DNA of 64,000 nt from Promethearchaeota archaeon. Its GTDB lineage: Archaea > Asgardarchaeota > Lokiarchaeia > Sigyniarchaeales > SOKP01. The position numbers and the translations under genes are program-made. The notes under the pieces were generated by a model. It was given only the letters and a program-made list of their open reading frames with translations. It had not been told where the DNA came from and did not search any database. The stretch lies in contig JBHLLU010000012.1 of assembly GCA_048938895.1 (NCBI GenBank), positions 27,576-91,575 on the forward strand, in the 5' to 3' direction. Numbering within the stretch: the first letter of the stretch is position 1; the number at the start of each line of letters is the position of its first letter. Positions 1 to 64,000 of this stretch are shown here, in pieces.

Positions 1-1597
1 CAAAATTAATGTGAAAGAAGGGCTGAATTCTATTTTTGAAAGACATAAATTCTGGGGAAATTTTAATATCAAAAATAGTGAGTGTGGTGGGATTTGGCAT
101 AAAACTTGGTTAGGAATTAAAAAAAAACCCATAGAATTTCTTAACCATGAAAATCTTGAAATCTATAAACGTTATAATCAGTCTAATCGAAGATTTGCTG
201 TGATATTAAATAATTCTTGGTTTTCAAATGTCAGAACTAGTTATGGATTAAGGTTTTTTGGAGAGTTATGGAACGAGGAAGATCTTATCAAAAGATCAGA
301 AAGAATATTGAATACAATTTATTCACTTCCTCGTTCTCAAGGCATATTCCCTGGAATTATACTTTCTGCGGGGGAGGGATCAGAAGTAGTATCTACAATT
401 AAAGGTTCATTAGGCCTTTCTGTTATTGAAGATTTTAATTTAGTTGATGTTGCCATCACTCTTTATTGGATGATTAAAATTCATCACGATTTCAATATTC
501 CTGCTAATAAACTTGTAAGTATTTGTGAAGATTTCTTAATTCTAATTGAAAAATTGCAATTGGAAAGTGGAGAAATACCAATTATCATTAATTTTGAGGA
601 GACAACGAATAAAGTTGTTATAAAAGATATTTTAAGAAATTCTGCAAGTTCTGGTGCCATCTTAATGTTTTTAACTGAATATCACAAGATATCAAAAAAA
701 GAAAAAATCTTAGTACTATGTAAAACAATATCGAAATTTCTTGAAAAGGAAATTGTTCCTGTCGAGAAATGGCACGATTTTGAGGTATTCTACTCATGTA
801 CATCCCCTGTCCCATTCAAATTTGATAAATATACAAACAATCATATAAAAAATACGTTGAGTATGTATTGGACTGCTGAAGGATATAAAGAATTATTCAA
901 AATAACCTCAAATGAGGAGTACTTGAAGCTTGGAGAAAAATGCATTGCAAACTTATCCCTATTTCAACAAGTCTGGGATATGCCATATATCAGTTATAAT
1001 ACATTTGGTGGTTTTGGATGCCAAAATGTCGACGCAGAATTAAGTGATGCTCGTCAGGGTCTTTTTGTAAAGACTTATATGGAATATTATCTTCAAACAG
1101 GGAAATGGGAATATATGGAAAGAGGAATAGCTGCTTTACGTGCGAGTTGGGCATTACAAATATTAGAAGAATATAAAGGAATCTGTGAAGGTAATCTTAA
1201 AGGAATATCTACGATGAATAGTGATGATAAAGGGTGTATTTCTGAAAACTACGGACATAATGGAAAAGATGCTCGAATTCCTGGTTATATCATGTTCGAT
1301 TGGGGTATTGGAACGGCTATGACTGCGACAGCCTATGCTAAAAAACATTTTGGTGATTTATTCATTGATTTTAAGGAGCATTTTGTGTTTGGGATCGATG
1401 GGATTCTTTTAAAAAGCTTTGATTTCATTAATGATCATGTCATACTGGAGCTGGATGTTTTAGATAAAAACGAAAATATTATTATTAAAGCACGAGATGT
1501 CCCTTTTGATTTGATAGAAATATCATTTAATTCAAACTCATTGGGTAAATTTAAAAAAGAGGAACTTGAAAAAGGAATTATAGAGAAAATATGGTAG
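1..1597 (+). CDS. Partial (5'-truncated) six-hairpin glycosidase-like / (alpha/alpha)-toroid protein
   Basis: Frame is open from the window edge through the GTG at 11. Repeated helical 'L..LY..T....YL..A'-type segments (e.g. ELFKITSNEEYLKLG, EYYLQTGKWEYMERG) are typical of six-hairpin glycosidase-like folds. Confidence 0.55.
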   Translation, partial: KINVKEGLNSIFERHKFWGNFNIKNSECGGIWHKTWLGIKKKPIEFLNHENLEIYKRYNQSNRRFAVILNNSWFSNVRTSYGLRFFGELWNEEDLIKRSERILNTIYSLPRSQGIFPGIILSAGEGSEVVSTIKGSLGLSVIEDFNLVDVAITLYWMIKIHHDFNIPANKLVSICEDFLILIEKLQLESGEIPIIINFEETTNKVVIKDILRNSASSGAILMFLTEYHKISKKEKILVLCKTISKFLEKEIVPVEKWHDFEVFYSCTSPVPFKFDKYTNNHIKNTLSMYWTAEGYKELFKITSNEEYLKLGEKCIANLSLFQQVWDMPYISYNTFGGFGCQNVDAELSDARQGLFVKTYMEYYLQTGKWEYMERGIAALRASWALQILEEYKGICEGNLKGISTMNSDDKGCISENYGHNGKDARIPGYIMFDWGIGTAMTATAYAKKHFGDLFIDFKEHFVFGIDGILLKSFDFINDHVILELDVLDKNENIIIKARDVPFDLIEISFNSNSLGKFKKEELEKGIIEKIW

Positions 1598-1653
1598 ATT
1601 TGTCTTTTTTAATTTAAAATTATAAATTTAAGAAGAGATTAAATTAATCATTG

Positions 1654-2520
1654 ATGAATATAATCAAATCTCCAATTATTTCCTGTTCTCGCAGAACTGA
1701 TATCCCTGCTTTCTTAATGGATTGGGTTATTGAAAGGTTCAACATAGGTTTTGTTGATGTAGTCAATCCTTTTAATAGAAAGCAAATAAGCAGAATTTCA
1801 TTAGATCCTAAAACTGTGAAATGTATAGTATGGTGGAGTAAAAATTTTCATGAATGGATTGAGTATTATATTAAAAATGAAAACCTTTTTAAGTCCTATA
1901 AGGGACATTTCTTTCAATTTACAATTAATTCTCCCTCAGAATTAGAAAGTAATATAAAATCATCGATAGAGGAACGATTCCAACAGTTAAAATGGCTAAT
2001 AGACGAATTTGGATTGCACGCCATAAGTTATAGATATGATCCTATAATTTTTTACAAAAATAAGGATTCTAACATCATTAAAGATAACCTTAATAAATTT
2101 CCATATATAATTGAGAATATTGCCAATCTAGGGATTAATGAGTTGATCTTTTCTTTTGCTACAATTTATCCTAAGGTTGAAAAAAGAATGACGGCAAGAG
2201 GGTATATTCCAATTGATCCACCCGTTTCAAAAAAAAAAGAAACCTTATCTAAGTTAATTAAGATATGTGATGAATATAATATTCAAATGAGAGCATGTTG
2301 CCAACCAAACTTACTTGAATTCAGTGGCATAAAACAAGCACATTGTATTGATGCAAATAAGATTGAAAAATTAATAAACGAAACGATTCCGAAAATAAGA
2401 GACACAGGACAAAGGAAAGATTGTGGGTGTCATAAATCTAAGGATATAGGGGGATATTCTGGCATTTTTCAATGCAAGCATAACTGTGATTATTGTTATG
2501 CGTCACCTGCTAAAAGATGA
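1654..2520 (+). CDS. DUF1848 family protein (SPL/radical-SAM-like, C-terminal Cys cluster)
   Basis: N-terminal SRRTDIPAF, WSKN and RYDPI motifs; C-terminal CGC..SKDIG.Y...CKHNCDYCYA. ATG at 1654 follows TTG at 1651. Confidence 0.88.
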   Translation: MNIIKSPIISCSRRTDIPAFLMDWVIERFNIGFVDVVNPFNRKQISRISLDPKTVKCIVWWSKNFHEWIEYYIKNENLFKSYKGHFFQFTINSPSELESNIKSSIEERFQQLKWLIDEFGLHAISYRYDPIIFYKNKDSNIIKDNLNKFPYIIENIANLGINELIFSFATIYPKVEKRMTARGYIPIDPPVSKKKETLSKLIKICDEYNIQMRACCQPNLLEFSGIKQAHCIDANKIEKLINETIPKIRDTGQRKDCGCHKSKDIGGYSGIFQCKHNCDYCYASPAKR

Positions 2521-2532
2521 TTTTATAATTTT

Positions 2533-2985
2533 TTATTTACTTTCAAAGAAATGTCTATGTAATTCCCAAAAAGGAGGAACAAGACCTAACTCATAAAATA
2601 TATCATAAAAACAAAAAGCACCCCATTGATCAATTACTTTCCCTTCGGAATTAATATATAATATTGCAGCTCCTTCAAACTCTACGTGCTTATTCGTTGC
2701 CTTAAATCCCCATCCATTTCCAGAATGTGTACCCTGGGCTTTATAACGAATCCACACCTTATCTTTCTCACCTTTCAATTCAACAATTTCATACTTCAAA
2801 TCTGGAAACATTGACCTAAAATATTTAATTTCATGCTTTACTTGAGCAGCTCCTCTTTTTTCTATCTGAATCCATTCCGGATTATAGTCGGGATCTACAA
2901 TTGCATCCGCTATGGTTAAATCTGGTTTACTCCACATAGATTCAAACCAAAGTTTTGCTAAATTTTCAGTATCGTTCTCTTGCAT
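2533..2985 (-). CDS. SnoaL-like ester cyclase (NTF2-like) family protein
   Basis: FPDL..EI.E...E.DKVW.RY...GTH.G...G..AT.K.V...G pattern. Confidence 0.85.
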   Translation of the reverse strand: MQENDTENLAKLWFESMWSKPDLTIADAIVDPDYNPEWIQIEKRGAAQVKHEIKYFRSMFPDLKYEIVELKGEKDKVWIRYKAQGTHSGNGWGFKATNKHVEFEGAAILYINSEGKVIDQWGAFCFYDIFYELGLVPPFWELHRHFFESK

Positions 2986-3014
2986 ACCATAATCAATCGA
3001 TTATTTTATTAAAT

Positions 3015-3863
3015 TCATAAAAATCCCAAAAAATTTGATACTCCTTTAATGTCTGGGAGTTGTACTTTAAAATAGTGAGTGACAATTTCTGATAAGAATT
3101 TGAGATAATTCACCTGGATCTGTTCATTATAGACTTCCTTGATATGATCGATAAGAATTTTTGAAGTCCATACTTTCTCTTCAGAATTTTTTATGAAATC
3201 TGCTAGTGTTTTCGAGTATTCAAATACTTTCTGAATCTCATTTCTCAATATTATTAACCCTGTTATTAATTCATATTCTTCTAAAAATTTTCTAGCTATT
3301 CCCTTCTCAATTACTATTTTCTTTGGGGCAATTATATTATCTCTATCATTAATAACCTTTCTTTTTTCAAAAATAATAAAGTTTTCGAAATTTTCACGAT
3401 TATTCTTATAATCAATTTTCGACATAGCAATAATATTAATTCCAAATAGGTTCTCCATAACGTATTTAAAAAAATGTATAATATGATTCGCGATAAATTG
3501 GTCATCTGAAATAATAATAATGGATTTTCCCAAAAAAATTGCTCTAAAAATCGATGCCATGAGAATCTCAGGTACATTCAACTTGATTAAATCATGATTT
3601 ATTGATTCAACTTCGGATGATATGTTTTCCTTTACCTCTTGAGAATCTATAGAATCTGAAACTTGAATTTCAAAATCTGCGATAAGACAATCTCTTACCA
3701 TAAAGTTTTTGTCTACATAAGCAATAAAATTATGTTCACATATCATCCCTGCATTAATATTTATAGCTAAAAGTCCTTTAGCTAGATTTTTTGTAGCATC
3801 ATCAGATACTTCGATATTTTCCCATTTAGAACATTTCGGGCATCTAACTTCAATTTTAGCCAT
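3015..3863 (-). CDS. Hypothetical protein with N-terminal Zn-ribbon (CxxC...CxH) and possible cDENN-like alpha/beta region
   Basis: RCPKC and ICEHNF motifs. The segment IFRAIFLGKSIIIISDD resembles a cDENN core. ATG at 3863 preferred over TTG at 3899. Confidence 0.55.
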   Translation of the reverse strand: MAKIEVRCPKCSKWENIEVSDDATKNLAKGLLAININAGMICEHNFIAYVDKNFMVRDCLIADFEIQVSDSIDSQEVKENISSEVESINHDLIKLNVPEILMASIFRAIFLGKSIIIISDDQFIANHIIHFFKYVMENLFGINIIAMSKIDYKNNRENFENFIIFEKRKVINDRDNIIAPKKIVIEKGIARKFLEEYELITGLIILRNEIQKVFEYSKTLADFIKNSEEKVWTSKILIDHIKEVYNEQIQVNYLKFLSEIVTHYFKVQLPDIKGVSNFLGFL

Positions 3864-4160
3864 AATTTCCCTTATAATACTGGTGAATCGTATTCTCAAA
3901 AAAAGTATATAGAATTTCTATGTTGATCTCTTACTTATCTATTTATTAAATATTGTGATATCAATTTATAAGTTTGCGATGACCAGGCTTATTATAATTA
4001 AACTATATCTATATTTTTTACTTTTTCAATTATCTCCCTTTATATGATTATTAGACTTTTCAAGATTTATGAAATTATCTATCATTCTCCTATGCCTTTA
4101 AGGCAATAATGGTAACAAACTTTTTTAAATAGAGTCTAATTAAACATTTAGGGATCTGTA

Positions 4161-4610
4161 ATGAAATATAAATATACCACTCGCTATCAAGGCGCTATCA
4201 TCCTTAAAGGCCAGATATTATTGATTAAACATAGTTTGTATAAGGATGGAGTTGAATACTGGGTATTACCAGGTGGTGGACGAGAGGAAGGAGAAACCGA
4301 AGAAGAATGTGTTCAGAGGGAGATGAAGGAAGAAACAAATCTGGACGTAGTCGTTGAGCGATTATTATTAGAGATAGTTGGACAACCTAACACCACTTAC
4401 CGGTCCTATAAGACTTATTTATGTAAACCACTAACAATTAATGCACAGCCAGGATATGAACCAGAACCAGAAGCTAGTGAAGTGTATGAGATCTCAGAAG
4501 TAGGTTGGTTTGATTTGCATAACGAAGAAAACTGGCCAACAGATCAAGTTTTTAAGCGTTTTTTTTATCCACAGCTGAAGAAGATACAAAAACTATTAGT
4601 TTATGACTAA
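4161..4610 (+). CDS. NUDIX hydrolase
   Basis: Nudix box GGGREEGETEEECVQREMKEETNL. Confidence 0.92.
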   Translation: MKYKYTTRYQGAIILKGQILLIKHSLYKDGVEYWVLPGGGREEGETEEECVQREMKEETNLDVVVERLLLEIVGQPNTTYRSYKTYLCKPLTINAQPGYEPEPEASEVYEISEVGWFDLHNEENWPTDQVFKRFFYPQLKKIQKLLVYD

Positions 4611-4757
4611 TGAATAATAAAAAGAGTACTAGTTAGAAATTAAGAATCATTAATGCTGTCCATGTATCTCATTCTTTTCAAGAGAATATTTTGAAATCAA
4701 CTTTCCATTTTTCAAATAATAAACCATGAATTATGATATTGTGAAAAAACTCCTAGT

Positions 4758-5237
4758 TTAATATCTCTTAACTCTACCATAACTTTTTTCAATTAAGTTG
4801 GCAATTAGTAGACATACTATAGCAGTAAAATTCTCTGCTGTTAAGAACGCAATTGTATTATTAAAAAAAAGAGTGCAAGTGTAAAAGCTAACGAAAAAAA
4901 CAGGAGTAAAGATTGCAAATATAATAATTAACGGTTTTGTTATTGGGAAGTTTAAAAATTGTTGTATTCTTGACATATCTAACTGCGTTTTACGGAATTG
5001 ACTTCTTAATTTTTCTCTTCTCTCGACTTGAGCATAACTTTCAAAAATAATCATTGCAGCAAAAAAAATTGCCATGGTTATTGCTATTGGAATTAAAATA
5101 ACCACAAAATAATTGCCGATCCCTAAAATGTACTGACCAATTAATGTTAAAAATAACTGTAAAACCCCACACATCCCTAAAAGAAGTAACCCAATCCCGA
5201 CATACTCCTTTGATCTCCAGCGAACTCTTATTGGCAT
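4758..5237 (-). CDS. Hypothetical 4-TM membrane protein
   Basis: Four hydrophobic segments around a basic loop; starts 27 bp after the 3' end of tRNA-Val. Confidence 0.7.
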   Translation of the reverse strand: MPIRVRWRSKEYVGIGLLLLGMCGVLQLFLTLIGQYILGIGNYFVVILIPIAITMAIFFAAMIIFESYAQVERREKLRSQFRKTQLDMSRIQQFLNFPITKPLIIIFAIFTPVFFVSFYTCTLFFNNTIAFLTAENFTAIVCLLIANLIEKSYGRVKRY

Positions 5238-5264
5238 CTTTTTCTTTAACTTTTAGTTTTTTAA

Positions 5265-5338
5265 TGGGCCCGGCGTGGTTTGAACACGCGACCTTCCGCA
5301 CGTCAAGCGGACGTCATACCAGGCTAGACCACGGGCCC
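5265..5338 (-). tRNA. tRNA-Val(GAC), intronless, CCA not encoded
   Basis: Minus strand reads GGGCCCG TG GTCT AGCCTGGTA TGAC G TCCGC TTGACGT GCGGA AGGTC GCGTG TTCAAAC CACGC CGGGCCC A. Full cloverleaf with a 7-bp acceptor stem and anticodon GAC. Confidence 0.97.
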
Positions 5339-5536
5339 TTAATTTATCGGTATTAAATATCGAAATTGATTATAGATAAATTATTTCATTAAAAAATAAA
5401 TATTTTATTAAAATTACTTCTATTCGCAATAATTAATTTAAAAACCAAATAAGGAAAATATAAACTAGAATTGACAAAATTGTAAAAATCCCTCTTAATT
5501 TCAAAAAATAGAAATATAAAAAAAGAATATAGGATT

Positions 5537-6760
5537 TTAAACTTTCTTCTCTCTTAAAGCTCTTATCATAGGTAAATCATTTCCAGAAAGAATTTCCAAC
5601 ATAGCGCCACCCGCAGTTGAAATGAAAGAAACATCATCAGCTTTTCCCGCCATTGAAGCAGCAGCACCCATTTCACCACCACCAATAATTGTAAGGGCTT
5701 TATTCTTCTTTGTCGCTGCAACCATCGTATCTACTATTTCATTAGTTGATTTTCTAAAGACTTCTTTTTCAAAAATACCGGGAGGACCATTTGCAACAAT
5801 AGTTTTGCATTGCATTAATATTCCATTAAATTGTTCAACAGTTTTGGGGCCGATATCTCCAGTAGTAGTGTTATAAGTCCCAGCTTCATCTATTTCAATA
5901 GCTTTTCTACTACCGTTATCATCGATGATCAAATCTTTGGGGACTATTATTTTGTCTTTATATTTCTCGTAAGTTTCTTCAATCATATCTCTATTTGCTT
6001 CAAGATCTTCAGCAATTATCTTGTGATTTGGTTCTCCCATATTTTTACCTAATGCTTCAAAAATTAGAATGGCTGTTAACCCTGAGCATAATGCATAATC
6101 TAATTTTCCATTGTCGAAGTTGTATTTCATTGCTTTAAACTTATCAATAGCTTTTGCTCCACCTATTAACATCGCCATTGGTTTTTCGGGATCTTGCATA
6201 ATCTTTTTCAATGCATCTAATTCTTTATCGGTTATTGGGCCTGCCATCATTTTAGGCCATCCTACAATAGAAGCATGAGCGCGGTGTGCTGCTCCGAACG
6301 CATCGACAATCACGTAATCAACTAGAGGAAATAATGTTTTAATCATTTCAGTATTCTCTGCTTCGGAGAAATCTTTGTAATTTTTCATTTCTCCTTCGAA
6401 TTTCCGTACGTTATTAAGCATTAAGACTTCCCCTTTTTTGAGATCCTTAATTGCTTGAATTGCTTGTTCACCGAATATATCTTTTACAAATTTAACAGGA
6501 CGCCCGAGGTATTTTTCGAGTTCCCTCGCATGTATATCCATATCAGTAAAATCGGCTTCTCCTGGACGAGATTGATGAGCCAATATTATAACTGCGCTTT
6601 TTTTAAAATATTTATTCAACGCAGGAGCAAGTACGCGAATTCGCGGAGAATCTCTAATTTCCATTTTATCTAAATCAATGTTGGAATTTATATCTACACG
6701 CATTAAGATTTTTTTGCCTTTTAAATCCACATCCTTAAAGGATGTATAATCAATTTTCAT
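5537..6760 (-). CDS. pgk: Phosphoglycerate kinase
   Basis: RVDIN, LAHQSRP, DAFGAAHRAHAS, GGAK, DIGPKT, NGPPGIFE, GGG, STAGGA motifs. Upstream SD GAGGT. Confidence 0.97.
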   Translation of the reverse strand: MKIDYTSFKDVDLKGKKILMRVDINSNIDLDKMEIRDSPRIRVLAPALNKYFKKSAVIILAHQSRPGEADFTDMDIHARELEKYLGRPVKFVKDIFGEQAIQAIKDLKKGEVLMLNNVRKFEGEMKNYKDFSEAENTEMIKTLFPLVDYVIVDAFGAAHRAHASIVGWPKMMAGPITDKELDALKKIMQDPEKPMAMLIGGAKAIDKFKAMKYNFDNGKLDYALCSGLTAILIFEALGKNMGEPNHKIIAEDLEANRDMIEETYEKYKDKIIVPKDLIIDDNGSRKAIEIDEAGTYNTTTGDIGPKTVEQFNGILMQCKTIVANGPPGIFEKEVFRKSTNEIVDTMVAATKKNKALTIIGGGEMGAAASMAGKADDVSFISTAGGAMLEILSGNDLPMIRALREKKV

Positions 6761-6954
6761 GTGTTTACCTCACTTTAAATTATGAATAATAATTGGTATT
6801 TGTAGTAATTTATAATTATTTTGAGTAGTTATTATTTTTTTTTAAAACTTGGAATATTAATTATAAATTAAATTAGAAAAATACAAAACAAAGCTAATCT
6901 TAATAATAAGAAATAAAGTCCCCTTTCTTAACAAAAATAGTTGTAACTAATATT

Positions 6955-7734
6955 ATGAGTGAGATAAACGAGATTTTAAACAAACTTATTGATAAAAAAA
7001 TATCCATACAAGAAGCAGAAAGATTATTACGAGCAAATCAAATTGAGGAAGTTGGAGATTTTGCTAAATTAGATCTATTTCGTAAAACAAGAACTGGTAT
7101 GCCGGAGGTTATCTATGCTCAAAATAAGACAGCATCAGTAGTAATTGAGATAATAGAAAAGTTCTTAGAAAACAAAAATTTCGCGGTCATCTCTCGATAT
7201 AACGATAAACAAAAGACTATAATAGAACAAACCTTCGAAAAATCAATTAAGTATGAAATAAATATTAGTAAACTGGGTAAAATAATAGTAATTAAGGAAA
7301 AATCATTTGAATTTCCTAAGAAAGGTGGGATCGTAGGAATTGTTACTGCTGGAAGTTCAGACATACCAGTTGCTATGGAAGCTGAGGTTATAGCAACAGT
7401 TATGGGTTGCACTGTTATTAGAACTTATGATGTTGGTATAGCAGGAATTCATCGAATCTTCACTCCTTTAAGTCAAATGATTAGAAAAGGTGTTCATGTA
7501 ATAATTGTATGTGCTGGAATGGAAGGAACACTTCCTGGATTGGTAGCTGCACTTGTTGATGTTCCTGTTATTGGAGTGCCTATATCGAGTGGTTATGGTA
7601 TGGGAGAAAAAGGAAAGGGAGCACTAATTACCATGTTACAATCTTGTTCTCCAGGATTATTAGTAGTAAATATAGATAATGGGTTTGGTGCTGGTGCTTC
7701 TGCGGCAATTATTGCAAATAAAATTGCTAACTAG
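6955..7734 (+). CDS. larB: Nickel-pincer cofactor biosynthesis protein LarB (PurE-like carboxylase/hydrolase)
   Basis: D..R..RTG.PEV, TAGSSDIPVA.EA, DVGIAGIHR, AGMEG.LP, P.S.GYG, ML.SC.PG..VVNIDNGFGAG. Confidence 0.95.
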   Translation: MSEINEILNKLIDKKISIQEAERLLRANQIEEVGDFAKLDLFRKTRTGMPEVIYAQNKTASVVIEIIEKFLENKNFAVISRYNDKQKTIIEQTFEKSIKYEINISKLGKIIVIKEKSFEFPKKGGIVGIVTAGSSDIPVAMEAEVIATVMGCTVIRTYDVGIAGIHRIFTPLSQMIRKGVHVIIVCAGMEGTLPGLVAALVDVPVIGVPISSGYGMGEKGKGALITMLQSCSPGLLVVNIDNGFGAGASAAIIANKIAN

Positions 7735-7874
7735 TATGTCCAGTTTAAAAATCACTTCTTAATCCTAAAGCTTATCATTTTATTATTAGCAAAGTTTTGG
7801 CAAAGTTATATAATTATTTAACCTTAAATTTCACATATTTAATTAAAAAAACACTATTAAATAAAGTGAAATAA

Positions 7875-8537
7875 ATGGCAACATTAGCTTCCGAGGAAGC
7901 CCTCTCCAAGCTTCGTGAGTTAAATCCAGTATTTGGTTGGTATGTTATTCCTTTCCTTGTTCTTGTACTCTACATTTACGGAGTTGAGATTAAAAATGCT
8001 AGGGAAACCGGAAATTGGAGCACTATTTTCGCGGGATTAACTTTATTTGGATTGGATTTAATTAATGAAATTTGGAATGGGTTAATTTTTACTTTTTCTG
8101 ATTATTCTGCCTTTTGGACTACCCCTGGAGCAAGTGCTTACATAATATTAATTGGTTGGAATATTGAGATAGCATTTATGTTCTCAATTGCAGGTATCGT
8201 TTTTGCCAAATTCTTGCCAGAGGATAAGAATAAGAAACTTTTTGGACTTCCAAACAGATGGACAATGGCAATTGGCTTCACAATATTTTCTGTTTTTGTT
8301 GAAATTTTATTAAATCGAGGAAATTATTTAATCTGGGAGTATCCTTGGTGGAACTGGTATAATCCTGTTCTTATTTTCTTAATAGGTTATTTTCATTTTT
8401 TCGTTGGAGCATTTTATGTATATGATTTACCAGAAAGAAAGGCAAAAGTCCGGGTAGTGGGAATAATCTATGGCATAGGGATTGGTCTGTTAGTCATCTT
8501 TTTACCTTTAGGTATAGCTGGAATAATCAAATTTTAA
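7875..8537 (+). CDS. Conserved hypothetical multi-pass membrane protein
   Basis: About 6 hydrophobic helices with internally repeated 'E(I)...(N/G)...W' segments. Confidence 0.75.
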   Translation: MATLASEEALSKLRELNPVFGWYVIPFLVLVLYIYGVEIKNARETGNWSTIFAGLTLFGLDLINEIWNGLIFTFSDYSAFWTTPGASAYIILIGWNIEIAFMFSIAGIVFAKFLPEDKNKKLFGLPNRWTMAIGFTIFSVFVEILLNRGNYLIWEYPWWNWYNPVLIFLIGYFHFFVGAFYVYDLPERKAKVRVVGIIYGIGIGLLVIFLPLGIAGIIKF

Positions 8538-8726
8538 TTATTCCTTTTTTTTAAAAAAATCAGTTTAATGAATTAAACCTTAAACATTTGGCCCTTTTCA
8601 ATATTTCAAGTTATATAATTTAACCTAGATAAGTATTTATATTAAAATTAATATAATAAATATTGAACTTATTTTTATCTAAATAAAACTAAAAAGCGAT
8701 AAGAACAAGAAATTAGTTGAGACCCC

Positions 8727-9269
8727 ATGGTCGCATCTATTGATCATCACGAACTTTTTGAGAAATCTAAGAAGTTTTTTGAAGAAAAAGATATTGACAA
8801 AACTATAGATCACTATGAAAAAGCTATTGAACGGTTAGATCGGTCAAAGGTAAAGAATAAATCAGATTATATTACTTTTTTAGAAGCTATCTTGGAATTC
8901 TGCCGTGAAAATAATTTGCCTGAACAAGAAGCGCTAGTTTTAAGAGCTTTAGGACGAACTTACTCCTTATTCAAACAACATGTAGAAAGTATGAAGTGCC
9001 ATTATCAATCTCTAAAGATTCAGAAAAAATTAGGTAAGAAAGTAGAAACTGCAGAAGGTTTGGTGTTTTTAGCCGAAGACTTAGAAGTAACGGGAAATTA
9101 CGATAAAAGTGTAGAAGCGTTTCAAGAAGCATCTGAAATTTTTCAAGGACTAGGAAAGTTAAGAAAAGTAAAAGAAATTAAAAAAGAAATCGATCGACTA
9201 AAAGAATTTTCTAAGGAAATGGTTGAAGATGAGTACTTCTTAAATAAATTTCATGTGGATAATTATTAA
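8727..9269 (+). CDS. Tetratricopeptide repeat protein
   Basis: TPR pattern ALVLRALGRTYSLFKQHVESMKCHYQSLKI / AEGLVFLAEDLEVTGNYDKSVEAFQEASEIF. Confidence 0.82.
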   Translation: MVASIDHHELFEKSKKFFEEKDIDKTIDHYEKAIERLDRSKVKNKSDYITFLEAILEFCRENNLPEQEALVLRALGRTYSLFKQHVESMKCHYQSLKIQKKLGKKVETAEGLVFLAEDLEVTGNYDKSVEAFQEASEIFQGLGKLRKVKEIKKEIDRLKEFSKEMVEDEYFLNKFHVDNY

Positions 9270-9342
9270 TTATAAAAAATGAGTGAAATTTATTTAAAAA
9301 CCAATTTTTTTTCTCTTTTATTATTCACAATATTGAAATCTA

Positions 9343-10629
9343 TCAATAAAATAAATCTTTTATTTTAGCATTTAATAGAAGTTGAATCTTTCTTACAGGA
9401 ATTCTTGTATCTTCACTAATTTTTCGAATATCTTCGTATTCAGGCTTTATATTTACTATTTCTTTCCCATTTTCTAATTCAACAAAGGAGATCTTAAAAT
9501 TAACATCATATTTCTTCTCTTGAATTTCGATCGTCCTTTTTTCAATAGTTCTATCAATGCAAACTCTATTTGTTACGCTATATCTTACCCCCAATGTTCC
9601 TAATTCATGTATAATTTTTTCGATTAGTTCAAAAGTATATTTTGGGACACATAAAATCTTTATCATATGACTAGGACGATTCTTTTTAGTGTAACTTGGT
9701 AAAATTTGTAGATCTAAGATATTTTCATTATTCAACTCACTGAAAAGATTACCTAGTATTTCTCCTGATACATCATCAACATTAGTTTCTAAAATCGATA
9801 CTTTTTCATTATATTTCTGCAATGGGTGTGTCTCAATAGAAGATTGGAATTCATTATACTCCCCAACAAATACTCGCAAGGTATTCTGAAAATCTTTAAA
9901 TTCTTTTTGCCCTGTACTATAAGCTGACCTCTTAATCATCATTTCCGGAAGAAATTCTCGGTATTTGGGATTCAAATTTGCTAATAAGGCAATTCCTGTA
10001 GGTGTCACCAATTCAGATTCTATAGGTCCACCAATGGTTATTAGCTTCGACTTTTCTAGAATCTTCAAGGTTGCTGGAGCAGGAATAGGTAAAATTCCGT
10101 GGGCAGTATCAATACTACCACCACCTAATGGTATCTTACTATAATAAATCTTCAGGTCTTTGTTAAAATAATCGATTTTCTCTAACGCACGAGATACACC
10201 TAAAATGTCTATTAACGTGTCAACTGAGCTAAGTTCATGTAAATGAACTTTGTTAACTAATTCACCATGTACTTCCGCTTCTGCCTGAATTAATGAATTT
10301 AAAACTTGATTAGCATATGCTTTTGCTAGTTTAGAAAATTTATTTTCATCCAAAAATCTGTTAAGAGCTTTAATTAGAGTTTGGGTTGATCTATGATTTC
10401 TGTTCTCTTTGATTTCAATTGTTAATTGGTTAATTAGAATTCCTGATCTTGATATCTTATTTAAGAAAATATTTAATTTGGAAATCCCAGGTAAATATTC
10501 TTTTAACTTTCTTAATTCGTCTAAAATTATTTCTGCCTTGGGAACTATCCCTAAAAGAGATGCCAAAAGCATATCTCCGGAAATTCCAGAATTATTCAAG
10601 TCAAAATAAATTATCTTCATATTTCTCAT
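9343..10629 (-). CDS. larC: Nickel-pincer cofactor biosynthesis protein LarC (Ni insertion)
   Basis: SGISGDMLL, AEAEVHG..VHLHEL..VDTLIDI, AHG.LP.PAPAT, ELVTPTG, LETNVDD.SGE, KKNRP, TLGVR, KPEYED. Confidence 0.95.
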   Translation of the reverse strand: MRNMKIIYFDLNNSGISGDMLLASLLGIVPKAEIILDELRKLKEYLPGISKLNIFLNKISRSGILINQLTIEIKENRNHRSTQTLIKALNRFLDENKFSKLAKAYANQVLNSLIQAEAEVHGELVNKVHLHELSSVDTLIDILGVSRALEKIDYFNKDLKIYYSKIPLGGGSIDTAHGILPIPAPATLKILEKSKLITIGGPIESELVTPTGIALLANLNPKYREFLPEMMIKRSAYSTGQKEFKDFQNTLRVFVGEYNEFQSSIETHPLQKYNEKVSILETNVDDVSGEILGNLFSELNNENILDLQILPSYTKKNRPSHMIKILCVPKYTFELIEKIIHELGTLGVRYSVTNRVCIDRTIEKRTIEIQEKKYDVNFKISFVELENGKEIVNIKPEYEDIRKISEDTRIPVRKIQLLLNAKIKDLFY

Positions 10630-10766
10630 TTGCTTGGTAATAAGATAATACTCTTTAGTAAGAAGTACTAATAATATTTTATGGTAATATATTTATAATA
10701 TAGGATTACTTCACTTATTTTATATTATTTACAATTAAAGGAAATTCATAAAAGTAGGTTTTTCAC

Positions 10767-11471
10767 ATGTATTGCTATAAATGTGGGTCTAAAATTCCTG
10801 ATAATGCTCATTTTTGTCCCTTTTGTGGAGAAATCTTAGATAAAGAAGATTCACTTTCGAAGCCGGTTCCAGTAAGAGAAACAACTGTTATGGAGTCTGA
10901 TCTTAAACTCTCTCTAGGTGGTTTTAATGAATATGTTTCATCTACTCCTTATATTCGTAAAAGTATTAATCTATTTATCGAAAATACAGGCACTTCTCCT
11001 AAGTACCAGATCACAATTCAACTTTCTGGCCCCCCACAAATCCAAATTTCTCCTATATCTAAGAAGTTTCGTGTAGTAGGAAGTCACTTAACAAAAAGAG
11101 CAACTTTCCAAATATTACCTAAAGAAGTAGGTAATTTTACATTAAATGCTACATTATTTTATGAGTCTGGTCAATCTTTGGTATTGCCAATTAATTTAAA
11201 GGTTGAACCCTCAAGTTTTGCACCTCAGGAGTCGTATAGGACTGCTTCAGCGTCTTCAAAAGGAAATGCTTTTTTAGCCATTGCAATCGTGTTTGGAATA
11301 GTTTCACTTATGTTAATAGGTTTTGGGATACCAGTAGCTTTTAATTCCCTTTCTGCAGGATTAACAATGATTGTAATAGGAATAATATTGCTTGCCATAG
11401 CAAGTCAAGGTAAATGTTTCCTTTGTTTTCTTGGATGTGATAGTTGTGATGGATGTGATTGTGATTGTTAG
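10767..11471 (+). CDS. Zn-ribbon + Ig-like domain membrane protein with Cys-rich C-terminus
   Basis: N-terminal CYKCG...FCPFCG; beta-sandwich segment (IENTG...G.FTL.A.L.Y); two TM helices; tail CFLCFLGCDSCDGCDCDC. Confidence 0.75.
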   Translation: MYCYKCGSKIPDNAHFCPFCGEILDKEDSLSKPVPVRETTVMESDLKLSLGGFNEYVSSTPYIRKSINLFIENTGTSPKYQITIQLSGPPQIQISPISKKFRVVGSHLTKRATFQILPKEVGNFTLNATLFYESGQSLVLPINLKVEPSSFAPQESYRTASASSKGNAFLAIAIVFGIVSLMLIGFGIPVAFNSLSAGLTMIVIGIILLAIASQGKCFLCFLGCDSCDGCDCDC

Positions 11472-11495
11472 ATTTTACTCAATAAATATATACTT

Positions 11496-11963
11496 ATGAA
11501 CTTAAGAAACCAAAAGTGGATAATTATTAAAAATAATAAAATAGTTTTAGACTGGTTAGCTCATCATAATCCGCAACGTGAAGATTTTGATGATCATGTT
11601 ATTTATATATTCAAGTATGCTGTGTGTATAGGGTGCTTTGCTTTTGTTTTAGGAGCAGTCATCACATTAATTCTGTGCAACTTATTTTATACATATATTG
11701 TTAATTCTATTAGTTTCATTTTCGTTCTTACTTTCTTCTTTATCTGCTGGATCCCTTCATTATTACAGTATTATATTCAAATAATTACAAAAAAATCTTT
11801 TAAGAATCGAGTTATCAAATTTACAAGTCGTATTCTTTTTCCTATTGGGGGAATTTTCTTAATTTTTAAATCTCCAATATTAGGGTTCAGTATTTCAATT
11901 CCTGCGGGGTATTTTATAGTCTTTATCAGGAAACTTAAAAATAAAGCATTGATTAACAAATAA
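11496..11963 (+). CDS. DUF2085-like membrane protein
   Basis: LAHH...H......VCIGC motif followed by 3-4 TM helices; 24 bp after the previous gene. Confidence 0.5.
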   Translation: MNLRNQKWIIIKNNKIVLDWLAHHNPQREDFDDHVIYIFKYAVCIGCFAFVLGAVITLILCNLFYTYIVNSISFIFVLTFFFICWIPSLLQYYIQIITKKSFKNRVIKFTSRILFPIGGIFLIFKSPILGFSISIPAGYFIVFIRKLKNKALINK

Positions 11964-12116
11964 ATTTTTAATCAATTCTCGAATGAAATATTCCTGTTTT
12001 AACCTCCCTTCACAAATCCAAGAATTAAAGTGATAACAATTTTATAAGTAAAATATCTATTTATTAATATTGAGAATAATTAAAAACAAATCTAAATTTA
12101 AAGTTAGGGTACACAA

Positions 12117-12854
12117 ATGAGCTCAGAACTACAAACAATAAAATGTTACATGAATCAATTACCCGCAACGATATTAAAGATATTAAATGTGGAGCCTCCT
12201 CAAAAAGGAATTCCAAAACCTGTACAGGAGGTTTTAAATCTATATAGTAGTGTAGAAAGAATTAGTATTAATCTAATTGACAACATGGGCCTCTTTGAAA
12301 TAACTTACATGAAACCCCAGTTTATGATTAGTAATTCTGAAGTGATGCTATTGCTAAGTACGAGAAACCCTTATACTTTAGGTGTCTTACATCAATTAAT
12401 ATATGGTGGTTTTGATGTAGAACAGAATGGATTCCATCTATTAAAGTATTTAAACAGAAATGAGAAATCCTCATGTTTTATTGGGCGTAAAAAGGATCTA
12501 GATCGTTATGACGGGGGTACAAAATCTATCCCAAAAGATTCTGATATGAGTACGTGGGTGGAATCAGCAAAAGTTATTAATAATTATCACCTTTCATGGA
12601 TGCATTATTTGGATTTTGAGAATCTCCATAAACAACAGCAGCAATTAAAACAGAGAACACCAGAAGATTTAATAGAAAAATTGATCAATCGAACAGATAA
12701 ATGGATTTTAAGTAATTACAAACAATTAAGAAAGAATTCACTTATGATAATAATCGGAGATCACGGAAGAAGTAAATTAAATTTAGAGTATTCTGGAAAA
12801 ATTGCCCAATGGCGAGAAGCAAGTGTACCTATAGCAATTTTTATAAGAAAATAA
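12117..12854 (+). CDS. Alkaline phosphatase superfamily (NPP/PglZ-like) protein
   Basis: LPATIL, LIDNMG, P.T, and IIGDHG metal-binding motifs. Confidence 0.65.
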   Translation: MSSELQTIKCYMNQLPATILKILNVEPPQKGIPKPVQEVLNLYSSVERISINLIDNMGLFEITYMKPQFMISNSEVMLLLSTRNPYTLGVLHQLIYGGFDVEQNGFHLLKYLNRNEKSSCFIGRKKDLDRYDGGTKSIPKDSDMSTWVESAKVINNYHLSWMHYLDFENLHKQQQQLKQRTPEDLIEKLINRTDKWILSNYKQLRKNSLMIIIGDHGRSKLNLEYSGKIAQWREASVPIAIFIRK

Positions 12855-12889
12855 TTATATTCTGTTTTTAAAAAAAGTTGTTTGTTAAA

Positions 12890-13423
12890 ATGGAAGAATA
12901 TAAAAGATTTACAGTTTCACTTTCTGAAAAATTATATGAACAGTTTGAGATTTTTAGAAATAAACTAGGAATGTCGAGATCTGATGCGATCCGAAAAGCA
13001 ATGCATACTTTCATGGTTAGTGAAGACAATGTCTCAATAAGCTCGGAAAATGTTGTCGGGTGCATAACAATTATCATGGCTCATGAACATCCGGATGTAA
13101 AACAGGAAGAACATTCCCATAATTCTTCTCACACGGCCGATCATGAACATGATTATACTTCTCATACAATGTATGCGAGTGTTCAACAAACAGATGAAAT
13201 ATTAAAAATTGATATCCAACATCATTTCTTTGATATAATAATTTCCACTATGCATATCCATTTAGAATATGGGAAATGCTTAGAAATTATTGCAGTTTCA
13301 GGTCCATATCATCGAGTAAAAACACTAAAGGAGCGTTTACAACGCTTAAAAAGTGTAATTTCCGTTGGATTTTTTATAATTGACAAAGATCCACAGCCAG
13401 AAACAAAGAAAGAGGAAAAATAA
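12890..13423 (+). CDS. nikR: Nickel-responsive regulator NikR with His-rich insertion
   Basis: RHH domain (RFTVSL...SRSDAIR) and ACT-like domain with QHH...STMHIHL...CLE Ni ligands. ATG at 12890. Confidence 0.9.
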   Translation: MEEYKRFTVSLSEKLYEQFEIFRNKLGMSRSDAIRKAMHTFMVSEDNVSISSENVVGCITIIMAHEHPDVKQEEHSHNSSHTADHEHDYTSHTMYASVQQTDEILKIDIQHHFFDIIISTMHIHLEYGKCLEIIAVSGPYHRVKTLKERLQRLKSVISVGFFIIDKDPQPETKKEEK

Positions 13424-13611
13424 GAATAATAAATTCCAATTCTCGAGAAAGAGTCCAAGGTATAAGGCGATTTGGGAAGGAATTTTTATTCTTTATTTAT
13501 TGTGGTTGTGTGTGTAGTTAAGATAGAGAATAAAATTGTATCCATTTAAAACCAAATACACTGTCAGATTTGTGATACTGACTTTGTATCAAACTCACAA
13601 AATTAGAGATC

Positions 13612-13621
13612 AAAAAAAAAA
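13612..13621 (-). terminator. Oligo-T archaeal terminator candidate of the histone gene
   Basis: T10 run on the minus strand 28 nt after the histone stop codon. Confidence 0.5.
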
Positions 13622-13649
13622 CATAAAATTAAAGATTTAAACAAGAAAC

Positions 13650-13847
13650 CTATAAATCTTTTTCTTGTACCGTCTTTCTATTATTAGCCTTAGCCCTTCC
13701 AATAGCTTTGTCAAGGATTTCGATAATTGCATCGTTAAGTGCTGGACCATCTATCAAATCCCCACTTGTATTGCAACCCTTACCTTTAATATATTCTCGA
13801 ACCTTACTTTTCACAAAAAGGGCTTCCACAGCTGCTTTTTTAGCCAT
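13650..13847 (-). CDS. Archaeal histone-fold protein (DUF1931 / face-to-face-type, non-HMf)
   Basis: 65 aa; LFVKSKVREY helix 1, LDKAIGRAKANNRKTVQEKDL C-terminus with RxTxxxxD. Upstream SD GGAGG. Confidence 0.88.
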   Translation of the reverse strand: MAKKAAVEALFVKSKVREYIKGKGCNTSGDLIDGPALNDAIIEILDKAIGRAKANNRKTVQEKDL

Positions 13848-14303
13848 TTTTATATTCCTCCAATTATGATTTTAAAGTGTTTTAGATAAATTCTATTTTA
13901 AATATTAATCTATCATTCTTATTTTTAAACTTTAAGGTCTGATCATCTTAAACGATGAATAAAATAGCTCTAATTCCAATATTTGTAATTTGATAAATCT
14001 ATAAAAATTGGGCCATATTTTACATTTATTCATTTTTTCAGTAAGATAATTCAATTTCCAAGGAAAGGGACGTCTTAGATTTATTAGTTTGAATTTCTTT
14101 GGGGTGTTAGCTGTTCTTTCTATCATAAAAATGGAATTAAGTACCGATCTGGGTTAAATAATTTTTAATAGTTCAAAGGATCTTACAAAAAATTATCATA
14201 TTAATGAGTTCCATCTTTTCATATTCTACCTAAATTATGTCAATTTTTTGGGAGGAAACTGCTTATTTAAAATGGGATTATACTATTATCTAATTGATAT
14301 ATC

Positions 14304-15302
14304 TTGGGAAAGATGATATTCGCAAGAGCCCCGGTTCGTATATGTGACATTGGTGGGTGGACTGATACGTGGTTTTACCAAAAGGGAGCTGTATTTAATA
14401 TGGCCATTGCTCTCTATAGTCATGTTAAAATCTCTCGGACAAATTCTAGTAAGATAAAAATTATTTCAGAGAACCTCAATTTGCAAACACAAATTAATGA
14501 TATTGAAAAGATACAATATGATGGGAATCTTGATTTATTAAAAGCTGCAGTTAAGAGAATGGATATTGAAATAGGATTAGATATATTTGTTAGAACAGAA
14601 GCACCCCCCGGTTGTGGAACAGGCACAAGTGCAAGCGTAGCGGTTGCTTTATTAGCAGCTTTGAGTCATTTTTCAAACAAAAACCTAAAACCTGTCGAGA
14701 TTGCCACATTAGCTCATAAACTTGAGACTGAGGAATTGAAGTTAGAGAGTGGGGTTCAAGATCAGTTTGCAGCAGCATACGGAGGAATAAATCTTATGGA
14801 AATTACCTATCCTGAAGTAACTATGATACCACTTGATATTAAAGACAGTATGATAAAAAATTTAGAAAAACATCTTATATTAGTGTTTCTTAATTCACGA
14901 AGTTCAAGTGAAATGCATAAAGCAGTAATTAATAATTATCAGAAAGGACATAGCACCACTCTAACATCATTTGAAACAATCAAAAACTGTGCTTATGAAA
15001 TGAAGGAAGCAATTCAAAACGATGATCTCAATTTTATAGGAGAAGTAATGAATAAGAACTGGAAAGCTCAAAAAAAGTTGCACAAACTGATGGTTAACTC
15101 TGTTATAAATAAGTTAGAACATATAGCCATTAAAAATCGGGCATTAGGTTTTAAATTGAATGGTGCTGGAGGTGGAGGATCTGCTACAATTTTAGCTAAT
15201 ATAGGTGAGGAATATATCCTAAAACAAGAGTTAATAAAGAACGGCTTCCAAATACTCCCTATAAGGTTAGATTTTATGGGTGTTCAAACATGGGTTACTT
15301 AA
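14304..15302 (+). CDS. GHMP kinase (HddA-like heptose-7-phosphate / sugar kinase)
   Basis: RAPVRI..GGWTD, PPGCGTGTSAS, G.QDQ.AAAYGG, KLNGAGGGG. Confidence 0.9.
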   Translation: MGKMIFARAPVRICDIGGWTDTWFYQKGAVFNMAIALYSHVKISRTNSSKIKIISENLNLQTQINDIEKIQYDGNLDLLKAAVKRMDIEIGLDIFVRTEAPPGCGTGTSASVAVALLAALSHFSNKNLKPVEIATLAHKLETEELKLESGVQDQFAAAYGGINLMEITYPEVTMIPLDIKDSMIKNLEKHLILVFLNSRSSSEMHKAVINNYQKGHSTTLTSFETIKNCAYEMKEAIQNDDLNFIGEVMNKNWKAQKKLHKLMVNSVINKLEHIAIKNRALGFKLNGAGGGGSATILANIGEEYILKQELIKNGFQILPIRLDFMGVQTWVT

Positions 15303-15378
15303 TTTTACGGAGGCTATTTCTATAAAGATTATTGGGTAAAACTATGTCCTTTTTATACTTTAGATGTAAAATATTTAT

Positions 15379-16185
15379 ATGATTATAGAAGATCAAGCAT
15401 TATTTCCCTCTAAAACTAAAAGATATAATGAGTGCTCATTAATACACAACTTATTTGTTTTTAATAAGTCTGGTATTTGTTTTTATGGTCGAAATTTTAC
15501 AGATCATATTAAAGTTGAGAAAAATCTAATTTCCCCTTTTATTACAGCACTAATGACTTTTGCTAAGGAAATGCTCAAGAAAAAATTTAAAATTATAGAA
15601 ATGGAAGACATTAAAATTGTAATATTTGAAAAGAATTCAATCTATTACGGAGTATTATGCGATTCATTTGAGAATTTGACAGTATTAGAAGAAATTGTTA
15701 AAAGAATCCATCAAAAAATAATGTCCTATCTCATCAAAAATAATGTCAATATAAACGCCGAAGTTATTTATAATCATGAATTAAATAGACTCATTGAAGA
15801 GGTTATTAATACGGCCCTAAGTGATGAATTAGGTTCTCAAAAAGAAATAGAAATTATTAACTATCTACAAGAGCTTACTTCTACGGATGATATTGAAGGA
15901 GTAATCCTTTTAACTGATAGAGCAAAAGTGATTTACTCATCATATAATAGTTTAGAATTAAAAAAATTTCTGAAGGAACTCGAATTCCGGGTAAAGATTT
16001 ATAATAATTCAATTTTGAAGCTATATTATACCTTTAAAGACAAAAAGTTTATTTTTTCCGAATATGTGCTTGATACTTATTTTATTATTTTAGTATTTAA
16101 TTCAAATGTAAAATTTGGATTAGCTGAGCATTATTTAACTAAATCAGTAGACAAAATAAGAACAACAATTTCAGATTTAGAATAA
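15379..16185 (+). CDS. Longin-like + roadblock/LAMTOR-like two-domain protein
   Basis: N-half IHNLFVFNKSGICFYGRNF...LIS.FITAL..FA.E (longin-like). C-half IEGVILLTDRAKVIYSS...VKFGLA (roadblock-like). Confidence 0.7.
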   Translation: MIIEDQALFPSKTKRYNECSLIHNLFVFNKSGICFYGRNFTDHIKVEKNLISPFITALMTFAKEMLKKKFKIIEMEDIKIVIFEKNSIYYGVLCDSFENLTVLEEIVKRIHQKIMSYLIKNNVNINAEVIYNHELNRLIEEVINTALSDELGSQKEIEIINYLQELTSTDDIEGVILLTDRAKVIYSSYNSLELKKFLKELEFRVKIYNNSILKLYYTFKDKKFIFSEYVLDTYFIILVFNSNVKFGLAEHYLTKSVDKIRTTISDLE

Positions 16186-16341
16186 TTAAAAACTGAATAT
16201 TCTTAATAATTTTAAGTTATAGTAAATTTCATAAAGAGTAGAACTTCAAATTAGATCAATCTAATTTATTAATTATAAAAGCCAAATTAAAAAATCAATT
16301 AACATAAACTTTAAATAAAATTTATCTGAATGTGAAGAAAA

Positions 16342-16845
16342 ATGACAAAATCAGAAGAAAATTTACTAGCCGCATTCGCAGGGGAATCCCAGGCTAATAG
16401 AAAATATCTAGCCTTTGCTGAAAAAGCAGAAAAGGAAGGATTTTCTCAAGTTGCAAAACTTTTTAGAGCTGCCGCCGCTGCTGAAACCGTTCATGCTCAT
16501 AACCACTTAAGAGAACTTGGAGGTATTAAATCAACTAAAGAAAATATTAAAGAGGCTATAGAAGGAGAACATTATGAATTTACTAGTATGTATCCTGAAT
16601 TCATTAAAAATGCGAAATCCGAAAATAATAAAGGTGCTGAAAGAACATTTAATTACGCAAATGAAGTAGAAATAATCCATCATAAATTATACGAATCTGC
16701 TCTTGAAGCTGTTGAAAGCGGTAAAGACATAGAGAAAAATGATATTTATATATGTCCTGTTTGCGGTTATACTCATGAAGGAGAACCACCAGAGAAATGC
16801 CCTGTCTGTGGAGCATTGAAAAAAGTATTTAAAGAGATAATTTAA
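16342..16845 (+). CDS. rbr: Rubrerythrin
   Basis: AFAGESQA, ETVHAHNH, GEHYE..MYP, E..H; C-terminal CPVCGY...CPVCG rubredoxin-like domain. Confidence 0.97.
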   Translation: MTKSEENLLAAFAGESQANRKYLAFAEKAEKEGFSQVAKLFRAAAAAETVHAHNHLRELGGIKSTKENIKEAIEGEHYEFTSMYPEFIKNAKSENNKGAERTFNYANEVEIIHHKLYESALEAVESGKDIEKNDIYICPVCGYTHEGEPPEKCPVCGALKKVFKEII

Positions 16846-16873
16846 AGTTTTTTTGTTTTTTTTTCTTTATTTT

Positions 16874-18451
16874 TTACCATGGACTGTATCCCTTCTTTAT
16901 CTGAGCTAAGTATTGGTCAAATGAGAAGTGATGCTTTTTTTCCGCTGCTTTTAAAGCTCCAAAATTCGCTCCCTTATTATAGTAATATATAAGGAGATCT
17001 GAGACTTCTTCATTTCCAATGGAAATTAATGTCTGAAGTCGGGCATTCTTAATAATAGATCGATAATTAACGAATTTTAGTTTTATAGATTGTACTTCTT
17101 TTAACTCCTCTTCTAATTTTTGATATTTTTGATTTAATTTGTGTATTTCATTTTTAAAATAAAAGTCAACCTCTTTCTCATATGGTGTATTTAATTTTGG
17201 GATGAAAGGATTTATATTTACCCTTAATGTGTTGAATTCAAAGCCCAATTTATCAATTGACTTTAATAAAATAACTATTTCATCAATGTCTTCTTCACTT
17301 TCGTTAGGCAAGCCAATTAAAAAATAGAATTTCACATTCTTTATTTTTGATTTTCTGATTTGAGATAAAACAGATAAAATTTTTTCATTTGATATTCTTT
17401 TGCCTAAAGAGTATCTCAATTTTTCAGATCCTGCCTCTGGAGCAACAGTGATAGTTTTTATTCCTCCAATTTCAAGTAATTGAATAATATCAGGAGTGAT
17501 GTGATCAATCCTTAATGATGGTAAAGCTAATCTTTTCTTTTTATTTATTATATATTCACAGATCTGTTTGAATTTAGGATGTGAGGAGATACAAGACCCA
17601 ATAAGGCTTATTGTCTCAAAATTTGAGTTTTCCAAAGCGTTATCAATCACTTCGAGGACATTCTCATAACTTCTATTTCTAAAGGGGGAATTATGAAATG
17701 ATGAAATACAGAACTTACATTGATAAGGGCAACCTCTGTTTACTTCAATAAAAAAATATTTCTCAAGAATCGATTTTTCTAAAGAGGTCTTAGAGAGTAA
17801 TTGATAGATTGGCACGGGAGAATTGTCTAGATTTTCGAGGACAGTCCTCTTTGCTTTATTTTTTAATAATGGTATAAATATACCTTCTATTTTTTGAGCT
17901 AGATTCAAGAATTCTAAATAAGAAATCTTCTGTTCTTTAAATTTTTTGAATAATTGAAAAAATTGTTCTAAATTAGGTTCTGCGTCCCCGAGAAAAACTA
18001 GATCAAAAATTTTACTTATTGAAATTGGATTAGATGTAATTACAGGTCCACCCCCAATGATTAAAGGCAATTCTTCGTATTTCGTAGATTCTTCTTCTCG
18101 TCGTTCGACATAAGTAAAAGGAATATTTGCTTTCTCCAAAATCCAAAGCATATTTTTAAAATCATTCTCAAAATGAAATGAAAACCCTAATATGTCAAAA
18201 TCTCGTGGTAGGATATGGTTTTCAATAGAACGTATACTCCCTATTGGTGTAGGATCAATAATTGCAGGAAATTTTATCTTTTCTGGTAAAAAAATTCTCT
18301 CACAAGCAATATTTTTAAATGAATTGATTAAATGATAGAGTAGTCTAATTGAATAAGATGACATCCCAATCTTATATATACTGGGATAGATCAATCCAAA
18401 AGAGAAATCTATTGTACGCCAGTCTTTTATAATAAAATTTTCAAAAGACAT
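16874..18451 (-). CDS. B12-binding-domain radical SAM protein (TIGR03960/YgiQ-like)
   Basis: YP..Y..GMS, IIGGGP...NP, RGCPYQCKFC, APEAGSE.LR, YF.IGLP.E, F.PK..TP. Confidence 0.88.
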   Translation of the reverse strand: MSFENFIIKDWRTIDFSFGLIYPSIYKIGMSSYSIRLLYHLINSFKNIACERIFLPEKIKFPAIIDPTPIGSIRSIENHILPRDFDILGFSFHFENDFKNMLWILEKANIPFTYVERREEESTKYEELPLIIGGGPVITSNPISISKIFDLVFLGDAEPNLEQFFQLFKKFKEQKISYLEFLNLAQKIEGIFIPLLKNKAKRTVLENLDNSPVPIYQLLSKTSLEKSILEKYFFIEVNRGCPYQCKFCISSFHNSPFRNRSYENVLEVIDNALENSNFETISLIGSCISSHPKFKQICEYIINKKKRLALPSLRIDHITPDIIQLLEIGGIKTITVAPEAGSEKLRYSLGKRISNEKILSVLSQIRKSKIKNVKFYFLIGLPNESEEDIDEIVILLKSIDKLGFEFNTLRVNINPFIPKLNTPYEKEVDFYFKNEIHKLNQKYQKLEEELKEVQSIKLKFVNYRSIIKNARLQTLISIGNEEVSDLLIYYYNKGANFGALKAAEKKHHFSFDQYLAQIKKGYSPW

Positions 18452-18460
18452 ATATATATT

Positions 18461-19243
18461 TTATCCAGATTCATGTTCAATTTTAATATTTTTAATTTCT
18501 TTTACAATTAATGGTAATACAATTCCTGTTTTTTGAGTTAAGACAATCTCCGCTTTATCATCTAAATACGTAGGTTGATCATTAACAATTATTAATTTTC
18601 CTCCAGCATTAAGAGTATATAGTGGCAAATCACAAATCGGTGCTACTGTTAATGACGATCCGGCGATTAACATAACATCTGTTTTTTTTGCTAAATCTAT
18701 TGACATATACTTTTCAAATTTTGGGAGATCCTCGCCAAATAGCACAACAGAAGGTTTTAAAGGTGCACCACAATAATCACAACCAGGTTCAGTTTTCCTA
18801 ATTCTCTTTAATTTATTTAATACTTGTTCTTTAGTATAGCTTGCTCGACAACCAAGGCAAGAAAATCTATTGATATTTCCATGCACCTCATATACTATTA
18901 CAGCACCAGCTTTTTGATGTAATCCATCTATATTTTGAGTAATAATCGCTTTTATTATTTTCATTTTTTCGAGTTCAGCAAGGGCAAAATGACCTGGATT
19001 AGGTTCAGCATTAAACAAAGTTGGTGCAAGATCTTCAGCCATTTTCCAAAATTTGGAAGGATCTTTTAGAAAAGATTCTATATTACCATAAATTTCTGGT
19101 TTATATTTTTCCCAAATTCCCCCTTCTCCCCTAAAATCGGGAATACCTGATTCTGTTGAAATTCCTGCTCCAGTAAGTACAATAGAATGCTTTGAATTCA
19201 ACAGTAACTCTGCTGCTTTTTTAATATTTTCTTCTTCACTCAT
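18461..19243 (-). CDS. cobB: NAD-dependent protein deacylase (Sir2/CobB)
   Basis: GAGISTESGIPDFRG, TQNIDGLHQKAG, HG, CxxC...CxxC, GSSL.V.P. Confidence 0.96.
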   Translation of the reverse strand: MSEEENIKKAAELLLNSKHSIVLTGAGISTESGIPDFRGEGGIWEKYKPEIYGNIESFLKDPSKFWKMAEDLAPTLFNAEPNPGHFALAELEKMKIIKAIITQNIDGLHQKAGAVIVYEVHGNINRFSCLGCRASYTKEQVLNKLKRIRKTEPGCDYCGAPLKPSVVLFGEDLPKFEKYMSIDLAKKTDVMLIAGSSLTVAPICDLPLYTLNAGGKLIIVNDQPTYLDDKAEIVLTQKTGIVLPLIVKEIKNIKIEHESG

Positions 19244-19436
19244 TTTCAGTTTGAAAAATTAAGGGCACTTCTCTTATTTAATTTTTTAAGAGTAATATAG
19301 CTAATAAATTTATATATAGGATATTAGAAATTTAATAGTTATCAAATCACAAAATTGAAAAAAATTAAATTTCTTAAAAGTTATTAACCATATAATAGCT
19401 CATTAATGATCATATCAACTTCTTAGAGTTTTTTTT

Positions 19437-20330
19437 ATGATTAATGGTTTTACAATTATTTTAGAAGAAGATATTCTTTATTGCTCAAATCAAAAAAAAT
19501 ATAACTCTTTTGAAGTAATCCTTTTTTTAGAAAAGTTATTACGTAGCATCAATCCTAGAAATACTTGGCGTTTGAAAAAAATATGTTTAAAAGATGGAAA
19601 AGTAGGAAGGGAAAGAATAATTGTAAAGCATATTGTAACAAAAAAATACCAGAACTTATTCTTTTGCGTAATAGGTAATTTTGATGTAGGATCTAGGGAG
19701 ACTTTTAAGATCGTGAATGAATTTAGTAAACAGGTTAATAAATATTATAAAAACTTAGCTAAGTTAAAAAAGGCTTCAGAGGAACCTACATTTAATGATG
19801 TTATAACACTCATAGTTAATTATTTAGAGGATAAATATATTGAACCTTTGGAAGAAGAAATTATTTTTGATGAAGATGAAAATGACGTGAATAATAATAT
19901 TCTATATGCAGGTATATCATCTCAAGGACTGCCTATAATTTCTCAACTTTTTGATACAAACCTTCTTATGAACCTAGTCAAAGAAAAAACAAATGAAAAT
20001 ATTGAGCTTTTCACATCAGATCTTTCTGCTAAATTGGAAACAATTTCTATGAATACTCAAATTCGGGCTAAGACAAAGATAAAAGAAATTCACTTTGTTG
20101 ATACTGAAGACTCTAACAATAAAATGATAATTTTATATGGAAATATTAATGGTTATTCATTAGATTTTATTGCTTCTGGGAATTTTTACAAAATTAAAGA
20201 TATCTTCAAGCAGTTTAAAGCCAAAATGATAATGGAAGATATTTTTCAAAAGGAATTTGCAGGTGATCTAAAGCCGTACATTCATTTAAAACGACATGTT
20301 AATGAAATTATTAAGGAATTTGATGAATAA
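19437..20330 (+). CDS. Hypothetical protein with two longin/roadblock-like domains
   Basis: Two alpha/beta units beginning MINGFTIILEEDILY and NNILYAGISSQGLPIISQLF, joined by an acidic linker. Confidence 0.5.
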   Translation: MINGFTIILEEDILYCSNQKKYNSFEVILFLEKLLRSINPRNTWRLKKICLKDGKVGRERIIVKHIVTKKYQNLFFCVIGNFDVGSRETFKIVNEFSKQVNKYYKNLAKLKKASEEPTFNDVITLIVNYLEDKYIEPLEEEIIFDEDENDVNNNILYAGISSQGLPIISQLFDTNLLMNLVKEKTNENIELFTSDLSAKLETISMNTQIRAKTKIKEIHFVDTEDSNNKMIILYGNINGYSLDFIASGNFYKIKDIFKQFKAKMIMEDIFQKEFAGDLKPYIHLKRHVNEIIKEFDE

Positions 20331-20357
20331 ATTACATAAATAAATTAAATTTTACCT

Positions 20358-21650
20358 ATGAAAGCAGTCATATTAGCTGCAGGTGAGGGGAATAGGTTAA
20401 GACCCATAACAGCTTCAAAACCAAAACCCATGATCCCTCTACTTGGAAAGCCCCTCTTGGAACATAGTATTTTCGGGTTAAAAAAAGCGGGAATTGAACA
20501 AATAATCCTAATTGTCGGGTATAAAGAAGAAATTATTAAAAACTATTTTAACAGTTTTTATAAGGATTATAATACAGAAATCGAATATATAACTCAAAAA
20601 GAATACTGTGGGACTGCTCATGCCACATTTCAAGCGAGAAAATCTATTAAAAATGAACCTTTTCTAATGATGAACGGAGATTTATATGTTGATTCAGTAG
20701 TGTTAAAAAACCTAATCCAAGAATATAAAAAAAATCAGAATGAGTCTTTTATCACTTTATTGGAAATGGATAATCCTGAGAATTATGGTGTTATTTCATT
20801 GAATTCTGATGGTTTTGTAAAAAAAATAACAGAAAAACCATCCCCAGGCTCTGGATTGGGAAATCTAGCTAATGCAGGAATATATATATTTGACCCACTG
20901 ATATTTAAAGCAATTGAGAAAACAGAAAAATCAATACGTAATGAATATGAAATAACGGATTCAATAGAGATTGCAATTAATGAATTAGGGTTAAAAATGA
21001 GGGGTTTCATTCTCAAAAATTATTATTGGAATGATATTGGGCTTCCGTGGCAACTATTTGAAGTTAATAAGTATATTTTAGACAATTTAGAATCAATGAA
21101 TAAAGGTATCATTGAAGAAAACGTAGTAATTAAAGGAACTGTCCAAATCGGGAAAGATACAATTATAAAATCTGGATCATATATCCAAGGTCCTTGTTAT
21201 ATCGGTAATAACTGTCTTATAGGACCAAACGCGTTCATTCGACCATACACATCAATAAATGATAATTGCCATATTGGAATGAGTGAAATTAAAAATTCTT
21301 TAGTTTTTTCAGGCTCAGCTATTCCACATTTCAATTATGTTGGAGACTCGATTATATGTGAAGGAGTTAATCTTGGTGCTGGTACAAAACTATCAAACTT
21401 ACGATTTGATAATCAAACCATAAAAATGAATATAAATGGAAATCAAATTGATTCTAAACTTAGAAAGTTGGGGGCAATTTTAGGTCCGAATTCTCAAACA
21501 GGAATAAATGCAAGTATAATGTGTGGAAAGATCATTGGTAATGATTCTATTATTGGAGCGCATACAATAGTAAATGAAAATGTTCCACCAAATTCAATTT
21601 ATTATCTAGATTCTAGTGGAAAGGTAATAAAAAAAACCAAGAATTCTTGA
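20358..21650 (+). CDS. glmU: Bifunctional sugar-1-phosphate nucleotidylyltransferase/acetyltransferase (archaeal GlmU-type)
   Basis: ILAAGEGNRLRPIT..KPKP, EKP, W.DIG.PW; hexapeptide repeats; H..YVGDS, NLRFD. Confidence 0.88.
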   Translation: MKAVILAAGEGNRLRPITASKPKPMIPLLGKPLLEHSIFGLKKAGIEQIILIVGYKEEIIKNYFNSFYKDYNTEIEYITQKEYCGTAHATFQARKSIKNEPFLMMNGDLYVDSVVLKNLIQEYKKNQNESFITLLEMDNPENYGVISLNSDGFVKKITEKPSPGSGLGNLANAGIYIFDPLIFKAIEKTEKSIRNEYEITDSIEIAINELGLKMRGFILKNYYWNDIGLPWQLFEVNKYILDNLESMNKGIIEENVVIKGTVQIGKDTIIKSGSYIQGPCYIGNNCLIGPNAFIRPYTSINDNCHIGMSEIKNSLVFSGSAIPHFNYVGDSIICEGVNLGAGTKLSNLRFDNQTIKMNINGNQIDSKLRKLGAILGPNSQTGINASIMCGKIIGNDSIIGAHTIVNENVPPNSIYYLDSSGKVIKKTKNS

Positions 21651-21676
21651 AACCATAGTTTATTAGATTGTTATAT

Positions 21677-23389
21677 TCACTTGTTTTTTTTAAGTTTTCG
21701 TAATAATTTAGAAAAATTTAAATCTTCTCCCTGATAATCAAGTTCCCTAAGTGCTTGTTCTTGATAAGCAATGAAGAGTTTAGTAGAAAAATTTTCCCAA
21801 TCACGACATATTGCTAGGGTTTCCGAATCATTTCTCAAAAGACTATCATGAGACATAATTCTGGTGAAATCTGTTACATATTCCTCGATTTGATCTGAAT
21901 TTGCTCCTTTAAGTAAATCTCTACAAAAATCTTCCATTGGATACCAATCTCTCACTCTTGAAAGATCTCGGTGAATTTGTGTGAGGAGAACGTTTCTTGG
22001 GCCCTCCCATAGTTCCATTATCATGGAATCACGATGTAATCGTGGAAGAGCTAAGAAGTCTTCCATAATTCCATGACCACCAAAAAATGAGATTGCTTTA
22101 CGTATCATGGCTGGAGTCTCATCGGCAACGACTATTTTCTGCAACATTACAAGTTCCATTAATCTGAAACGTCGTTTACGTTCTTCGAGATCATCAATTT
22201 TTTCTAATTCTCTAATTCCGCTGATAAGTTCTTCATTAAAATGAATATATTCTGAATATATTTTAAACGCTCCTGCTGAACTTCTTTTAGAGAAGTATTC
22301 TAAATCATTTATTTGATTTTTCATTAATGGAAATGAGGATATTGGAACACCAAAAGCAGTTCGAAATTGTGAATATAGGATTGCCTCTCGTGCAACGCGC
22401 AAAGCACCTGAAGCCATTCCAAAGGCTACATGTAGCCTAGAGAGTGAAAGAACAATTCCGACTATATCAGATAAACCCTTTTCAAGAGGTCCTATTGGAT
22501 ATGCAACGGCGCCATTATACGTAATTTCAGCTGTCGGTAATTCTGCAGTCCCTAATTTTTGTTTCAACCTATCAATTGTAAAAGAATTTCTTTTTTCTTT
22601 ACTTTTATCTCCAGGAAGCCATGAAGGAACAATAAAAGCAGCAATTTTCGTGGAAGATTCTACACCTTTTGGTTTGGCAGTAACTACCGCATAATCTGCG
22701 TGAGTTGCAGAACAAAAAAATTTTTGTCCATAAATTCTCCAACAATCTGAGATTCCATCAGGTCCCTCTTCATTTTCAAAAACTGCTTCAACTAAATTAG
22801 AAGGGACATCACTTCCTCCTTGAATTTCAGTTACAAACTGAGCACCTCTAGCATATTCTCCTTTTTTCCCATCTCTTAGATGAGTGAGAATCTCAACTGC
22901 TTCTGGCTCTAAGGATTTTTCGTATTTTTGCATAAGTTCAACAGCTCCATGTGAACATGCCACAGGGCACATAACACCAGATTCTCCATTCTCATATAAT
23001 AAGAACATCTTTACAAATCTACTCCAAGGAGTATTCCTAGCTGGATCGAAGAGACCTAAGCTAAAAATTTCCTGTTCTAATATCTCTGTTTCCAAACAAC
23101 GCTCAATTCTATCTATTCTATGATTATAAGCATCGAAATGTTTAAGTTTTGTAACTTTTATCCTGTTTTCCAATTCATTTGCTTTATCTGCAAGATTTCT
23201 AAATCTATAAGAAACATAATCTGATAATGCTTTTAGATCCCTATCGATTTTCTCAAACTCTTCACCAGTATATTTTTTTACTAGAGCTTGAAAAAATCCA
23301 TCATCAGTGTAGTAATTAAATTTATCTCTTACAAACAAATAATCGTCAAAGTTATAAGAATTATCACGATTTCCTTCTTGATTTGACAT
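21677..23389 (-). CDS. Acyl-CoA dehydrogenase family protein (AidB-like)
   Basis: CPVACSHG, QFVTEIQGGSDV, G.KFFCS, RLK.KLGT..LPT.EI, R.AFG, GGHG..ED, WEG..NV. Confidence 0.92.
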   Translation of the reverse strand: MSNQEGNRDNSYNFDDYLFVRDKFNYYTDDGFFQALVKKYTGEEFEKIDRDLKALSDYVSYRFRNLADKANELENRIKVTKLKHFDAYNHRIDRIERCLETEILEQEIFSLGLFDPARNTPWSRFVKMFLLYENGESGVMCPVACSHGAVELMQKYEKSLEPEAVEILTHLRDGKKGEYARGAQFVTEIQGGSDVPSNLVEAVFENEEGPDGISDCWRIYGQKFFCSATHADYAVVTAKPKGVESSTKIAAFIVPSWLPGDKSKEKRNSFTIDRLKQKLGTAELPTAEITYNGAVAYPIGPLEKGLSDIVGIVLSLSRLHVAFGMASGALRVAREAILYSQFRTAFGVPISSFPLMKNQINDLEYFSKRSSAGAFKIYSEYIHFNEELISGIRELEKIDDLEERKRRFRLMELVMLQKIVVADETPAMIRKAISFFGGHGIMEDFLALPRLHRDSMIMELWEGPRNVLLTQIHRDLSRVRDWYPMEDFCRDLLKGANSDQIEEYVTDFTRIMSHDSLLRNDSETLAICRDWENFSTKLFIAYQEQALRELDYQGEDLNFSKLLRKLKKNK

Positions 23390-23496
23390 ATACTCAAACC
23401 CTCTCTATTTTTAGGATTATAAAAATTATAGTCTAGAATTAATATTTAAATATAATGAATATACAGAGATAAGGGATAAAAGCAAAACCTCATAAA

Positions 23497-24285
23497 TTAG
23501 GAAATATCATCCTCTGATTCATCCTCATCTTGGTCTGAAGAAGTTGCAGTAGCCTTGGTTTGAGCTTGAGCAAGTTTTTTCACGTTTATTCGTTCAGACC
23601 TTCTTATTTCTGATTTACGGGATCGTTGTACTTCAACTTCTACAATATCAAATTGATCATCTGGGATTATTTTATCTTCACCACCCTCCGGTACAGTTAT
23701 TAACTTGCTTTTAACAACGACGCAATTTGTCAAAGGATAAATAGTTTTTGCTACTCTTTGAATTTGATTTTGAAACTCTCCATAGATCATCCCTGCTATA
23801 AATTTCTCATGATTAAGAGATTTAGCAAATTCAAGGAGTATTTCTCTCATAATTTTCCGAATTAAGACAATTTGTGAATTTCTTGCTCTTTTTAAAGTTG
23901 TACAGATTGTAGTTAATCGAAAAATATATCCATCTTTGGTGGTTAAGTTTAAAATTGTTTGTATTTTTGAACTTCCTCTCCCAATTAAAGAACGAATGAA
24001 ATCATTTGTATATTCATGACCGATAAAAATAGTATTACATTTATTTGCCTCATTATTGACTTCATTTACTTGAAATATTAACTTTAAACTTATATCAGAA
24101 TATTTTTGTGTGAAATCATAAAGAAGTGTTTCAATAGTCCTTCCCATTATATTGTCTTCAATACCTATTATCTCCCCAATTGGCTTAAAATTAAAAATTT
24201 TGGGAGTAATTATTTCAAACCATGATTTATCTTTAAAAGATACTTTTTTTACTTTTGGCTTCTTTTTTCTTGCTCTCGAACTCAC
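23497..24285 (-). CDS. rps3ae: 30S ribosomal protein eS1 (S3Ae)
   Basis: K.WFEI..P..F, GRTIE..L.D, T.F.GHE...D.IRSL..RG.SKI, T.DGY, IR.IM, IYPL. GTG start after SD GGAGG. Confidence 0.95.
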   Translation of the reverse strand: MSSRARKKKPKVKKVSFKDKSWFEIITPKIFNFKPIGEIIGIEDNIMGRTIETLLYDFTQKYSDISLKLIFQVNEVNNEANKCNTIFIGHEYTNDFIRSLIGRGSSKIQTILNLTTKDGYIFRLTTICTTLKRARNSQIVLIRKIMREILLEFAKSLNHEKFIAGMIYGEFQNQIQRVAKTIYPLTNCVVVKSKLITVPEGGEDKIIPDDQFDIVEVEVQRSRKSEIRRSERINVKKLAQAQTKATATSSDQDEDESEDDIS

Positions 24286-24298
24286 TTTTTATCCTCCT

Positions 24299-24757
24299 TT
24301 ATCGAGCAACTAAAGTCCTAATTTTGTCAGGATCATATCTAAAATCAGGAGTTAATATTTTCTTCTTTTTATAGTATTTAATTAACCGATATATTTTAGA
24401 TTCAGTTCGATTTAGACCTTTTTTAGCTTCCAAGTCTTTATGGTTGTTTTCTAGATGTTTTCGAATATTTAATGCTTTTCTGACTAAATTAGCTAAATCT
24501 TCTGGAAGCGGATCCTTAATCTCGTTAGATTCAAGAATTTGACTAATTCTTTTACCCGTTACCACTTTGACCAGTGGTACACCCCGAGAATCTCTCATAA
24601 TAGTCCCTATCATCGATTTTGAATGACCTCTTCTAGCTAGTTTAACAACCTCATTCTCAACTTCGTCAGGCGATAATTCAACCCATACTGGTTTCTCTAA
24701 TCTTGCAGGACGTGTACTACCTGCTTGACCTTTCTTACGAGAGTGCATCCGAGCTAT
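24299..24757 (-). CDS. rps15: 30S ribosomal protein uS15 (eukaryotic S13-type)
   Basis: ARMHSRKKGQAGS.RP, IG..MRD..G.P, LPEDL.NL..KA..IRKHL..N.KD...K.GL...ESKI.RL.KYYK. Start placed at the ATA at 24757 (see findings). Confidence 0.96.
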   Translation of the reverse strand: MARMHSRKKGQAGSTRPARLEKPVWVELSPDEVENEVVKLARRGHSKSMIGTIMRDSRGVPLVKVVTGKRISQILESNEIKDPLPEDLANLVRKALNIRKHLENNHKDLEAKKGLNRTESKIYRLIKYYKKKKILTPDFRYDPDKIRTLVAR

Positions 24758-24972
24758 CTTGAACACCTTTTTGTAAATTCTTGTATACTTTACAGAATTT
24801 TAGATTAATATTATACCATAAATAAAGAAATATACAAAATAAAGTTTTGGATAAAGCTGTGGAACAATACTAAAAAAAATACTTATTATTATAGAAATTT
24901 TCATCCAATAAAATTAAAACCAAATATAGTGTGTTGAAAAATAACTAAAAACACAGCTTAATTATAATTATT

Positions 24973-25560
24973 ATGAACGATGAGGAAAACATCATTCATT
25001 TTATTACTGGTAATCGAAATAAATTTTTAGAAATATCTGATATCTTTAAAAATAGGAATATAAAATTTGATCTAGTACAAAATACAATCGAAACAATAGA
25101 AATTCAGGCAAATAGTCTGAAGGAAGTGGCACTATATAAATTAAACAGCGTTAAAACCAAAATAAATGAATCCTTATTCGTAGAAGATGCTGGCTTTTTT
25201 GTGGATATCCCCCTTGATGGATTTCCGGGTATATATTCATCTTATGTATTACATACTATTGGAAATGAGGGAATCCTTAAATTAATTAATAACTTTGATA
25301 AATCGATTGCTCATTTTTCGGCTATTATCGCTTTTTACTTTAAACCTCTGGGACAAACAATATTATTTGAAGGAACTGTTGAAGGAAGAGTTTCAAAAAA
25401 AATGAGAGGGAAGGGAGGATTTGGATTTGATCCTATTTTCATCCCGAATAGTATTCCGAATAAAACTTTTGCTGAATTACCAAGGAGTGAAAAGAATAAG
25501 ATTTCTCATAGAGGTCAGGCAATTAAAAAGCTGTTAGATTATTTAGAACGCAATACTTAG
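24973..25560 (+). CDS. rdgB: Non-canonical purine NTP pyrophosphatase (RdgB/HAM1)
   Basis: TGN.NKF.E, EIQ, VEDAG, GFPG.YS, GFGFDPIF.P, TFAE, KN.ISHR. Confidence 0.96.
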   Translation: MNDEENIIHFITGNRNKFLEISDIFKNRNIKFDLVQNTIETIEIQANSLKEVALYKLNSVKTKINESLFVEDAGFFVDIPLDGFPGIYSSYVLHTIGNEGILKLINNFDKSIAHFSAIIAFYFKPLGQTILFEGTVEGRVSKKMRGKGGFGFDPIFIPNSIPNKTFAELPRSEKNKISHRGQAIKKLLDYLERNT

Positions 25561-28529
25561 AATGTTTGTCGAAAGATATCCATTATCGTTTGTCTAGATA
25601 ATTTTATTAAAATTAAGTAAGTACCAAGAAATCCTACTGAAATTGAAATTATAAACACTCTTAATAATGTATCTGTCGGTATTTTAAATATTACAGGCAT
25701 TTCAGTCATCAATGCCATATTGGTTTCTAATAGATAACCTGTATATGTTCCAATAATAGTTCCCAAAATGGCTGAACTAAGCAATATGATTAAACTTTCA
25801 ATTAAAAACATATTTCTTACATTTCTTACTTTCATTCCCATAGATCGTAATATACCAATCTCGAATTTTCTTTCCAACATAATTGCATACATATTACTCA
25901 CTAATCCAAATATACTTATCATTATTGTGAATGAGAGAATCAGTTCCATCAAAAAACTTTGTCTTTCTGTCATCTCTTCCATAAAATTAATTTTAGAAAT
26001 TGCATCATCAATAATGATATCCTTATCTTGATACATTAATCTTATATCTTCTTTTGTTTCCTTGATATTCTCTTCTGATTTTTCAACTAAATTGATAAAA
26101 ACTTTATCTACAATCATATTAGGTTCTCCTGGGTTCTCAATTTTCATCAAATTCATATAATTGTCCAATGAAACCATCACTCCTCCTCCTTCGGCTGAGA
26201 CTTCATTGCTTCTAAAGTTAAAAAATCCAGGAATACCTCCGGAAATGCCTACTACTGTAAGGTTATAGGGTTTTCCACTATCATTACTAATCGAAGGATC
26301 ATAAAAAGTTATTCGAATTTTTTGTCCAACTTCTTTAATTCCGAGATAACTGGCAATCGATTTTGCTATAATGCATGTGTCATTTTCAGTAAATAATCTA
26401 TTAAAAGAATAACTAGTACTACTTTCTTCACTCTTCCAAATTAGTAAGTCTTTATTAATCAATTCAACAAAATCTTCATTAACACCTATAAATCCAGCCT
26501 CTACAACATCAAAATCCATCAAATCACCTGCTGTCGTTCGCATTTTTATTTCCTCTTGAGCAGCATAGAACTCAAAAAGGTCCATCAAGATTTCTTCTGA
26601 ACCGCCTGCAGTAAAACCTACCTGACCTTCGCTTATATCAAATACTGCTGCTAACGTTGCCTGTAAATCGAATGTATTATGAAGTGATATGGCAACATCA
26701 TCAATACCTGGAAGTGTCTTGAGTTCCTCAACCATCTCCATTGTTAACGCACTTTCTTCATCATATAATTCCTGATTTAATAATACTAAATCTGAACCAT
26801 ATTGGAATTTGAATGTTAAAGCCATATTCTCTGATTCCATTTTTGTAACACTTGTGATGAAAAATATAAAGGAAAAACTAATAGCAAACATGATAACTGT
26901 GCTAGTATTACGTCGTCTATATCTTTTCAGAGATATACCTATTATATTTTTATATTTTTTTATAAAGGGAGATATAATTCCTAAGAACACTCTTTGTACT
27001 ATAGGGATAATTCCAATTGAGGCAAAAACTAATCCAATCAATATAGCAGCCAATAATCCAACAAATAAAGATGATGTTAATAAAAAATCTCCTGTAACAA
27101 AAATATTTGGAAGTAAAACAAAAACAATCATTCCAATAGTTGCTACTGCTATACCTACCAGAAAACTTTTTATATTCATACTCCCCTCTTTTTTGATCTC
27201 CCAACCTTCTTCTTCTGCTTGGAATGGAGTTATAGATTTTATCAATTCTATCCTTGCTGTTTTAAGTGCAGGTAGTATAGCAACTACTAGTGAGACTATG
27301 GTACCAATAGCAAACGTCATATATATGGTTTGAGGACGTATCACCCAATCGACATCAGAAAAGGAAAACTCAAAATTATATAGTCTAAATAATCCTCGAG
27401 CAATTAGTCTAACCAATGAAATCCCAAGAATCATCCCAATGACCGATCCGATAAATCCTAAAATTAATCCTTCAAACAAGACCATTTTTAAGGTATATAA
27501 TTTTTTTCCACCTACAACTCGTACAATTCCAAACTCTCTCACTCGTTCTTCCACTGAAGTTGATAATATGCTATTGATTAGTATAGCTGTAATAAGCATA
27601 GAAAGAATAGTAATAAACCAAAACATAATTGTGACTGTCATTAATAGGAATTCTCCACCCTCTAATTCTTCTAACCTAGGAAGAGTAATAGTGTATTCAT
27701 TTATATTCAATCTATCTTGAATTTTTGCACTTATTTTTCGTATTTTTCGTGTAGTTCGATCGATGTTTCTAGCATCATAAACACTTCTTGGATTCTTTAA
27801 AGTTCCTGCAATGAAATTAATTTGATTGTTCTTGTTTAGAAATGATTGTGCTTGCTGTAAATTAACTAATATCAATGCATTTTCAAATTGCATAAATTTA
27901 AGATCTTGAACGCATATTTCTACTATTGTTAAGTTTAACTTTTCACTTTGATATTCAACATAAATCCTATCTCCTTTAGATACATTCAAAATCTCTGCTA
28001 CATTCCATAATATAACACATTCACCAAAGTTAGGTTTATCATTATAAATTATACCTGTTTCCTCTCCAGATTCATCTGTGATTATTAAATCTCCAATATT
28101 ACCATTGGTCGCTTCTTTCTCAAAATCAATTCCATAAAATTGGAGTGACCCACTTATATTTATATGATCAGAAGAAGCTTTAACCAGCATCATTATACGT
28201 GGAAACAGTTCATCTACGCCTTCAATGTCATCTAGTTTGTTTTCTATCAAACTTTGATCAAAAAAAGGATTGAAGGTTAGGTCAGTTTGTATTGTTTTGG
28301 TAACGAGAATATCGGCTTTACCTGTTGTAGATGTAACATATAAAAGATAATTGTAATTTACAGTGTCATTTAGCATTCCTATGACTGTTAATAAAAACAG
28401 TGAGACTGCAATTCCGGATACACCGAAGATCGCTTTAGTTTTATCTCTCTTTAAATCTAGCCAAGAATGCTTGAAAAATTGTAGATTTATACGTTTTTGT
28501 AACCTATATAAAAATATTTTTATATCCAT
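25557..28529 (-). CDS. ABC transporter permease, duplicated MacB/FtsX type (permease B)
   Basis: Two MacB-PCD + FtsX modules; SVEERVREFGIVRVVG and ERKFEIGILRSMG motifs. Confidence 0.92.
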   Translation of the reverse strand: MDIKIFLYRLQKRINLQFFKHSWLDLKRDKTKAIFGVSGIAVSLFLLTVIGMLNDTVNYNYLLYVTSTTGKADILVTKTIQTDLTFNPFFDQSLIENKLDDIEGVDELFPRIMMLVKASSDHINISGSLQFYGIDFEKEATNGNIGDLIITDESGEETGIIYNDKPNFGECVILWNVAEILNVSKGDRIYVEYQSEKLNLTIVEICVQDLKFMQFENALILVNLQQAQSFLNKNNQINFIAGTLKNPRSVYDARNIDRTTRKIRKISAKIQDRLNINEYTITLPRLEELEGGEFLLMTVTIMFWFITILSMLITAILINSILSTSVEERVREFGIVRVVGGKKLYTLKMVLFEGLILGFIGSVIGMILGISLVRLIARGLFRLYNFEFSFSDVDWVIRPQTIYMTFAIGTIVSLVVAILPALKTARIELIKSITPFQAEEEGWEIKKEGSMNIKSFLVGIAVATIGMIVFVLLPNIFVTGDFLLTSSLFVGLLAAILIGLVFASIGIIPIVQRVFLGIISPFIKKYKNIIGISLKRYRRRNTSTVIMFAISFSFIFFITSVTKMESENMALTFKFQYGSDLVLLNQELYDEESALTMEMVEELKTLPGIDDVAISLHNTFDLQATLAAVFDISEGQVGFTAGGSEEILMDLFEFYAAQEEIKMRTTAGDLMDFDVVEAGFIGVNEDFVELINKDLLIWKSEESSTSYSFNRLFTENDTCIIAKSIASYLGIKEVGQKIRITFYDPSISNDSGKPYNLTVVGISGGIPGFFNFRSNEVSAEGGGVMVSLDNYMNLMKIENPGEPNMIVDKVFINLVEKSEENIKETKEDIRLMYQDKDIIIDDAISKINFMEEMTERQSFLMELILSFTIMISIFGLVSNMYAIMLERKFEIGILRSMGMKVRNVRNMFLIESLIILLSSAILGTIIGTYTGYLLETNMALMTEMPVIFKIPTDTLLRVFIISISVGFLGTYLILIKLSRQTIMDIFRQTF

Positions 28530-28562
28530 ATAATTCTCACAGCTAAACGATCATTCTTCTAA

Positions 28563-31500
28563 TTAATTATCAAGAATACTGAATTTCTTTCTCTTTTTCT
28601 CAAATTTTTTTAATACTTTTCCTTTTTTTGCTAATAATTCTTGAATATACTCTTTCTCTCTTCGAATTAATCTAATTCCACTACAACTTTTTTTTTTGCA
28701 ATAATAATTTTCACTAGGCTCATCTTTATAATACCACTTTCCACAATTTTGACAATTATAAGCGCTGTAGATTTGATCATGTTCACATTTTGGGCAAAAA
28801 ATATCGAATTTTTCCGAGAAATACCATGAATGACAATATTTACAATACAAAATTAGAGGTCTTTCTAATTCCTCTTTATGTTCTAGTAGCTCGATTCTCT
28901 GTATTACCTGATCCTTATCAATTTGTTTTAATCTTGCTTTTTCGATTCTAGAATCTCTACGTTTTTCAAACCAAATTTTTCCACTCTTTTCTGAGAAAAC
29001 GAAAATAAGGCTAGAAACTATAACTACCACAATTATTAATGATATTAAGAATCCCCATTTATACCAATCAATTATCCCATTATCAATTTCCACCATAATC
29101 AATTTTTCAGCACGATTTCCTTCTTTATCAAATACAATAACTTTAACTTCATAGATTCCATCATTATATTTTGTTGTATCCCATTTATACTCCAAAATGC
29201 CAGAACTGCTATTAAAATTAAGTTTTTGCCTATTAACACTTTTACCTTTCAAATAAATATAAATTTTAGATGAATCTAATTCTGTATTATCTGTAATATT
29301 TGCTCTTATCCAAATTACAGAATCAACTAGTTGGTTATTTTTAGGATTCAAAATTTGAATTTCTGGGGCAATAAAGTCAGTAGATTTATCATAACCAACA
29401 TATATATTGGTTAATAGCCATCCCCATCCTAAATTTGGACTAGGGGGGGCATAATCATTAGATTGCAATGTAAATTTAATCATAACAACATGATCCGAAT
29501 ATTTCGAAATATCTAATTTTTCACTTCCAGATAAAACTCCACTATTATCGTTAAAATACTCTTTTACTACTGTCCAAGAATATCCAAAATCATCAGAAAT
29601 TGATACTATACATTTATCACGTTGATTTTCTGGTTCATTTTGTAGAGAGATCTCATAATCAAATTCTAAATAAACTTTATATAGGCTCCCTAATAATAAT
29701 GGGTGAGTAATTAATTCAGCATCCCAATCTACACCATAACCCTGTCTATTACTTCCATAGGATAATCCAATCCCTCCGTATATATATTCCTGGTTTAATC
29801 TCATTATAGGATGCCATGTATTATCGCCTTTAAACCATGCAGTATAATCTTTGGGATACGGAGTTCCAAAAATATAATAATCTTTTAAACTATTATTTGA
29901 AAATTGACGTCCAATAAGCTTGTTAGAATAATTTAAATTAAATTGAAGAGGTTCTACGTTAATAAATTCAAAAAGTGAATTTTCTTTATTATACCATTGA
30001 GTTTTATTTTGAAATTTACCATCAGAAAAATGAAAACGAAAAGAATGATTAGAAATTTTCCCTATGATTAAAGATTTTTTGAAAGTTATTCCTTTATCTG
30101 TAGAAGTATTTGAATTAGCAGTCCAATCTCCAAAAGCATTAACCATCGTATAATTTTCGTTATCCATTTCAAGATAAAGATAATTTGGATAATTGTTATC
30201 TAAATCGTAATAAAAGCAGGTAAATTTGAAGTTTTGATATTTAGAACCCTGAAATGATGAAATATCCTTAGTTAAATTAAAAATTAATAATGGGCTATTC
30301 TCATTTACATAATTACTAATTGAAAAGTAATCTAAAATAAAACCTTTATAATTAATTGAATCATAATTATCATCTAAATCTACCTCTAATCTAAACTGCA
30401 CAAAATTACCAATATATTCCGTGAGATTAATTTCTTCAAGGAACCATTCTCTTTCTTGATTTGTATATATTTTCAATATGATCCATCCCGTCCAATTTAA
30501 ATTTATTTCCAAGAAAATATAATCTCCTGAATTTATGCTAGATCTTAAACCAAATTTGGCAAATGGTTGAGTTGTACTTTTATTTAATTTGGTCAGATTA
30601 AATAAGGGACTTATAAGTGTTCCATTTGGATAAGGATCTTCAACAGTATTTATAGGTTGATATGTATAATTAACTGGATGATTATGAAAGATGCCAAAAT
30701 ATAGACTACTCCATTTGTTTTCATAAACCTGTGATCTATTATCATTATCGTTTGTTTGATTTAATAGATCCCATCCTGTACCAGAGATACTCCAATTCCC
30801 CAAACCATCATTAAAACTATGACTATAAGGAAAGGATTCACTATCTGTTGGAAATTCTATTGTAATGTTGAAAAAATGTGTCTCAGGAAATCTTATCCAA
30901 TGTTTACCATCACTGCCAACAAAGAAGAAATGGAAAGTACCAGTACTAGGAAATTGAATATAATTACTAACATATAATTCACCATTCGTATAGTTATTAT
31001 CAGCAAATTGAGGTAAAACATTATTAATATAAGCAATATCAGCTTGAATAATTGGGGCTAAAGTGTAATTCTTTGATAGCTCCATAATAGATACATAAAT
31101 TTCTTGGGGGGGAACATTTGAACTATCATTATCGTAATAATCTATATAGAATCTATATTGATCAATACTATAATTTTTATTTGGATTATTCCCTGAGAAT
31201 TGTTGAAAGCTCATAATAGTAGTGTTTTTAGAACCTCCAATATAATTAATTTCTGGTACTTTTAATTCGGGAGTATATAAGTTTTTAACAGTAGAGACAT
31301 TCAGAGAAAAAGTCCCTGTACCATTAATAGCTTTTGCTATAACAATACATTCAGTTTGGTTCTTTTTTGGAATGAAATAAAAAGTATCAAAATCTCTGTA
31401 TCGTCCTTTTCTCGAAGACTGTAATAAAATTGGTTCTCCAAAACGATTAGACTTATTTGAAAATAAATATAGATCAAAATCAGTTTTTTCTTGATCTTCA

Positions 31501-33419
31501 GTTACAGTTAGATTGAACTGATACTGTATATTTGGAGTAAGAATTATTCGACGAGCAAAGACATGAATACCTAGTGGGTCTTCTGCAGAACTAGTTAAAT
31601 ATCCTTTTTCTATATTGAATCCCATATACTTTGTCAATGCATCAATAGCACCTTGTATATTTAGCTTTCCATATCCTTCATGAGAGTCTCTTAAGCCATT
31701 TATTGAAGGATTCCAAGATATGGAGGGGGAATAATCACTTTCATCGATAGTTTCTGTTAAGGGATCATCTTCTCTTTTTAAAGTAGTTTCAGACGCAGTC
31801 ATTAATAAAATAGATTTAATGATTTTCACCCATTCAGTTAAATTAAGATTGTTCCATTGGTTCCAATTACCCCATTTTGCCTCAATTAGTAAATTAATAG
31901 CTGCTGATACGATTGCTGAAGATATTGAGGTTCCATAACTAGTTGTTACACTATTAGTTTTTGAATCAGCAGAAATAATTGTACGTGAATTTAGTAATTT
32001 ACTGCCTCCCGGTGCTACAAGATCTGGTTTGAGAACATCACCTCCTTCTAACTTTCCCATGCTGCTATATGATGTTACTTGATCTTTATCATTAATTGCC
32101 CCTACAACTAATGCATTTTTATTTATAGCTAATCCATTTAGAGAGTTTGATCCTTTAATTCCATTATTTCCAGCAGCAATAACAACTAAAATTCCATTTC
32201 TTATGACTTCATCGATAACTCTATTAATGGTTACTACATCTCTTCCCAATGTACCTATACTTAAACAAGCGCTTATAATCTTATATGTTGCTCTATTTTG
32301 AATTATATTTGCTAATGCTGATATTAAATTTGATGTATATCCCATCCCAGATTGATTTAAAATTTTATATGCTACTATTTTAGTGGCATTAGCTATTCCT
32401 GTAAAATGTGCGAAATCTGGAGTATATGATTCTGGAAAATAGGAAACAGTAGCATTAAATGAAAAATTGGGGTTTAAATTTGAAGTATTTCTTAAATATT
32501 TAATATAAAGATCATAAATACCTGTTCCAAATTGGGCAACATTTTGATCTATATCATAATACTGATTAGGATTAATATTGTAAGAAGAATTAACTAATGT
32601 TCTGTTATAATATAATTCAAACCAAAATTTACTAATTCCATTGTTATTTAAATCCCAAATCGAACTGATATAAATATTCGAATCTAACTTACTCGCATTA
32701 AAAGAAAATATTTTAACTGAATAATTTGTTGAGACAATTCCATTTTCAAATAAACTTAAATGAGAATAATTTCCATGAAGATTTACTACCGTAGGATTAG
32801 TTGAATTATAAGGTTCTATGCCACTTCCAGTAATAACAGAAGAAATAAATGTACCATGACCATTATCATCTGAAACAGGATCACTATTTACAAAATTATG
32901 CCAACCAATTATCTTTCCATTTAAGAATTCTTGGCTAGAATTTACTCCAGTATCTAATACAGCTATTGAACCATTAGAAACGCCTTTATATCCATTTATA
33001 TTCCACGACGAGTTTACAGCTTTGACTTGTACGGTTGCATAGTTCATCTGGATTTCTATTTTTTCATCATCTTCAATTTTAGCATCAGGAAATTCCATTT
33101 TAAATAATGATCTATTTAATTCACTTTGCATTCTACCCGCAAAGCCACAAGTTGACTCAAAATCACCATTCCATTCATTTTTAATATATCCCCCATAATA
33201 TACAAATCTATCTTTTACATTACTATTGAATGAGGATTGGTTAAAAGAAACAATTATATCTTGGCTGACGCTATTTATTTGTAATTTTGTGATATTTTGA
33301 GTCGTTGATACATAGCTATCATCCTGCCAATTAATTCTATTAATCACTAATATATTAAAAAGGTTTGATATAGACAATAGTAAGAATAAAACTAATAGTT
33401 TTTTATTAAGTAATCTTAT
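28563..33419 (-). CDS. Large membrane-anchored S8 (subtilisin-like) serine peptidase with beta-sandwich domains and C-terminal Cys-rich Zn-ribbon tail
   Basis: VLDTG (Asp), DDNGHGT (His), AAGN (oxyanion Asn), GTSIS (Ser), KPDLVAPG. TM segment WGFLISLIIVVVIVSSLIFVF, then CKYC/CPKC/CQNC/CKKKSC. Start extended from TTG 33377 to ATA 33419, which restores a signal peptide. Confidence 0.88.
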   Translation of the reverse strand: MRLLNKKLLVLFLLLSISNLFNILVINRINWQDDSYVSTTQNITKLQINSVSQDIIVSFNQSSFNSNVKDRFVYYGGYIKNEWNGDFESTCGFAGRMQSELNRSLFKMEFPDAKIEDDEKIEIQMNYATVQVKAVNSSWNINGYKGVSNGSIAVLDTGVNSSQEFLNGKIIGWHNFVNSDPVSDDNGHGTFISSVITGSGIEPYNSTNPTVVNLHGNYSHLSLFENGIVSTNYSVKIFSFNASKLDSNIYISSIWDLNNNGISKFWFELYYNRTLVNSSYNINPNQYYDIDQNVAQFGTGIYDLYIKYLRNTSNLNPNFSFNATVSYFPESYTPDFAHFTGIANATKIVAYKILNQSGMGYTSNLISALANIIQNRATYKIISACLSIGTLGRDVVTINRVIDEVIRNGILVVIAAGNNGIKGSNSLNGLAINKNALVVGAINDKDQVTSYSSMGKLEGGDVLKPDLVAPGGSKLLNSRTIISADSKTNSVTTSYGTSISSAIVSAAINLLIEAKWGNWNQWNNLNLTEWVKIIKSILLMTASETTLKREDDPLTETIDESDYSPSISWNPSINGLRDSHEGYGKLNIQGAIDALTKYMGFNIEKGYLTSSAEDPLGIHVFARRIILTPNIQYQFNLTVTEDQEKTDFDLYLFSNKSNRFGEPILLQSSRKGRYRDFDTFYFIPKKNQTECIVIAKAINGTGTFSLNVSTVKNLYTPELKVPEINYIGGSKNTTIMSFQQFSGNNPNKNYSIDQYRFYIDYYDNDSSNVPPQEIYVSIMELSKNYTLAPIIQADIAYINNVLPQFADNNYTNGELYVSNYIQFPSTGTFHFFFVGSDGKHWIRFPETHFFNITIEFPTDSESFPYSHSFNDGLGNWSISGTGWDLLNQTNDNDNRSQVYENKWSSLYFGIFHNHPVNYTYQPINTVEDPYPNGTLISPLFNLTKLNKSTTQPFAKFGLRSSINSGDYIFLEINLNWTGWIILKIYTNQEREWFLEEINLTEYIGNFVQFRLEVDLDDNYDSINYKGFILDYFSISNYVNENSPLLIFNLTKDISSFQGSKYQNFKFTCFYYDLDNNYPNYLYLEMDNENYTMVNAFGDWTANSNTSTDKGITFKKSLIIGKISNHSFRFHFSDGKFQNKTQWYNKENSLFEFINVEPLQFNLNYSNKLIGRQFSNNSLKDYYIFGTPYPKDYTAWFKGDNTWHPIMRLNQEYIYGGIGLSYGSNRQGYGVDWDAELITHPLLLGSLYKVYLEFDYEISLQNEPENQRDKCIVSISDDFGYSWTVVKEYFNDNSGVLSGSEKLDISKYSDHVVMIKFTLQSNDYAPPSPNLGWGWLLTNIYVGYDKSTDFIAPEIQILNPKNNQLVDSVIWIRANITDNTELDSSKIYIYLKGKSVNRQKLNFNSSSGILEYKWDTTKYNDGIYEVKVIVFDKEGNRAEKLIMVEIDNGIIDWYKWGFLISLIIVVVIVSSLIFVFSEKSGKIWFEKRRDSRIEKARLKQIDKDQVIQRIELLEHKEELERPLILYCKYCHSWYFSEKFDIFCPKCEHDQIYSAYNCQNCGKWYYKDEPSENYYCKKKSCSGIRLIRREKEYIQELLAKKGKVLKKFEKKRKKFSILDN

Positions 33420-36400
33420 GATATATCACCCGATTCATCTTTTTTTTGTGTTAAATCTGACTTTGACTCATTAAGTCTGAAATTTTCCTTTTGATATTTA
33501 GAAATTTCTTTTAATCTCTCTTTTAGAGTGTGCTTCTGTTCTAAAATTGAGTCTCTAGAACTTAACTCGAAAATCTCTAACTCATTTCTTCGAAATATAT
33601 ACCTTTTTAACTTTTTTTTTTTAATCTGCCATATATAAATTCCGAAAATACCCAACGCAGATACAATCGGAATTAAAACATACATCAATTGCCTACTTCT
33701 TGGAATTATTATTTTGACCTTAACCTCATTAGAAAATTCTTCTGATTTGAGTAAAAAATAGTAGGAAATTAATGCTGGTTTTAAATTAATTATATTTTGC
33801 CTTTTAGCTTTAATAGTATAATTAAAAGAAGCCTTTTCTCCTGGTTCTAAACATTCTATTACATTTATTAATTTACCATCAGTTAATGTGAAATCTGAGG
33901 GAGAATAACTGACCATATCATTTACTTGAACTTCTTTTGTGGTTATGGTACCCGTATTTTCAATCTCAATGGTAACGCTAATTAAATCTCCAATTTCAAC
34001 TTCATTTCTGTTTATTGACTTTTTCAAGGAGAAATTAATATTCCCTAAAACCAAAAATGATGATTTGAAAATTTGTATAGTATTGCTTTCAGAACTCTTT
34101 AAAAAGTTAATAGGAGGATAGTAGTAACCTTTCCAATCAATTTTTTTAATGGTTATATTAAAGGAAATAGTATGATTAAATGAAAGATTATAAAAAAGTA
34201 GATTCTTTTCATCTATTCTTCTTAAATCTCCAAATTGATCTCTCATTTTTGTATTTAAATCTGGGATCAGCAAACCAACAGGTCCAAGGTTTACGATTTC
34301 AACTGTTAGATTAAATATGCTCCCTATAGGAGGAGCAAATTGTTTAGGATTAATGATTTTATAATTAATCCCTACTGTTCTTAAAAAAGGATATCTTTTA
34401 ACATAATCAATTGGAGAAGAGATACACACTTCATTCGTATTTGAATATAACTTAGAGGAATTTCCACCTTGAATATTTTTAGGATTATCATAAATTATTG
34501 AAACCATTTTTAAAGATCTTGTATTTGGAACATAAAATGAAAAGCTAATCTGAAAACTTTCATAGGGATTAAGATTAGGAAGATAGAAACTAAGATTGTT
34601 ATTATTAAGGGTAAAATTTATAGGGTCATCAATTATACCTGGTAATAAAAGTGAGATATTGATATTTTCAGCTTTATCTGAACCAATATTTGTGACATTA
34701 ATTGTATATGCAACTAAATCACCCTCTTTAGCACTATAATTAGAAAGATAAGAAACAGCTAATAATGAAGCCATACCATAGGTACTAAGAATTACTGAAT
34801 TTGATGATCTAAAATAATGGACTCTCCCAGATAAAGAACTAAATGAAATTCTAGCCCCCAATGCCTCATAGGGATTAATATCTCTTACATAAAATTTAAT
34901 ATCAAAATCATTAATAGAAATATTGAATTTATCTGTATCTATACCACTTAATTTGAATGCGACAATATGATTATTTGGAGCTGTAGGATCGAACAACCAT
35001 TCTAAGCTTTTATTATAACTAATAAATGAGAATGTATAAGAATTGTTTAATTGAGATGATATAAAGGGTATTGCATCTTGGAATTTTCCGATAGAGTAAT
35101 TGAAGATTTCAAAGTTGAGGTTATTTGAAGGATCTGTGAAATCAATTATTAAAGATACTCTCTCCAAACGGTATTCGGTTAAGTTGATTGAAGTATCATT
35201 TTGAAAAAGAAATTGAATTTCTATTTCTTCTTGATTAAGATAACGTTCTTCTGATTCAATAATCCAACTTCTGGAATCATTCTGCAGAGCAAATTCAGGC
35301 GTTGTACCCTTAGCGGAAATTCCAGAGATTAACGCGGGTAATTTTGGATTAGTCTCTTTAATTGTGAAATTATTAGAGTAAAAAGCTGTGAAGCTGTCAA
35401 TAACACTAATAGAGAAGTTGTTATAAATATATGTGAATTTTTCATTTGGTTCCAATTTCCAATTCTCACTATTCCAAATACTATCTTTATTTTTAAAATA
35501 CTCAATAAATGCATCATAAGAGATTATATCGTCTAAAAAATCATATCTCTTATACAATTCCTCAGCAACTTCATCCATCTCTTCATTATAAGGCCATAAA
35601 TTAGAGATATTTGTTACATCAGGAAAGAATCTATCATAAGTTCCTATTCCTAAAGAATCCAGATAAAAAATACGAGGATCCTCATCAAAATTAAAAAAAT
35701 CTTCTAATGAATCGTATTGATTGTGATACATTTCATCAACAACTTCCCAAATTGCATTTTGTATTAGATTTGCTCCTTGTTGATTACCTTGCGTGATTAT
35801 TAAAAAAAAGTTATTTAGTTCAAATGGTATAGGTGTTGGAACACCCCAAATTGAAATATTTCCTATATTTTCTACAGTTATATTAAAATCAAAATTTTGA
35901 TAAGCACCATAAGTAGCATTATTTCCAATAGGTGTTTTAGTTATTATTACATTACAATCTGAATTAGATGTGTTATATTGAACTGATAGATTTTCAATTG
36001 GATTTAAAATTCCTGTTGGAATAAAAGGAAAACCTTGAAAACCTAATTGTTGTAGATAATTAATAATATTATATTGATTGTTTAGATTTACTGGTTTAAT
36101 ATAACTTTGTTTTATTCCCTCCTTATTCTGCCAAAATAATTCAAAAGAGTATTCTTTAATAGTTTCCATGTCAAAATCAATTCCTGCTAAAAATAGAATC
36201 AACCCGATTTGTTCAAGAAGAAAATCATTAAATTGAAAATAATTAGGAGTCACATCGATAATATCTGTGCATAATATATTTATTTCAATATCGCTCATGA
36301 ACGCACCAATTAAAGCTATATATATTTTTTGGCTTGGTGCTAATGGAGCCCCAACATATCCCATTGCATTCCATAAATTAAATTCATATTGATTGGAAGC

Positions 36401-37378
36401 GACACTTTTTATACCATCTTTTAAACCCTCATATTGGATCATTAAACTAGTGTAATGAGATTTATTGGATAATGTAAAAGAGCTAATTATCTTAACAAAT
36501 TGATCCAATTCTACTTCCGAAATGGTTTCATTAAGTATATCTCCATAAATTTCTTCAAAGTTATCAATTTGTTGAGTTACATTTTCAGTTTGCAAATTCT
36601 CTAAAAATGATAGATCAAGAGATTCAAGATTGAAATTGACTTGATCTGTAGAAATGTTAAAATCACACTCTAGAAAATCTAAAGAATTAATAAACATTAT
36701 TGTAGAGGAAATATGATAATTCTGGATATATTCATCATTAGTAAGACGATTTTGATCCAAAGCTTTCCAATATCCATCCATTGGAAGATTTGTAGTAATT
36801 TCTTTAAAGTAAACTTCCCAATTAGGATAATGGCCTATAAATGGAAAGAAGTTTGGTTCTGTTACATTCAATAAAATTAAATCAATTTGAAATTTTCTTT
36901 TAATAATCTCAAGTGCTCTCTCAGCCTTTATTTTCGCATCATCTGAACTCATTTCTTTATCATAATAAAGAAAACCTGAAAAAGCATTGAAGCTGAATGA
37001 AAAATGATTAGTTATTTCACTTTCAGTTAGAATTCTCGGAAAAATTTCCGGAGGAATAGCATTGGATGCACTTATAAGTATATTACATTTATAAAATGCT
37101 GGATCATTTGTATCAAATTGAGAAAGAATAGAAGTATCATTTGTAAAGAGAGATTGCTTTATAATTGACTTATTTCCTGCAACATAAGCTTGAATCTGTT
37201 CTGCATAAAGATCTGTGCCAGCAATGTCAGCTAATCCCAGTGAACTATCTTTTTCTATAATTTCTTCTTTAAACATAAAATTATTGTTTCTTAGATTTTT
37301 ATATAATTTGAGATACAAAGGACCAACTAGAGATATTATAATAAGTATAATTGTGATGTATTTTTTTGTCCTATTCAT
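33416..37378 (-). CDS. Large secreted, C-terminally anchored surface protein with DUF11/CARDB-like Ig repeats
   Basis: N-terminal signal/TM. Repeats FNITVENIG, YTINVTNIG, LTVEIVNLG, VTIEIENTG. Many N-x-S/T sequons. C-terminal TM followed by KKKKLKR. Confidence 0.78.
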   Translation of the reverse strand: MNRTKKYITIILIIISLVGPLYLKLYKNLRNNNFMFKEEIIEKDSSLGLADIAGTDLYAEQIQAYVAGNKSIIKQSLFTNDTSILSQFDTNDPAFYKCNILISASNAIPPEIFPRILTESEITNHFSFSFNAFSGFLYYDKEMSSDDAKIKAERALEIIKRKFQIDLILLNVTEPNFFPFIGHYPNWEVYFKEITTNLPMDGYWKALDQNRLTNDEYIQNYHISSTIMFINSLDFLECDFNISTDQVNFNLESLDLSFLENLQTENVTQQIDNFEEIYGDILNETISEVELDQFVKIISSFTLSNKSHYTSLMIQYEGLKDGIKSVASNQYEFNLWNAMGYVGAPLAPSQKIYIALIGAFMSDIEINILCTDIIDVTPNYFQFNDFLLEQIGLILFLAGIDFDMETIKEYSFELFWQNKEGIKQSYIKPVNLNNQYNIINYLQQLGFQGFPFIPTGILNPIENLSVQYNTSNSDCNVIITKTPIGNNATYGAYQNFDFNITVENIGNISIWGVPTPIPFELNNFFLIITQGNQQGANLIQNAIWEVVDEMYHNQYDSLEDFFNFDEDPRIFYLDSLGIGTYDRFFPDVTNISNLWPYNEEMDEVAEELYKRYDFLDDIISYDAFIEYFKNKDSIWNSENWKLEPNEKFTYIYNNFSISVIDSFTAFYSNNFTIKETNPKLPALISGISAKGTTPEFALQNDSRSWIIESEERYLNQEEIEIQFLFQNDTSINLTEYRLERVSLIIDFTDPSNNLNFEIFNYSIGKFQDAIPFISSQLNNSYTFSFISYNKSLEWLFDPTAPNNHIVAFKLSGIDTDKFNISINDFDIKFYVRDINPYEALGARISFSSLSGRVHYFRSSNSVILSTYGMASLLAVSYLSNYSAKEGDLVAYTINVTNIGSDKAENINISLLLPGIIDDPINFTLNNNNLSFYLPNLNPYESFQISFSFYVPNTRSLKMVSIIYDNPKNIQGGNSSKLYSNTNEVCISSPIDYVKRYPFLRTVGINYKIINPKQFAPPIGSIFNLTVEIVNLGPVGLLIPDLNTKMRDQFGDLRRIDEKNLLFYNLSFNHTISFNITIKKIDWKGYYYPPINFLKSSESNTIQIFKSSFLVLGNINFSLKKSINRNEVEIGDLISVTIEIENTGTITTKEVQVNDMVSYSPSDFTLTDGKLINVIECLEPGEKASFNYTIKAKRQNIINLKPALISYYFLLKSEEFSNEVKVKIIIPRSRQLMYVLIPIVSALGIFGIYIWQIKKKKLKRYIFRRNELEIFELSSRDSILEQKHTLKERLKEISKYQKENFRLNESKSDLTQKKDESGDIS

Positions 37379-37391
37379 TGTTTACTTTTCC

Positions 37392-40391
37392 TCACATCGT
37401 TTCTCTATAAATCTCTACAATCCTCTTCTTTCGTGCTTTTCTTAAAAGTACTTTCATTCCAATTATAATCATAAATATTGAAAGAGAAAAAATCAGAATA
37501 ATGTTAAACCAAGGGACAAACAATACATATGGCATTCCCGTAAGTGTACTTAAGTTTGAGGTGACAATCCAAGCTGATAGCCAACCTACAATAATTCCTA
37601 TTATCCCACTACTTATCATAATTATTAATGATTCAATTATAAAAAGACGGTTTATATCTCTTCCCTTCAAACCTAATGTTCTCACTATTCCTATCTCCTT
37701 TTTCCTTTCAATAATTGTAGAATAAGATGATGATAACAAGCCGAAAATACATATAAATACTGTAGTCATTGCTATAAGTGAAAAAAGTGTATCTAATATA
37801 AAAAATGCAGATTGTTGTTGAGTAATTAGTTTTTCCAAGTTATATAAATTATAATTATAGTCTGTTCTATATAATTCATTAATAATATCCTCAATGGAAC
37901 GAGCTGAAGTAATTTTATCTTCTCTTATCTTGACAAAAATCCTATCAACATAAGGAACTAGGGGAATATCTAATATTCTTAGATAAGATTCTTGGGATAT
38001 TAAAACACCTCCCATATATGCTTGTGTACTAGTACCACTAAATTCAGTTGAAAATCCAGGCATGCTTTTTGCAATCCCTACAATTTTAAATGGGTATACT
38101 TCTAATTCATCTCCTCTGTAGATAACAATTCTAACTGAATCAGATATTTTTAAGTTCAAGTCGATTGCAATAGCTTCTGAGATAATACAAGTATAAAATT
38201 CTTCTAAATTAAACATATGATAAAATGCCTTATCCACACTCCCAGAAGTCATTTCGATATATTCTTTCTTTACTGTAAATAAATATTCCTCATCAATTCC
38301 AATTAGTGTAATTGCCTGGGTCGATAATCCTGTATAATCTCCAATCTCAGCTTTAAATTCTTTATCTGCTTCAGAATATATTTGAGTCAACTGGTACGGT
38401 TTTGCAATAACGGATGATACCTTTTCAATACCATCAATCGATAACAATTCTTCTTCAAAATTTATTGTCATTACCTTATTTATATTTATGGTAGTTTGCT
38501 GGATTTCAAGATTTGAATTTAATAATCTGTCTTCATTGATAGATACTGGAAAAAAAGGACCACCACCTAAACCTGCATTGTAAATCTCATCTGGTTCTTG
38601 CCAACCAGAAGTTTCAATCACAATATCTGATCCATAAGTTAATTCTGTCATCGCGGAAGATTGTGCTGAAAGAGTGTTAATTACTGTAGACGTAAAAATT
38701 ACGAATGAAAAAGAAAGTGCAAAAATCATTACCGTACTAGAATTTCTTCTTTGATATCGAAATACAAATATCTTTATTACATTATGTAATCGTTGTGCAA
38801 GCGGTCTAAATAGCGCTATAATTATTCTTAAGACAAGAGGAATTAATCCTAATCCTGCTAAAGTTAACCCAATATTAAAGATTAATAAAATTGCAATAAG
38901 TACACCGGCAAAAAGAGTTGAATCATTAGAAATTAAAATCCTAGGGATAACATAGAAAACAAATCCTCCATTAAATGCTAAAATAATTCCAACAAGTATG
39001 ATTTTATAGTTAACAGTAGTTTTTTTTTGAAGGTGATAAAGAGTATCTTCATGACGATAGGGATGGATAGATTCGATAAGTTGAAGTTTCATTACTTTCA
39101 AGGCAGGAGAAATGCTTACTATCATTCCAACACCTATACCCATGGCATAAGCTATTAAAATTGACCAAATACTAAAAGAAAATGTTAGTTCTGTAAAACC
39201 AATTGCAGCGTCAGTTATTACTCTATTTGCAAAAGGAATTATTATAAATCTAGATATAATGTTAGCAGTAATAATGCCAGAAATTGTCCCCAAATTACAT
39301 AAGAGGAATCCTTGCATTAATACAATCGCAAGGTTATATCTCTTATTAGCACCTAGTGTTCGAAATATCCCAAATTCTCTTATTCTTTCTTCTACTGAAG
39401 TTTTTAGAATCCCATTAATTAATACACCAGAAATAAGCATGGCAACAATAGATACAAATATAAACACAATAACGATCAAAATACTTACCATTTCAGCCCA
39501 ACCTAAAACTCTTAATTTGGGCAGATCTATAAAAAATTTTTCAATCCCAATCGCAAGTTGAATTTCGCCAGCAATATTCTTAACAGTAGATTTTGTTCCT
39601 TCTATGTCTCTTATATCATAAATATTTTCACTGTCTTTGAGAGTTAAAATTAATTGACTACAGGTTTTATTGAACTCTTCATATCCGAAATAGTGATATA
39701 ATGTCTCAATATCAACCACAATAAGATGTCTAGTACGGTATTCACTAGGCCATTTTAGATTGAAATCAAAAATAGCATCAACAGTAAGATTTTTAGTAAT
39801 TGTGTGTGTAACATTTCCATGCCTTAATCTCATTTTAATTTCGATAATATCATTTACCTTATACCTAATAATATTGTTAAAACCATAGTAGATCGCGCAA
39901 TGATTTAGAGGTAAACTATCCAGATCAAGAATCTCATTGCTTGAAGGATTGACCATTGACCCAAATTTAATACTTTTTTCATGAGTGAAATTAATTCCAG
40001 ACAAAACACTCCATTCTTCTTCCCCTGATAATTCTGTTGTATTAAATCCCTTTGAAATTTTTACTGTTGCAGATACATCCATTCGTGGAATAAAATTTTC
40101 AACTGTAGACGAAGTATTTTGAATTGTTTCTATGATCGGATCAAATTTAAAATAGGACGATCTATCTTCCGGTTCCCCTGTAAAATGCCTTACCGTTATT
40201 ACAGCATCCTGGTTTCCTGCTTCAATTGTAAGGTAATCTACGTAACTGGAAGAAATAGAATCATTTAAAAATAATACTACCGTTAACAAACCAATAGAAA
40301 TAAGCATTCCGATAATTGCTAATAATGTTCTGATTTTCTGCTTTTTAAGATCCAAAAAAGCATATTTTATAACTAATCTAAAATGGTTCAT
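37392..40391 (-). CDS. ABC transporter permease, duplicated MacB/FtsX type (permease A)
   Basis: SVEERIREFGIFRTLG and ERKKEIGIVRTLG motifs; two large extracytoplasmic domains; paralog of 25557..28529. Confidence 0.92.
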   Translation of the reverse strand: MNHFRLVIKYAFLDLKKQKIRTLLAIIGMLISIGLLTVVLFLNDSISSSYVDYLTIEAGNQDAVITVRHFTGEPEDRSSYFKFDPIIETIQNTSSTVENFIPRMDVSATVKISKGFNTTELSGEEEWSVLSGINFTHEKSIKFGSMVNPSSNEILDLDSLPLNHCAIYYGFNNIIRYKVNDIIEIKMRLRHGNVTHTITKNLTVDAIFDFNLKWPSEYRTRHLIVVDIETLYHYFGYEEFNKTCSQLILTLKDSENIYDIRDIEGTKSTVKNIAGEIQLAIGIEKFFIDLPKLRVLGWAEMVSILIVIVFIFVSIVAMLISGVLINGILKTSVEERIREFGIFRTLGANKRYNLAIVLMQGFLLCNLGTISGIITANIISRFIIIPFANRVITDAAIGFTELTFSFSIWSILIAYAMGIGVGMIVSISPALKVMKLQLIESIHPYRHEDTLYHLQKKTTVNYKIILVGIILAFNGGFVFYVIPRILISNDSTLFAGVLIAILLIFNIGLTLAGLGLIPLVLRIIIALFRPLAQRLHNVIKIFVFRYQRRNSSTVMIFALSFSFVIFTSTVINTLSAQSSAMTELTYGSDIVIETSGWQEPDEIYNAGLGGGPFFPVSINEDRLLNSNLEIQQTTININKVMTINFEEELLSIDGIEKVSSVIAKPYQLTQIYSEADKEFKAEIGDYTGLSTQAITLIGIDEEYLFTVKKEYIEMTSGSVDKAFYHMFNLEEFYTCIISEAIAIDLNLKISDSVRIVIYRGDELEVYPFKIVGIAKSMPGFSTEFSGTSTQAYMGGVLISQESYLRILDIPLVPYVDRIFVKIREDKITSARSIEDIINELYRTDYNYNLYNLEKLITQQQSAFFILDTLFSLIAMTTVFICIFGLLSSSYSTIIERKKEIGIVRTLGLKGRDINRLFIIESLIIMISSGIIGIIVGWLSAWIVTSNLSTLTGMPYVLFVPWFNIILIFSLSIFMIIIGMKVLLRKARKKRIVEIYRETM

Positions 40392-40440
40392 GAGGTATTA
40401 TTTCATCCAATTCTTTATTTGAGAACTTCATCCATATTTT

Positions 40441-41619
40441 TCATTGTAAGCTTAACAATTCTCCATCTATTTTCATATTAAGATTATTATCTGTTATCAA
40501 TTCCTGTAAAATATCTTCAAAGCTTTCTGGTAAATTTATAAAAATGGAGCTTGGGATGAAATGTTTTATTTCATTTATTTTAATTTCCGTTTTTCCTTGA
40601 TTTGAGAACAGGTATTGAAAAATTTTACTTTTACACTTTTCTTTATTAATCTCATTCTCCTGCTTTCTTTTTAATTCCATAAGTTGAGTCTCTTTCAAGC
40701 CCGATATTTCTCCCTCTGTTGTTAGTTTCCCATCTCTCATATGAAGAACTTTATTTGCAAATTCAGATACCGCAGCATCATGACTTACGGCAACAAAAGT
40801 AGCTCCTCGTTTGTTTAAATCCTTCAGAAGATTCAAAATCATTATTCCTGTTTTACTATCAAGATCTCCTGTAACCTCATCAAGAATCACTACCCCAGGA
40901 TCATTTGCGAAGGCTCTTGCAATAGCAACTCTTTGTTGTTCACCACCACTCAATTCTGAAGGTGTGTGATGCGCTCTTTCATCCAATCCTACTAATCTTA
41001 AGAGATCCATTGCTCTTTTCCTCTTTCCTCGACGACTTAGGTTTCCTGAAAAATGAAGTGGCACCATAACATTCTCCATTGCAGTCATTTGGGGGAGTAA
41101 ATTATAAAATTGGAATACAAAACCTATACGTTCCCTACGGATCTCTGCTAAATCATTATCATTCAACATACTTATATTAGACCCTTCTAAAAAGATCTTT
41201 CCTCGCGTTGGGGTGTCAAGACCTCCAATCAAATTTAGTAAAGTCGTTTTTCCAGAACCAGAAGGCCCCATAATATCGACAAAGTCTCCATTATCTATTG
41301 TTAAATCTACACCTCTTAATGCTGCGACTGCAGTTGTTCCCAATAAATATGTCTTATGCAAATTTTCAACTACAATTAGATGTTCATAATCTTTACCCGG
41401 AACTTTATCTTCCTTAACTTCTTTCTTCATAGCTTTCTTTTCTATTCGAGACTGAGAAATAATGTCTGATTTTTCTTTTTTGATTTCTTCTTTTTTTTGT
41501 CGTTGTTTCCATTTTATAAATTGTTTTGAAACTTCACCTTTCCATATTGCTAATTTCCCAGTTTCTTCTTCATATCGTTCCATTAAAGGAGTTTTCTTAA
41601 TATTTGGTAATTGAGTCAT
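40441..41619 (-). CDS. ABC ATP-binding protein, LolD/MacB-type, with N- and C-terminal extensions
   Basis: GPSGSGKTT, GFVFQ.YNL, LSGGEQQRVAIARA, ILDEVTGDLD, VSHD; ~80-aa N-terminal and ~90-aa C-terminal extra regions. Confidence 0.95.
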   Translation of the reverse strand: MTQLPNIKKTPLMERYEEETGKLAIWKGEVSKQFIKWKQRQKKEEIKKEKSDIISQSRIEKKAMKKEVKEDKVPGKDYEHLIVVENLHKTYLLGTTAVAALRGVDLTIDNGDFVDIMGPSGSGKTTLLNLIGGLDTPTRGKIFLEGSNISMLNDNDLAEIRRERIGFVFQFYNLLPQMTAMENVMVPLHFSGNLSRRGKRKRAMDLLRLVGLDERAHHTPSELSGGEQQRVAIARAFANDPGVVILDEVTGDLDSKTGIMILNLLKDLNKRGATFVAVSHDAAVSEFANKVLHMRDGKLTTEGEISGLKETQLMELKRKQENEINKEKCKSKIFQYLFSNQGKTEIKINEIKHFIPSSIFINLPESFEDILQELITDNNLNMKIDGELLSLQ

Positions 41620-41834
41620 ACAAATTCTACTATTAAATTTTCTTTATTGTTAAGTACCTTATTTTAGATTATTAGGTGGTATTTTAACTTTATTATATTA
41701 TAGTGTTAAAATAAATTTTATCTGAATACTGAGCTTAGATCTAAAAAGTACTAAAGTATTTTTAAAAATTAAGGTTCTAATTAAATAGAACATTTAAAAA
41801 ACTGAAAGAATATAAGAAAAAAGGAAATTAATAG

Positions 41835-42062
41835 TTATTCTTCCTTTCTAAAAACTATTCGAAGAATAATCCCGACAATAACAAGGAACGAAAAGGTTAC
41901 CATACTAAATATGAATATAATCATATCCAATTTAGGTGTTTGAGGAATTCCCAAGTTCTCATATACATCAAGGAATATAAAAAATGAAACTAAACTTGAT
42001 ATTAAAATAACAGCAGAAATTCCAAATAAGATAAAACTGAAATCTTTATTTCTTTTTTGTTT
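41835..42062 (-). CDS. Unannotated small 2-TM membrane ORF (75 open codons, no canonical start at its 5' end)
   Basis: Hand translation: KQKRNKDFSFILFGISAVILISSLVSFFIFLDVYENLGIPQTPKLDMIIFIFSMVTFSFLVIVGIILRIVFRKEE*. Overlaps the rnc 3' end in the +1 frame. Confidence 0.5.
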   Translation of the reverse strand, partial: KQKRNKDFSFILFGISAVILISSLVSFFIFLDVYENLGIPQTPKLDMIIFIFSMVTFSFLVIVGIILRIVFRKEE

Positions 42063-42777
42063 TTAGGTATTTAAATATCTTAGCATAAATATCTTTTTCA
42101 GCATCTTTCTTATTTCTAAATTTGCTTGATTTTATGTTTTGTGATATTTCAATTAGAATCTTTTGGCTATTTTTATCAGTAATCCTTGGATTCATTGCAA
42201 TCCAGATTGGGTCATGCTCAAATCCACTTTTGCTATAATCAAGTTCAATAGAAATAGAAGTCTTAAATTTATCTTGTAAATATTCTAATAAATCATTCTT
42301 ATTATATGGTAATTCATTTTTAAGAACAGTATCAAAATCCTCAATGAAAGGATTGATCATTTTTTCTTCAACTATAGTAAAATTATATTTAGAATCAAAA
42401 AAAATTGCTCCACAAATCGCTTCAAAAACATCTGCTAAGATCCGGGTACCCTCAATTGTCTGTTTTTCAGAATAAAATATGAATTTTTCTAAATTCATTC
42501 TTTTTGCAATCGTTTTTAAAGCTTTATCACTTTCTAAGGAAGCTTTAATTTTAGTAATTTCCCCAGGATCTCTTATCCCTTGATGATATAATTTCAAGAT
42601 AAAAATAATCTTTAAGACAGCATCTCCCAAATTTTCTAAAAAATCATAATCAGGTTTCCCTAATTCGTGTCCTACCAGGGGAGTAGTAAGGGCTTCAACT
42701 AAGAGTTGATCATCCTTGAATCTATATCCAATAAAATCTTGGAATTCTCTTAAATTTTGTTTCATATTATCAAACAT
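42046..42777 (-). CDS. rnc: Ribonuclease III family protein
   Basis: IGY.F.D..LL.EALT, signature YDFLENLGDAVL, LADVFEAICGAIFFD; degenerate dsRBD ending NKKDAEKD. Confidence 0.9.
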   Translation of the reverse strand: MFDNMKQNLREFQDFIGYRFKDDQLLVEALTTPLVGHELGKPDYDFLENLGDAVLKIIFILKLYHQGIRDPGEITKIKASLESDKALKTIAKRMNLEKFIFYSEKQTIEGTRILADVFEAICGAIFFDSKYNFTIVEEKMINPFIEDFDTVLKNELPYNKNDLLEYLQDKFKTSISIELDYSKSGFEHDPIWIAMNPRITDKNSQKILIEISQNIKSSKFRNKKDAEKDIYAKIFKYLKTKKK

Positions 42778-42835
42778 TCCTATTTAACAATTATTTTTGG
42801 TAAATTTAAAAATTTAGAGAAAACATAATTTATAT

Positions 42836-43267
42836 ATGGCAAGAGAAATTAAGGATGAAGTTCTCGATATGATTAGAGATATTGAAGAAAAAGACTTAGA
42901 GATTAAAAAATACCTCTCTGAATTATCACTTCTATCCAGAAAAGAGACTCTTAAGGATATAATGAGCAATATCATAGAAAATAATACTATTTTACAAGAA
43001 ATTGAAAAATCTAAGGGGAAACATCTACATCCTAGAAGTAAGGAACAAACAAATAAGTTTCAAGATCTTGTCAATAGTTTTATTACTAAAATTGATGAAA
43101 ATCCTACAAAAAAAATAATATATTTAAGAGAATTTCTTGAAAATTTTGCTTCTATATCTAATACTGATAAAGATGTAATTATTAATTCATTAAAAGATGA
43201 GACAAATAATGATAAATTGAGAGAAAAGATGACTTCACTTGTTGACGTTTTCCTTCAGACTAAATAA
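42836..43267 (+). CDS. Hypothetical helical protein
   Basis: 143-aa charged, helical ORF filling the gap between divergent/convergent neighbours. Confidence 0.7.
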   Translation: MAREIKDEVLDMIRDIEEKDLEIKKYLSELSLLSRKETLKDIMSNIIENNTILQEIEKSKGKHLHPRSKEQTNKFQDLVNSFITKIDENPTKKIIYLREFLENFASISNTDKDVIINSLKDETNNDKLREKMTSLVDVFLQTK

Positions 43268-43283
43268 TATTCTTGGACTTATA

Positions 43284-43679
43284 TTATAAACTAAATAGTT
43301 GAAGTAGAACAAGAACGTGTTTAATGCCCCTTATTTTTAATCTCCCTGTAAGAATTTTTCCTATGACTTTTCCTAAAGAGATATCCTCACTACCAAGAAG
43401 ACTTAGAAATGTATTGGTATCTGCTTGTAAAAAACCATCCCATCCAATAACCTTCTTCTTAAGATTTTTTTTGGGGTTGTTTTTAAATCCTTCCACATGA
43501 ATTGTTCCTTTATCTATTACTAATAAAGCCGCATATTTTCCATCCTTTGCATTTATAAGGACTTTAACTTCTTTATCCTTGAATTTTTTCTTAAATTTTG
43601 AATTTTCATTCAGAGGTTCAACTTGTTTGGAAACAATTCCTGCAAGACCGCGTAGCCTCTCCTTTTTTTCTTCAGTCAT
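43284..43679 (-). CDS. SCP2 sterol/lipid-binding domain protein
   Basis: L.IDKG.I.V, D..L.AD..TFL.L..., .LTGRLKIRG. ATG at 43679. Confidence 0.75.
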   Translation of the reverse strand: MTEEKKERLRGLAGIVSKQVEPLNENSKFKKKFKDKEVKVLINAKDGKYAALLVIDKGTIHVEGFKNNPKKNLKKKVIGWDGFLQADTNTFLSLLGSEDISLGKVIGKILTGRLKIRGIKHVLVLLQLFSL

Positions 43680-43829
43680 ATTGATCAATTCAGTTGGTAA
43701 AAATATCTCTAATTAATAAATATTTTCTCTAAAATAATGAAATATTAAAACATCTTTAAAGAATACGAAAATTTTATATACTACAGAAGAATAAGTGATC
43801 TAATCCTAATTCTGTAAGAATAGCCCAAA

Positions 43830-44081
43830 CTAGTAAGCGTCCCCATCAGCTCCCGAGAAAAGATCTTCGTAGGCCTTTCGATCCTCACTAGATATTCTTT
43901 CCCCTCTCAAACCTTCCTTAACTACGATTGGGGCAGATTCTTTCTCATCATGACGAATCTTTTTTTGAATTTTATATTCTCCTTTGCTCTCGCCTAAGTC
44001 GAATTCCTCTTCACAAGCCTTACAGTATAGTTTTCCGTTTTTTGGGATAAGCATGTTTCCGCACTGGTCGCAAAATCGCAT
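43830..44081 (-). CDS. TFS / RNA polymerase subunit M (RPB9/C11/A12)-like protein, N-terminal Zn ribbon only
   Basis: MRFCDQCGNMLIPK..KLYCKAC N-terminal ribbon; no second ribbon or RSADE hairpin. Upstream SD AGGTGA. Confidence 0.8.
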   Translation of the reverse strand: MRFCDQCGNMLIPKNGKLYCKACEEEFDLGESKGEYKIQKKIRHDEKESAPIVVKEGLRGERISSEDRKAYEDLFSGADGDAY

Positions 44082-44216
44082 AATCTTTTATTTTCACCTT
44101 CAACGATACGTTTTCAATTCTTCAACTATTAAACTTTTCGGTTTACTACGCCTTTAAAGGTTTTTTTTTAACAGAATTAAAAAAATAAATACCACTTATA
44201 AATTTAACGTATAACT

Positions 44217-44241
44217 TACGTAATTGTTACCGTATTACGTA
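44217..44241. promoter_or_regulatory. Perfect inverted repeat TACGTAAT-N9-ATTACGTA, candidate operator
   Basis: Read directly; lies in the divergent intergenic region between the TFS-like and GDPD genes. Confidence 0.4.
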
Positions 44242-44471
44242 TTTATAAAGATCTAGTTTAAATTATTAATTTCTTGTTTAGGTAGTGGTTTCTCAAAACC
44301 TTGAATAACTATAAAATAACTAGGAAATTAATGATGTATTGATTTTGAATTCACAAAAAAATAATCAAATTTATGCCTATTTAACTAGATGAAGAATTAA
44401 TATTATTCTTATATTAGAGTAAGAGATTAATTAGAGATAATATCTTTATTATTACAATTAAAATATAGAAA

Positions 44472-45227
44472 ATGGGATTTTTGAAGATTATCGAACATAA
44501 GGAAGAAAAAATTTTAATCATTGCTCATAGAGGGGCAAGCAATATTGCTCCTGAAAATACTCTTAAAGCTTTTAAAATAGCAATTGAATTAAAAGCAGAC
44601 TATATAGAATTGGATGTTCAAGAATCTAAAGATGGGTTTCTTGTTGTTGCCCATGACGAAGATCTCAATCGAATAACGGGGGTGGATGGTCTTATTAAAG
44701 ATCTCACCCTTGGAGAACTCAAGGCTCTTAATTTTGGTGAAGGAGAGAAGATTCCTACCCTTCAAGAAGTCATTGAGTTAATCAAAGGTAAAATAGCTCT
44801 CAATTGTGAAATTAAGGTCAAAAATATATCAAATAAAGTGATTGCCTTATTTAACAAATACCAAATTGCAGATCAAGTGGTAGTGAGCTCTTTTTTACAC
44901 GATGAGCTCCTAAAGATCCAAAAGGTGGATCCTAAAATAAAATTAGCTTCTCTAGAGCCAAGGCAATATGGAAAAAAATTCAACTGGGATGTAAAAAAGG
45001 AAATGATTCAGTTTTGTATTGATTATAAATTATTTGCGATAAATCCAATTTACTTTTTGATTGATCAACAGTTTGTGGAATTTGCACACAGAAACGATAT
45101 TAAAATATTTCCTTGGACGGTTGATTCAGAACCTTCAATAAGAAAGTTAATAAAATATGGAGTTGATGGAATAATTACAAATGATGTGAGAGCGACAAAA
45201 TCTATAATTAAACAGGAAAAATATTAA
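44472..45227 (+). CDS. Glycerophosphodiester phosphodiesterase
   Basis: IAHRGAS..APENTL.AF, IELDVQ.SKDG..VV.HD, IPTL.EV, N.EIK, WTVD, GVDGIITN. Confidence 0.96.
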   Translation: MGFLKIIEHKEEKILIIAHRGASNIAPENTLKAFKIAIELKADYIELDVQESKDGFLVVAHDEDLNRITGVDGLIKDLTLGELKALNFGEGEKIPTLQEVIELIKGKIALNCEIKVKNISNKVIALFNKYQIADQVVVSSFLHDELLKIQKVDPKIKLASLEPRQYGKKFNWDVKKEMIQFCIDYKLFAINPIYFLIDQQFVEFAHRNDIKIFPWTVDSEPSIRKLIKYGVDGIITNDVRATKSIIKQEKY

Positions 45228-45328
45228 AGAAAAAACGGTTTCTAATAACACTTTCTCTCAATAAAATATTTTAGACGAGATTAATTTTGCTACCTAACTC
45301 AATTTTAAAATATATTTTAATCTGTGCA

Positions 45329-46804
45329 ATGAAATCATTTAAAGAAATCGATTTTGAAAGACTTTTTTTCCCTAAAGCTATTGGCATTATCGGAGTCTCT
45401 CCAGACATGAGGGGAGGGAGTTTTTTTGTACGGTGTATGAAAGATAAATTTAAAGGGCCAATGTATTTGTTCAATCCTAAATTAACAGGACAGGAATTGA
45501 TGGGTTATAAAATTTATAGTTCAATTCTTGATATTGAAGAACCAATCGATTATGTAATTTTAGCAATCCCTGCAAGATTATGCCCGGGAGTAATGGAAGA
45601 AATTGGTAAAAAAGGGGTACCCTTTGTTACAATTTTTGCCTCTGGATTTCGCGAAGTTGGCAATGAGGATTTGGAACAAGATCTTCTAAGAATCGCTAAA
45701 CGATATAATATAAGAATTATAGGTCCGAATTGCTTAGGTGTATATAATCCTAAATCAGGCCTTTATTTTGCTTTTGATCAATCTAGGAAGGCGGGGAACT
45801 TTTCCGGAGTTTTTCAATCAGGAGGGATTGCCCAAAATATGTCCCAATTGGCTGTTTCATATGGTTTGTATGCATCTAAATTTCTTTCCATTGGAAATGC
45901 TTTAGATTTATCACCAGTAGAATTCCTAGAGTACTTTATCAAGGATGACTATACTAAAATCATTGGCTTATACATAGAAAATTTAAGATCTATTAATCAA
46001 GGGAGACAATTTATGAGAATCGTAAAAGAATGCAACTTAAATAGGAAACCAGTAATACTTTGGAGAGCAGGATATGGAGAAGCTACCAAAAAGGCCATTT
46101 TATCCCATACTGGCGGACTTGCAGGTAATAATGAAATGTGGGATGCTGTAGGTAAGCAAACAGGTTGTTGTATTGTTAATAATTCAAATGAACTTGCAGC
46201 ACTCGCTTCAGCATTTAATTTAACTCATTTACCAGACAAACGAAATGTAGGAGTTATAGGTATCGGAGGAGGTTCAACAATCGAAGCTATTGATATGCTT
46301 GAAAAGTATAGATTAAATATACCAAGTTTGACAGAAAAAACTATTCACAAAATGCAGAGATTTATACCTGATGTAAATACAAATCTCACTAATCCAATTG
46401 ATCTTGGAGGAAGTGGAATTCAACCACATATTTATTATAGAACGATTCTAGCCTTAGATAAAGACCCAAATATTTCTTCAATTTTATTCATTAAGGATCC
46501 TGAACGATTTGGGGGATTTCAAGATATATTAGAAGAAATTGGGTTTATGGGAACAGATTTAAATCGAGAATTTATTAGGTATGTCTCTAAAGCTAAAAAT
46601 GTCAGCACAAAACCTATTTATTGTGTTATGCTTAAAATAAATGAAGGTTTTGAGGAATATAAAAGCAGATATAAATTTAAAATGAAATTATTGAATAAGG
46701 CCGTTCCTGTTTTCGAGAGCCTAGATATTGCTGGTATGGTGTTAGATAAGGTAAATCGTTATAGAGAATTCCTGCAAAGACATGGAAAGTTTCCAAAAAA
46801 TTAA
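45329..46804 (+). CDS. Acyl-CoA synthetase (NDP-forming) alpha subunit / CoA-binding protein
   Basis: F.PK.I.IIG.S, GF.E.G, RIIGPNCLG, QSGG, S.GN..D, SHTG.LAG (phospho-His), NPIDL. ATG 45329 preferred over TTG 45287. Confidence 0.9.
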   Translation: MKSFKEIDFERLFFPKAIGIIGVSPDMRGGSFFVRCMKDKFKGPMYLFNPKLTGQELMGYKIYSSILDIEEPIDYVILAIPARLCPGVMEEIGKKGVPFVTIFASGFREVGNEDLEQDLLRIAKRYNIRIIGPNCLGVYNPKSGLYFAFDQSRKAGNFSGVFQSGGIAQNMSQLAVSYGLYASKFLSIGNALDLSPVEFLEYFIKDDYTKIIGLYIENLRSINQGRQFMRIVKECNLNRKPVILWRAGYGEATKKAILSHTGGLAGNNEMWDAVGKQTGCCIVNNSNELAALASAFNLTHLPDKRNVGVIGIGGGSTIEAIDMLEKYRLNIPSLTEKTIHKMQRFIPDVNTNLTNPIDLGGSGIQPHIYYRTILALDKDPNISSILFIKDPERFGGFQDILEEIGFMGTDLNREFIRYVSKAKNVSTKPIYCVMLKINEGFEEYKSRYKFKMKLLNKAVPVFESLDIAGMVLDKVNRYREFLQRHGKFPKN

Positions 46805-46813
46805 AAATCTTCA

Positions 46814-47599
46814 TCAATTAGACCTTTTTTCAATAGGACGGCCAGGACTGCCTTGATAATAAAATTCTCCCGGCTTTCCTCTCCAATTCTTATGTAATAC
46901 AGTGTTCGGATAAATAACATTGTTTTCTTCAGTTATCGCATTAGGTCCTACTATATCACCTGGATAAATCGTAGTATTTTTTCCCAATTTGATTTCTAAC
47001 ATAGAAATTTTTCCGAAAATTGTATTTACTGCATGACTTGATAATCCACTTGATGGATAGATAAATATGTTATCATCAATATTTGTAAACTCCAATCCCA
47101 CATAAGCATCACAATATATAACATTGTTTCCAATTTTGTTATGGCTTATTCTTCTTAATGTTCTGTTAACAAGCCAGGGAAATGGAGATTTTGAAGTCAA
47201 CCACACAGGATATTTAATAATAAAACCTCGTTTATGGTAGAATTTTATTAATTTACCTTCAGGACTGTTAATATCATCAAGAACTCTTGCAAAAACTCCC
47301 TGCTGTGGTGGAGACTTTTTATTCCAACTCCGAGTCCATAAAGCACTGAATTCGATTAAAATAATTAAATAGATATAATATAATATAAAAATAATTCCTG
47401 GGATAAGTAGAAAGTGGATTAGAGGATGGATTGAAAGTAAATTAATAAAATAATATTCAAATAGCAGAAAAAGTCCTAAACAAACATATAGAGGTATGAG
47501 AAAGGTAATGAAATTAATTTTAAAGAAGTCAAAAGCTGGAAGTTCTACGGTTTTTTCCTCTTTTTCATTAGAAAGAGAAGAATTTTTGCTTTCTTTCAT
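46814..47599 (-). CDS. Membrane-bound hexapeptide-repeat (left-handed beta-helix) acyltransferase-like protein
   Basis: Two N-terminal TM helices; KIGNNV, IDDNIFI, LGKNTTI, VGPNA repeats; terminal G.PG. Confidence 0.65.
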   Translation of the reverse strand: MKESKNSSLSNEKEEKTVELPAFDFFKINFITFLIPLYVCLGLFLLFEYYFINLLSIHPLIHFLLIPGIIFILYYIYLIILIEFSALWTRSWNKKSPPQQGVFARVLDDINSPEGKLIKFYHKRGFIIKYPVWLTSKSPFPWLVNRTLRRISHNKIGNNVIYCDAYVGLEFTNIDDNIFIYPSSGLSSHAVNTIFGKISMLEIKLGKNTTIYPGDIVGPNAITEENNVIYPNTVLHKNWRGKPGEFYYQGSPGRPIEKRSN

Positions 47600-47664
47600 T
47601 AAATGATAATTAGCAATAAGTTTTAAAAAAAGATTTCGATACTAAAAATATTTCAAAAATCTTG

Positions 47665-48942
47665 TTATTGAATGATTTTTTCCATTTCTTCAAATTGTTT
47701 CTTTTGCATCAATGGAACAACCTTTTTAAATATCATAACAAAAGCCCCTAATGCGAGGATTGCCATCATATACCCATAAAAAAAAGGATCTAAGTTTTCT
47801 AAAAAATATGATCCAAGTAAAGGGCCAATTATTTGAGCAGTACTATCTAAGGTGGTAGTATAACCATTAATTCTTCCCACCTCTTTTGGAGTTACACTTT
47901 GAGTTACATCACTTATTAATAGCCCTCTCGAGCAAGACACCCCATAACTAGCAACTACCATAAGTATTATAAAAACCCAAATTTCTGGATAAAAAGACCC
48001 AAATATACCAATAAAATAAAATGTAAATACTAGTATAATTAAACCTGCAAATTTCATCCTCTTCTCTCCAAGTTTTCGCATGGTTGGTTTAAACAAGCTA
48101 AATCTTACCACTGCTCGTGATATTCCTGATACTGTTAGTAATAGACTTACTCCTATAGTATCACGTCCTAATATTAGTCCGATAAAAAGAGCAAGTGTTG
48201 AAACATACATTATAAAAGAGAATGTATGAAGAGCATATTGAGTTAATAAATATAATGCATCCTTGTTTTTCCAAAGATTAATCTTTATTTTGATATGTTT
48301 TTCTGCTAATTCTCTTTTAGATTTTGGCCAAGATTCTTTTATGAAAAAAAATGTAGTTAATATTGTTAAAAATGAAAATCCTGCTGCTACTAATCCAGAA
48401 AGTGCCATAGGGAAATCTGGACCGAATACTGGAAAAACAGACAGAAAACCACCTAATCCAGGGGCAACGAGTCCTGCTATGGTCATCACTACACCAACAT
48501 TTGTCATTTGGAGGCCTCTATCCTTTGGTGGAACTCTATCTGTGATGATTGCTCTTGTAAGAGGAAAATTACCCCCAAAAATACCATCCACGATTCGAGC
48601 AATGAAAAACATTTGAAGTGAATTTGAAAAAGCAAGAATCAAAAATGCAGAACATGTCCCAGCTTCAGCTAATAGTAGCATTGGTTTTCTTCCATATTTA
48701 TCACTTAATTTTCCCCACATAGGTGCAGAAAAAAGTGAAAATATTGCATTAGTTGCTAGTAGTAAACCTATCATAAAAGCAGTCGTATCAAAAAACTGAA
48801 TTAAGGCTGGTAGATAAGGTATAATTATATAAAATCCTAAGACGTCAATGAGCATGCCAATCCATAAAGGACTTAATTCAGGATATTTTGTTTTTCTAGG
48901 TTTTATTTGTTTATGGGATTGATTAGTTGGTTTTTGAGTCAT
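47665..48942 (-). CDS. MFS transporter (TetA/DHA1-like)
   Basis: Motif A GKLSDKYGRKP; ARIVDGIFGG; 12 TM segments. Confidence 0.95.
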   Translation of the reverse strand: MTQKPTNQSHKQIKPRKTKYPELSPLWIGMLIDVLGFYIIIPYLPALIQFFDTTAFMIGLLLATNAIFSLFSAPMWGKLSDKYGRKPMLLLAEAGTCSAFLILAFSNSLQMFFIARIVDGIFGGNFPLTRAIITDRVPPKDRGLQMTNVGVVMTIAGLVAPGLGGFLSVFPVFGPDFPMALSGLVAAGFSFLTILTTFFFIKESWPKSKRELAEKHIKIKINLWKNKDALYLLTQYALHTFSFIMYVSTLALFIGLILGRDTIGVSLLLTVSGISRAVVRFSLFKPTMRKLGEKRMKFAGLIILVFTFYFIGIFGSFYPEIWVFIILMVVASYGVSCSRGLLISDVTQSVTPKEVGRINGYTTTLDSTAQIIGPLLGSYFLENLDPFFYGYMMAILALGAFVMIFKKVVPLMQKKQFEEMEKIIQ

Positions 48943-49068
48943 GATCTGAGAAAAAGAATCCTAATAAATTAGATTGGAAAATTTAATATCACTTTTAAAA
49001 TTTCTAATTATATAATATTGTATAATTCTATATGCTTTTAATTAAAAAAATTAGGAGTTGATTAGAAG

Positions 49069-49905
49069 TTACTTTTTCAAGAATTCTATTATCATTTGAT
49101 TTATTTCTGGAGCCCGAGATAAGGGTGAATCATGTCCAGCTTTATCTATAATTTTTAACATACTATTTGGAATTTTTTCATGCATTTCTTCCATAACAGA
49201 CTGTGGCATAATTCTATCATGACTTGAGGTAATCAGCAAAGTCTCATTCTTGATCTCATGTAATCTTTCGAGTGTATGGTGTGTTGAGACAGCTCCTGCT
49301 TGAACAATTATATCTTTCTCAGTTGGTGGATCTGTAATCTTCTCTTTAATTAAATCATCGACAGACCACAACCCATACCATTTTTTTTGAGGACTAGCTT
49401 CCATTTGCTTACGAAACTTGATGTAGAATCCTGTTCGGGTTGACTGCCAGAAAGCTTTTACAGGGTCTTCATTAGTTAATTTCAAATTTTCCAATCTCAT
49501 GTTTTTATATGCCTCAGCTCCAGATTCATCAGGTGTACCATAATTAGTGTTAATTAAAACCATTTTATTAACACGCTGAGGGTATTTTAATATAAAATTT
49601 TGTACAATCATACCTCCCAAACTCCAACCAATAATATTAGTTTTCTCGATTTCTAGGAAATCCAATAACACATTTATATCGTCGGCAAAAATCTCCATTG
49701 TGTAAGGATCATCTGGTCTATCGGATTTCCCTGCACCTCTGTTATCAAATCTTATTACTTTGAAATGTTTCGCTAAAGGCTCGGTCTGTGCTATCCATGA
49801 TTCCTTCTTTGATCCAAAACCATGAACTAAAAAAACAGGATCTCCGTCTCCAAAAATTTCATAACATATATTAATGCCATTTACAAGAGCGAATTTTGGT
49901 TCCAT
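49069..49905 (-). CDS. Alpha/beta hydrolase (paralog 3)
   Basis: HGF, DNRGAGKS, GWSLGG, D, AGH. Confidence 0.93.
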   Translation of the reverse strand: MEPKFALVNGINICYEIFGDGDPVFLVHGFGSKKESWIAQTEPLAKHFKVIRFDNRGAGKSDRPDDPYTMEIFADDINVLLDFLEIEKTNIIGWSLGGMIVQNFILKYPQRVNKMVLINTNYGTPDESGAEAYKNMRLENLKLTNEDPVKAFWQSTRTGFYIKFRKQMEASPQKKWYGLWSVDDLIKEKITDPPTEKDIIVQAGAVSTHHTLERLHEIKNETLLITSSHDRIMPQSVMEEMHEKIPNSMLKIIDKAGHDSPLSRAPEINQMIIEFLKK

Positions 49906-49981
49906 TTTTATTCAATTTAGAATTAGTTTATAATTTCATATAGATATTTTTACTAATAGTTTAGCAATTATTAATTTTGTT

Positions 49982-50824
49982 TTAATCCTTTTTCAAAAAA
50001 TCAATAATAGCTTCATTTACCTCTGGTGCATTAGATTTGTGGGATTCATGCCCTGCTTTTTCTATTACCTCTAATGTACTATTTGGAATCATATTGTGAA
50101 GCTCCATCATTCTTTCTTTAGGAACAAGTACATCATGAGAGGCAGCAAGCAAGAGGGTCTTCTGACTGATATATTGTAGTTTATTAAAAGCATTGTGGGT
50201 GTTAAACGAGTATGATATATTTCGAATATCTTGTGGAGTTGGTGGATCCGAAGTATAATAGTTGATAAGATCTTCTGCAGACCATAATCCATAAAATTTC
50301 TCTCTTGGATTATTCATCATCTTTTTACGAAATTCGTGATAAAATCCCATTTTTGTACTATCCCAAAATGCTTTAATGGGATCTACTTTTCTAAGTTCCA
50401 ATCCCTTTATTCTCATCTGAATGTACGGTTCAGGATTATAATCCTTAGGGATTCTTGGTAAAGGTGAATTTATTAGGACAAGTTTATTTACAATCTCAGG
50501 ATATTTAACTATAACATTTTGAGCAATCATTCCTCCAAAAGAGTGTGCAATTAAATTAACTTTTTCAATGCCCAAGAATTCAATCAAACCCTTAATATCT
50601 TCAACAAACATATCCATAGAATAATGATAGTTGGGTCTTGAACTCTTCCCAGCACCCCTCATGTCCATCGCGATGACTTTGAAATGTTTAGATAATTCAG
50701 GGATTTGTCCCATGAAGGATTCTTTCTTGGAGCCAAAACCATGAAGAAGAAGCAATGGATATCCTTCACCGTGAACACTATAACAGATCTTTATCCCATT
50801 AACATCAGCAAAAGCTTCTACCAT
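49982..50824 (-). CDS. Alpha/beta hydrolase (paralog 2)
   Basis: HGF, DMRGAGKS, AHSFGG, D, AGH. Confidence 0.93.
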   Translation of the reverse strand: MVEAFADVNGIKICYSVHGEGYPLLLLHGFGSKKESFMGQIPELSKHFKVIAMDMRGAGKSSRPNYHYSMDMFVEDIKGLIEFLGIEKVNLIAHSFGGMIAQNVIVKYPEIVNKLVLINSPLPRIPKDYNPEPYIQMRIKGLELRKVDPIKAFWDSTKMGFYHEFRKKMMNNPREKFYGLWSAEDLINYYTSDPPTPQDIRNISYSFNTHNAFNKLQYISQKTLLLAASHDVLVPKERMMELHNMIPNSTLEVIEKAGHESHKSNAPEVNEAIIDFLKKD

Positions 50825-50841
50825 AATTAATATTAAGTATC

Positions 50842-51675
50842 TTAGTTTTTAAGAAAATCGATAATTATTTGATTGACTTCAGGTGCGTTTTCTAATGGAA
50901 AATAATGGCCTCCAGAAACAATTCTTAATTCACTATTAGGTAACTTTTCATGAACCTGTTCATTTGATATTCTCGGTGTTAATCTATCTTTTTCTCCAGC
51001 AATTATTAATGTTTTATGCTTAATTTTGGGAAGAACATCAAATGTATTATGATCTGCTAATGCAATTGAATGATTCACAATATCTTGTGGTGTCCAAGGG
51101 TTTTCATTTTCACTTGCAATGAGATCTTCAGCAGAAAAGATTCCATGGAACTTTTGTTTTGGATTAGCTTTCATCATTTTGAGAAATTCACGAGTAAATC
51201 TTACTTTCATTTTAGTATAAAAACCTGCTATAGGATCTGCTAATCTTGCTTCATAGAGTGCCATTTGGTTATTCTTAAAAATATCTACTCCTTTTTTATC
51301 AGGTAATCCTGGGCTAGTGCAGAGAAGAATCAATTTATTTACTATCTCTGGATATTTTAGAGTAAAGTTTTGGGCAATAAAGCTTCCAAGTGAATGACCA
51401 ATTAAATGAGTATTTTGAATATCAAGGAAATCTAACAATCCTTTTAAATCTTCTACTAACACATCAATTGTATAGGGCATATCTGGACGATCTGAACAAC
51501 CAACGCCTCTATTATCAAACCAAACTACTTTAAATTGTTTAGATAAAGCATCTATTTGTCCTATCCAAAATTCTTTTTTAGCAAAACCATGAATCAGAAC
51601 TACGGGATATCCATCTCCTTTTGACTTATAACAGAGTTTTACACCTTCAACATCTGCATATGAGATTTCGCTCAT
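50842..51675 (-). CDS. Alpha/beta hydrolase (paralog 1)
   Basis: HGF, DNRGVGCS, GHSLGS, GEKD, GGH. Confidence 0.93.
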   Translation of the reverse strand: MSEISYADVEGVKLCYKSKGDGYPVVLIHGFAKKEFWIGQIDALSKQFKVVWFDNRGVGCSDRPDMPYTIDVLVEDLKGLLDFLDIQNTHLIGHSLGSFIAQNFTLKYPEIVNKLILLCTSPGLPDKKGVDIFKNNQMALYEARLADPIAGFYTKMKVRFTREFLKMMKANPKQKFHGIFSAEDLIASENENPWTPQDIVNHSIALADHNTFDVLPKIKHKTLIIAGEKDRLTPRISNEQVHEKLPNSELRIVSGGHYFPLENAPEVNQIIIDFLKN

Positions 51676-51728
51676 ATGACTATATTATCACATAAAAGAA
51701 TATAATTTTAATGTTCTAAAAAGAAGAA

Positions 51729-54062
51729 TTAGTTGAATTTTTTAGAAATTTTTGGCTTCTTAAGGCCAAGAAATTTAAAATTCTCTAGTAATTTTGTACA
51801 TTCCGTTGTGTTAATTATATTCTCAGATTTATTTTTAAGTAAATCTTCTGCAATTAACCTTCCATAGTAATTATTGTTTAAATCTCTAATGTCAAATTGA
51901 TTGTCATCAATTTTTATAATTCTAATACCTTCAAGTTGATTTTTTAATTCCAAAATTACTTTAGCGGTAAATTTTTTGAATGTGGGAAATTTTTTTAAAA
52001 TTTTTATATTGATATTTTCAAATTCTTTATTCTTTATTGTTTCAGTTAGCTTTTTTGACACGAATTTTTTTAAGTCTAATTTTAACTCTTGAAGTGACTC
52101 TCGTTTGAGATTATTATCTCTGAATTTATTCATTTCTGAAGGATTGTGAAAAAATTTTGAATAACGAGTAAATCCTATCATTCTCAGAACTTTCTCCTTG
52201 TAATCTGATGATTGTATAACTTTTAAATATGTATTATTAAGTTCAGCTAGAACTTTTTGTCGTATGAAAGAGTTGAAATGTTTTAATGCCCTATCTTTTT
52301 TTGGTAAAAAACTTGTTTTAAAAATTTGATCTATTTTATTATAAGCATCAAAGTCGTCAATCACATAATCTCTTAAATCTCTAATAAGATTTAGTGGTAA
52401 ATATGATGAAATAAAATTAATTCCTTTCCAAACTAGTTCTATTGCTGTTGCAATATTTATTCGTCTGATTGGTCTAAAGATTTTTACTCCATTTCCTCTT
52501 ATTATAATGGGCTTTTCATCACATAAAATTAAATCAAATGGCTGAATCTCATGAGTTAAGGGATGATTTTTGTCTGGTATTAAAAATCCATCTTTAAATT
52601 GACATATATAACTTCCTAAAATGGGTTTTTGAGCCAAATCCCATTCAATTAATAAATAATTTTTAAATTCTTCAAAATTTACTTTAAAATTTAGCTCTGT
52701 TATTCTTTCATTTTGTACCGTATTAAATATTGTAGGTTCATTGATACCCCAGAAGTCTTCTACACCATAACGAATAGGATTATTTCCGTTAAAAATTGTT
52801 TTAAAAACAGGATAATTCTCAATAAAATCTTGCTTATTAATATATTCCAGGTGATGTCGTTCGAATCCACATTTTTCTAATATATAATAATGAAGTGGTG
52901 CTTCATTTAAATAAGCCTGAGTCCAAATTAAAGAAGGGTAATTATATTTCTCTGTAAATTTCATTTCTCTTAATTTATCTGTGTTCGTATTAGCTATCAC
53001 TAAAGATCTTAGATAAGCATGTTTAATCTTTAGAGCTTCAATGTACATTTTCTTTAACTTCTTTCTATAATCTTGGAGTTGAGATAAAATAGTATTATAA
53101 TTACTAAAATCACATTCTCGAGAAATTGTAGCAAAAATGTTAACTTCTTCCTCTGGTTCTATGTTTAATATGGCTTCATTCATAAGATTTATAATTCTTT
53201 CTTCAAAAAAATTCTTAATTGTCACATTAGGGTTTTTAACAACTCCTTTAAAATAATCTTCTAAATAGTATGAGGGATCCAATTTATATAATAGAAGATA
53301 TTTTAAAATAGGGGTTCCCAATTTTTCTATTTCTAATTGTTTCAATGTTTCAATTACTAGATTTTTGGAAAACTTATTCATTAATTTTTGAATATTAACT
53401 AATATCTCTACTTTTTTAGAAAAACTAAATTGAGATATTTTAGAAATAGTAGAATTGATAATTTGTGGATAATTATCTTTATAAATCTCAAACAGTTTTG
53501 GAAAATCAACAGAAAATTTTATGAATTGATCATGTATATCATGATTTAATGCAATTTCTGAGGCTTTTTTGATATCATCAAAATTCTTAGATTCTGAATA
53601 TGCTCGTTCTAAAAAAGCTATTGCTTCATAATATTTCGAATTTTGAATTAATTCCTCTGCCTTTATAATAAAACTTTTTGTTTTACTTTCTTTCACAAGA
53701 CTGAAATTTGAGGAAAAAGTTAAGGTACTATAATTTTGACAAATTAATTTACATGTTTCCAGATCAATTAGAAATAATATCTTTACTATATGCTTACATA
53801 ACTTTGTACCCTTTTTAAAATCTGGACAATCATGAATTATTTTAAAACCATTATCATCTTCAAATATATTAATTACATATCTACTATTTCCTGAACCTTG
53901 AATTTCAGAAATAATTTTAATCTTAGGTTTTTTATCTATGTTAAAATTAATAATATTTCTATTAGGGATATTTTTTCCTCTATTATATCTAGCTCCCATT
54001 ACATACCTTCTAAAATATTCTCCATTCTTAGGGTTAATCGTTAAATCGAATATAAACACCAT
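51729..54062 (-). CDS. SWIM-type zinc finger protein with helical-repeat region
   Basis: IQGS..SRY.I...HDCPDF.....LCKHI (SWIM with His at the first ligand position), followed by TPR-like helices. Confidence 0.72.
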   Translation of the reverse strand: MVFIFDLTINPKNGEYFRRYVMGARYNRGKNIPNRNIINFNIDKKPKIKIISEIQGSGNSRYVINIFEDDNGFKIIHDCPDFKKGTKLCKHIVKILFLIDLETCKLICQNYSTLTFSSNFSLVKESKTKSFIIKAEELIQNSKYYEAIAFLERAYSESKNFDDIKKASEIALNHDIHDQFIKFSVDFPKLFEIYKDNYPQIINSTISKISQFSFSKKVEILVNIQKLMNKFSKNLVIETLKQLEIEKLGTPILKYLLLYKLDPSYYLEDYFKGVVKNPNVTIKNFFEERIINLMNEAILNIEPEEEVNIFATISRECDFSNYNTILSQLQDYRKKLKKMYIEALKIKHAYLRSLVIANTNTDKLREMKFTEKYNYPSLIWTQAYLNEAPLHYYILEKCGFERHHLEYINKQDFIENYPVFKTIFNGNNPIRYGVEDFWGINEPTIFNTVQNERITELNFKVNFEEFKNYLLIEWDLAQKPILGSYICQFKDGFLIPDKNHPLTHEIQPFDLILCDEKPIIIRGNGVKIFRPIRRINIATAIELVWKGINFISSYLPLNLIRDLRDYVIDDFDAYNKIDQIFKTSFLPKKDRALKHFNSFIRQKVLAELNNTYLKVIQSSDYKEKVLRMIGFTRYSKFFHNPSEMNKFRDNNLKRESLQELKLDLKKFVSKKLTETIKNKEFENINIKILKKFPTFKKFTAKVILELKNQLEGIRIIKIDDNQFDIRDLNNNYYGRLIAEDLLKNKSENIINTTECTKLLENFKFLGLKKPKISKKFN

Positions 54063-54080
54063 ATTCTTTTAATTTTAATA

Positions 54081-56636
54081 TTATTGGTTTGTAATAATAT
54101 CGGAAATTAATTTTGGAAAATCTCTCCATTGATTTAGGGTCAAAAGAACACCGTTCGCTTCATTTACCATTCTTTTTGCCATAACAGGGGAATAATTAAA
54201 TCTTGGAACAACCATAACAAATTTAACTCCTTTTTCACTTAGTTTCTTTAATTCTTTTAGACTATTATTATAATCATAAACATCAGCATCAGTAAATAGT
54301 ATGTTTAATTTATGCTTCGATCTAGCTTTCTTGGTAAATTGGTGATTTGCCCATTTAAGAGCAGAATTAATCCTAGTACCTCCTCTGGCGGTAATATCTA
54401 GAAGTTCATCGACTACTTTCTCCAATTCAATCTTTTCATCGAGATTTTTTACCTTATGAGTGTTAGATTCAAAAAATGTAAGAGCTAATTCTTCAGGTTT
54501 AAAAGCATATACTAGCATAGTTGCGCAAAGAGCCATTTGAGATAGTTTACTCCCTGTCATACTACCACTAATATCTAATTCTAGAACTAAACATCGTAGA
54601 CCTTGAGTAGTCTTTGAAACTAAAAAATCTTCATTTGAAATCAAATCTATATTTTTCCCTCCTACTAGTAAATTATCAATTGTCTCTTCTAAATCTATTA
54701 ATTCAAAATCATCACCTACCGTATAAGGAATTACGATATTTTCGACTATTGGACCTGAAGTTGCACTTCCCATAAGATTATTCGCAGATCGAATACCGAG
54801 ATCGATCATTATATGTTTAATAATCTCCTTTAACTTCTTTTTCACATTTGCTGAGATGTTATGTCGCGAAAAAAACCATTGCTCCAATAGATCTAAACCA
54901 TTTCCTGCGCCTAATGATGAAAATGCCTGATCTAGAGCTTTATGTCCCATTTTTTCAGCACAATTCAACACTTGGGTTAAATATTTTTCATTTAAAGCGC
55001 TGATTGCCTCCGTATTTGATGATTCTGGAGGAGAAACTCCCATCGCTATCTTTACTAGTTCATCAACTTGTTGAGGTGAAAGTTTTAATTTCTTTAAATA
55101 ATCTCTATACCCTTGATAAGTCCCTGTTCTTTCTTGTATCATTTTCTTGAGATATTTATAATTAACTTCAACTAAACTTAAGATCTCTTCCTCTGACATA
55201 TTTAATTTTTTTCCAGCACTTCTAATCGAATCTAGATTTGGGAGAAATCCTACTTCATTAAAATTCTTAACCAAAATTCTAAGATTTTCTTTGCTTGAAG
55301 CTGTTTCAGTTGTTTGGTTAACTATTTCTTGTACTTTGCTGTCTAATTGAGACTTACAAATAAGATCATTGCATTGTTCTCGCGAATTGATTAGATTATC
55401 AGTATAATTTTTCATCTGAGCATTTAAACAACCAGCATCATTATTTTCTTTTTTAATCCTTTGTACTTCATTATCGATCACTTTTGAGATTAACTTACGC
55501 CATTGTGGAATTTTTGTTGGGTGATTTATTAATTCTTTTCTTAAATCCTCCAGGTTATGGCAACCTAAATTTTCATTAATCTTTTCTAAATAGGTGTCAC
55601 ATATATCCCCGCCAAAGTATTGGTCATAATCTTTAGCACTTTGATAAGTATCACTGAAAGGTAGTTCAATACTATTTTTGACTAAATTACCAAGTTTTTC
55701 CTTCTCCAAATTTAGATTTGAACCCATGGTTTTTGATGCATTGAATAATTCATCTAAATTACTTTTTGAGCCTTCTAATGTCTGTTTTATGTGATTTTTC
55801 ATAATTTTATATCCATTGCCACTTAAAACTTTCCCTTTTAAAGCAAAATCTACCACATCTAGAGTTTCAAATAAATTTGTCTGAAACGTCTCTTCTAATA
55901 TTTTCTTGTCTATTTGTTTTTTTTTAGCTAATTGAGCTGTTAATTTCTCTCTCATGACACTCGATTTGGATATAATTTCTTCCAGCATCCCTAACTTTTG
56001 AGCAAATTTTATATCTTCTGGCTCTAGGTTGTTTATTTTCTTCCTCAAAAGGTTTTTTGCATGTTCTAGTAAAGATTTTAAATCAGTAAATCTATCAAAA
56101 TTAGTAATAGAATTTTTTTCAATAATATCTAGAGCAGTTTTATAAGGATCTTCTTCAAGTTCGTTTCTAAACCTTTCAAAAAAATCATTCAAGGAAGATT
56201 CTGAAATCAAATCAAAATTAAGGTCTCCTACCTCATCCAAATATTTTTTTAAAAATTCAAAATCATCATATATCTCATCTAAATCATCAAATTGTGTGCT
56301 AAGCTCATCTAATAAATCTTTAGCTTTACTATCATCAAAAATATTAGCCTCAGCTACTTTTCCTTGATTAATTAAATCAGATTGATCAGAATATGTTAAA
56401 AGTTCTTTAGCTATTCTACGCGCTAATTCTTGATTTTCTAGTGGTGAAGTTATTACTGCAATTTCTATAAAATCTTCTGTATCACATATCCCTCTATTTA
56501 AAAACCTCGATAATATCAATTTACATATTGCTATTGCCTGACGAATCGAAGGTTTATAAATGCATTTTTCATGATTTCTCATAGCTTTGATGAATTTAAG
56601 TGAAAACCAGATGGGGCTTTGTGGAAAAATAATCAT
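54081..56636 (-). CDS. vWA (MIDAS) domain protein, CoxE-like partner of MoxR ATPase
   Basis: IDLEETI, LDISGSM, GGTRI..AL, ILFTD at the C-terminus; long helical N-terminal region. Confidence 0.88.
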   Translation of the reverse strand: MIIFPQSPIWFSLKFIKAMRNHEKCIYKPSIRQAIAICKLILSRFLNRGICDTEDFIEIAVITSPLENQELARRIAKELLTYSDQSDLINQGKVAEANIFDDSKAKDLLDELSTQFDDLDEIYDDFEFLKKYLDEVGDLNFDLISESSLNDFFERFRNELEEDPYKTALDIIEKNSITNFDRFTDLKSLLEHAKNLLRKKINNLEPEDIKFAQKLGMLEEIISKSSVMREKLTAQLAKKKQIDKKILEETFQTNLFETLDVVDFALKGKVLSGNGYKIMKNHIKQTLEGSKSNLDELFNASKTMGSNLNLEKEKLGNLVKNSIELPFSDTYQSAKDYDQYFGGDICDTYLEKINENLGCHNLEDLRKELINHPTKIPQWRKLISKVIDNEVQRIKKENNDAGCLNAQMKNYTDNLINSREQCNDLICKSQLDSKVQEIVNQTTETASSKENLRILVKNFNEVGFLPNLDSIRSAGKKLNMSEEEILSLVEVNYKYLKKMIQERTGTYQGYRDYLKKLKLSPQQVDELVKIAMGVSPPESSNTEAISALNEKYLTQVLNCAEKMGHKALDQAFSSLGAGNGLDLLEQWFFSRHNISANVKKKLKEIIKHIMIDLGIRSANNLMGSATSGPIVENIVIPYTVGDDFELIDLEETIDNLLVGGKNIDLISNEDFLVSKTTQGLRCLVLELDISGSMTGSKLSQMALCATMLVYAFKPEELALTFFESNTHKVKNLDEKIELEKVVDELLDITARGGTRINSALKWANHQFTKKARSKHKLNILFTDADVYDYNNSLKELKKLSEKGVKFVMVVPRFNYSPVMAKRMVNEANGVLLTLNQWRDFPKLISDIITNQ

Positions 56637-56659
56637 TAAGATATCATCCCATTAATTTA

Positions 56660-57796
56660 TTATACTGTACCAACTACTTGAGAAATAATATTATTTATTA
56701 CATCATTGGTTTTTACACCCGGTTTCGTTTGAATTGCACCAAATAATACATTTCTCGCGATCTCCTTAAGTACTCTGCTAGGATCTTTCTTAGTCTTTTT
56801 TTGAGCAACACCAGTAAGACGTGCGAGAGCTATACCACTTCTTAAACTTGCAGGAATTTGAATCTGATGATGAGTCCGTGTTCGATTAATAATTAGATAT
56901 ACTTTTTCCAATGTACTTTCATCAATTTTATAGTAGGGATTGTTATGCTTGATAATTTTCATCTCAGTTTTTTTATCAGGGTAATCAAGTTCAATCCATA
57001 CATTAAATCGATCCTTTAAAGCTTCACCTAATCGATGAGTACCAACTAATTCTGAAGGATTCATTGCCCCAATAAAGAAAAATCCTGATGAGGATTTTAT
57101 TCTCCCAATATGAGGTATAGATAATGTTTTTTCTTCTAAAGGTTCAAGTAAGGAGTTTTGGGTGTATTCAGTTGCACGGTTTATTTCATTCGCTAGAAAA
57201 ACACCTCCGTTTAACATTGCTTTAACAATTGGGCCGGGATTAAAAGCTTCAAAAGAAAATCCTTTCTGTATTGTGGTAGCTGGATTAAAAGAGCCTATTA
57301 GATGTGCTGGTTTTGTAGATTCATCAAATGTAATCCATTCAAAAGAGTCATTTCCTGTGATTTCTGCTCTAGATTGGGCATAAAATCTACAAATAGTAGT
57401 TTTTCCAATACCAGGTGGGCCAACTAAAATAGGATAAAGATTAGAAGCATCTGCTTCATAAATCAAATCCAATGCTTCCTTGTATTGACCACTTAAAACA
57501 ATCTCCATCTTTTCTTCTTTTTGTGAAATTAAGCTTTTTTCAAATAATTCTTTAAGAGTACTTTTTGCACGATTTGAATTAAATTTAGTCTCATGCTTCA
57601 AATAGGGTGAATTCTTAAGAATTGTGAGATTATCTAATTCCTTTCCTGTAGCATTCTTGGGTACAGGGGTGACCTTCTTTTTTTCATGAGTTTTAGATGG
57701 GCTAGATATTGTAGATGTGTTAGTAGATTTAGTAGTTTCTGGTTTACTTTGAGGTTTAGATGTAGTGGTTTTTTTAGTTACAGGTTTTTTTGCCAT
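56660..57796 (-). CDS. MoxR-family AAA+ ATPase
   Basis: GPPGIGKT, GP...AM..G, FLANEINR, QNSLL..LEE, AMNP, L.EAL.DRF, SLR (sensor 2). Confidence 0.92.
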   Translation of the reverse strand: MAKKPVTKKTTTSKPQSKPETTKSTNTSTISSPSKTHEKKKVTPVPKNATGKELDNLTILKNSPYLKHETKFNSNRAKSTLKELFEKSLISQKEEKMEIVLSGQYKEALDLIYEADASNLYPILVGPPGIGKTTICRFYAQSRAEITGNDSFEWITFDESTKPAHLIGSFNPATTIQKGFSFEAFNPGPIVKAMLNGGVFLANEINRATEYTQNSLLEPLEEKTLSIPHIGRIKSSSGFFFIGAMNPSELVGTHRLGEALKDRFNVWIELDYPDKKTEMKIIKHNNPYYKIDESTLEKVYLIINRTRTHHQIQIPASLRSGIALARLTGVAQKKTKKDPSRVLKEIARNVLFGAIQTKPGVKTNDVINNIISQVVGTV

Positions 57797-57912
57797 TTTT
57801 TCAAAACCTTTGTTATAGATTCTGGAATTTTGCTATTCTATAATTATTTCAGATTTCTATATAAAAACTACATCCTAAATGAATTAGTAAAATATTGTTT
57901 TCACTTGCCAAG

Positions 57913-58983
57913 CTAGGTTAAACAGATAAAAAATCCACAATGTTTACAATTTCCATTGGAATCCAGATTTAATTTTGAAATTCCATAATTGTTTCTTTCA
58001 ATTATTAGTTTAGAGCATTTGGGGCATATTGTATTAGTATATTCAGAATTAAGAACATTTCCAAGGTAAACATACATCAATCCCTCATTTTTAGCCACTT
58101 TATAAGCATCTATTAGATAGTGTAATGGAGTAGGTTCAGAAAATCCGTAATCTGTCGATTTAAAGTGGGGATAAAACCTAGAAAAATGTACAGGGGTGTC
58201 CTCTCCTAAATCCTTACAGATTCTTTTTGAAATCTCTTTAATAAATGTTTTATTAGTATTTAATTCAGGAATTAGTAATGTTGTAATTTCGACATGAACA
58301 CCTAAATCTTTTGCCAGTGAAGCATTCCTCCACACAAATTCTCCATCAATACCGCAATACTTTCTTACCATTTCGTTATCTCCTTTGATATCAATATTGA
58401 TTGCATCCAGACCGGCATCTACTAAATCTTTCAAAACACTTTCAGTCATGTATCCATTCGATACGTAAGTATTATACAAACCATGTCCCTTTGCTAATTT
58501 AAACACCTCTAATGAATATTCAAATAATAAAGTAGGTTCATTAAATGAAATTGATGTACCTTGACAACCCTCTTTTAATGCTAAACTTATAAAATGTCCA
58601 GGGGAAATATATTTTTCATAAGAGGACATAATATCTAATATATGCTTGTCCGGATGGGACATATGATGATTTTGACACCAGAAACAATCGAAATTACATC
58701 CAAAACTTCCAATAGTGAGTGCTCTTGTTCCTGGATAGAAGTGATATAAAGGCTTTTTTTCAATAGGATTATTTGATATTCCTGCGTTACAACCAAAAAC
58801 AATAGTATAAATAGTTCCTTCATGATTTAATCTAGTTTGACAATGACCTAACGACTTTAAAGAAATCTTGCATTTTCTTTCGCATGTTAAGCATTGAGTT
58901 ATATCAGTACCAATTTTCTTTTGGAACTTTACCTGTTTTACATATTTAGAATTAACTAAATTAACTTTTGTAGTCTTATTCAC
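57913..58983 (-). CDS. amrS: AmmeMemoRadiSam system radical SAM enzyme
   Basis: C..C...C.......G.C.TR, PIEKKPLYHFYPG, GCNFDCFWCQN, NEPT, NIDIK, HFSRFYP, Y.GNV, terminal Cys pairs. Confidence 0.93.
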   Translation of the reverse strand: MNKTTKVNLVNSKYVKQVKFQKKIGTDITQCLTCERKCKISLKSLGHCQTRLNHEGTIYTIVFGCNAGISNNPIEKKPLYHFYPGTRALTIGSFGCNFDCFWCQNHHMSHPDKHILDIMSSYEKYISPGHFISLALKEGCQGTSISFNEPTLLFEYSLEVFKLAKGHGLYNTYVSNGYMTESVLKDLVDAGLDAINIDIKGDNEMVRKYCGIDGEFVWRNASLAKDLGVHVEITTLLIPELNTNKTFIKEISKRICKDLGEDTPVHFSRFYPHFKSTDYGFSEPTPLHYLIDAYKVAKNEGLMYVYLGNVLNSEYTNTICPKCSKLIIERNNYGISKLNLDSNGNCKHCGFFICLT

Positions 58984-59552
58984 CTAGATTTGTGTATATC
59001 TTTGGTAACTCTTCCATCTGTTATAATACCGTAATCACAAAAAGTATTACTTAATGTTCTATTATAAAGCTTGTCTAACTTACCTAATATCTTTGAGAAA
59101 AATAAATTAATTACACCCCCATGAGAAACGATTAATAATTTTTTATTACTAAATTTCGAATCTATCGCTTCAATCTTTTGGGAAAATCTTACTAAAGCAC
59201 TATTAGCTGTTTCCCAATTATTGAATGATTGAGCCCTGTTTGTTAGGCACTTTCTCATAGTTCCAATATATTCTTCCTGTTCAAGAAATTTTCCATTATC
59301 TCTATTTATTTCATTTAACATTTCGTCTCTTTGAATTCTTTTACCTAACTTATTCGCTAAGGGCAATACTGTCTTATATGCTTTTTCTTCTTGTGAGGAT
59401 ATAATTATATCAACATCTTGAAAAAACTTGAGGTTGGAAATTTTTAAAGCATCTTTTTGTCCTTTCATAGATAAAACCCATTTTGAAATTATTTGGGCTC
59501 TATCAACATGAGTCTCAGCATGCCTTAGGAAAATGAGTATATTTTTAGGCAT
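58980..59552 (-). CDS. Histidine phosphatase (PGM-like) family protein
   Basis: LRHAET, SS...KA..T, L.E, VSHGG. Confidence 0.9.
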   Translation of the reverse strand: MPKNILIFLRHAETHVDRAQIISKWVLSMKGQKDALKISNLKFFQDVDIIISSQEEKAYKTVLPLANKLGKRIQRDEMLNEINRDNGKFLEQEEYIGTMRKCLTNRAQSFNNWETANSALVRFSQKIEAIDSKFSNKKLLIVSHGGVINLFFSKILGKLDKLYNRTLSNTFCDYGIITDGRVTKDIHKSR

Positions 59553-59599
59553 ATTAACTTCAAAATAATATAATGATTTTAAGTTTAAAAGTGGTTTTT

Positions 59600-61741
59600 T
59601 TACCTAAAAAACTCTTTAACAACAAGTTTACAAAACTTAATTAGTTTCTCTCCTAAATCTATTTTATCTGAAGATTTAGTTAAAACCCAGTTTTTATCAT
59701 ATAATTTATCTAAATAATCACCTTTAGCATCAATAGAAAAAGCAAAAACTTTAAACAATATTTTAACATCATGTATTTCTTTAATCGCATCATATAATCC
59801 ATAATTCCTTGATCCTGCAGGTTGCCCATCTGAGATTATAATAATCAACGTTTCCTTTTCTAATTTACTCGCTTCATGTTTCATGGAGATTCCATCTAGA
59901 TTACTACATATATTAGCATGACATCCAAATTTATCAAATTTTCTCGGTTCTGGCTTATCATTGAAATCTTTCAACAGAATATTTAAGGCATCGTAATCAC
60001 CTGTAAAAAGAACAATACGTAATTGGGCAATTTCATGGAGTGCTTCACATAACATTATCATTGCAATTTTAGCGGACTCAAGTTTGATCCCCCTCATGCT
60101 TCCACTTATATCAACTAATAATAGAATTTTTAACTCTTTTTTGTATAACTTTCTTGAGAAGCACTTTTTATACTTGTATTCACTAGTCACAGCTTTAATG
60201 AATTTATTATTTAATCTCCCCCTTTTTTGAAAGTTATCAATATCTGCTTGATTTTTAAATTCACTAAATATAAATTTGATTCGTGCAATTAAGTTTTTAT
60301 AAGTCTCTATTATTTGATTATATGATATATTAATAGGTTTCATTGATTCATTTTCTATACGTGCTTCTTTGATTTTTCTTTCTTGATCACTTCTAGTTAA
60401 TTGTTCAAAACTGATTCCTTTCTCAAGTATAAAAAGTCGATCTTCCATTGCGTTATGCGCATCAGTAATTAGCTCGATTAATTTTGGTAAGTACTCCTTT
60501 TCTTCAATTACATCCTTAATAATGGGATTTGCTAATAATTCCGTTAACCTATCTTTATCATCTGTTTCTTTATGATGTAAAACATCTTCTACTCTTAATT
60601 GGGAATTAAATTCTTTTTTGATATCTTCGGTGGGTTCTTTAAAATCAAAACTTAAATAAGAATTTTCTTTACTGAGTATTTCATCTTTACATTCTTTAAC
60701 CATATCTATTCTATCAATGAATTTCTCAATATCTTCAGTGGTTATATCTGAATTCTTTATATTTTCAATAATTTTTTCACTTGTTTTATTTAATTCTGTT
60801 TCTTTCATTATCCCATTTTTGTCGTTGAAATCTTCATAATGATTTAAAATTGGACTATCTTCAAAATAATAATCATCGTATGCTTCAGGCTCAACATCCT
60901 CATAATACCAGGGATCTTCCATAAAATCTGAATCTGAACGATTATCAAATTCATTATGATCATCTTTTTCTGAAAATGTATCCATTCCTGTATCTACAAT
61001 ATGATATCCAGATTCATCTTCATACACTAACATCTTATTCTCTGCTTGAGAAGTGTATCGCCCTCGAGGAGGAGTTTTTTTAATAATTTTCTTTTTATAA
61101 TATTTCTTCAAGATTTTACAAATTTGGTCAGATGTAATAATTGAAGACGCAGGAGTTAATGTTTTCAAGAGAAAATTTTTCGCAATGGATAAGCATCTCC
61201 AATCGTCTTGAGACATTTCTCTTGATCGAAATTTAGGTTTTAACTGAAAATCTTGATAATCTTCCATATACAAATTTATATAGATTAAAATATCTCCAAA
61301 TTTTCTCATTTTTATTTTTAACTCTGGTAACAATTCTTTTGTAAATTTCCTTAGATTCTTATAGAAACCAGGGAACTTTATATTATTTATGGCATTAATT
61401 CTTACATCTTCTACGACGTTGATTATTTTTTTAACAAAAAATTCTGGTAAGGTATGTTTCTTGCTCAAAACTCGAACCAAATTAATGAATGATATTTCAT
61501 AAGAACCATAACCAATGTGACCACTTTCATGAGCTACCAAACCTTGAGCAGATGATATATCACTTTTTACATTTTTTGGTAAATAAATAAAGATCCCGTC
61601 AGTAAAAGCAACATTGAAATTCTGGTTAAAATTGATCAGAATTCTCTTATTACCACTAATTCTTTTGGCGATATTAGTTAAAGCTAATGAATCCGATAGG
61701 AAATCCTGCTTAAAAAGCTCAAATAAATTGGTAAATGGAAT
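59600..61741 (-). CDS. CobT/NorD-like protein: N-terminal HExxH domain, acidic linker, C-terminal vWA (MIDAS); true start uncertain
   Basis: AFTDG..IYLP...GLVAHESGH, N.VED.RI, LVDISGSM, N.DG, ISDGQP. The frame is open 73 codons upstream of the TTG at 61540, to a stop at 61760-61762. Confidence 0.85.
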   Translation of the reverse strand: MPFTNLFELFKQDFLSDSLALTNIAKRISGNKRILINFNQNFNVAFTDGIFIYLPKNVKSDISSAQGLVAHESGHIGYGSYEISFINLVRVLSKKHTLPEFFVKKIINVVEDVRINAINNIKFPGFYKNLRKFTKELLPELKIKMRKFGDILIYINLYMEDYQDFQLKPKFRSREMSQDDWRCLSIAKNFLLKTLTPASSIITSDQICKILKKYYKKKIIKKTPPRGRYTSQAENKMLVYEDESGYHIVDTGMDTFSEKDDHNEFDNRSDSDFMEDPWYYEDVEPEAYDDYYFEDSPILNHYEDFNDKNGIMKETELNKTSEKIIENIKNSDITTEDIEKFIDRIDMVKECKDEILSKENSYLSFDFKEPTEDIKKEFNSQLRVEDVLHHKETDDKDRLTELLANPIIKDVIEEKEYLPKLIELITDAHNAMEDRLFILEKGISFEQLTRSDQERKIKEARIENESMKPINISYNQIIETYKNLIARIKFIFSEFKNQADIDNFQKRGRLNNKFIKAVTSEYKYKKCFSRKLYKKELKILLLVDISGSMRGIKLESAKIAMIMLCEALHEIAQLRIVLFTGDYDALNILLKDFNDKPEPRKFDKFGCHANICSNLDGISMKHEASKLEKETLIIIISDGQPAGSRNYGLYDAIKEIHDVKILFKVFAFSIDAKGDYLDKLYDKNWVLTKSSDKIDLGEKLIKFCKLVVKEFFR

Positions 61742-61772
61742 CGCCCCTAATTTTTTGAATTAGAATTTTAAT

Positions 61773-63032
61773 TTAATTAATAATTGGATATTTACTTTTC
61801 ATGAAATCCATTAATTTTTGGTTCTCCTTTTGGTACAACCATCTAATATAACTTAAAGTTACTTTACCGTTATGTAAGTAATTTTTCCCTGTATTCTTTG
61901 AATATATTTTATGTAATTGTAATTTTCTAGTTAGTAAGATATATTCTCTCAAAATTTTTCTATTATACTGCCAAAACCATTCAAAAAACTTCCACATCAT
62001 ACTCCCATTTTTTCTAAAAACACTAGTTTTACCATAAAATTGAATATATTTATCAACATGTTTTTTCATTAGGGAAATTATCTTCTGTTCTTCAGCTTCA
62101 GTAAAATCTATGTCAATTTCTGTGGAGATATTTGTTGTTTTTTCAGGTCTTAGTAGCTTATTTAATTTTTCTTCAAACATTTTCCCATCCAAAATCATGG
62201 CTATACTTTTCTTTTCTTCTTGGTTTTCACCTAATTTATTAATAATTATGTTTTCAATATTATGTCGTATAAATCTGGGAGACATACTTGAAATAACTAT
62301 ACAGAAATTCACGACTAAGCGAGTAGAGAATATTTTAGTAATTGAAAAATCTTTTAAAGCCTGCTTCCTTATTTGTCTGGCAACATCAACAACAATTTCC
62401 GCTATCTTTTTATCGCAACCAGAGATTCTTGTAGCAATTTCAACTTCTTTTTGTTTAATTGGATAATCTATCTCAGGACTAACAATAAAACGGTCTTCAA
62501 AAGCTTCTTGGAGCTTGTTTATACCAATAACACCTTTATTTAAAGTCCCAATGATAACAAGCTTACTTTTTGCATTAAGCTCATATCTTTCAAAACCCTT
62601 TGAAATCAGGTTAATATGATTTTCAGAAAGTAGTGAATTTAATGAAATTTGCTCACTTTCTCTTATAGCATTAACTTCATTTATAATAATAAAGGAAATC
62701 CCTTTTCTATTGGCGTCTTCAATAGCTCTTGTTAGAGGTCCGTGATTAAATTGTGTTTCTCCGTTAAGAATCTCCCAATAACCTTCAATATCTCTTCGAT
62801 CAAGATCTGGAGAACCATCAATTATATAATAATGAGCTTTAAAAAAATTCGCAAGTGTAATCGCTAATAAAGTCTTCCCTGTACCAGGAGGACCATGTAG
62901 AAGAATCCCCATACAAGTTCCTCTGTTGAGCGATTTAATCAAGTTTTTTAAATAATCAAATTCATCATATTGTTGAATATAACTAATCCTTTTTACATTT
63001 TGTGCATCTAACATTTTAGATACTTTATCCAA
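61773..63032 (-). CDS. MoxR/CbbQ/CobS-like AAA+ ATPase with C-terminal extension
   Basis: GPPGTGKT, GPL..A, IIINEVN, GTLN, L.EAF.DRF, FSTR; about 120 extra C-terminal residues. Confidence 0.92.
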   Translation of the reverse strand: MDKVSKMLDAQNVKRISYIQQYDEFDYLKNLIKSLNRGTCMGILLHGPPGTGKTLLAITLANFFKAHYYIIDGSPDLDRRDIEGYWEILNGETQFNHGPLTRAIEDANRKGISFIIINEVNAIRESEQISLNSLLSENHINLISKGFERYELNAKSKLVIIGTLNKGVIGINKLQEAFEDRFIVSPEIDYPIKQKEVEIATRISGCDKKIAEIVVDVARQIRKQALKDFSITKIFSTRLVVNFCIVISSMSPRFIRHNIENIIINKLGENQEEKKSIAMILDGKMFEEKLNKLLRPEKTTNISTEIDIDFTEAEEQKIISLMKKHVDKYIQFYGKTSVFRKNGSMMWKFFEWFWQYNRKILREYILLTRKLQLHKIYSKNTGKNYLHNGKVTLSYIRWLYQKENQKLMDFMKSKYPIIN

Positions 63033-63208
63033 AGTAAAATTTAGACAATTATCTATGATTTTGACGCTATAAGTATTTCTTTATGTAAAATTGTAAGAAG
63101 TTTCGAACGTTATTAATTTATTGTCTTGGTAATTATGAGATATTTTCATATCATATATAAAAACTAAGTGGTTAACAAATTACTAAAAAAATTGATTATA
63201 ATTAGAAT

Positions 63209-64000
63209 TTATGATGCGATTATTAAAATGATAATGTATGCAAGCATCAAATTTCCTAATAGAATTCCTATATCTTTTAGAGAAGTTCTTCCAAGTAAAT
63301 TACTTCTTGGTGTTCTAAATATATACATTATCCCAAATGGAAAAAATAGTATCGGAATGAAAACTATATATTTAGTAATAATGAAAGAGATAATTGCTAT
63401 AATCAATGATATTAAGCAAGCTACCCAAATTACTAATTGAGATGTTTTTGGTTTTAATTTAGAGAGTGAATCACCATCAATCATTTCATGAACCATTTGT
63501 CCTGTAAAAGCAACACAAATAATAGAGGCTAAGATCAATGATTCTGCTAATGTAAGGTCTGGGAAGAAATTCATAGTAATATCTCCTGCATTAATTTTAA
63601 TCATAAACCAAGGTAAAAGAATATGTGAAACTCCTAGGATAATCTGATTTATTATGACTAGACTCTTAAAAAAACAATAAAAAATGACCAGACTTACGAT
63701 TATAATCAAATAAATCGCTAACAATGGATTTTTCAAGATATCGTTCATAAAACATGTAGTTCCTAAAACAAAACTTGCAATTGAAATTACTAGTATTTCT
63801 TTGCGATTATATCCCTCCACTCTATCGAGGGTTTCTTTTTCATTCGGATCTTTCATGTCAATTACATCATTGAGTGTATTTCCTGTTATTGCATAAAATA
63901 TAAAACCACTCAGTGTCCAAATTTGAGATTTTATATCATAATCATTCAAATATATACACAATAAACAAGGGATAATTACTGAAAAAACGTATTCAACCCT
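63209..64000 (-). CDS. UbiA prenyltransferase family protein (partial, runs off window)
   Basis: GN.LNDVID..D Asp-rich motif, second motif HEMIDGD, multiple TM segments. Frame is open to position 64000. Confidence 0.75.
   Translation of the reverse strand, partial: RVEYVFSVIIPCLLCIYLNDYDIKSQIWTLSGFIFYAITGNTLNDVIDMKDPNEKETLDRVEGYNRKEILVISIASFVLGTTCFMNDILKNPLLAIYLIIIVSLVIFYCFFKSLVIINQIILGVSHILLPWFMIKINAGDITMNFFPDLTLAESLILASIICVAFTGQMVHEMIDGDSLSKLKPKTSQLVIWVACLISLIIAIISFIITKYIVFIPILFFPFGIMYIFRTPRSNLLGRTSLKDIGILLGNLMLAYIIILIIAS

Follow-up and report, generated by a model that had tools for sequence, protein, structure and literature searches.

In the window, by which we mean the whole 64,000-nucleotide stretch of Asgard archaeal DNA analysed here, two ATPases carry a similar short segment outside their catalytic domains. 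The first is a MacB/LolD-type ABC transporter ATPase of 392 aa (40441..41619, minus strand), in which Pfam ABC_tran occupies residues 101-250 (1e-34; 120.5 bits, cut-off 25) and which has LolD/MacB/FtsE-like NCBIfam matches, all under the equivalog cut-offs. Directly downstream lies a 999-aa FtsX/MacB-type permease (37392..40391, minus strand; Pfam FtsX 5e-30), which also matches MacB_PCD at 1.6e-8, though no single stretch passes alone. The module core, residues 12-37 of the ATPase in translation (41509..41586, minus strand), lies outside the ABC domain, within a full HMM envelope of residues 8-44 (41488..41598, minus strand), and a tether that is Lys/Glu-rich in sequence (residues 38-80; 41380..41508, minus strand) leads from it to the ABC domain. 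This tether, predicted as a single long helix up to residue 57, is the least conserved stretch among orthologues: across seven ABC orthologues the module is 77-100% identical and the linker 47-74%. For genus g13 and families f2-f4, the best matches to the ABC ATPase do not start before residues 55-79; the probable counterparts in these groups therefore lack the module.

The second host is an ATPase of AAA_5/CbbQ_C (MoxR) type, a 419-aa ORF (61773..63032, minus strand) whose protein is 413 aa in databases, where it starts at a later Met. Pfam places AAA_5 at residues 43-182 (1.7e-21; 77.1 bits, cut-off 22) and CbbQ_C at residues 196-279 (9e-6; 26.2 bits, cut-off 20.6), and the module copy, residues 373-398 (61839..61916, minus strand; HMM envelope 61818-61928), lies outside the ATPase. 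This copy matches the family HMM at 8e-16, and is divergent and similar to the ‘B-type’ unit, a variant of the tandem arrays described below. A probable degenerate copy lies upstream at residues 326-352 (61977..62057, minus strand), picked up by a regular expression of medium stringency and a weak BLASTP segment and falling below the family HMM threshold; AlphaFold2 places both copies in a C-terminal domain (residues 312-414; 61791..62099, minus strand) in which no Pfam family passes its cut-off. In 49 orthologues L393 and W398 of the module copy are invariant and Y377, T381, T392, Y395 and I396 are conserved at 90% or more, whilst in the degenerate copy W347 is invariant and Y329, W352 and W354 are conserved at 90% or more. 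All 161 close homologues of the protein are labelled Asgard or metagenome. Downstream is a VWA (CoxE-like) protein (59600..61540, minus strand; Pfam VWA_CoxE 2.3e-5, its 24.4 bits lying just under the curated cut-off of 26.4), MoxR and VWA genes being a usual pairing.

An earlier note, made from the sequence alone, had aligned the two segments without gaps, and both its positions and its alignment hold: nine positions are identical (L, Y, T, G, K, G, V, I, W) and others show I/L, S/T, F/Y and K/R substitutions. When the whole proteins were compared by BLASTP the module segment ranked first (E = 8e-4, 17/51 identical).

Family membership and distribution

A strict regular expression of the first consensus found only two places, the ABC and MoxR copies, among the 29,895 six-frame ORFs of the 4.65-Mb source genome, and a looser one found three more, two of them in other proteins. 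An iterated HMM converged on ten proteins with one copy each (domain E 3e-17 to 6e-11), the first non-member ORF standing at E 0.5. The note had suggested an HMM search for further copies. With the starting pair left out, a profile built from the eight other genome copies gave E = 7e-11 for the ABC copy and E = 3.2e-4 for that of MoxR, which has diverged furthest among the ten (ranks 9 and 10), with the next ORF at 0.18. A profile of ‘B-type’ units recovered A-type copies of the genome (best E 6e-5) and no further ones, the MoxR copy not being recovered at the listing threshold used. The HMM envelope spans some 32-37 residues, and the conserved unit thus exceeds the 26 residues first noted.

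The family consensus is [LM]-x2-[YF]-E-x-E-T-G-K-x-A-[IV]-W-[RK]-G-x-[IV]-T-x2-[FY]-K-K-W. Over 291 unique copies a Trp is invariant and Thr, Gly, Lys, Ala, Trp, Gly and Thr are near-invariant, the conserved Trp pair lying at profile positions 17 and 28, 11 residues apart. At profile positions 13, 18, 20, 23, 26, 27, 29, 30 and 33 the most frequent residue is Lys or Arg (in 38% to 96% of copies, by position). The mean net charge is +3 and the surface is dipolar, with an acidic helix 1 and a strongly basic helix 2.

The module was found in 154/161 genomes of the class, almost all of one order (134/134 in family f1, 14/14 in f2, 4/4 in f4 and 0/1 in f3, that genome being 66% complete), and in 1/7 genomes of the other orders of the class. 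A draw across the phylum gave 78/301 genomes (68/68 in f1, 7/7 in f2), with only two marginal matches (E about 1e-3) outside the order, and the module is present in 40/41 relatives. Genomes of the family hold 2-24 copies each. Amongst 1.84 billion cluster representatives 501 match at E ≤ 1e-3 and 61 at ≤ 1e-10. Some hits of a homologue search carry NCBI labels of other Asgard groups (Thor-, Hermod-, Hodarchaeota), at odds with the order-restricted genome draws. In viral contigs 43 pattern matches were found, none of which was confirmed. The family is in essence restricted to a single order of Asgard (Lokiarchaeia-class) archaea, and the lineage-specificity that the note had supposed is seen in both draws.

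The source genome has a GC content of 31%, and Lys/Glu-rich flanks surround both the ABC and the MoxR segment, which would suit a resemblance due to chance or composition among Lys/Glu-rich tails of separate origin in an AT-rich genome. The ten-copy HMM family, the leave-out E-values with their clear gap to noise, the residue invariance over the unique copies, the conservation of the module in ABC and MoxR orthologues and its presence throughout one order refute that explanation, whose probability we regard as negligible. Both segments represent a single autonomous mini-domain, some 32-37 residues long, and the family is a real homologous one.

Predicted shape and the search for known domains

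For the ABC copy AlphaFold2 (72-row alignment) predicts a helix at residues 11-20, a short hairpin with beta-bridge 25-26/29-30 and a helix at 32-57, the helix-hairpin-helix shape that the note had guessed, with a mean pLDDT of 79 and 87-90 over residues 11-40. The model of the MoxR copy has a helix at 373-381, a hairpin at 386-391 and a helix at 393-402, the same pattern as the ABC copy when the two models are compared by secondary-structure pattern only. The degenerate MoxR copy is likewise modelled as helix, bridge (339/345) and helix. Since both MoxR units are predicted within one confidently modelled C-terminal domain (pLDDT 87-96 across residues 311-419), modules can adjoin one another. 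A complex prediction for two copies of ABC residues 6-46 scored 0.12 (mark 0.42), which speaks neither for nor against pairing.

No described domain was significantly matched in Pfam, NCBIfam, PDB sequence or fold searches, in keeping with the note, which had called the module unnamed. Against the 10 isolated modules Pfam returned no family at E ≤ 10 and NCBIfam a single chance-level row (0.11); where the module lies in the full-length hosts, Pfam gave only sub-threshold rows, Glyco_hydro_123_N_2 at 16.8 bits (cut-off 27) and SMC_N, a match extending across the ABC domain. The best E of the PDB sequence profile search was 1.5. With the 58-residue model, Foldseek against the PDB found nothing at E ≤ 0.001 (best E 8.5) and VIA-align against 48,161 chains nothing at Z ≥ 5 (best Z 4.2), outcomes of a predicted model that would indicate neither a new fold nor a known one. 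The best ESM Atlas score was 0.77, to unnamed clusters.

Two familiar motifs were considered and rejected. The classical HhH DNA-binding motif consists of two helices joined by a tight Gly-hydrophobic-Gly loop; here the model has a connector of some 11 residues that includes a beta-bridge (25-26/29-30), and no HhH Pfam family matches the whole hosts or the isolated modules. WW domains have two Trp 20-22 residues apart on a three-stranded sheet; the module has its Trp 11 residues apart, is mostly helical in the model and has no WW Pfam match.

Very short domains are hard to detect, and the module might be a divergent form of a described small domain that HMMs miss, candidates being SHOCT, a winged-helix wing, the HhH motif or a zinc-less beta-beta-alpha finger. 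SHOCT is likewise short and terminal in diverse architectures, its core reads G-x-I-T-x-x-E-[FY], and the weak LysR-type VIA rows discussed below would suit a wing. The lack of any significant match in Pfam, NCBIfam, PDB, Foldseek or VIA makes such a relationship improbable, as does protein P0073, the only one in which a SHOCT match was seen, which carries SHOCT at residues 32-56 and the module at 269-303 and so shows the two to be distinct things; the SHOCT Pfam model itself matches neither the 10 isolated modules (E ≤ 10) nor the 10 whole hosts. The articles searched gave no description of the module or of the RNA polymerase A' tail; supplementary tables, such as Table S3 of PMC5847659 or those on asCOGs in 10.1101/2020.10.19.343400, might list the module. 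As a protein family it is apparently undescribed, as judged from these searches, and we put the probability that it is a real, lineage-specific, shuffled domain without a described family at about 0.9.

Hosts, tethers and candidate activities

The ten hosts in the source genome are the ABC ATPase (Pfam ABC_tran), the MoxR ATPase (AAA_5), four HisKA-REC regulators (HisKA and Response_reg), RNA polymerase subunit A' (Rpb1 domains 1-5), an LRR protein (LRR), a GIFT-domain protein (IFT52-GIFT/ABC_transp_aux) and a membrane protein with no Pfam family. The note had described the module as appended to different NTPases; with at least 10 hosts in the genome and many more in metagenomes it is indeed appended to unrelated proteins, but it is no accessory of NTPases: HisKA-REC regulators are its commonest hosts and RNA polymerase A' its most widely conserved one. 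Subunit A', which ends in a Lys-rich spacer followed by one to three modules, is a host in 41/42 genomes of one family and in both inspected genomes of a second. A survey of 75 of 150 representatives, those of at least 180 aa, found among the matches listed 19 proteins with HisKA and/or REC, four Ras/Arf/Roc GTPases, four LRR proteins (one of them also with a reverse transcriptase and a Cap4 nuclease), three Rpb1, two ABC, two zinc ribbon and one each of L13e, NosD, BBS7 propeller, NUMOD3, SWIM, DUF948 and a weak DNMK, whilst 35 of the surveyed representatives had no family.

In 265 proteins the module was N-terminal (within 60 residues of the N-terminus) in 161, C-terminal (within 25 residues of the C-terminus) in 48, at both ends in six, internal in 15 and in proteins too short to classify in 35, which makes it terminal in 215/265. 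It usually sits behind a highly charged low-complexity tether, for example (KKAPV)n or K/T-rich runs, on functionally unrelated, apparently cytoplasmic hosts; charged residues make up 43% of the 40 residues before C-terminal modules, compared with 28% elsewhere in the same 37 proteins. Two to seven copies occur in 31/265 proteins, and tandem arrays of up to seven units, set apart by Lys-rich spacers, have the look of scaffolds. No homologue of the N-terminal domain that the tandem-repeat proteins P0001-P0003 carry was found in the source genome. In every host lineage, conservation is stronger in the module than in its tether. The note had also called the module mobile. It is a small unit of 32-37 residues shuffled among hosts, but the copies of different hosts differ by 54-73%, yet those of ABC orthologues are 77-100% identical, so the shuffling is old rather than a sign of recent mobility.

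Galperin and colleagues reportedly singled out the module-bearing regulators as a Lokiarchaeum-specific architecture. In the four regulators of the source genome the module ends a few residues before a putative ribbon-helix-helix segment, which PMC5847659 describes in Lokiarchaeum as an Arc-type ribbon-helix-helix domain; the identity of this segment rests on that description because our PDB check, made for one regulator, gave only a CopG/Arc/MetJ row at E = 0.92.

Our favoured reading, held tentatively and at somewhat less than even odds, is that the module is a tethered docking tag with protein docking as its putative activity. The Tyr/Phe, Ala, Ile, Trp, Phe and Trp residues would form a small core, leaving a polar conserved surface, with Glu-x-Glu on helix 1 and Lys/Arg on the hairpin and helix 2, that would bind a partner common to the hosts, whether a hub protein or a further module. 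Through the tag, different machines (RNA polymerase A', HisKA-REC regulators, the ABC ATPase, MoxR, small GTPases, LRR proteins and eL13) might be recruited to one partner or place, and on ABC and MoxR the module would govern the site or the partner of the ATPase's work, not how ATP is hydrolysed.

Against docking, many hosts (RNA polymerase, the regulators, eL13, zinc ribbons, NUMOD3, SWIM and the reverse transcriptase-nuclease) act on nucleic acids, and with the basic helix 2 they fit direct DNA or RNA binding at least equally well. The module would then be a small non-specific DNA/RNA-binding domain whose basic hairpin and helix 2 touch the backbone and whose Lys-rich tethers add affinity, giving polymerase, regulators, eL13 and nucleases extra grip. 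The nine Lys/Arg profile positions and net positive charge, the A' host in 41/42 genomes of one family and in both inspected genomes of a second, the regulator copies adjoining the described ribbon-helix-helix segment, the host list including L13e and Cap4, and the (KKAPV)n and K/T-rich tethers all fit this, as do 10 of the best 50 VIA rows, which are LysR/ModE-type winged-helix proteins at only Z 3.2-3.6. However, ABC, MoxR, Ras/Arf GTPase, LRR, beta-propeller, GIFT and membrane-protein hosts have no evident need of such grip, helix 1 is acidic, the fold matches lie inside the stated noise range of the tool and the PDB row for the ribbon-helix-helix segment is weak, and we consider nucleic-acid binding possible but rather unlikely.

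The GTPases, the ABC ATPase and the membrane-protein tails also fit binding to anionic membranes. The module could be a peripheral membrane tag whose aromatics and ring of Lys/Arg bind anionic archaeal lipids and which stands in for the lipid anchors missing from Asgard GTPases. Two conserved Trp and a Phe/Tyr flanked by Lys/Arg, together with hosts such as Ras/Arf GTPases with polybasic spacers, the FtsX-partnered ABC ATPase and the C-terminal tails of membrane proteins, are consistent with this, and Asgard Rab-like GTPases are without a prenylated C-terminal extension according to PMC10933270. It is nonetheless improbable: the aromatics are nearly the sole hydrophobics of the 32-residue fold and so, going by the model and profile, are probably buried in its core, and the most conserved hosts are RNA polymerase A', eL13 and soluble regulators.

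In a bolder reading, which we hold to be doubtful, the order might run a proteome-wide ‘address tag’ system built from one folded 32-residue module on charged tethers. RNA polymerase (by way of a CTD-like tail on A'), eL13, DNA-binding two-component regulators, Ras/Arf GTPases and ABC/MoxR would then be linked to a hub or to each other, tandem-module proteins would be scaffolds, tagged regulators could directly recruit tagged polymerase, and the whole would be a prokaryotic counterpart of eukaryotic modular interaction-domain networks. Eukaryotic proteomes are characterised by small interaction modules that have been shuffled among proteins, whereas such modules are, to our knowledge, rare in archaea; here one mini-domain that fits no described family is carried by several to two dozen proteins in each genome of a lineage near the origin of eukaryotes. 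The identity of its ligand would reveal the spatial organisation of transcription, signalling GTPases and transport ATPases, and would also offer a clean pull-down handle of 35 residues for the small number of Asgard strains in culture. A domain model would annotate several hundred clusters of ‘hypothetical’ proteins, and the module accounts for the end stretches that fail to align in ABC, MoxR and RpoA' proteins of otherwise ordinary kind.

Comparison with known systems

The closest analogue in kind is SHOCT (PF09851), a domain of about 28 aa and unknown function that occurs singly or repeated at the termini of many unrelated prokaryotic proteins. The module is likewise largely terminal and has diverse partners, but it belongs to a different family, is longer, has a beta-hairpin with a conserved Trp and occurs in one archaeal order only. 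With docking tags such as the dockerin of cellulosomes, the encapsulation peptides of bacterial microcompartments and polyketide synthase docking domains it would share, by analogy only, a small terminal unit, a flexible linker, many cargo proteins and scaffold-like tandem arrays; one of the weak VIA rows is 1pzr, a DEBS docking-domain entry (Z 3.4). The module has no sequence relation to dockerin-type tags and no Ca-binding repeats, and its hosts belong to core information processing and signalling, not to one metabolic pathway.

The predicted helix, beta-hairpin and long helix also resemble the recognition helix, wing and linker helix of LysR/ModE winged-helix proteins. The LysR-type VIA rows are weak (Z 3.2-3.6, rmsd 3.5-4.8 over 54-56 residues) and Foldseek found none; unlike the winged-helix fold, the module has no counterpart to the first helices and no HTH Pfam match. 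Finally, the tail of subunit A' recalls the C-terminal repeat domain (CTD) of Rpb1 in eukaryotic RNA polymerase II, both being low-complexity tails on the largest polymerase subunit and possible tethers or landing pads. The A' tail differs in closing A', where Rpb1 is split at domain 5, rather than forming the end of A'', in having no heptad repeats and in ending in a folded module, and the likeness would be one of analogy, not homology.

Two window copies of one module family

Translation of the window placed both segments, with their reported sequences, where the earlier note had them, on the reverse strand: at 41509-41586, residues 12-37 of a 392-aa ABC ATPase reading frame (40441-41619, reverse strand), and at 61839-61916, residues 373-398 of a 419-aa AAA_5/CbbQ_C (MoxR-type) ATPase frame (61773-63032, reverse strand). 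They align without gaps, as claimed, with nine identities and four conservative pairs, and whole-protein BLASTP of ABC against MoxR ranks the shared segment first (E = 8e-4), and aligns the ABC segment, more weakly, with MoxR residues 326-352 as well. Neither segment lies within a Pfam domain of its host, and the Pfam rows overlapping the ABC segment are all sub-threshold (Glyco_hydro_123_N_2 at 16.8 bits, cut-off 27; SMC_N, spanning the ABC domain).

We searched the genome (4.65 Mb, 174 contigs, 31% GC) as 29,895 stop-to-stop reading frames. The earlier note's consensus, as a regular expression, matches the two window copies only, and looser expressions also find a stretch further upstream in MoxR and two more proteins with copies. 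The profile search that the note had proposed did find further copies: an HMM from four seed copies had converged after two rounds, with 10 proteins at domain E-values between 3e-17 and 6e-11 and the next reading frame at 0.5. A profile of the eight non-window copies retrieved both window copies, ABC at E = 7e-11 and MoxR, the most divergent family member, at 3.2e-4, with the next frame at 0.18; since the profile was built without them and a gap separates them from the next frame, a chance match is excluded. Judged from sequence, the two segments are members of one family, not an isolated pair.

At the window loci, the gene after the ABC ATPase encodes an FtsX/MacB permease, and the one after MoxR a VWA protein. 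A second AAA_5 ATPase and VWA protein pair lies shortly downstream of the MoxR-VWA pair (54081-57796), and genes between the two pairs (57913-59552) encode a radical-SAM protein and a member of the histidine phosphatase family. At its C-terminus the ABC ATPase is extended by ~90 aa (residues about 301-392, 40441-40717), 55-76% identical in orthologues, and the single Pfam row there, Ins_P5_2-kin, is sub-threshold (E 0.011). The ABC-FtsX pair is followed, with no change of strand, by a 1320-aa protein (33416-37378) with TRAP_beta/DUF11 matches and weaker CARDB-type rows, which may be a substrate or partner of the transporter.

Hosts and architectures

Ten proteins of this genome carry the module. 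It is N-terminal in the ABC ATPase and in four paralogues with HisKA and receiver domains; it is C-terminal in the MoxR-type ATPase, the largest RNA polymerase subunit A' (Rpb1 domains 1-5, behind a Lys-rich spacer), an LRR protein, an IFT52-GIFT/ABC_transp_aux-like protein and a multi-pass membrane protein with no Pfam family. Read by eye, this last sequence has a basic N-terminus and about four membrane-spanning segments, and its module tail would lie inside the cell. The four HisKA-receiver paralogues lack a HATPase domain (loci L001 3942-6197, L002 4659-5537, L003 4666-5565); two of their genes are adjacent on contig C97, as such pairs are in many relatives, and a putative ribbon-helix-helix segment of one regulator has a weak PDB match (E = 0.92). 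This architecture, without the module, has been noted for Lokiarchaeum GC14_75 (PMC5847659), and the accessible part of that paper makes no mention of an N-terminal module on these regulators. The C97 gene at L001 3942-5009 has a stretch of N flanked on both sides by an identical repeat of ~20 residues, which looks like a scaffolding artefact and leaves its true C-terminal part uncertain.

Queried with its last 199 residues, A' gave matches running through the module in 41 of 42 genomes of family f1 (one of four families, f1-f4, of this order of the class Lokiarchaeia), this genome included; 39 were contiguous, two were split within one frame, and the f1 genome G174 gave no match at all. In f2-f4 the alignments end before the tail. 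Two f2 genomes were read directly: one has a K/T-rich spacer and one module, the other three modules; in an f1 genome from a different genus, one module follows a (KKAPV)n spacer. The A' tail in the order is a low-complexity Lys-rich spacer, for example (KKAPV)n or K/T-rich, followed by one to three modules (loci L008-L010, from G038, G032 and G183; L006 7291-7887), an arrangement of which we found no mention in the accessible portions of the literature. The A' gene is split in this assembly, owing to a frameshift or to an error of assembly: the N-terminus is in a 91-aa ORF (L006 4848-5131; contig C159, about 8847-9130), and the main 919-aa frame, in another frame, matches Rpb1 domain 1 from profile position 94 on only, where relatives have single frames of ~974-1007 aa.

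We pooled two lists into 265 module proteins, the second rich in regulators, so that the counts are biased. The module lies in the first 60 residues in 161, the last 25 in 48, at both ends in six and internally, mostly in tandem arrays, in 15, with 35 proteins too short for a call; 234 proteins are single-copy, and the other 31 carry two to seven copies. Pfam was run on 75 of 150 listed representatives (at least 180 aa): 19 have HisKA and/or receiver domains (one fused to an Arf GTPase), four are Ras/Arf/Roc GTPases, four have LRRs (one also a reverse transcriptase and Cap4 nuclease), three are Rpb1 fragments, two ABC ATPases and two zinc-ribbon proteins, with one each of ribosomal L13e, NosD beta-helix, BBS7-type propeller, NUMOD3, SWIM, DUF948 and a weak DNMK; 35 have no Pfam family. 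The diversity of hosts, in the genome and among these representatives, shows that the segment is appended to different proteins, not to NTPases only. The 870-aa metagenomic protein P0099 joins an N-terminal module to a Cap4-type nuclease, LRRs and a reverse transcriptase, which looks like a defence system.

In the tandem arrays the units switch between an A form and a B form in which Tyr stands in place of the Trp residues; homology of the two is shown by a B-type profile, which picks up A-type copies of this genome (best E 6e-5). The MoxR copy is B-like by eye but was not retrieved by that profile at the listing threshold used. Metagenomic proteins P0001-P0003 and P0013-P0017 have a conserved N-terminal domain of ~150 aa, with no Pfam match and no homologue in this genome, then two to seven alternating A/B modules with Lys-rich spacers.

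Distribution and history

With a 10-copy profile the module was found in 40 of 41 close relatives and 154 of 161 genomes of the class (f1 134/134, f2 14/14, f4 4/4, f3 0/1 at 66% completeness), with 2-24 matches per genome in f1 and 1-6 in f2 and f4; the other orders of the class gave 1/7 (G329, E = 1.4e-12). A phylum-wide draw gave 78 of 301 genomes (f1 68/68, f2 7/7), two marginal matches from one other genus (E 5.5e-4 and 9.5e-4) and none in the remaining families, as expected of the lineage-specific module that had been proposed. Among 1.84 billion cluster representatives 501 proteins matched at E <= 1e-3 and 61 at <= 1e-10. A word-indexed protein search gave 557 matches among 7,993 scored candidates, all from Asgard-labelled MAGs or metagenomes; a few labelled Thor-, Hermod- or Hodarchaeota are at odds with the genome draws. 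The product names of the 557 matches ('response regulator', 'hypothetical protein', 'ABC transporter ATP-binding protein', 'RNA polymerase subunit A'') never name the module. Viral contigs yielded no confirmed copies.

In seven ABC orthologues the module is 77-100% identical, the tether 47-74% and the ATPase domain 88-95%. ABC matches cover the module in 28 of 61 genomes of the order (genera g1, g14, g15, g17 and g18); in genus g13 and f2-f4 the best matches start only at residues 55-79, in shorter frames. These probable counterparts lack the module, which therefore seems to have joined the ABC ATPase inside f1. The MoxR C-terminal domain is patchy (9/61 genomes of the order; 0/11 other drawn species of the genus), with 161 close homologues in metagenomes, some near-identical. 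Copies on different hosts of one genome are just 27-46% identical, and by this measure of sequence divergence the shuffling among hosts is old.

Predicted fold, possible role and known domains

The consensus of 291 unique copies is T-x-L-M-K-x-[YF]-E-x-E-T-G-K-x-A-I-W-R-G-x-[IV]-T-[KE]-x-[FY]-K-K-W-x-K, in which conservation reaches 98% at the last Trp and 91-94% at Thr, Lys, Ala, Trp and Thr. AlphaFold2 on ABC residues 1-58 (72-row alignment; mean pLDDT 79, 87-90 over residues 11-40) predicts helix 11-20, a beta-bridge 25-26/29-30 and helix 32-57. The full MoxR model (49 orthologues, pLDDT 84) has the same pattern at residues 373-402 and a looser version at 312-356, both in a C-terminal region at pLDDT 87-96. 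Compared as secondary-structure strings only, the two copies agree with the helix-hairpin-helix shape suggested earlier.

At the ends of unrelated, apparently cytoplasmic proteins the module forms a strongly conserved unit that looks folded and is carried on a charged tether; it may be a binding tag. Its first helix is acidic, and its hairpin and second helix are basic (mean net charge +3). The basic helix and many DNA/RNA-linked hosts support direct binding of nucleic acid, which we consider somewhat less likely than docking; membrane binding, which the GTPase, ABC and membrane-protein hosts support, is unlikely. We favour protein docking, onto a hub or other modules, at a probability of about 0.4, because the hosts are so varied, the arrays resemble scaffolds, the surface is dipolar and MoxR packs two units into one domain. 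The original observation and inference stand overall, and the putative tag is wider in reach and more interesting than a two-ATPase feature.

Isolated modules matched no Pfam family at E <= 10, the check proposed earlier for an already described domain, and NCBIfam gave one chance-level row. The best PDB profile hit had E 1.5, the best Foldseek hit E 8.5, and ESM Atlas gave nothing above 0.77. VIA-align peaked at Z 4.2; ten of its rows are winged helices of LysR/ModE type, at Z 3.2-3.6, within the tool's stated noise. The module is a lineage-specific, shuffled mini-domain for which we found no described family. Its nearest analogue in kind is SHOCT, whose HMM it does not match, and SHOCT and the module co-occur as separate units in one protein.
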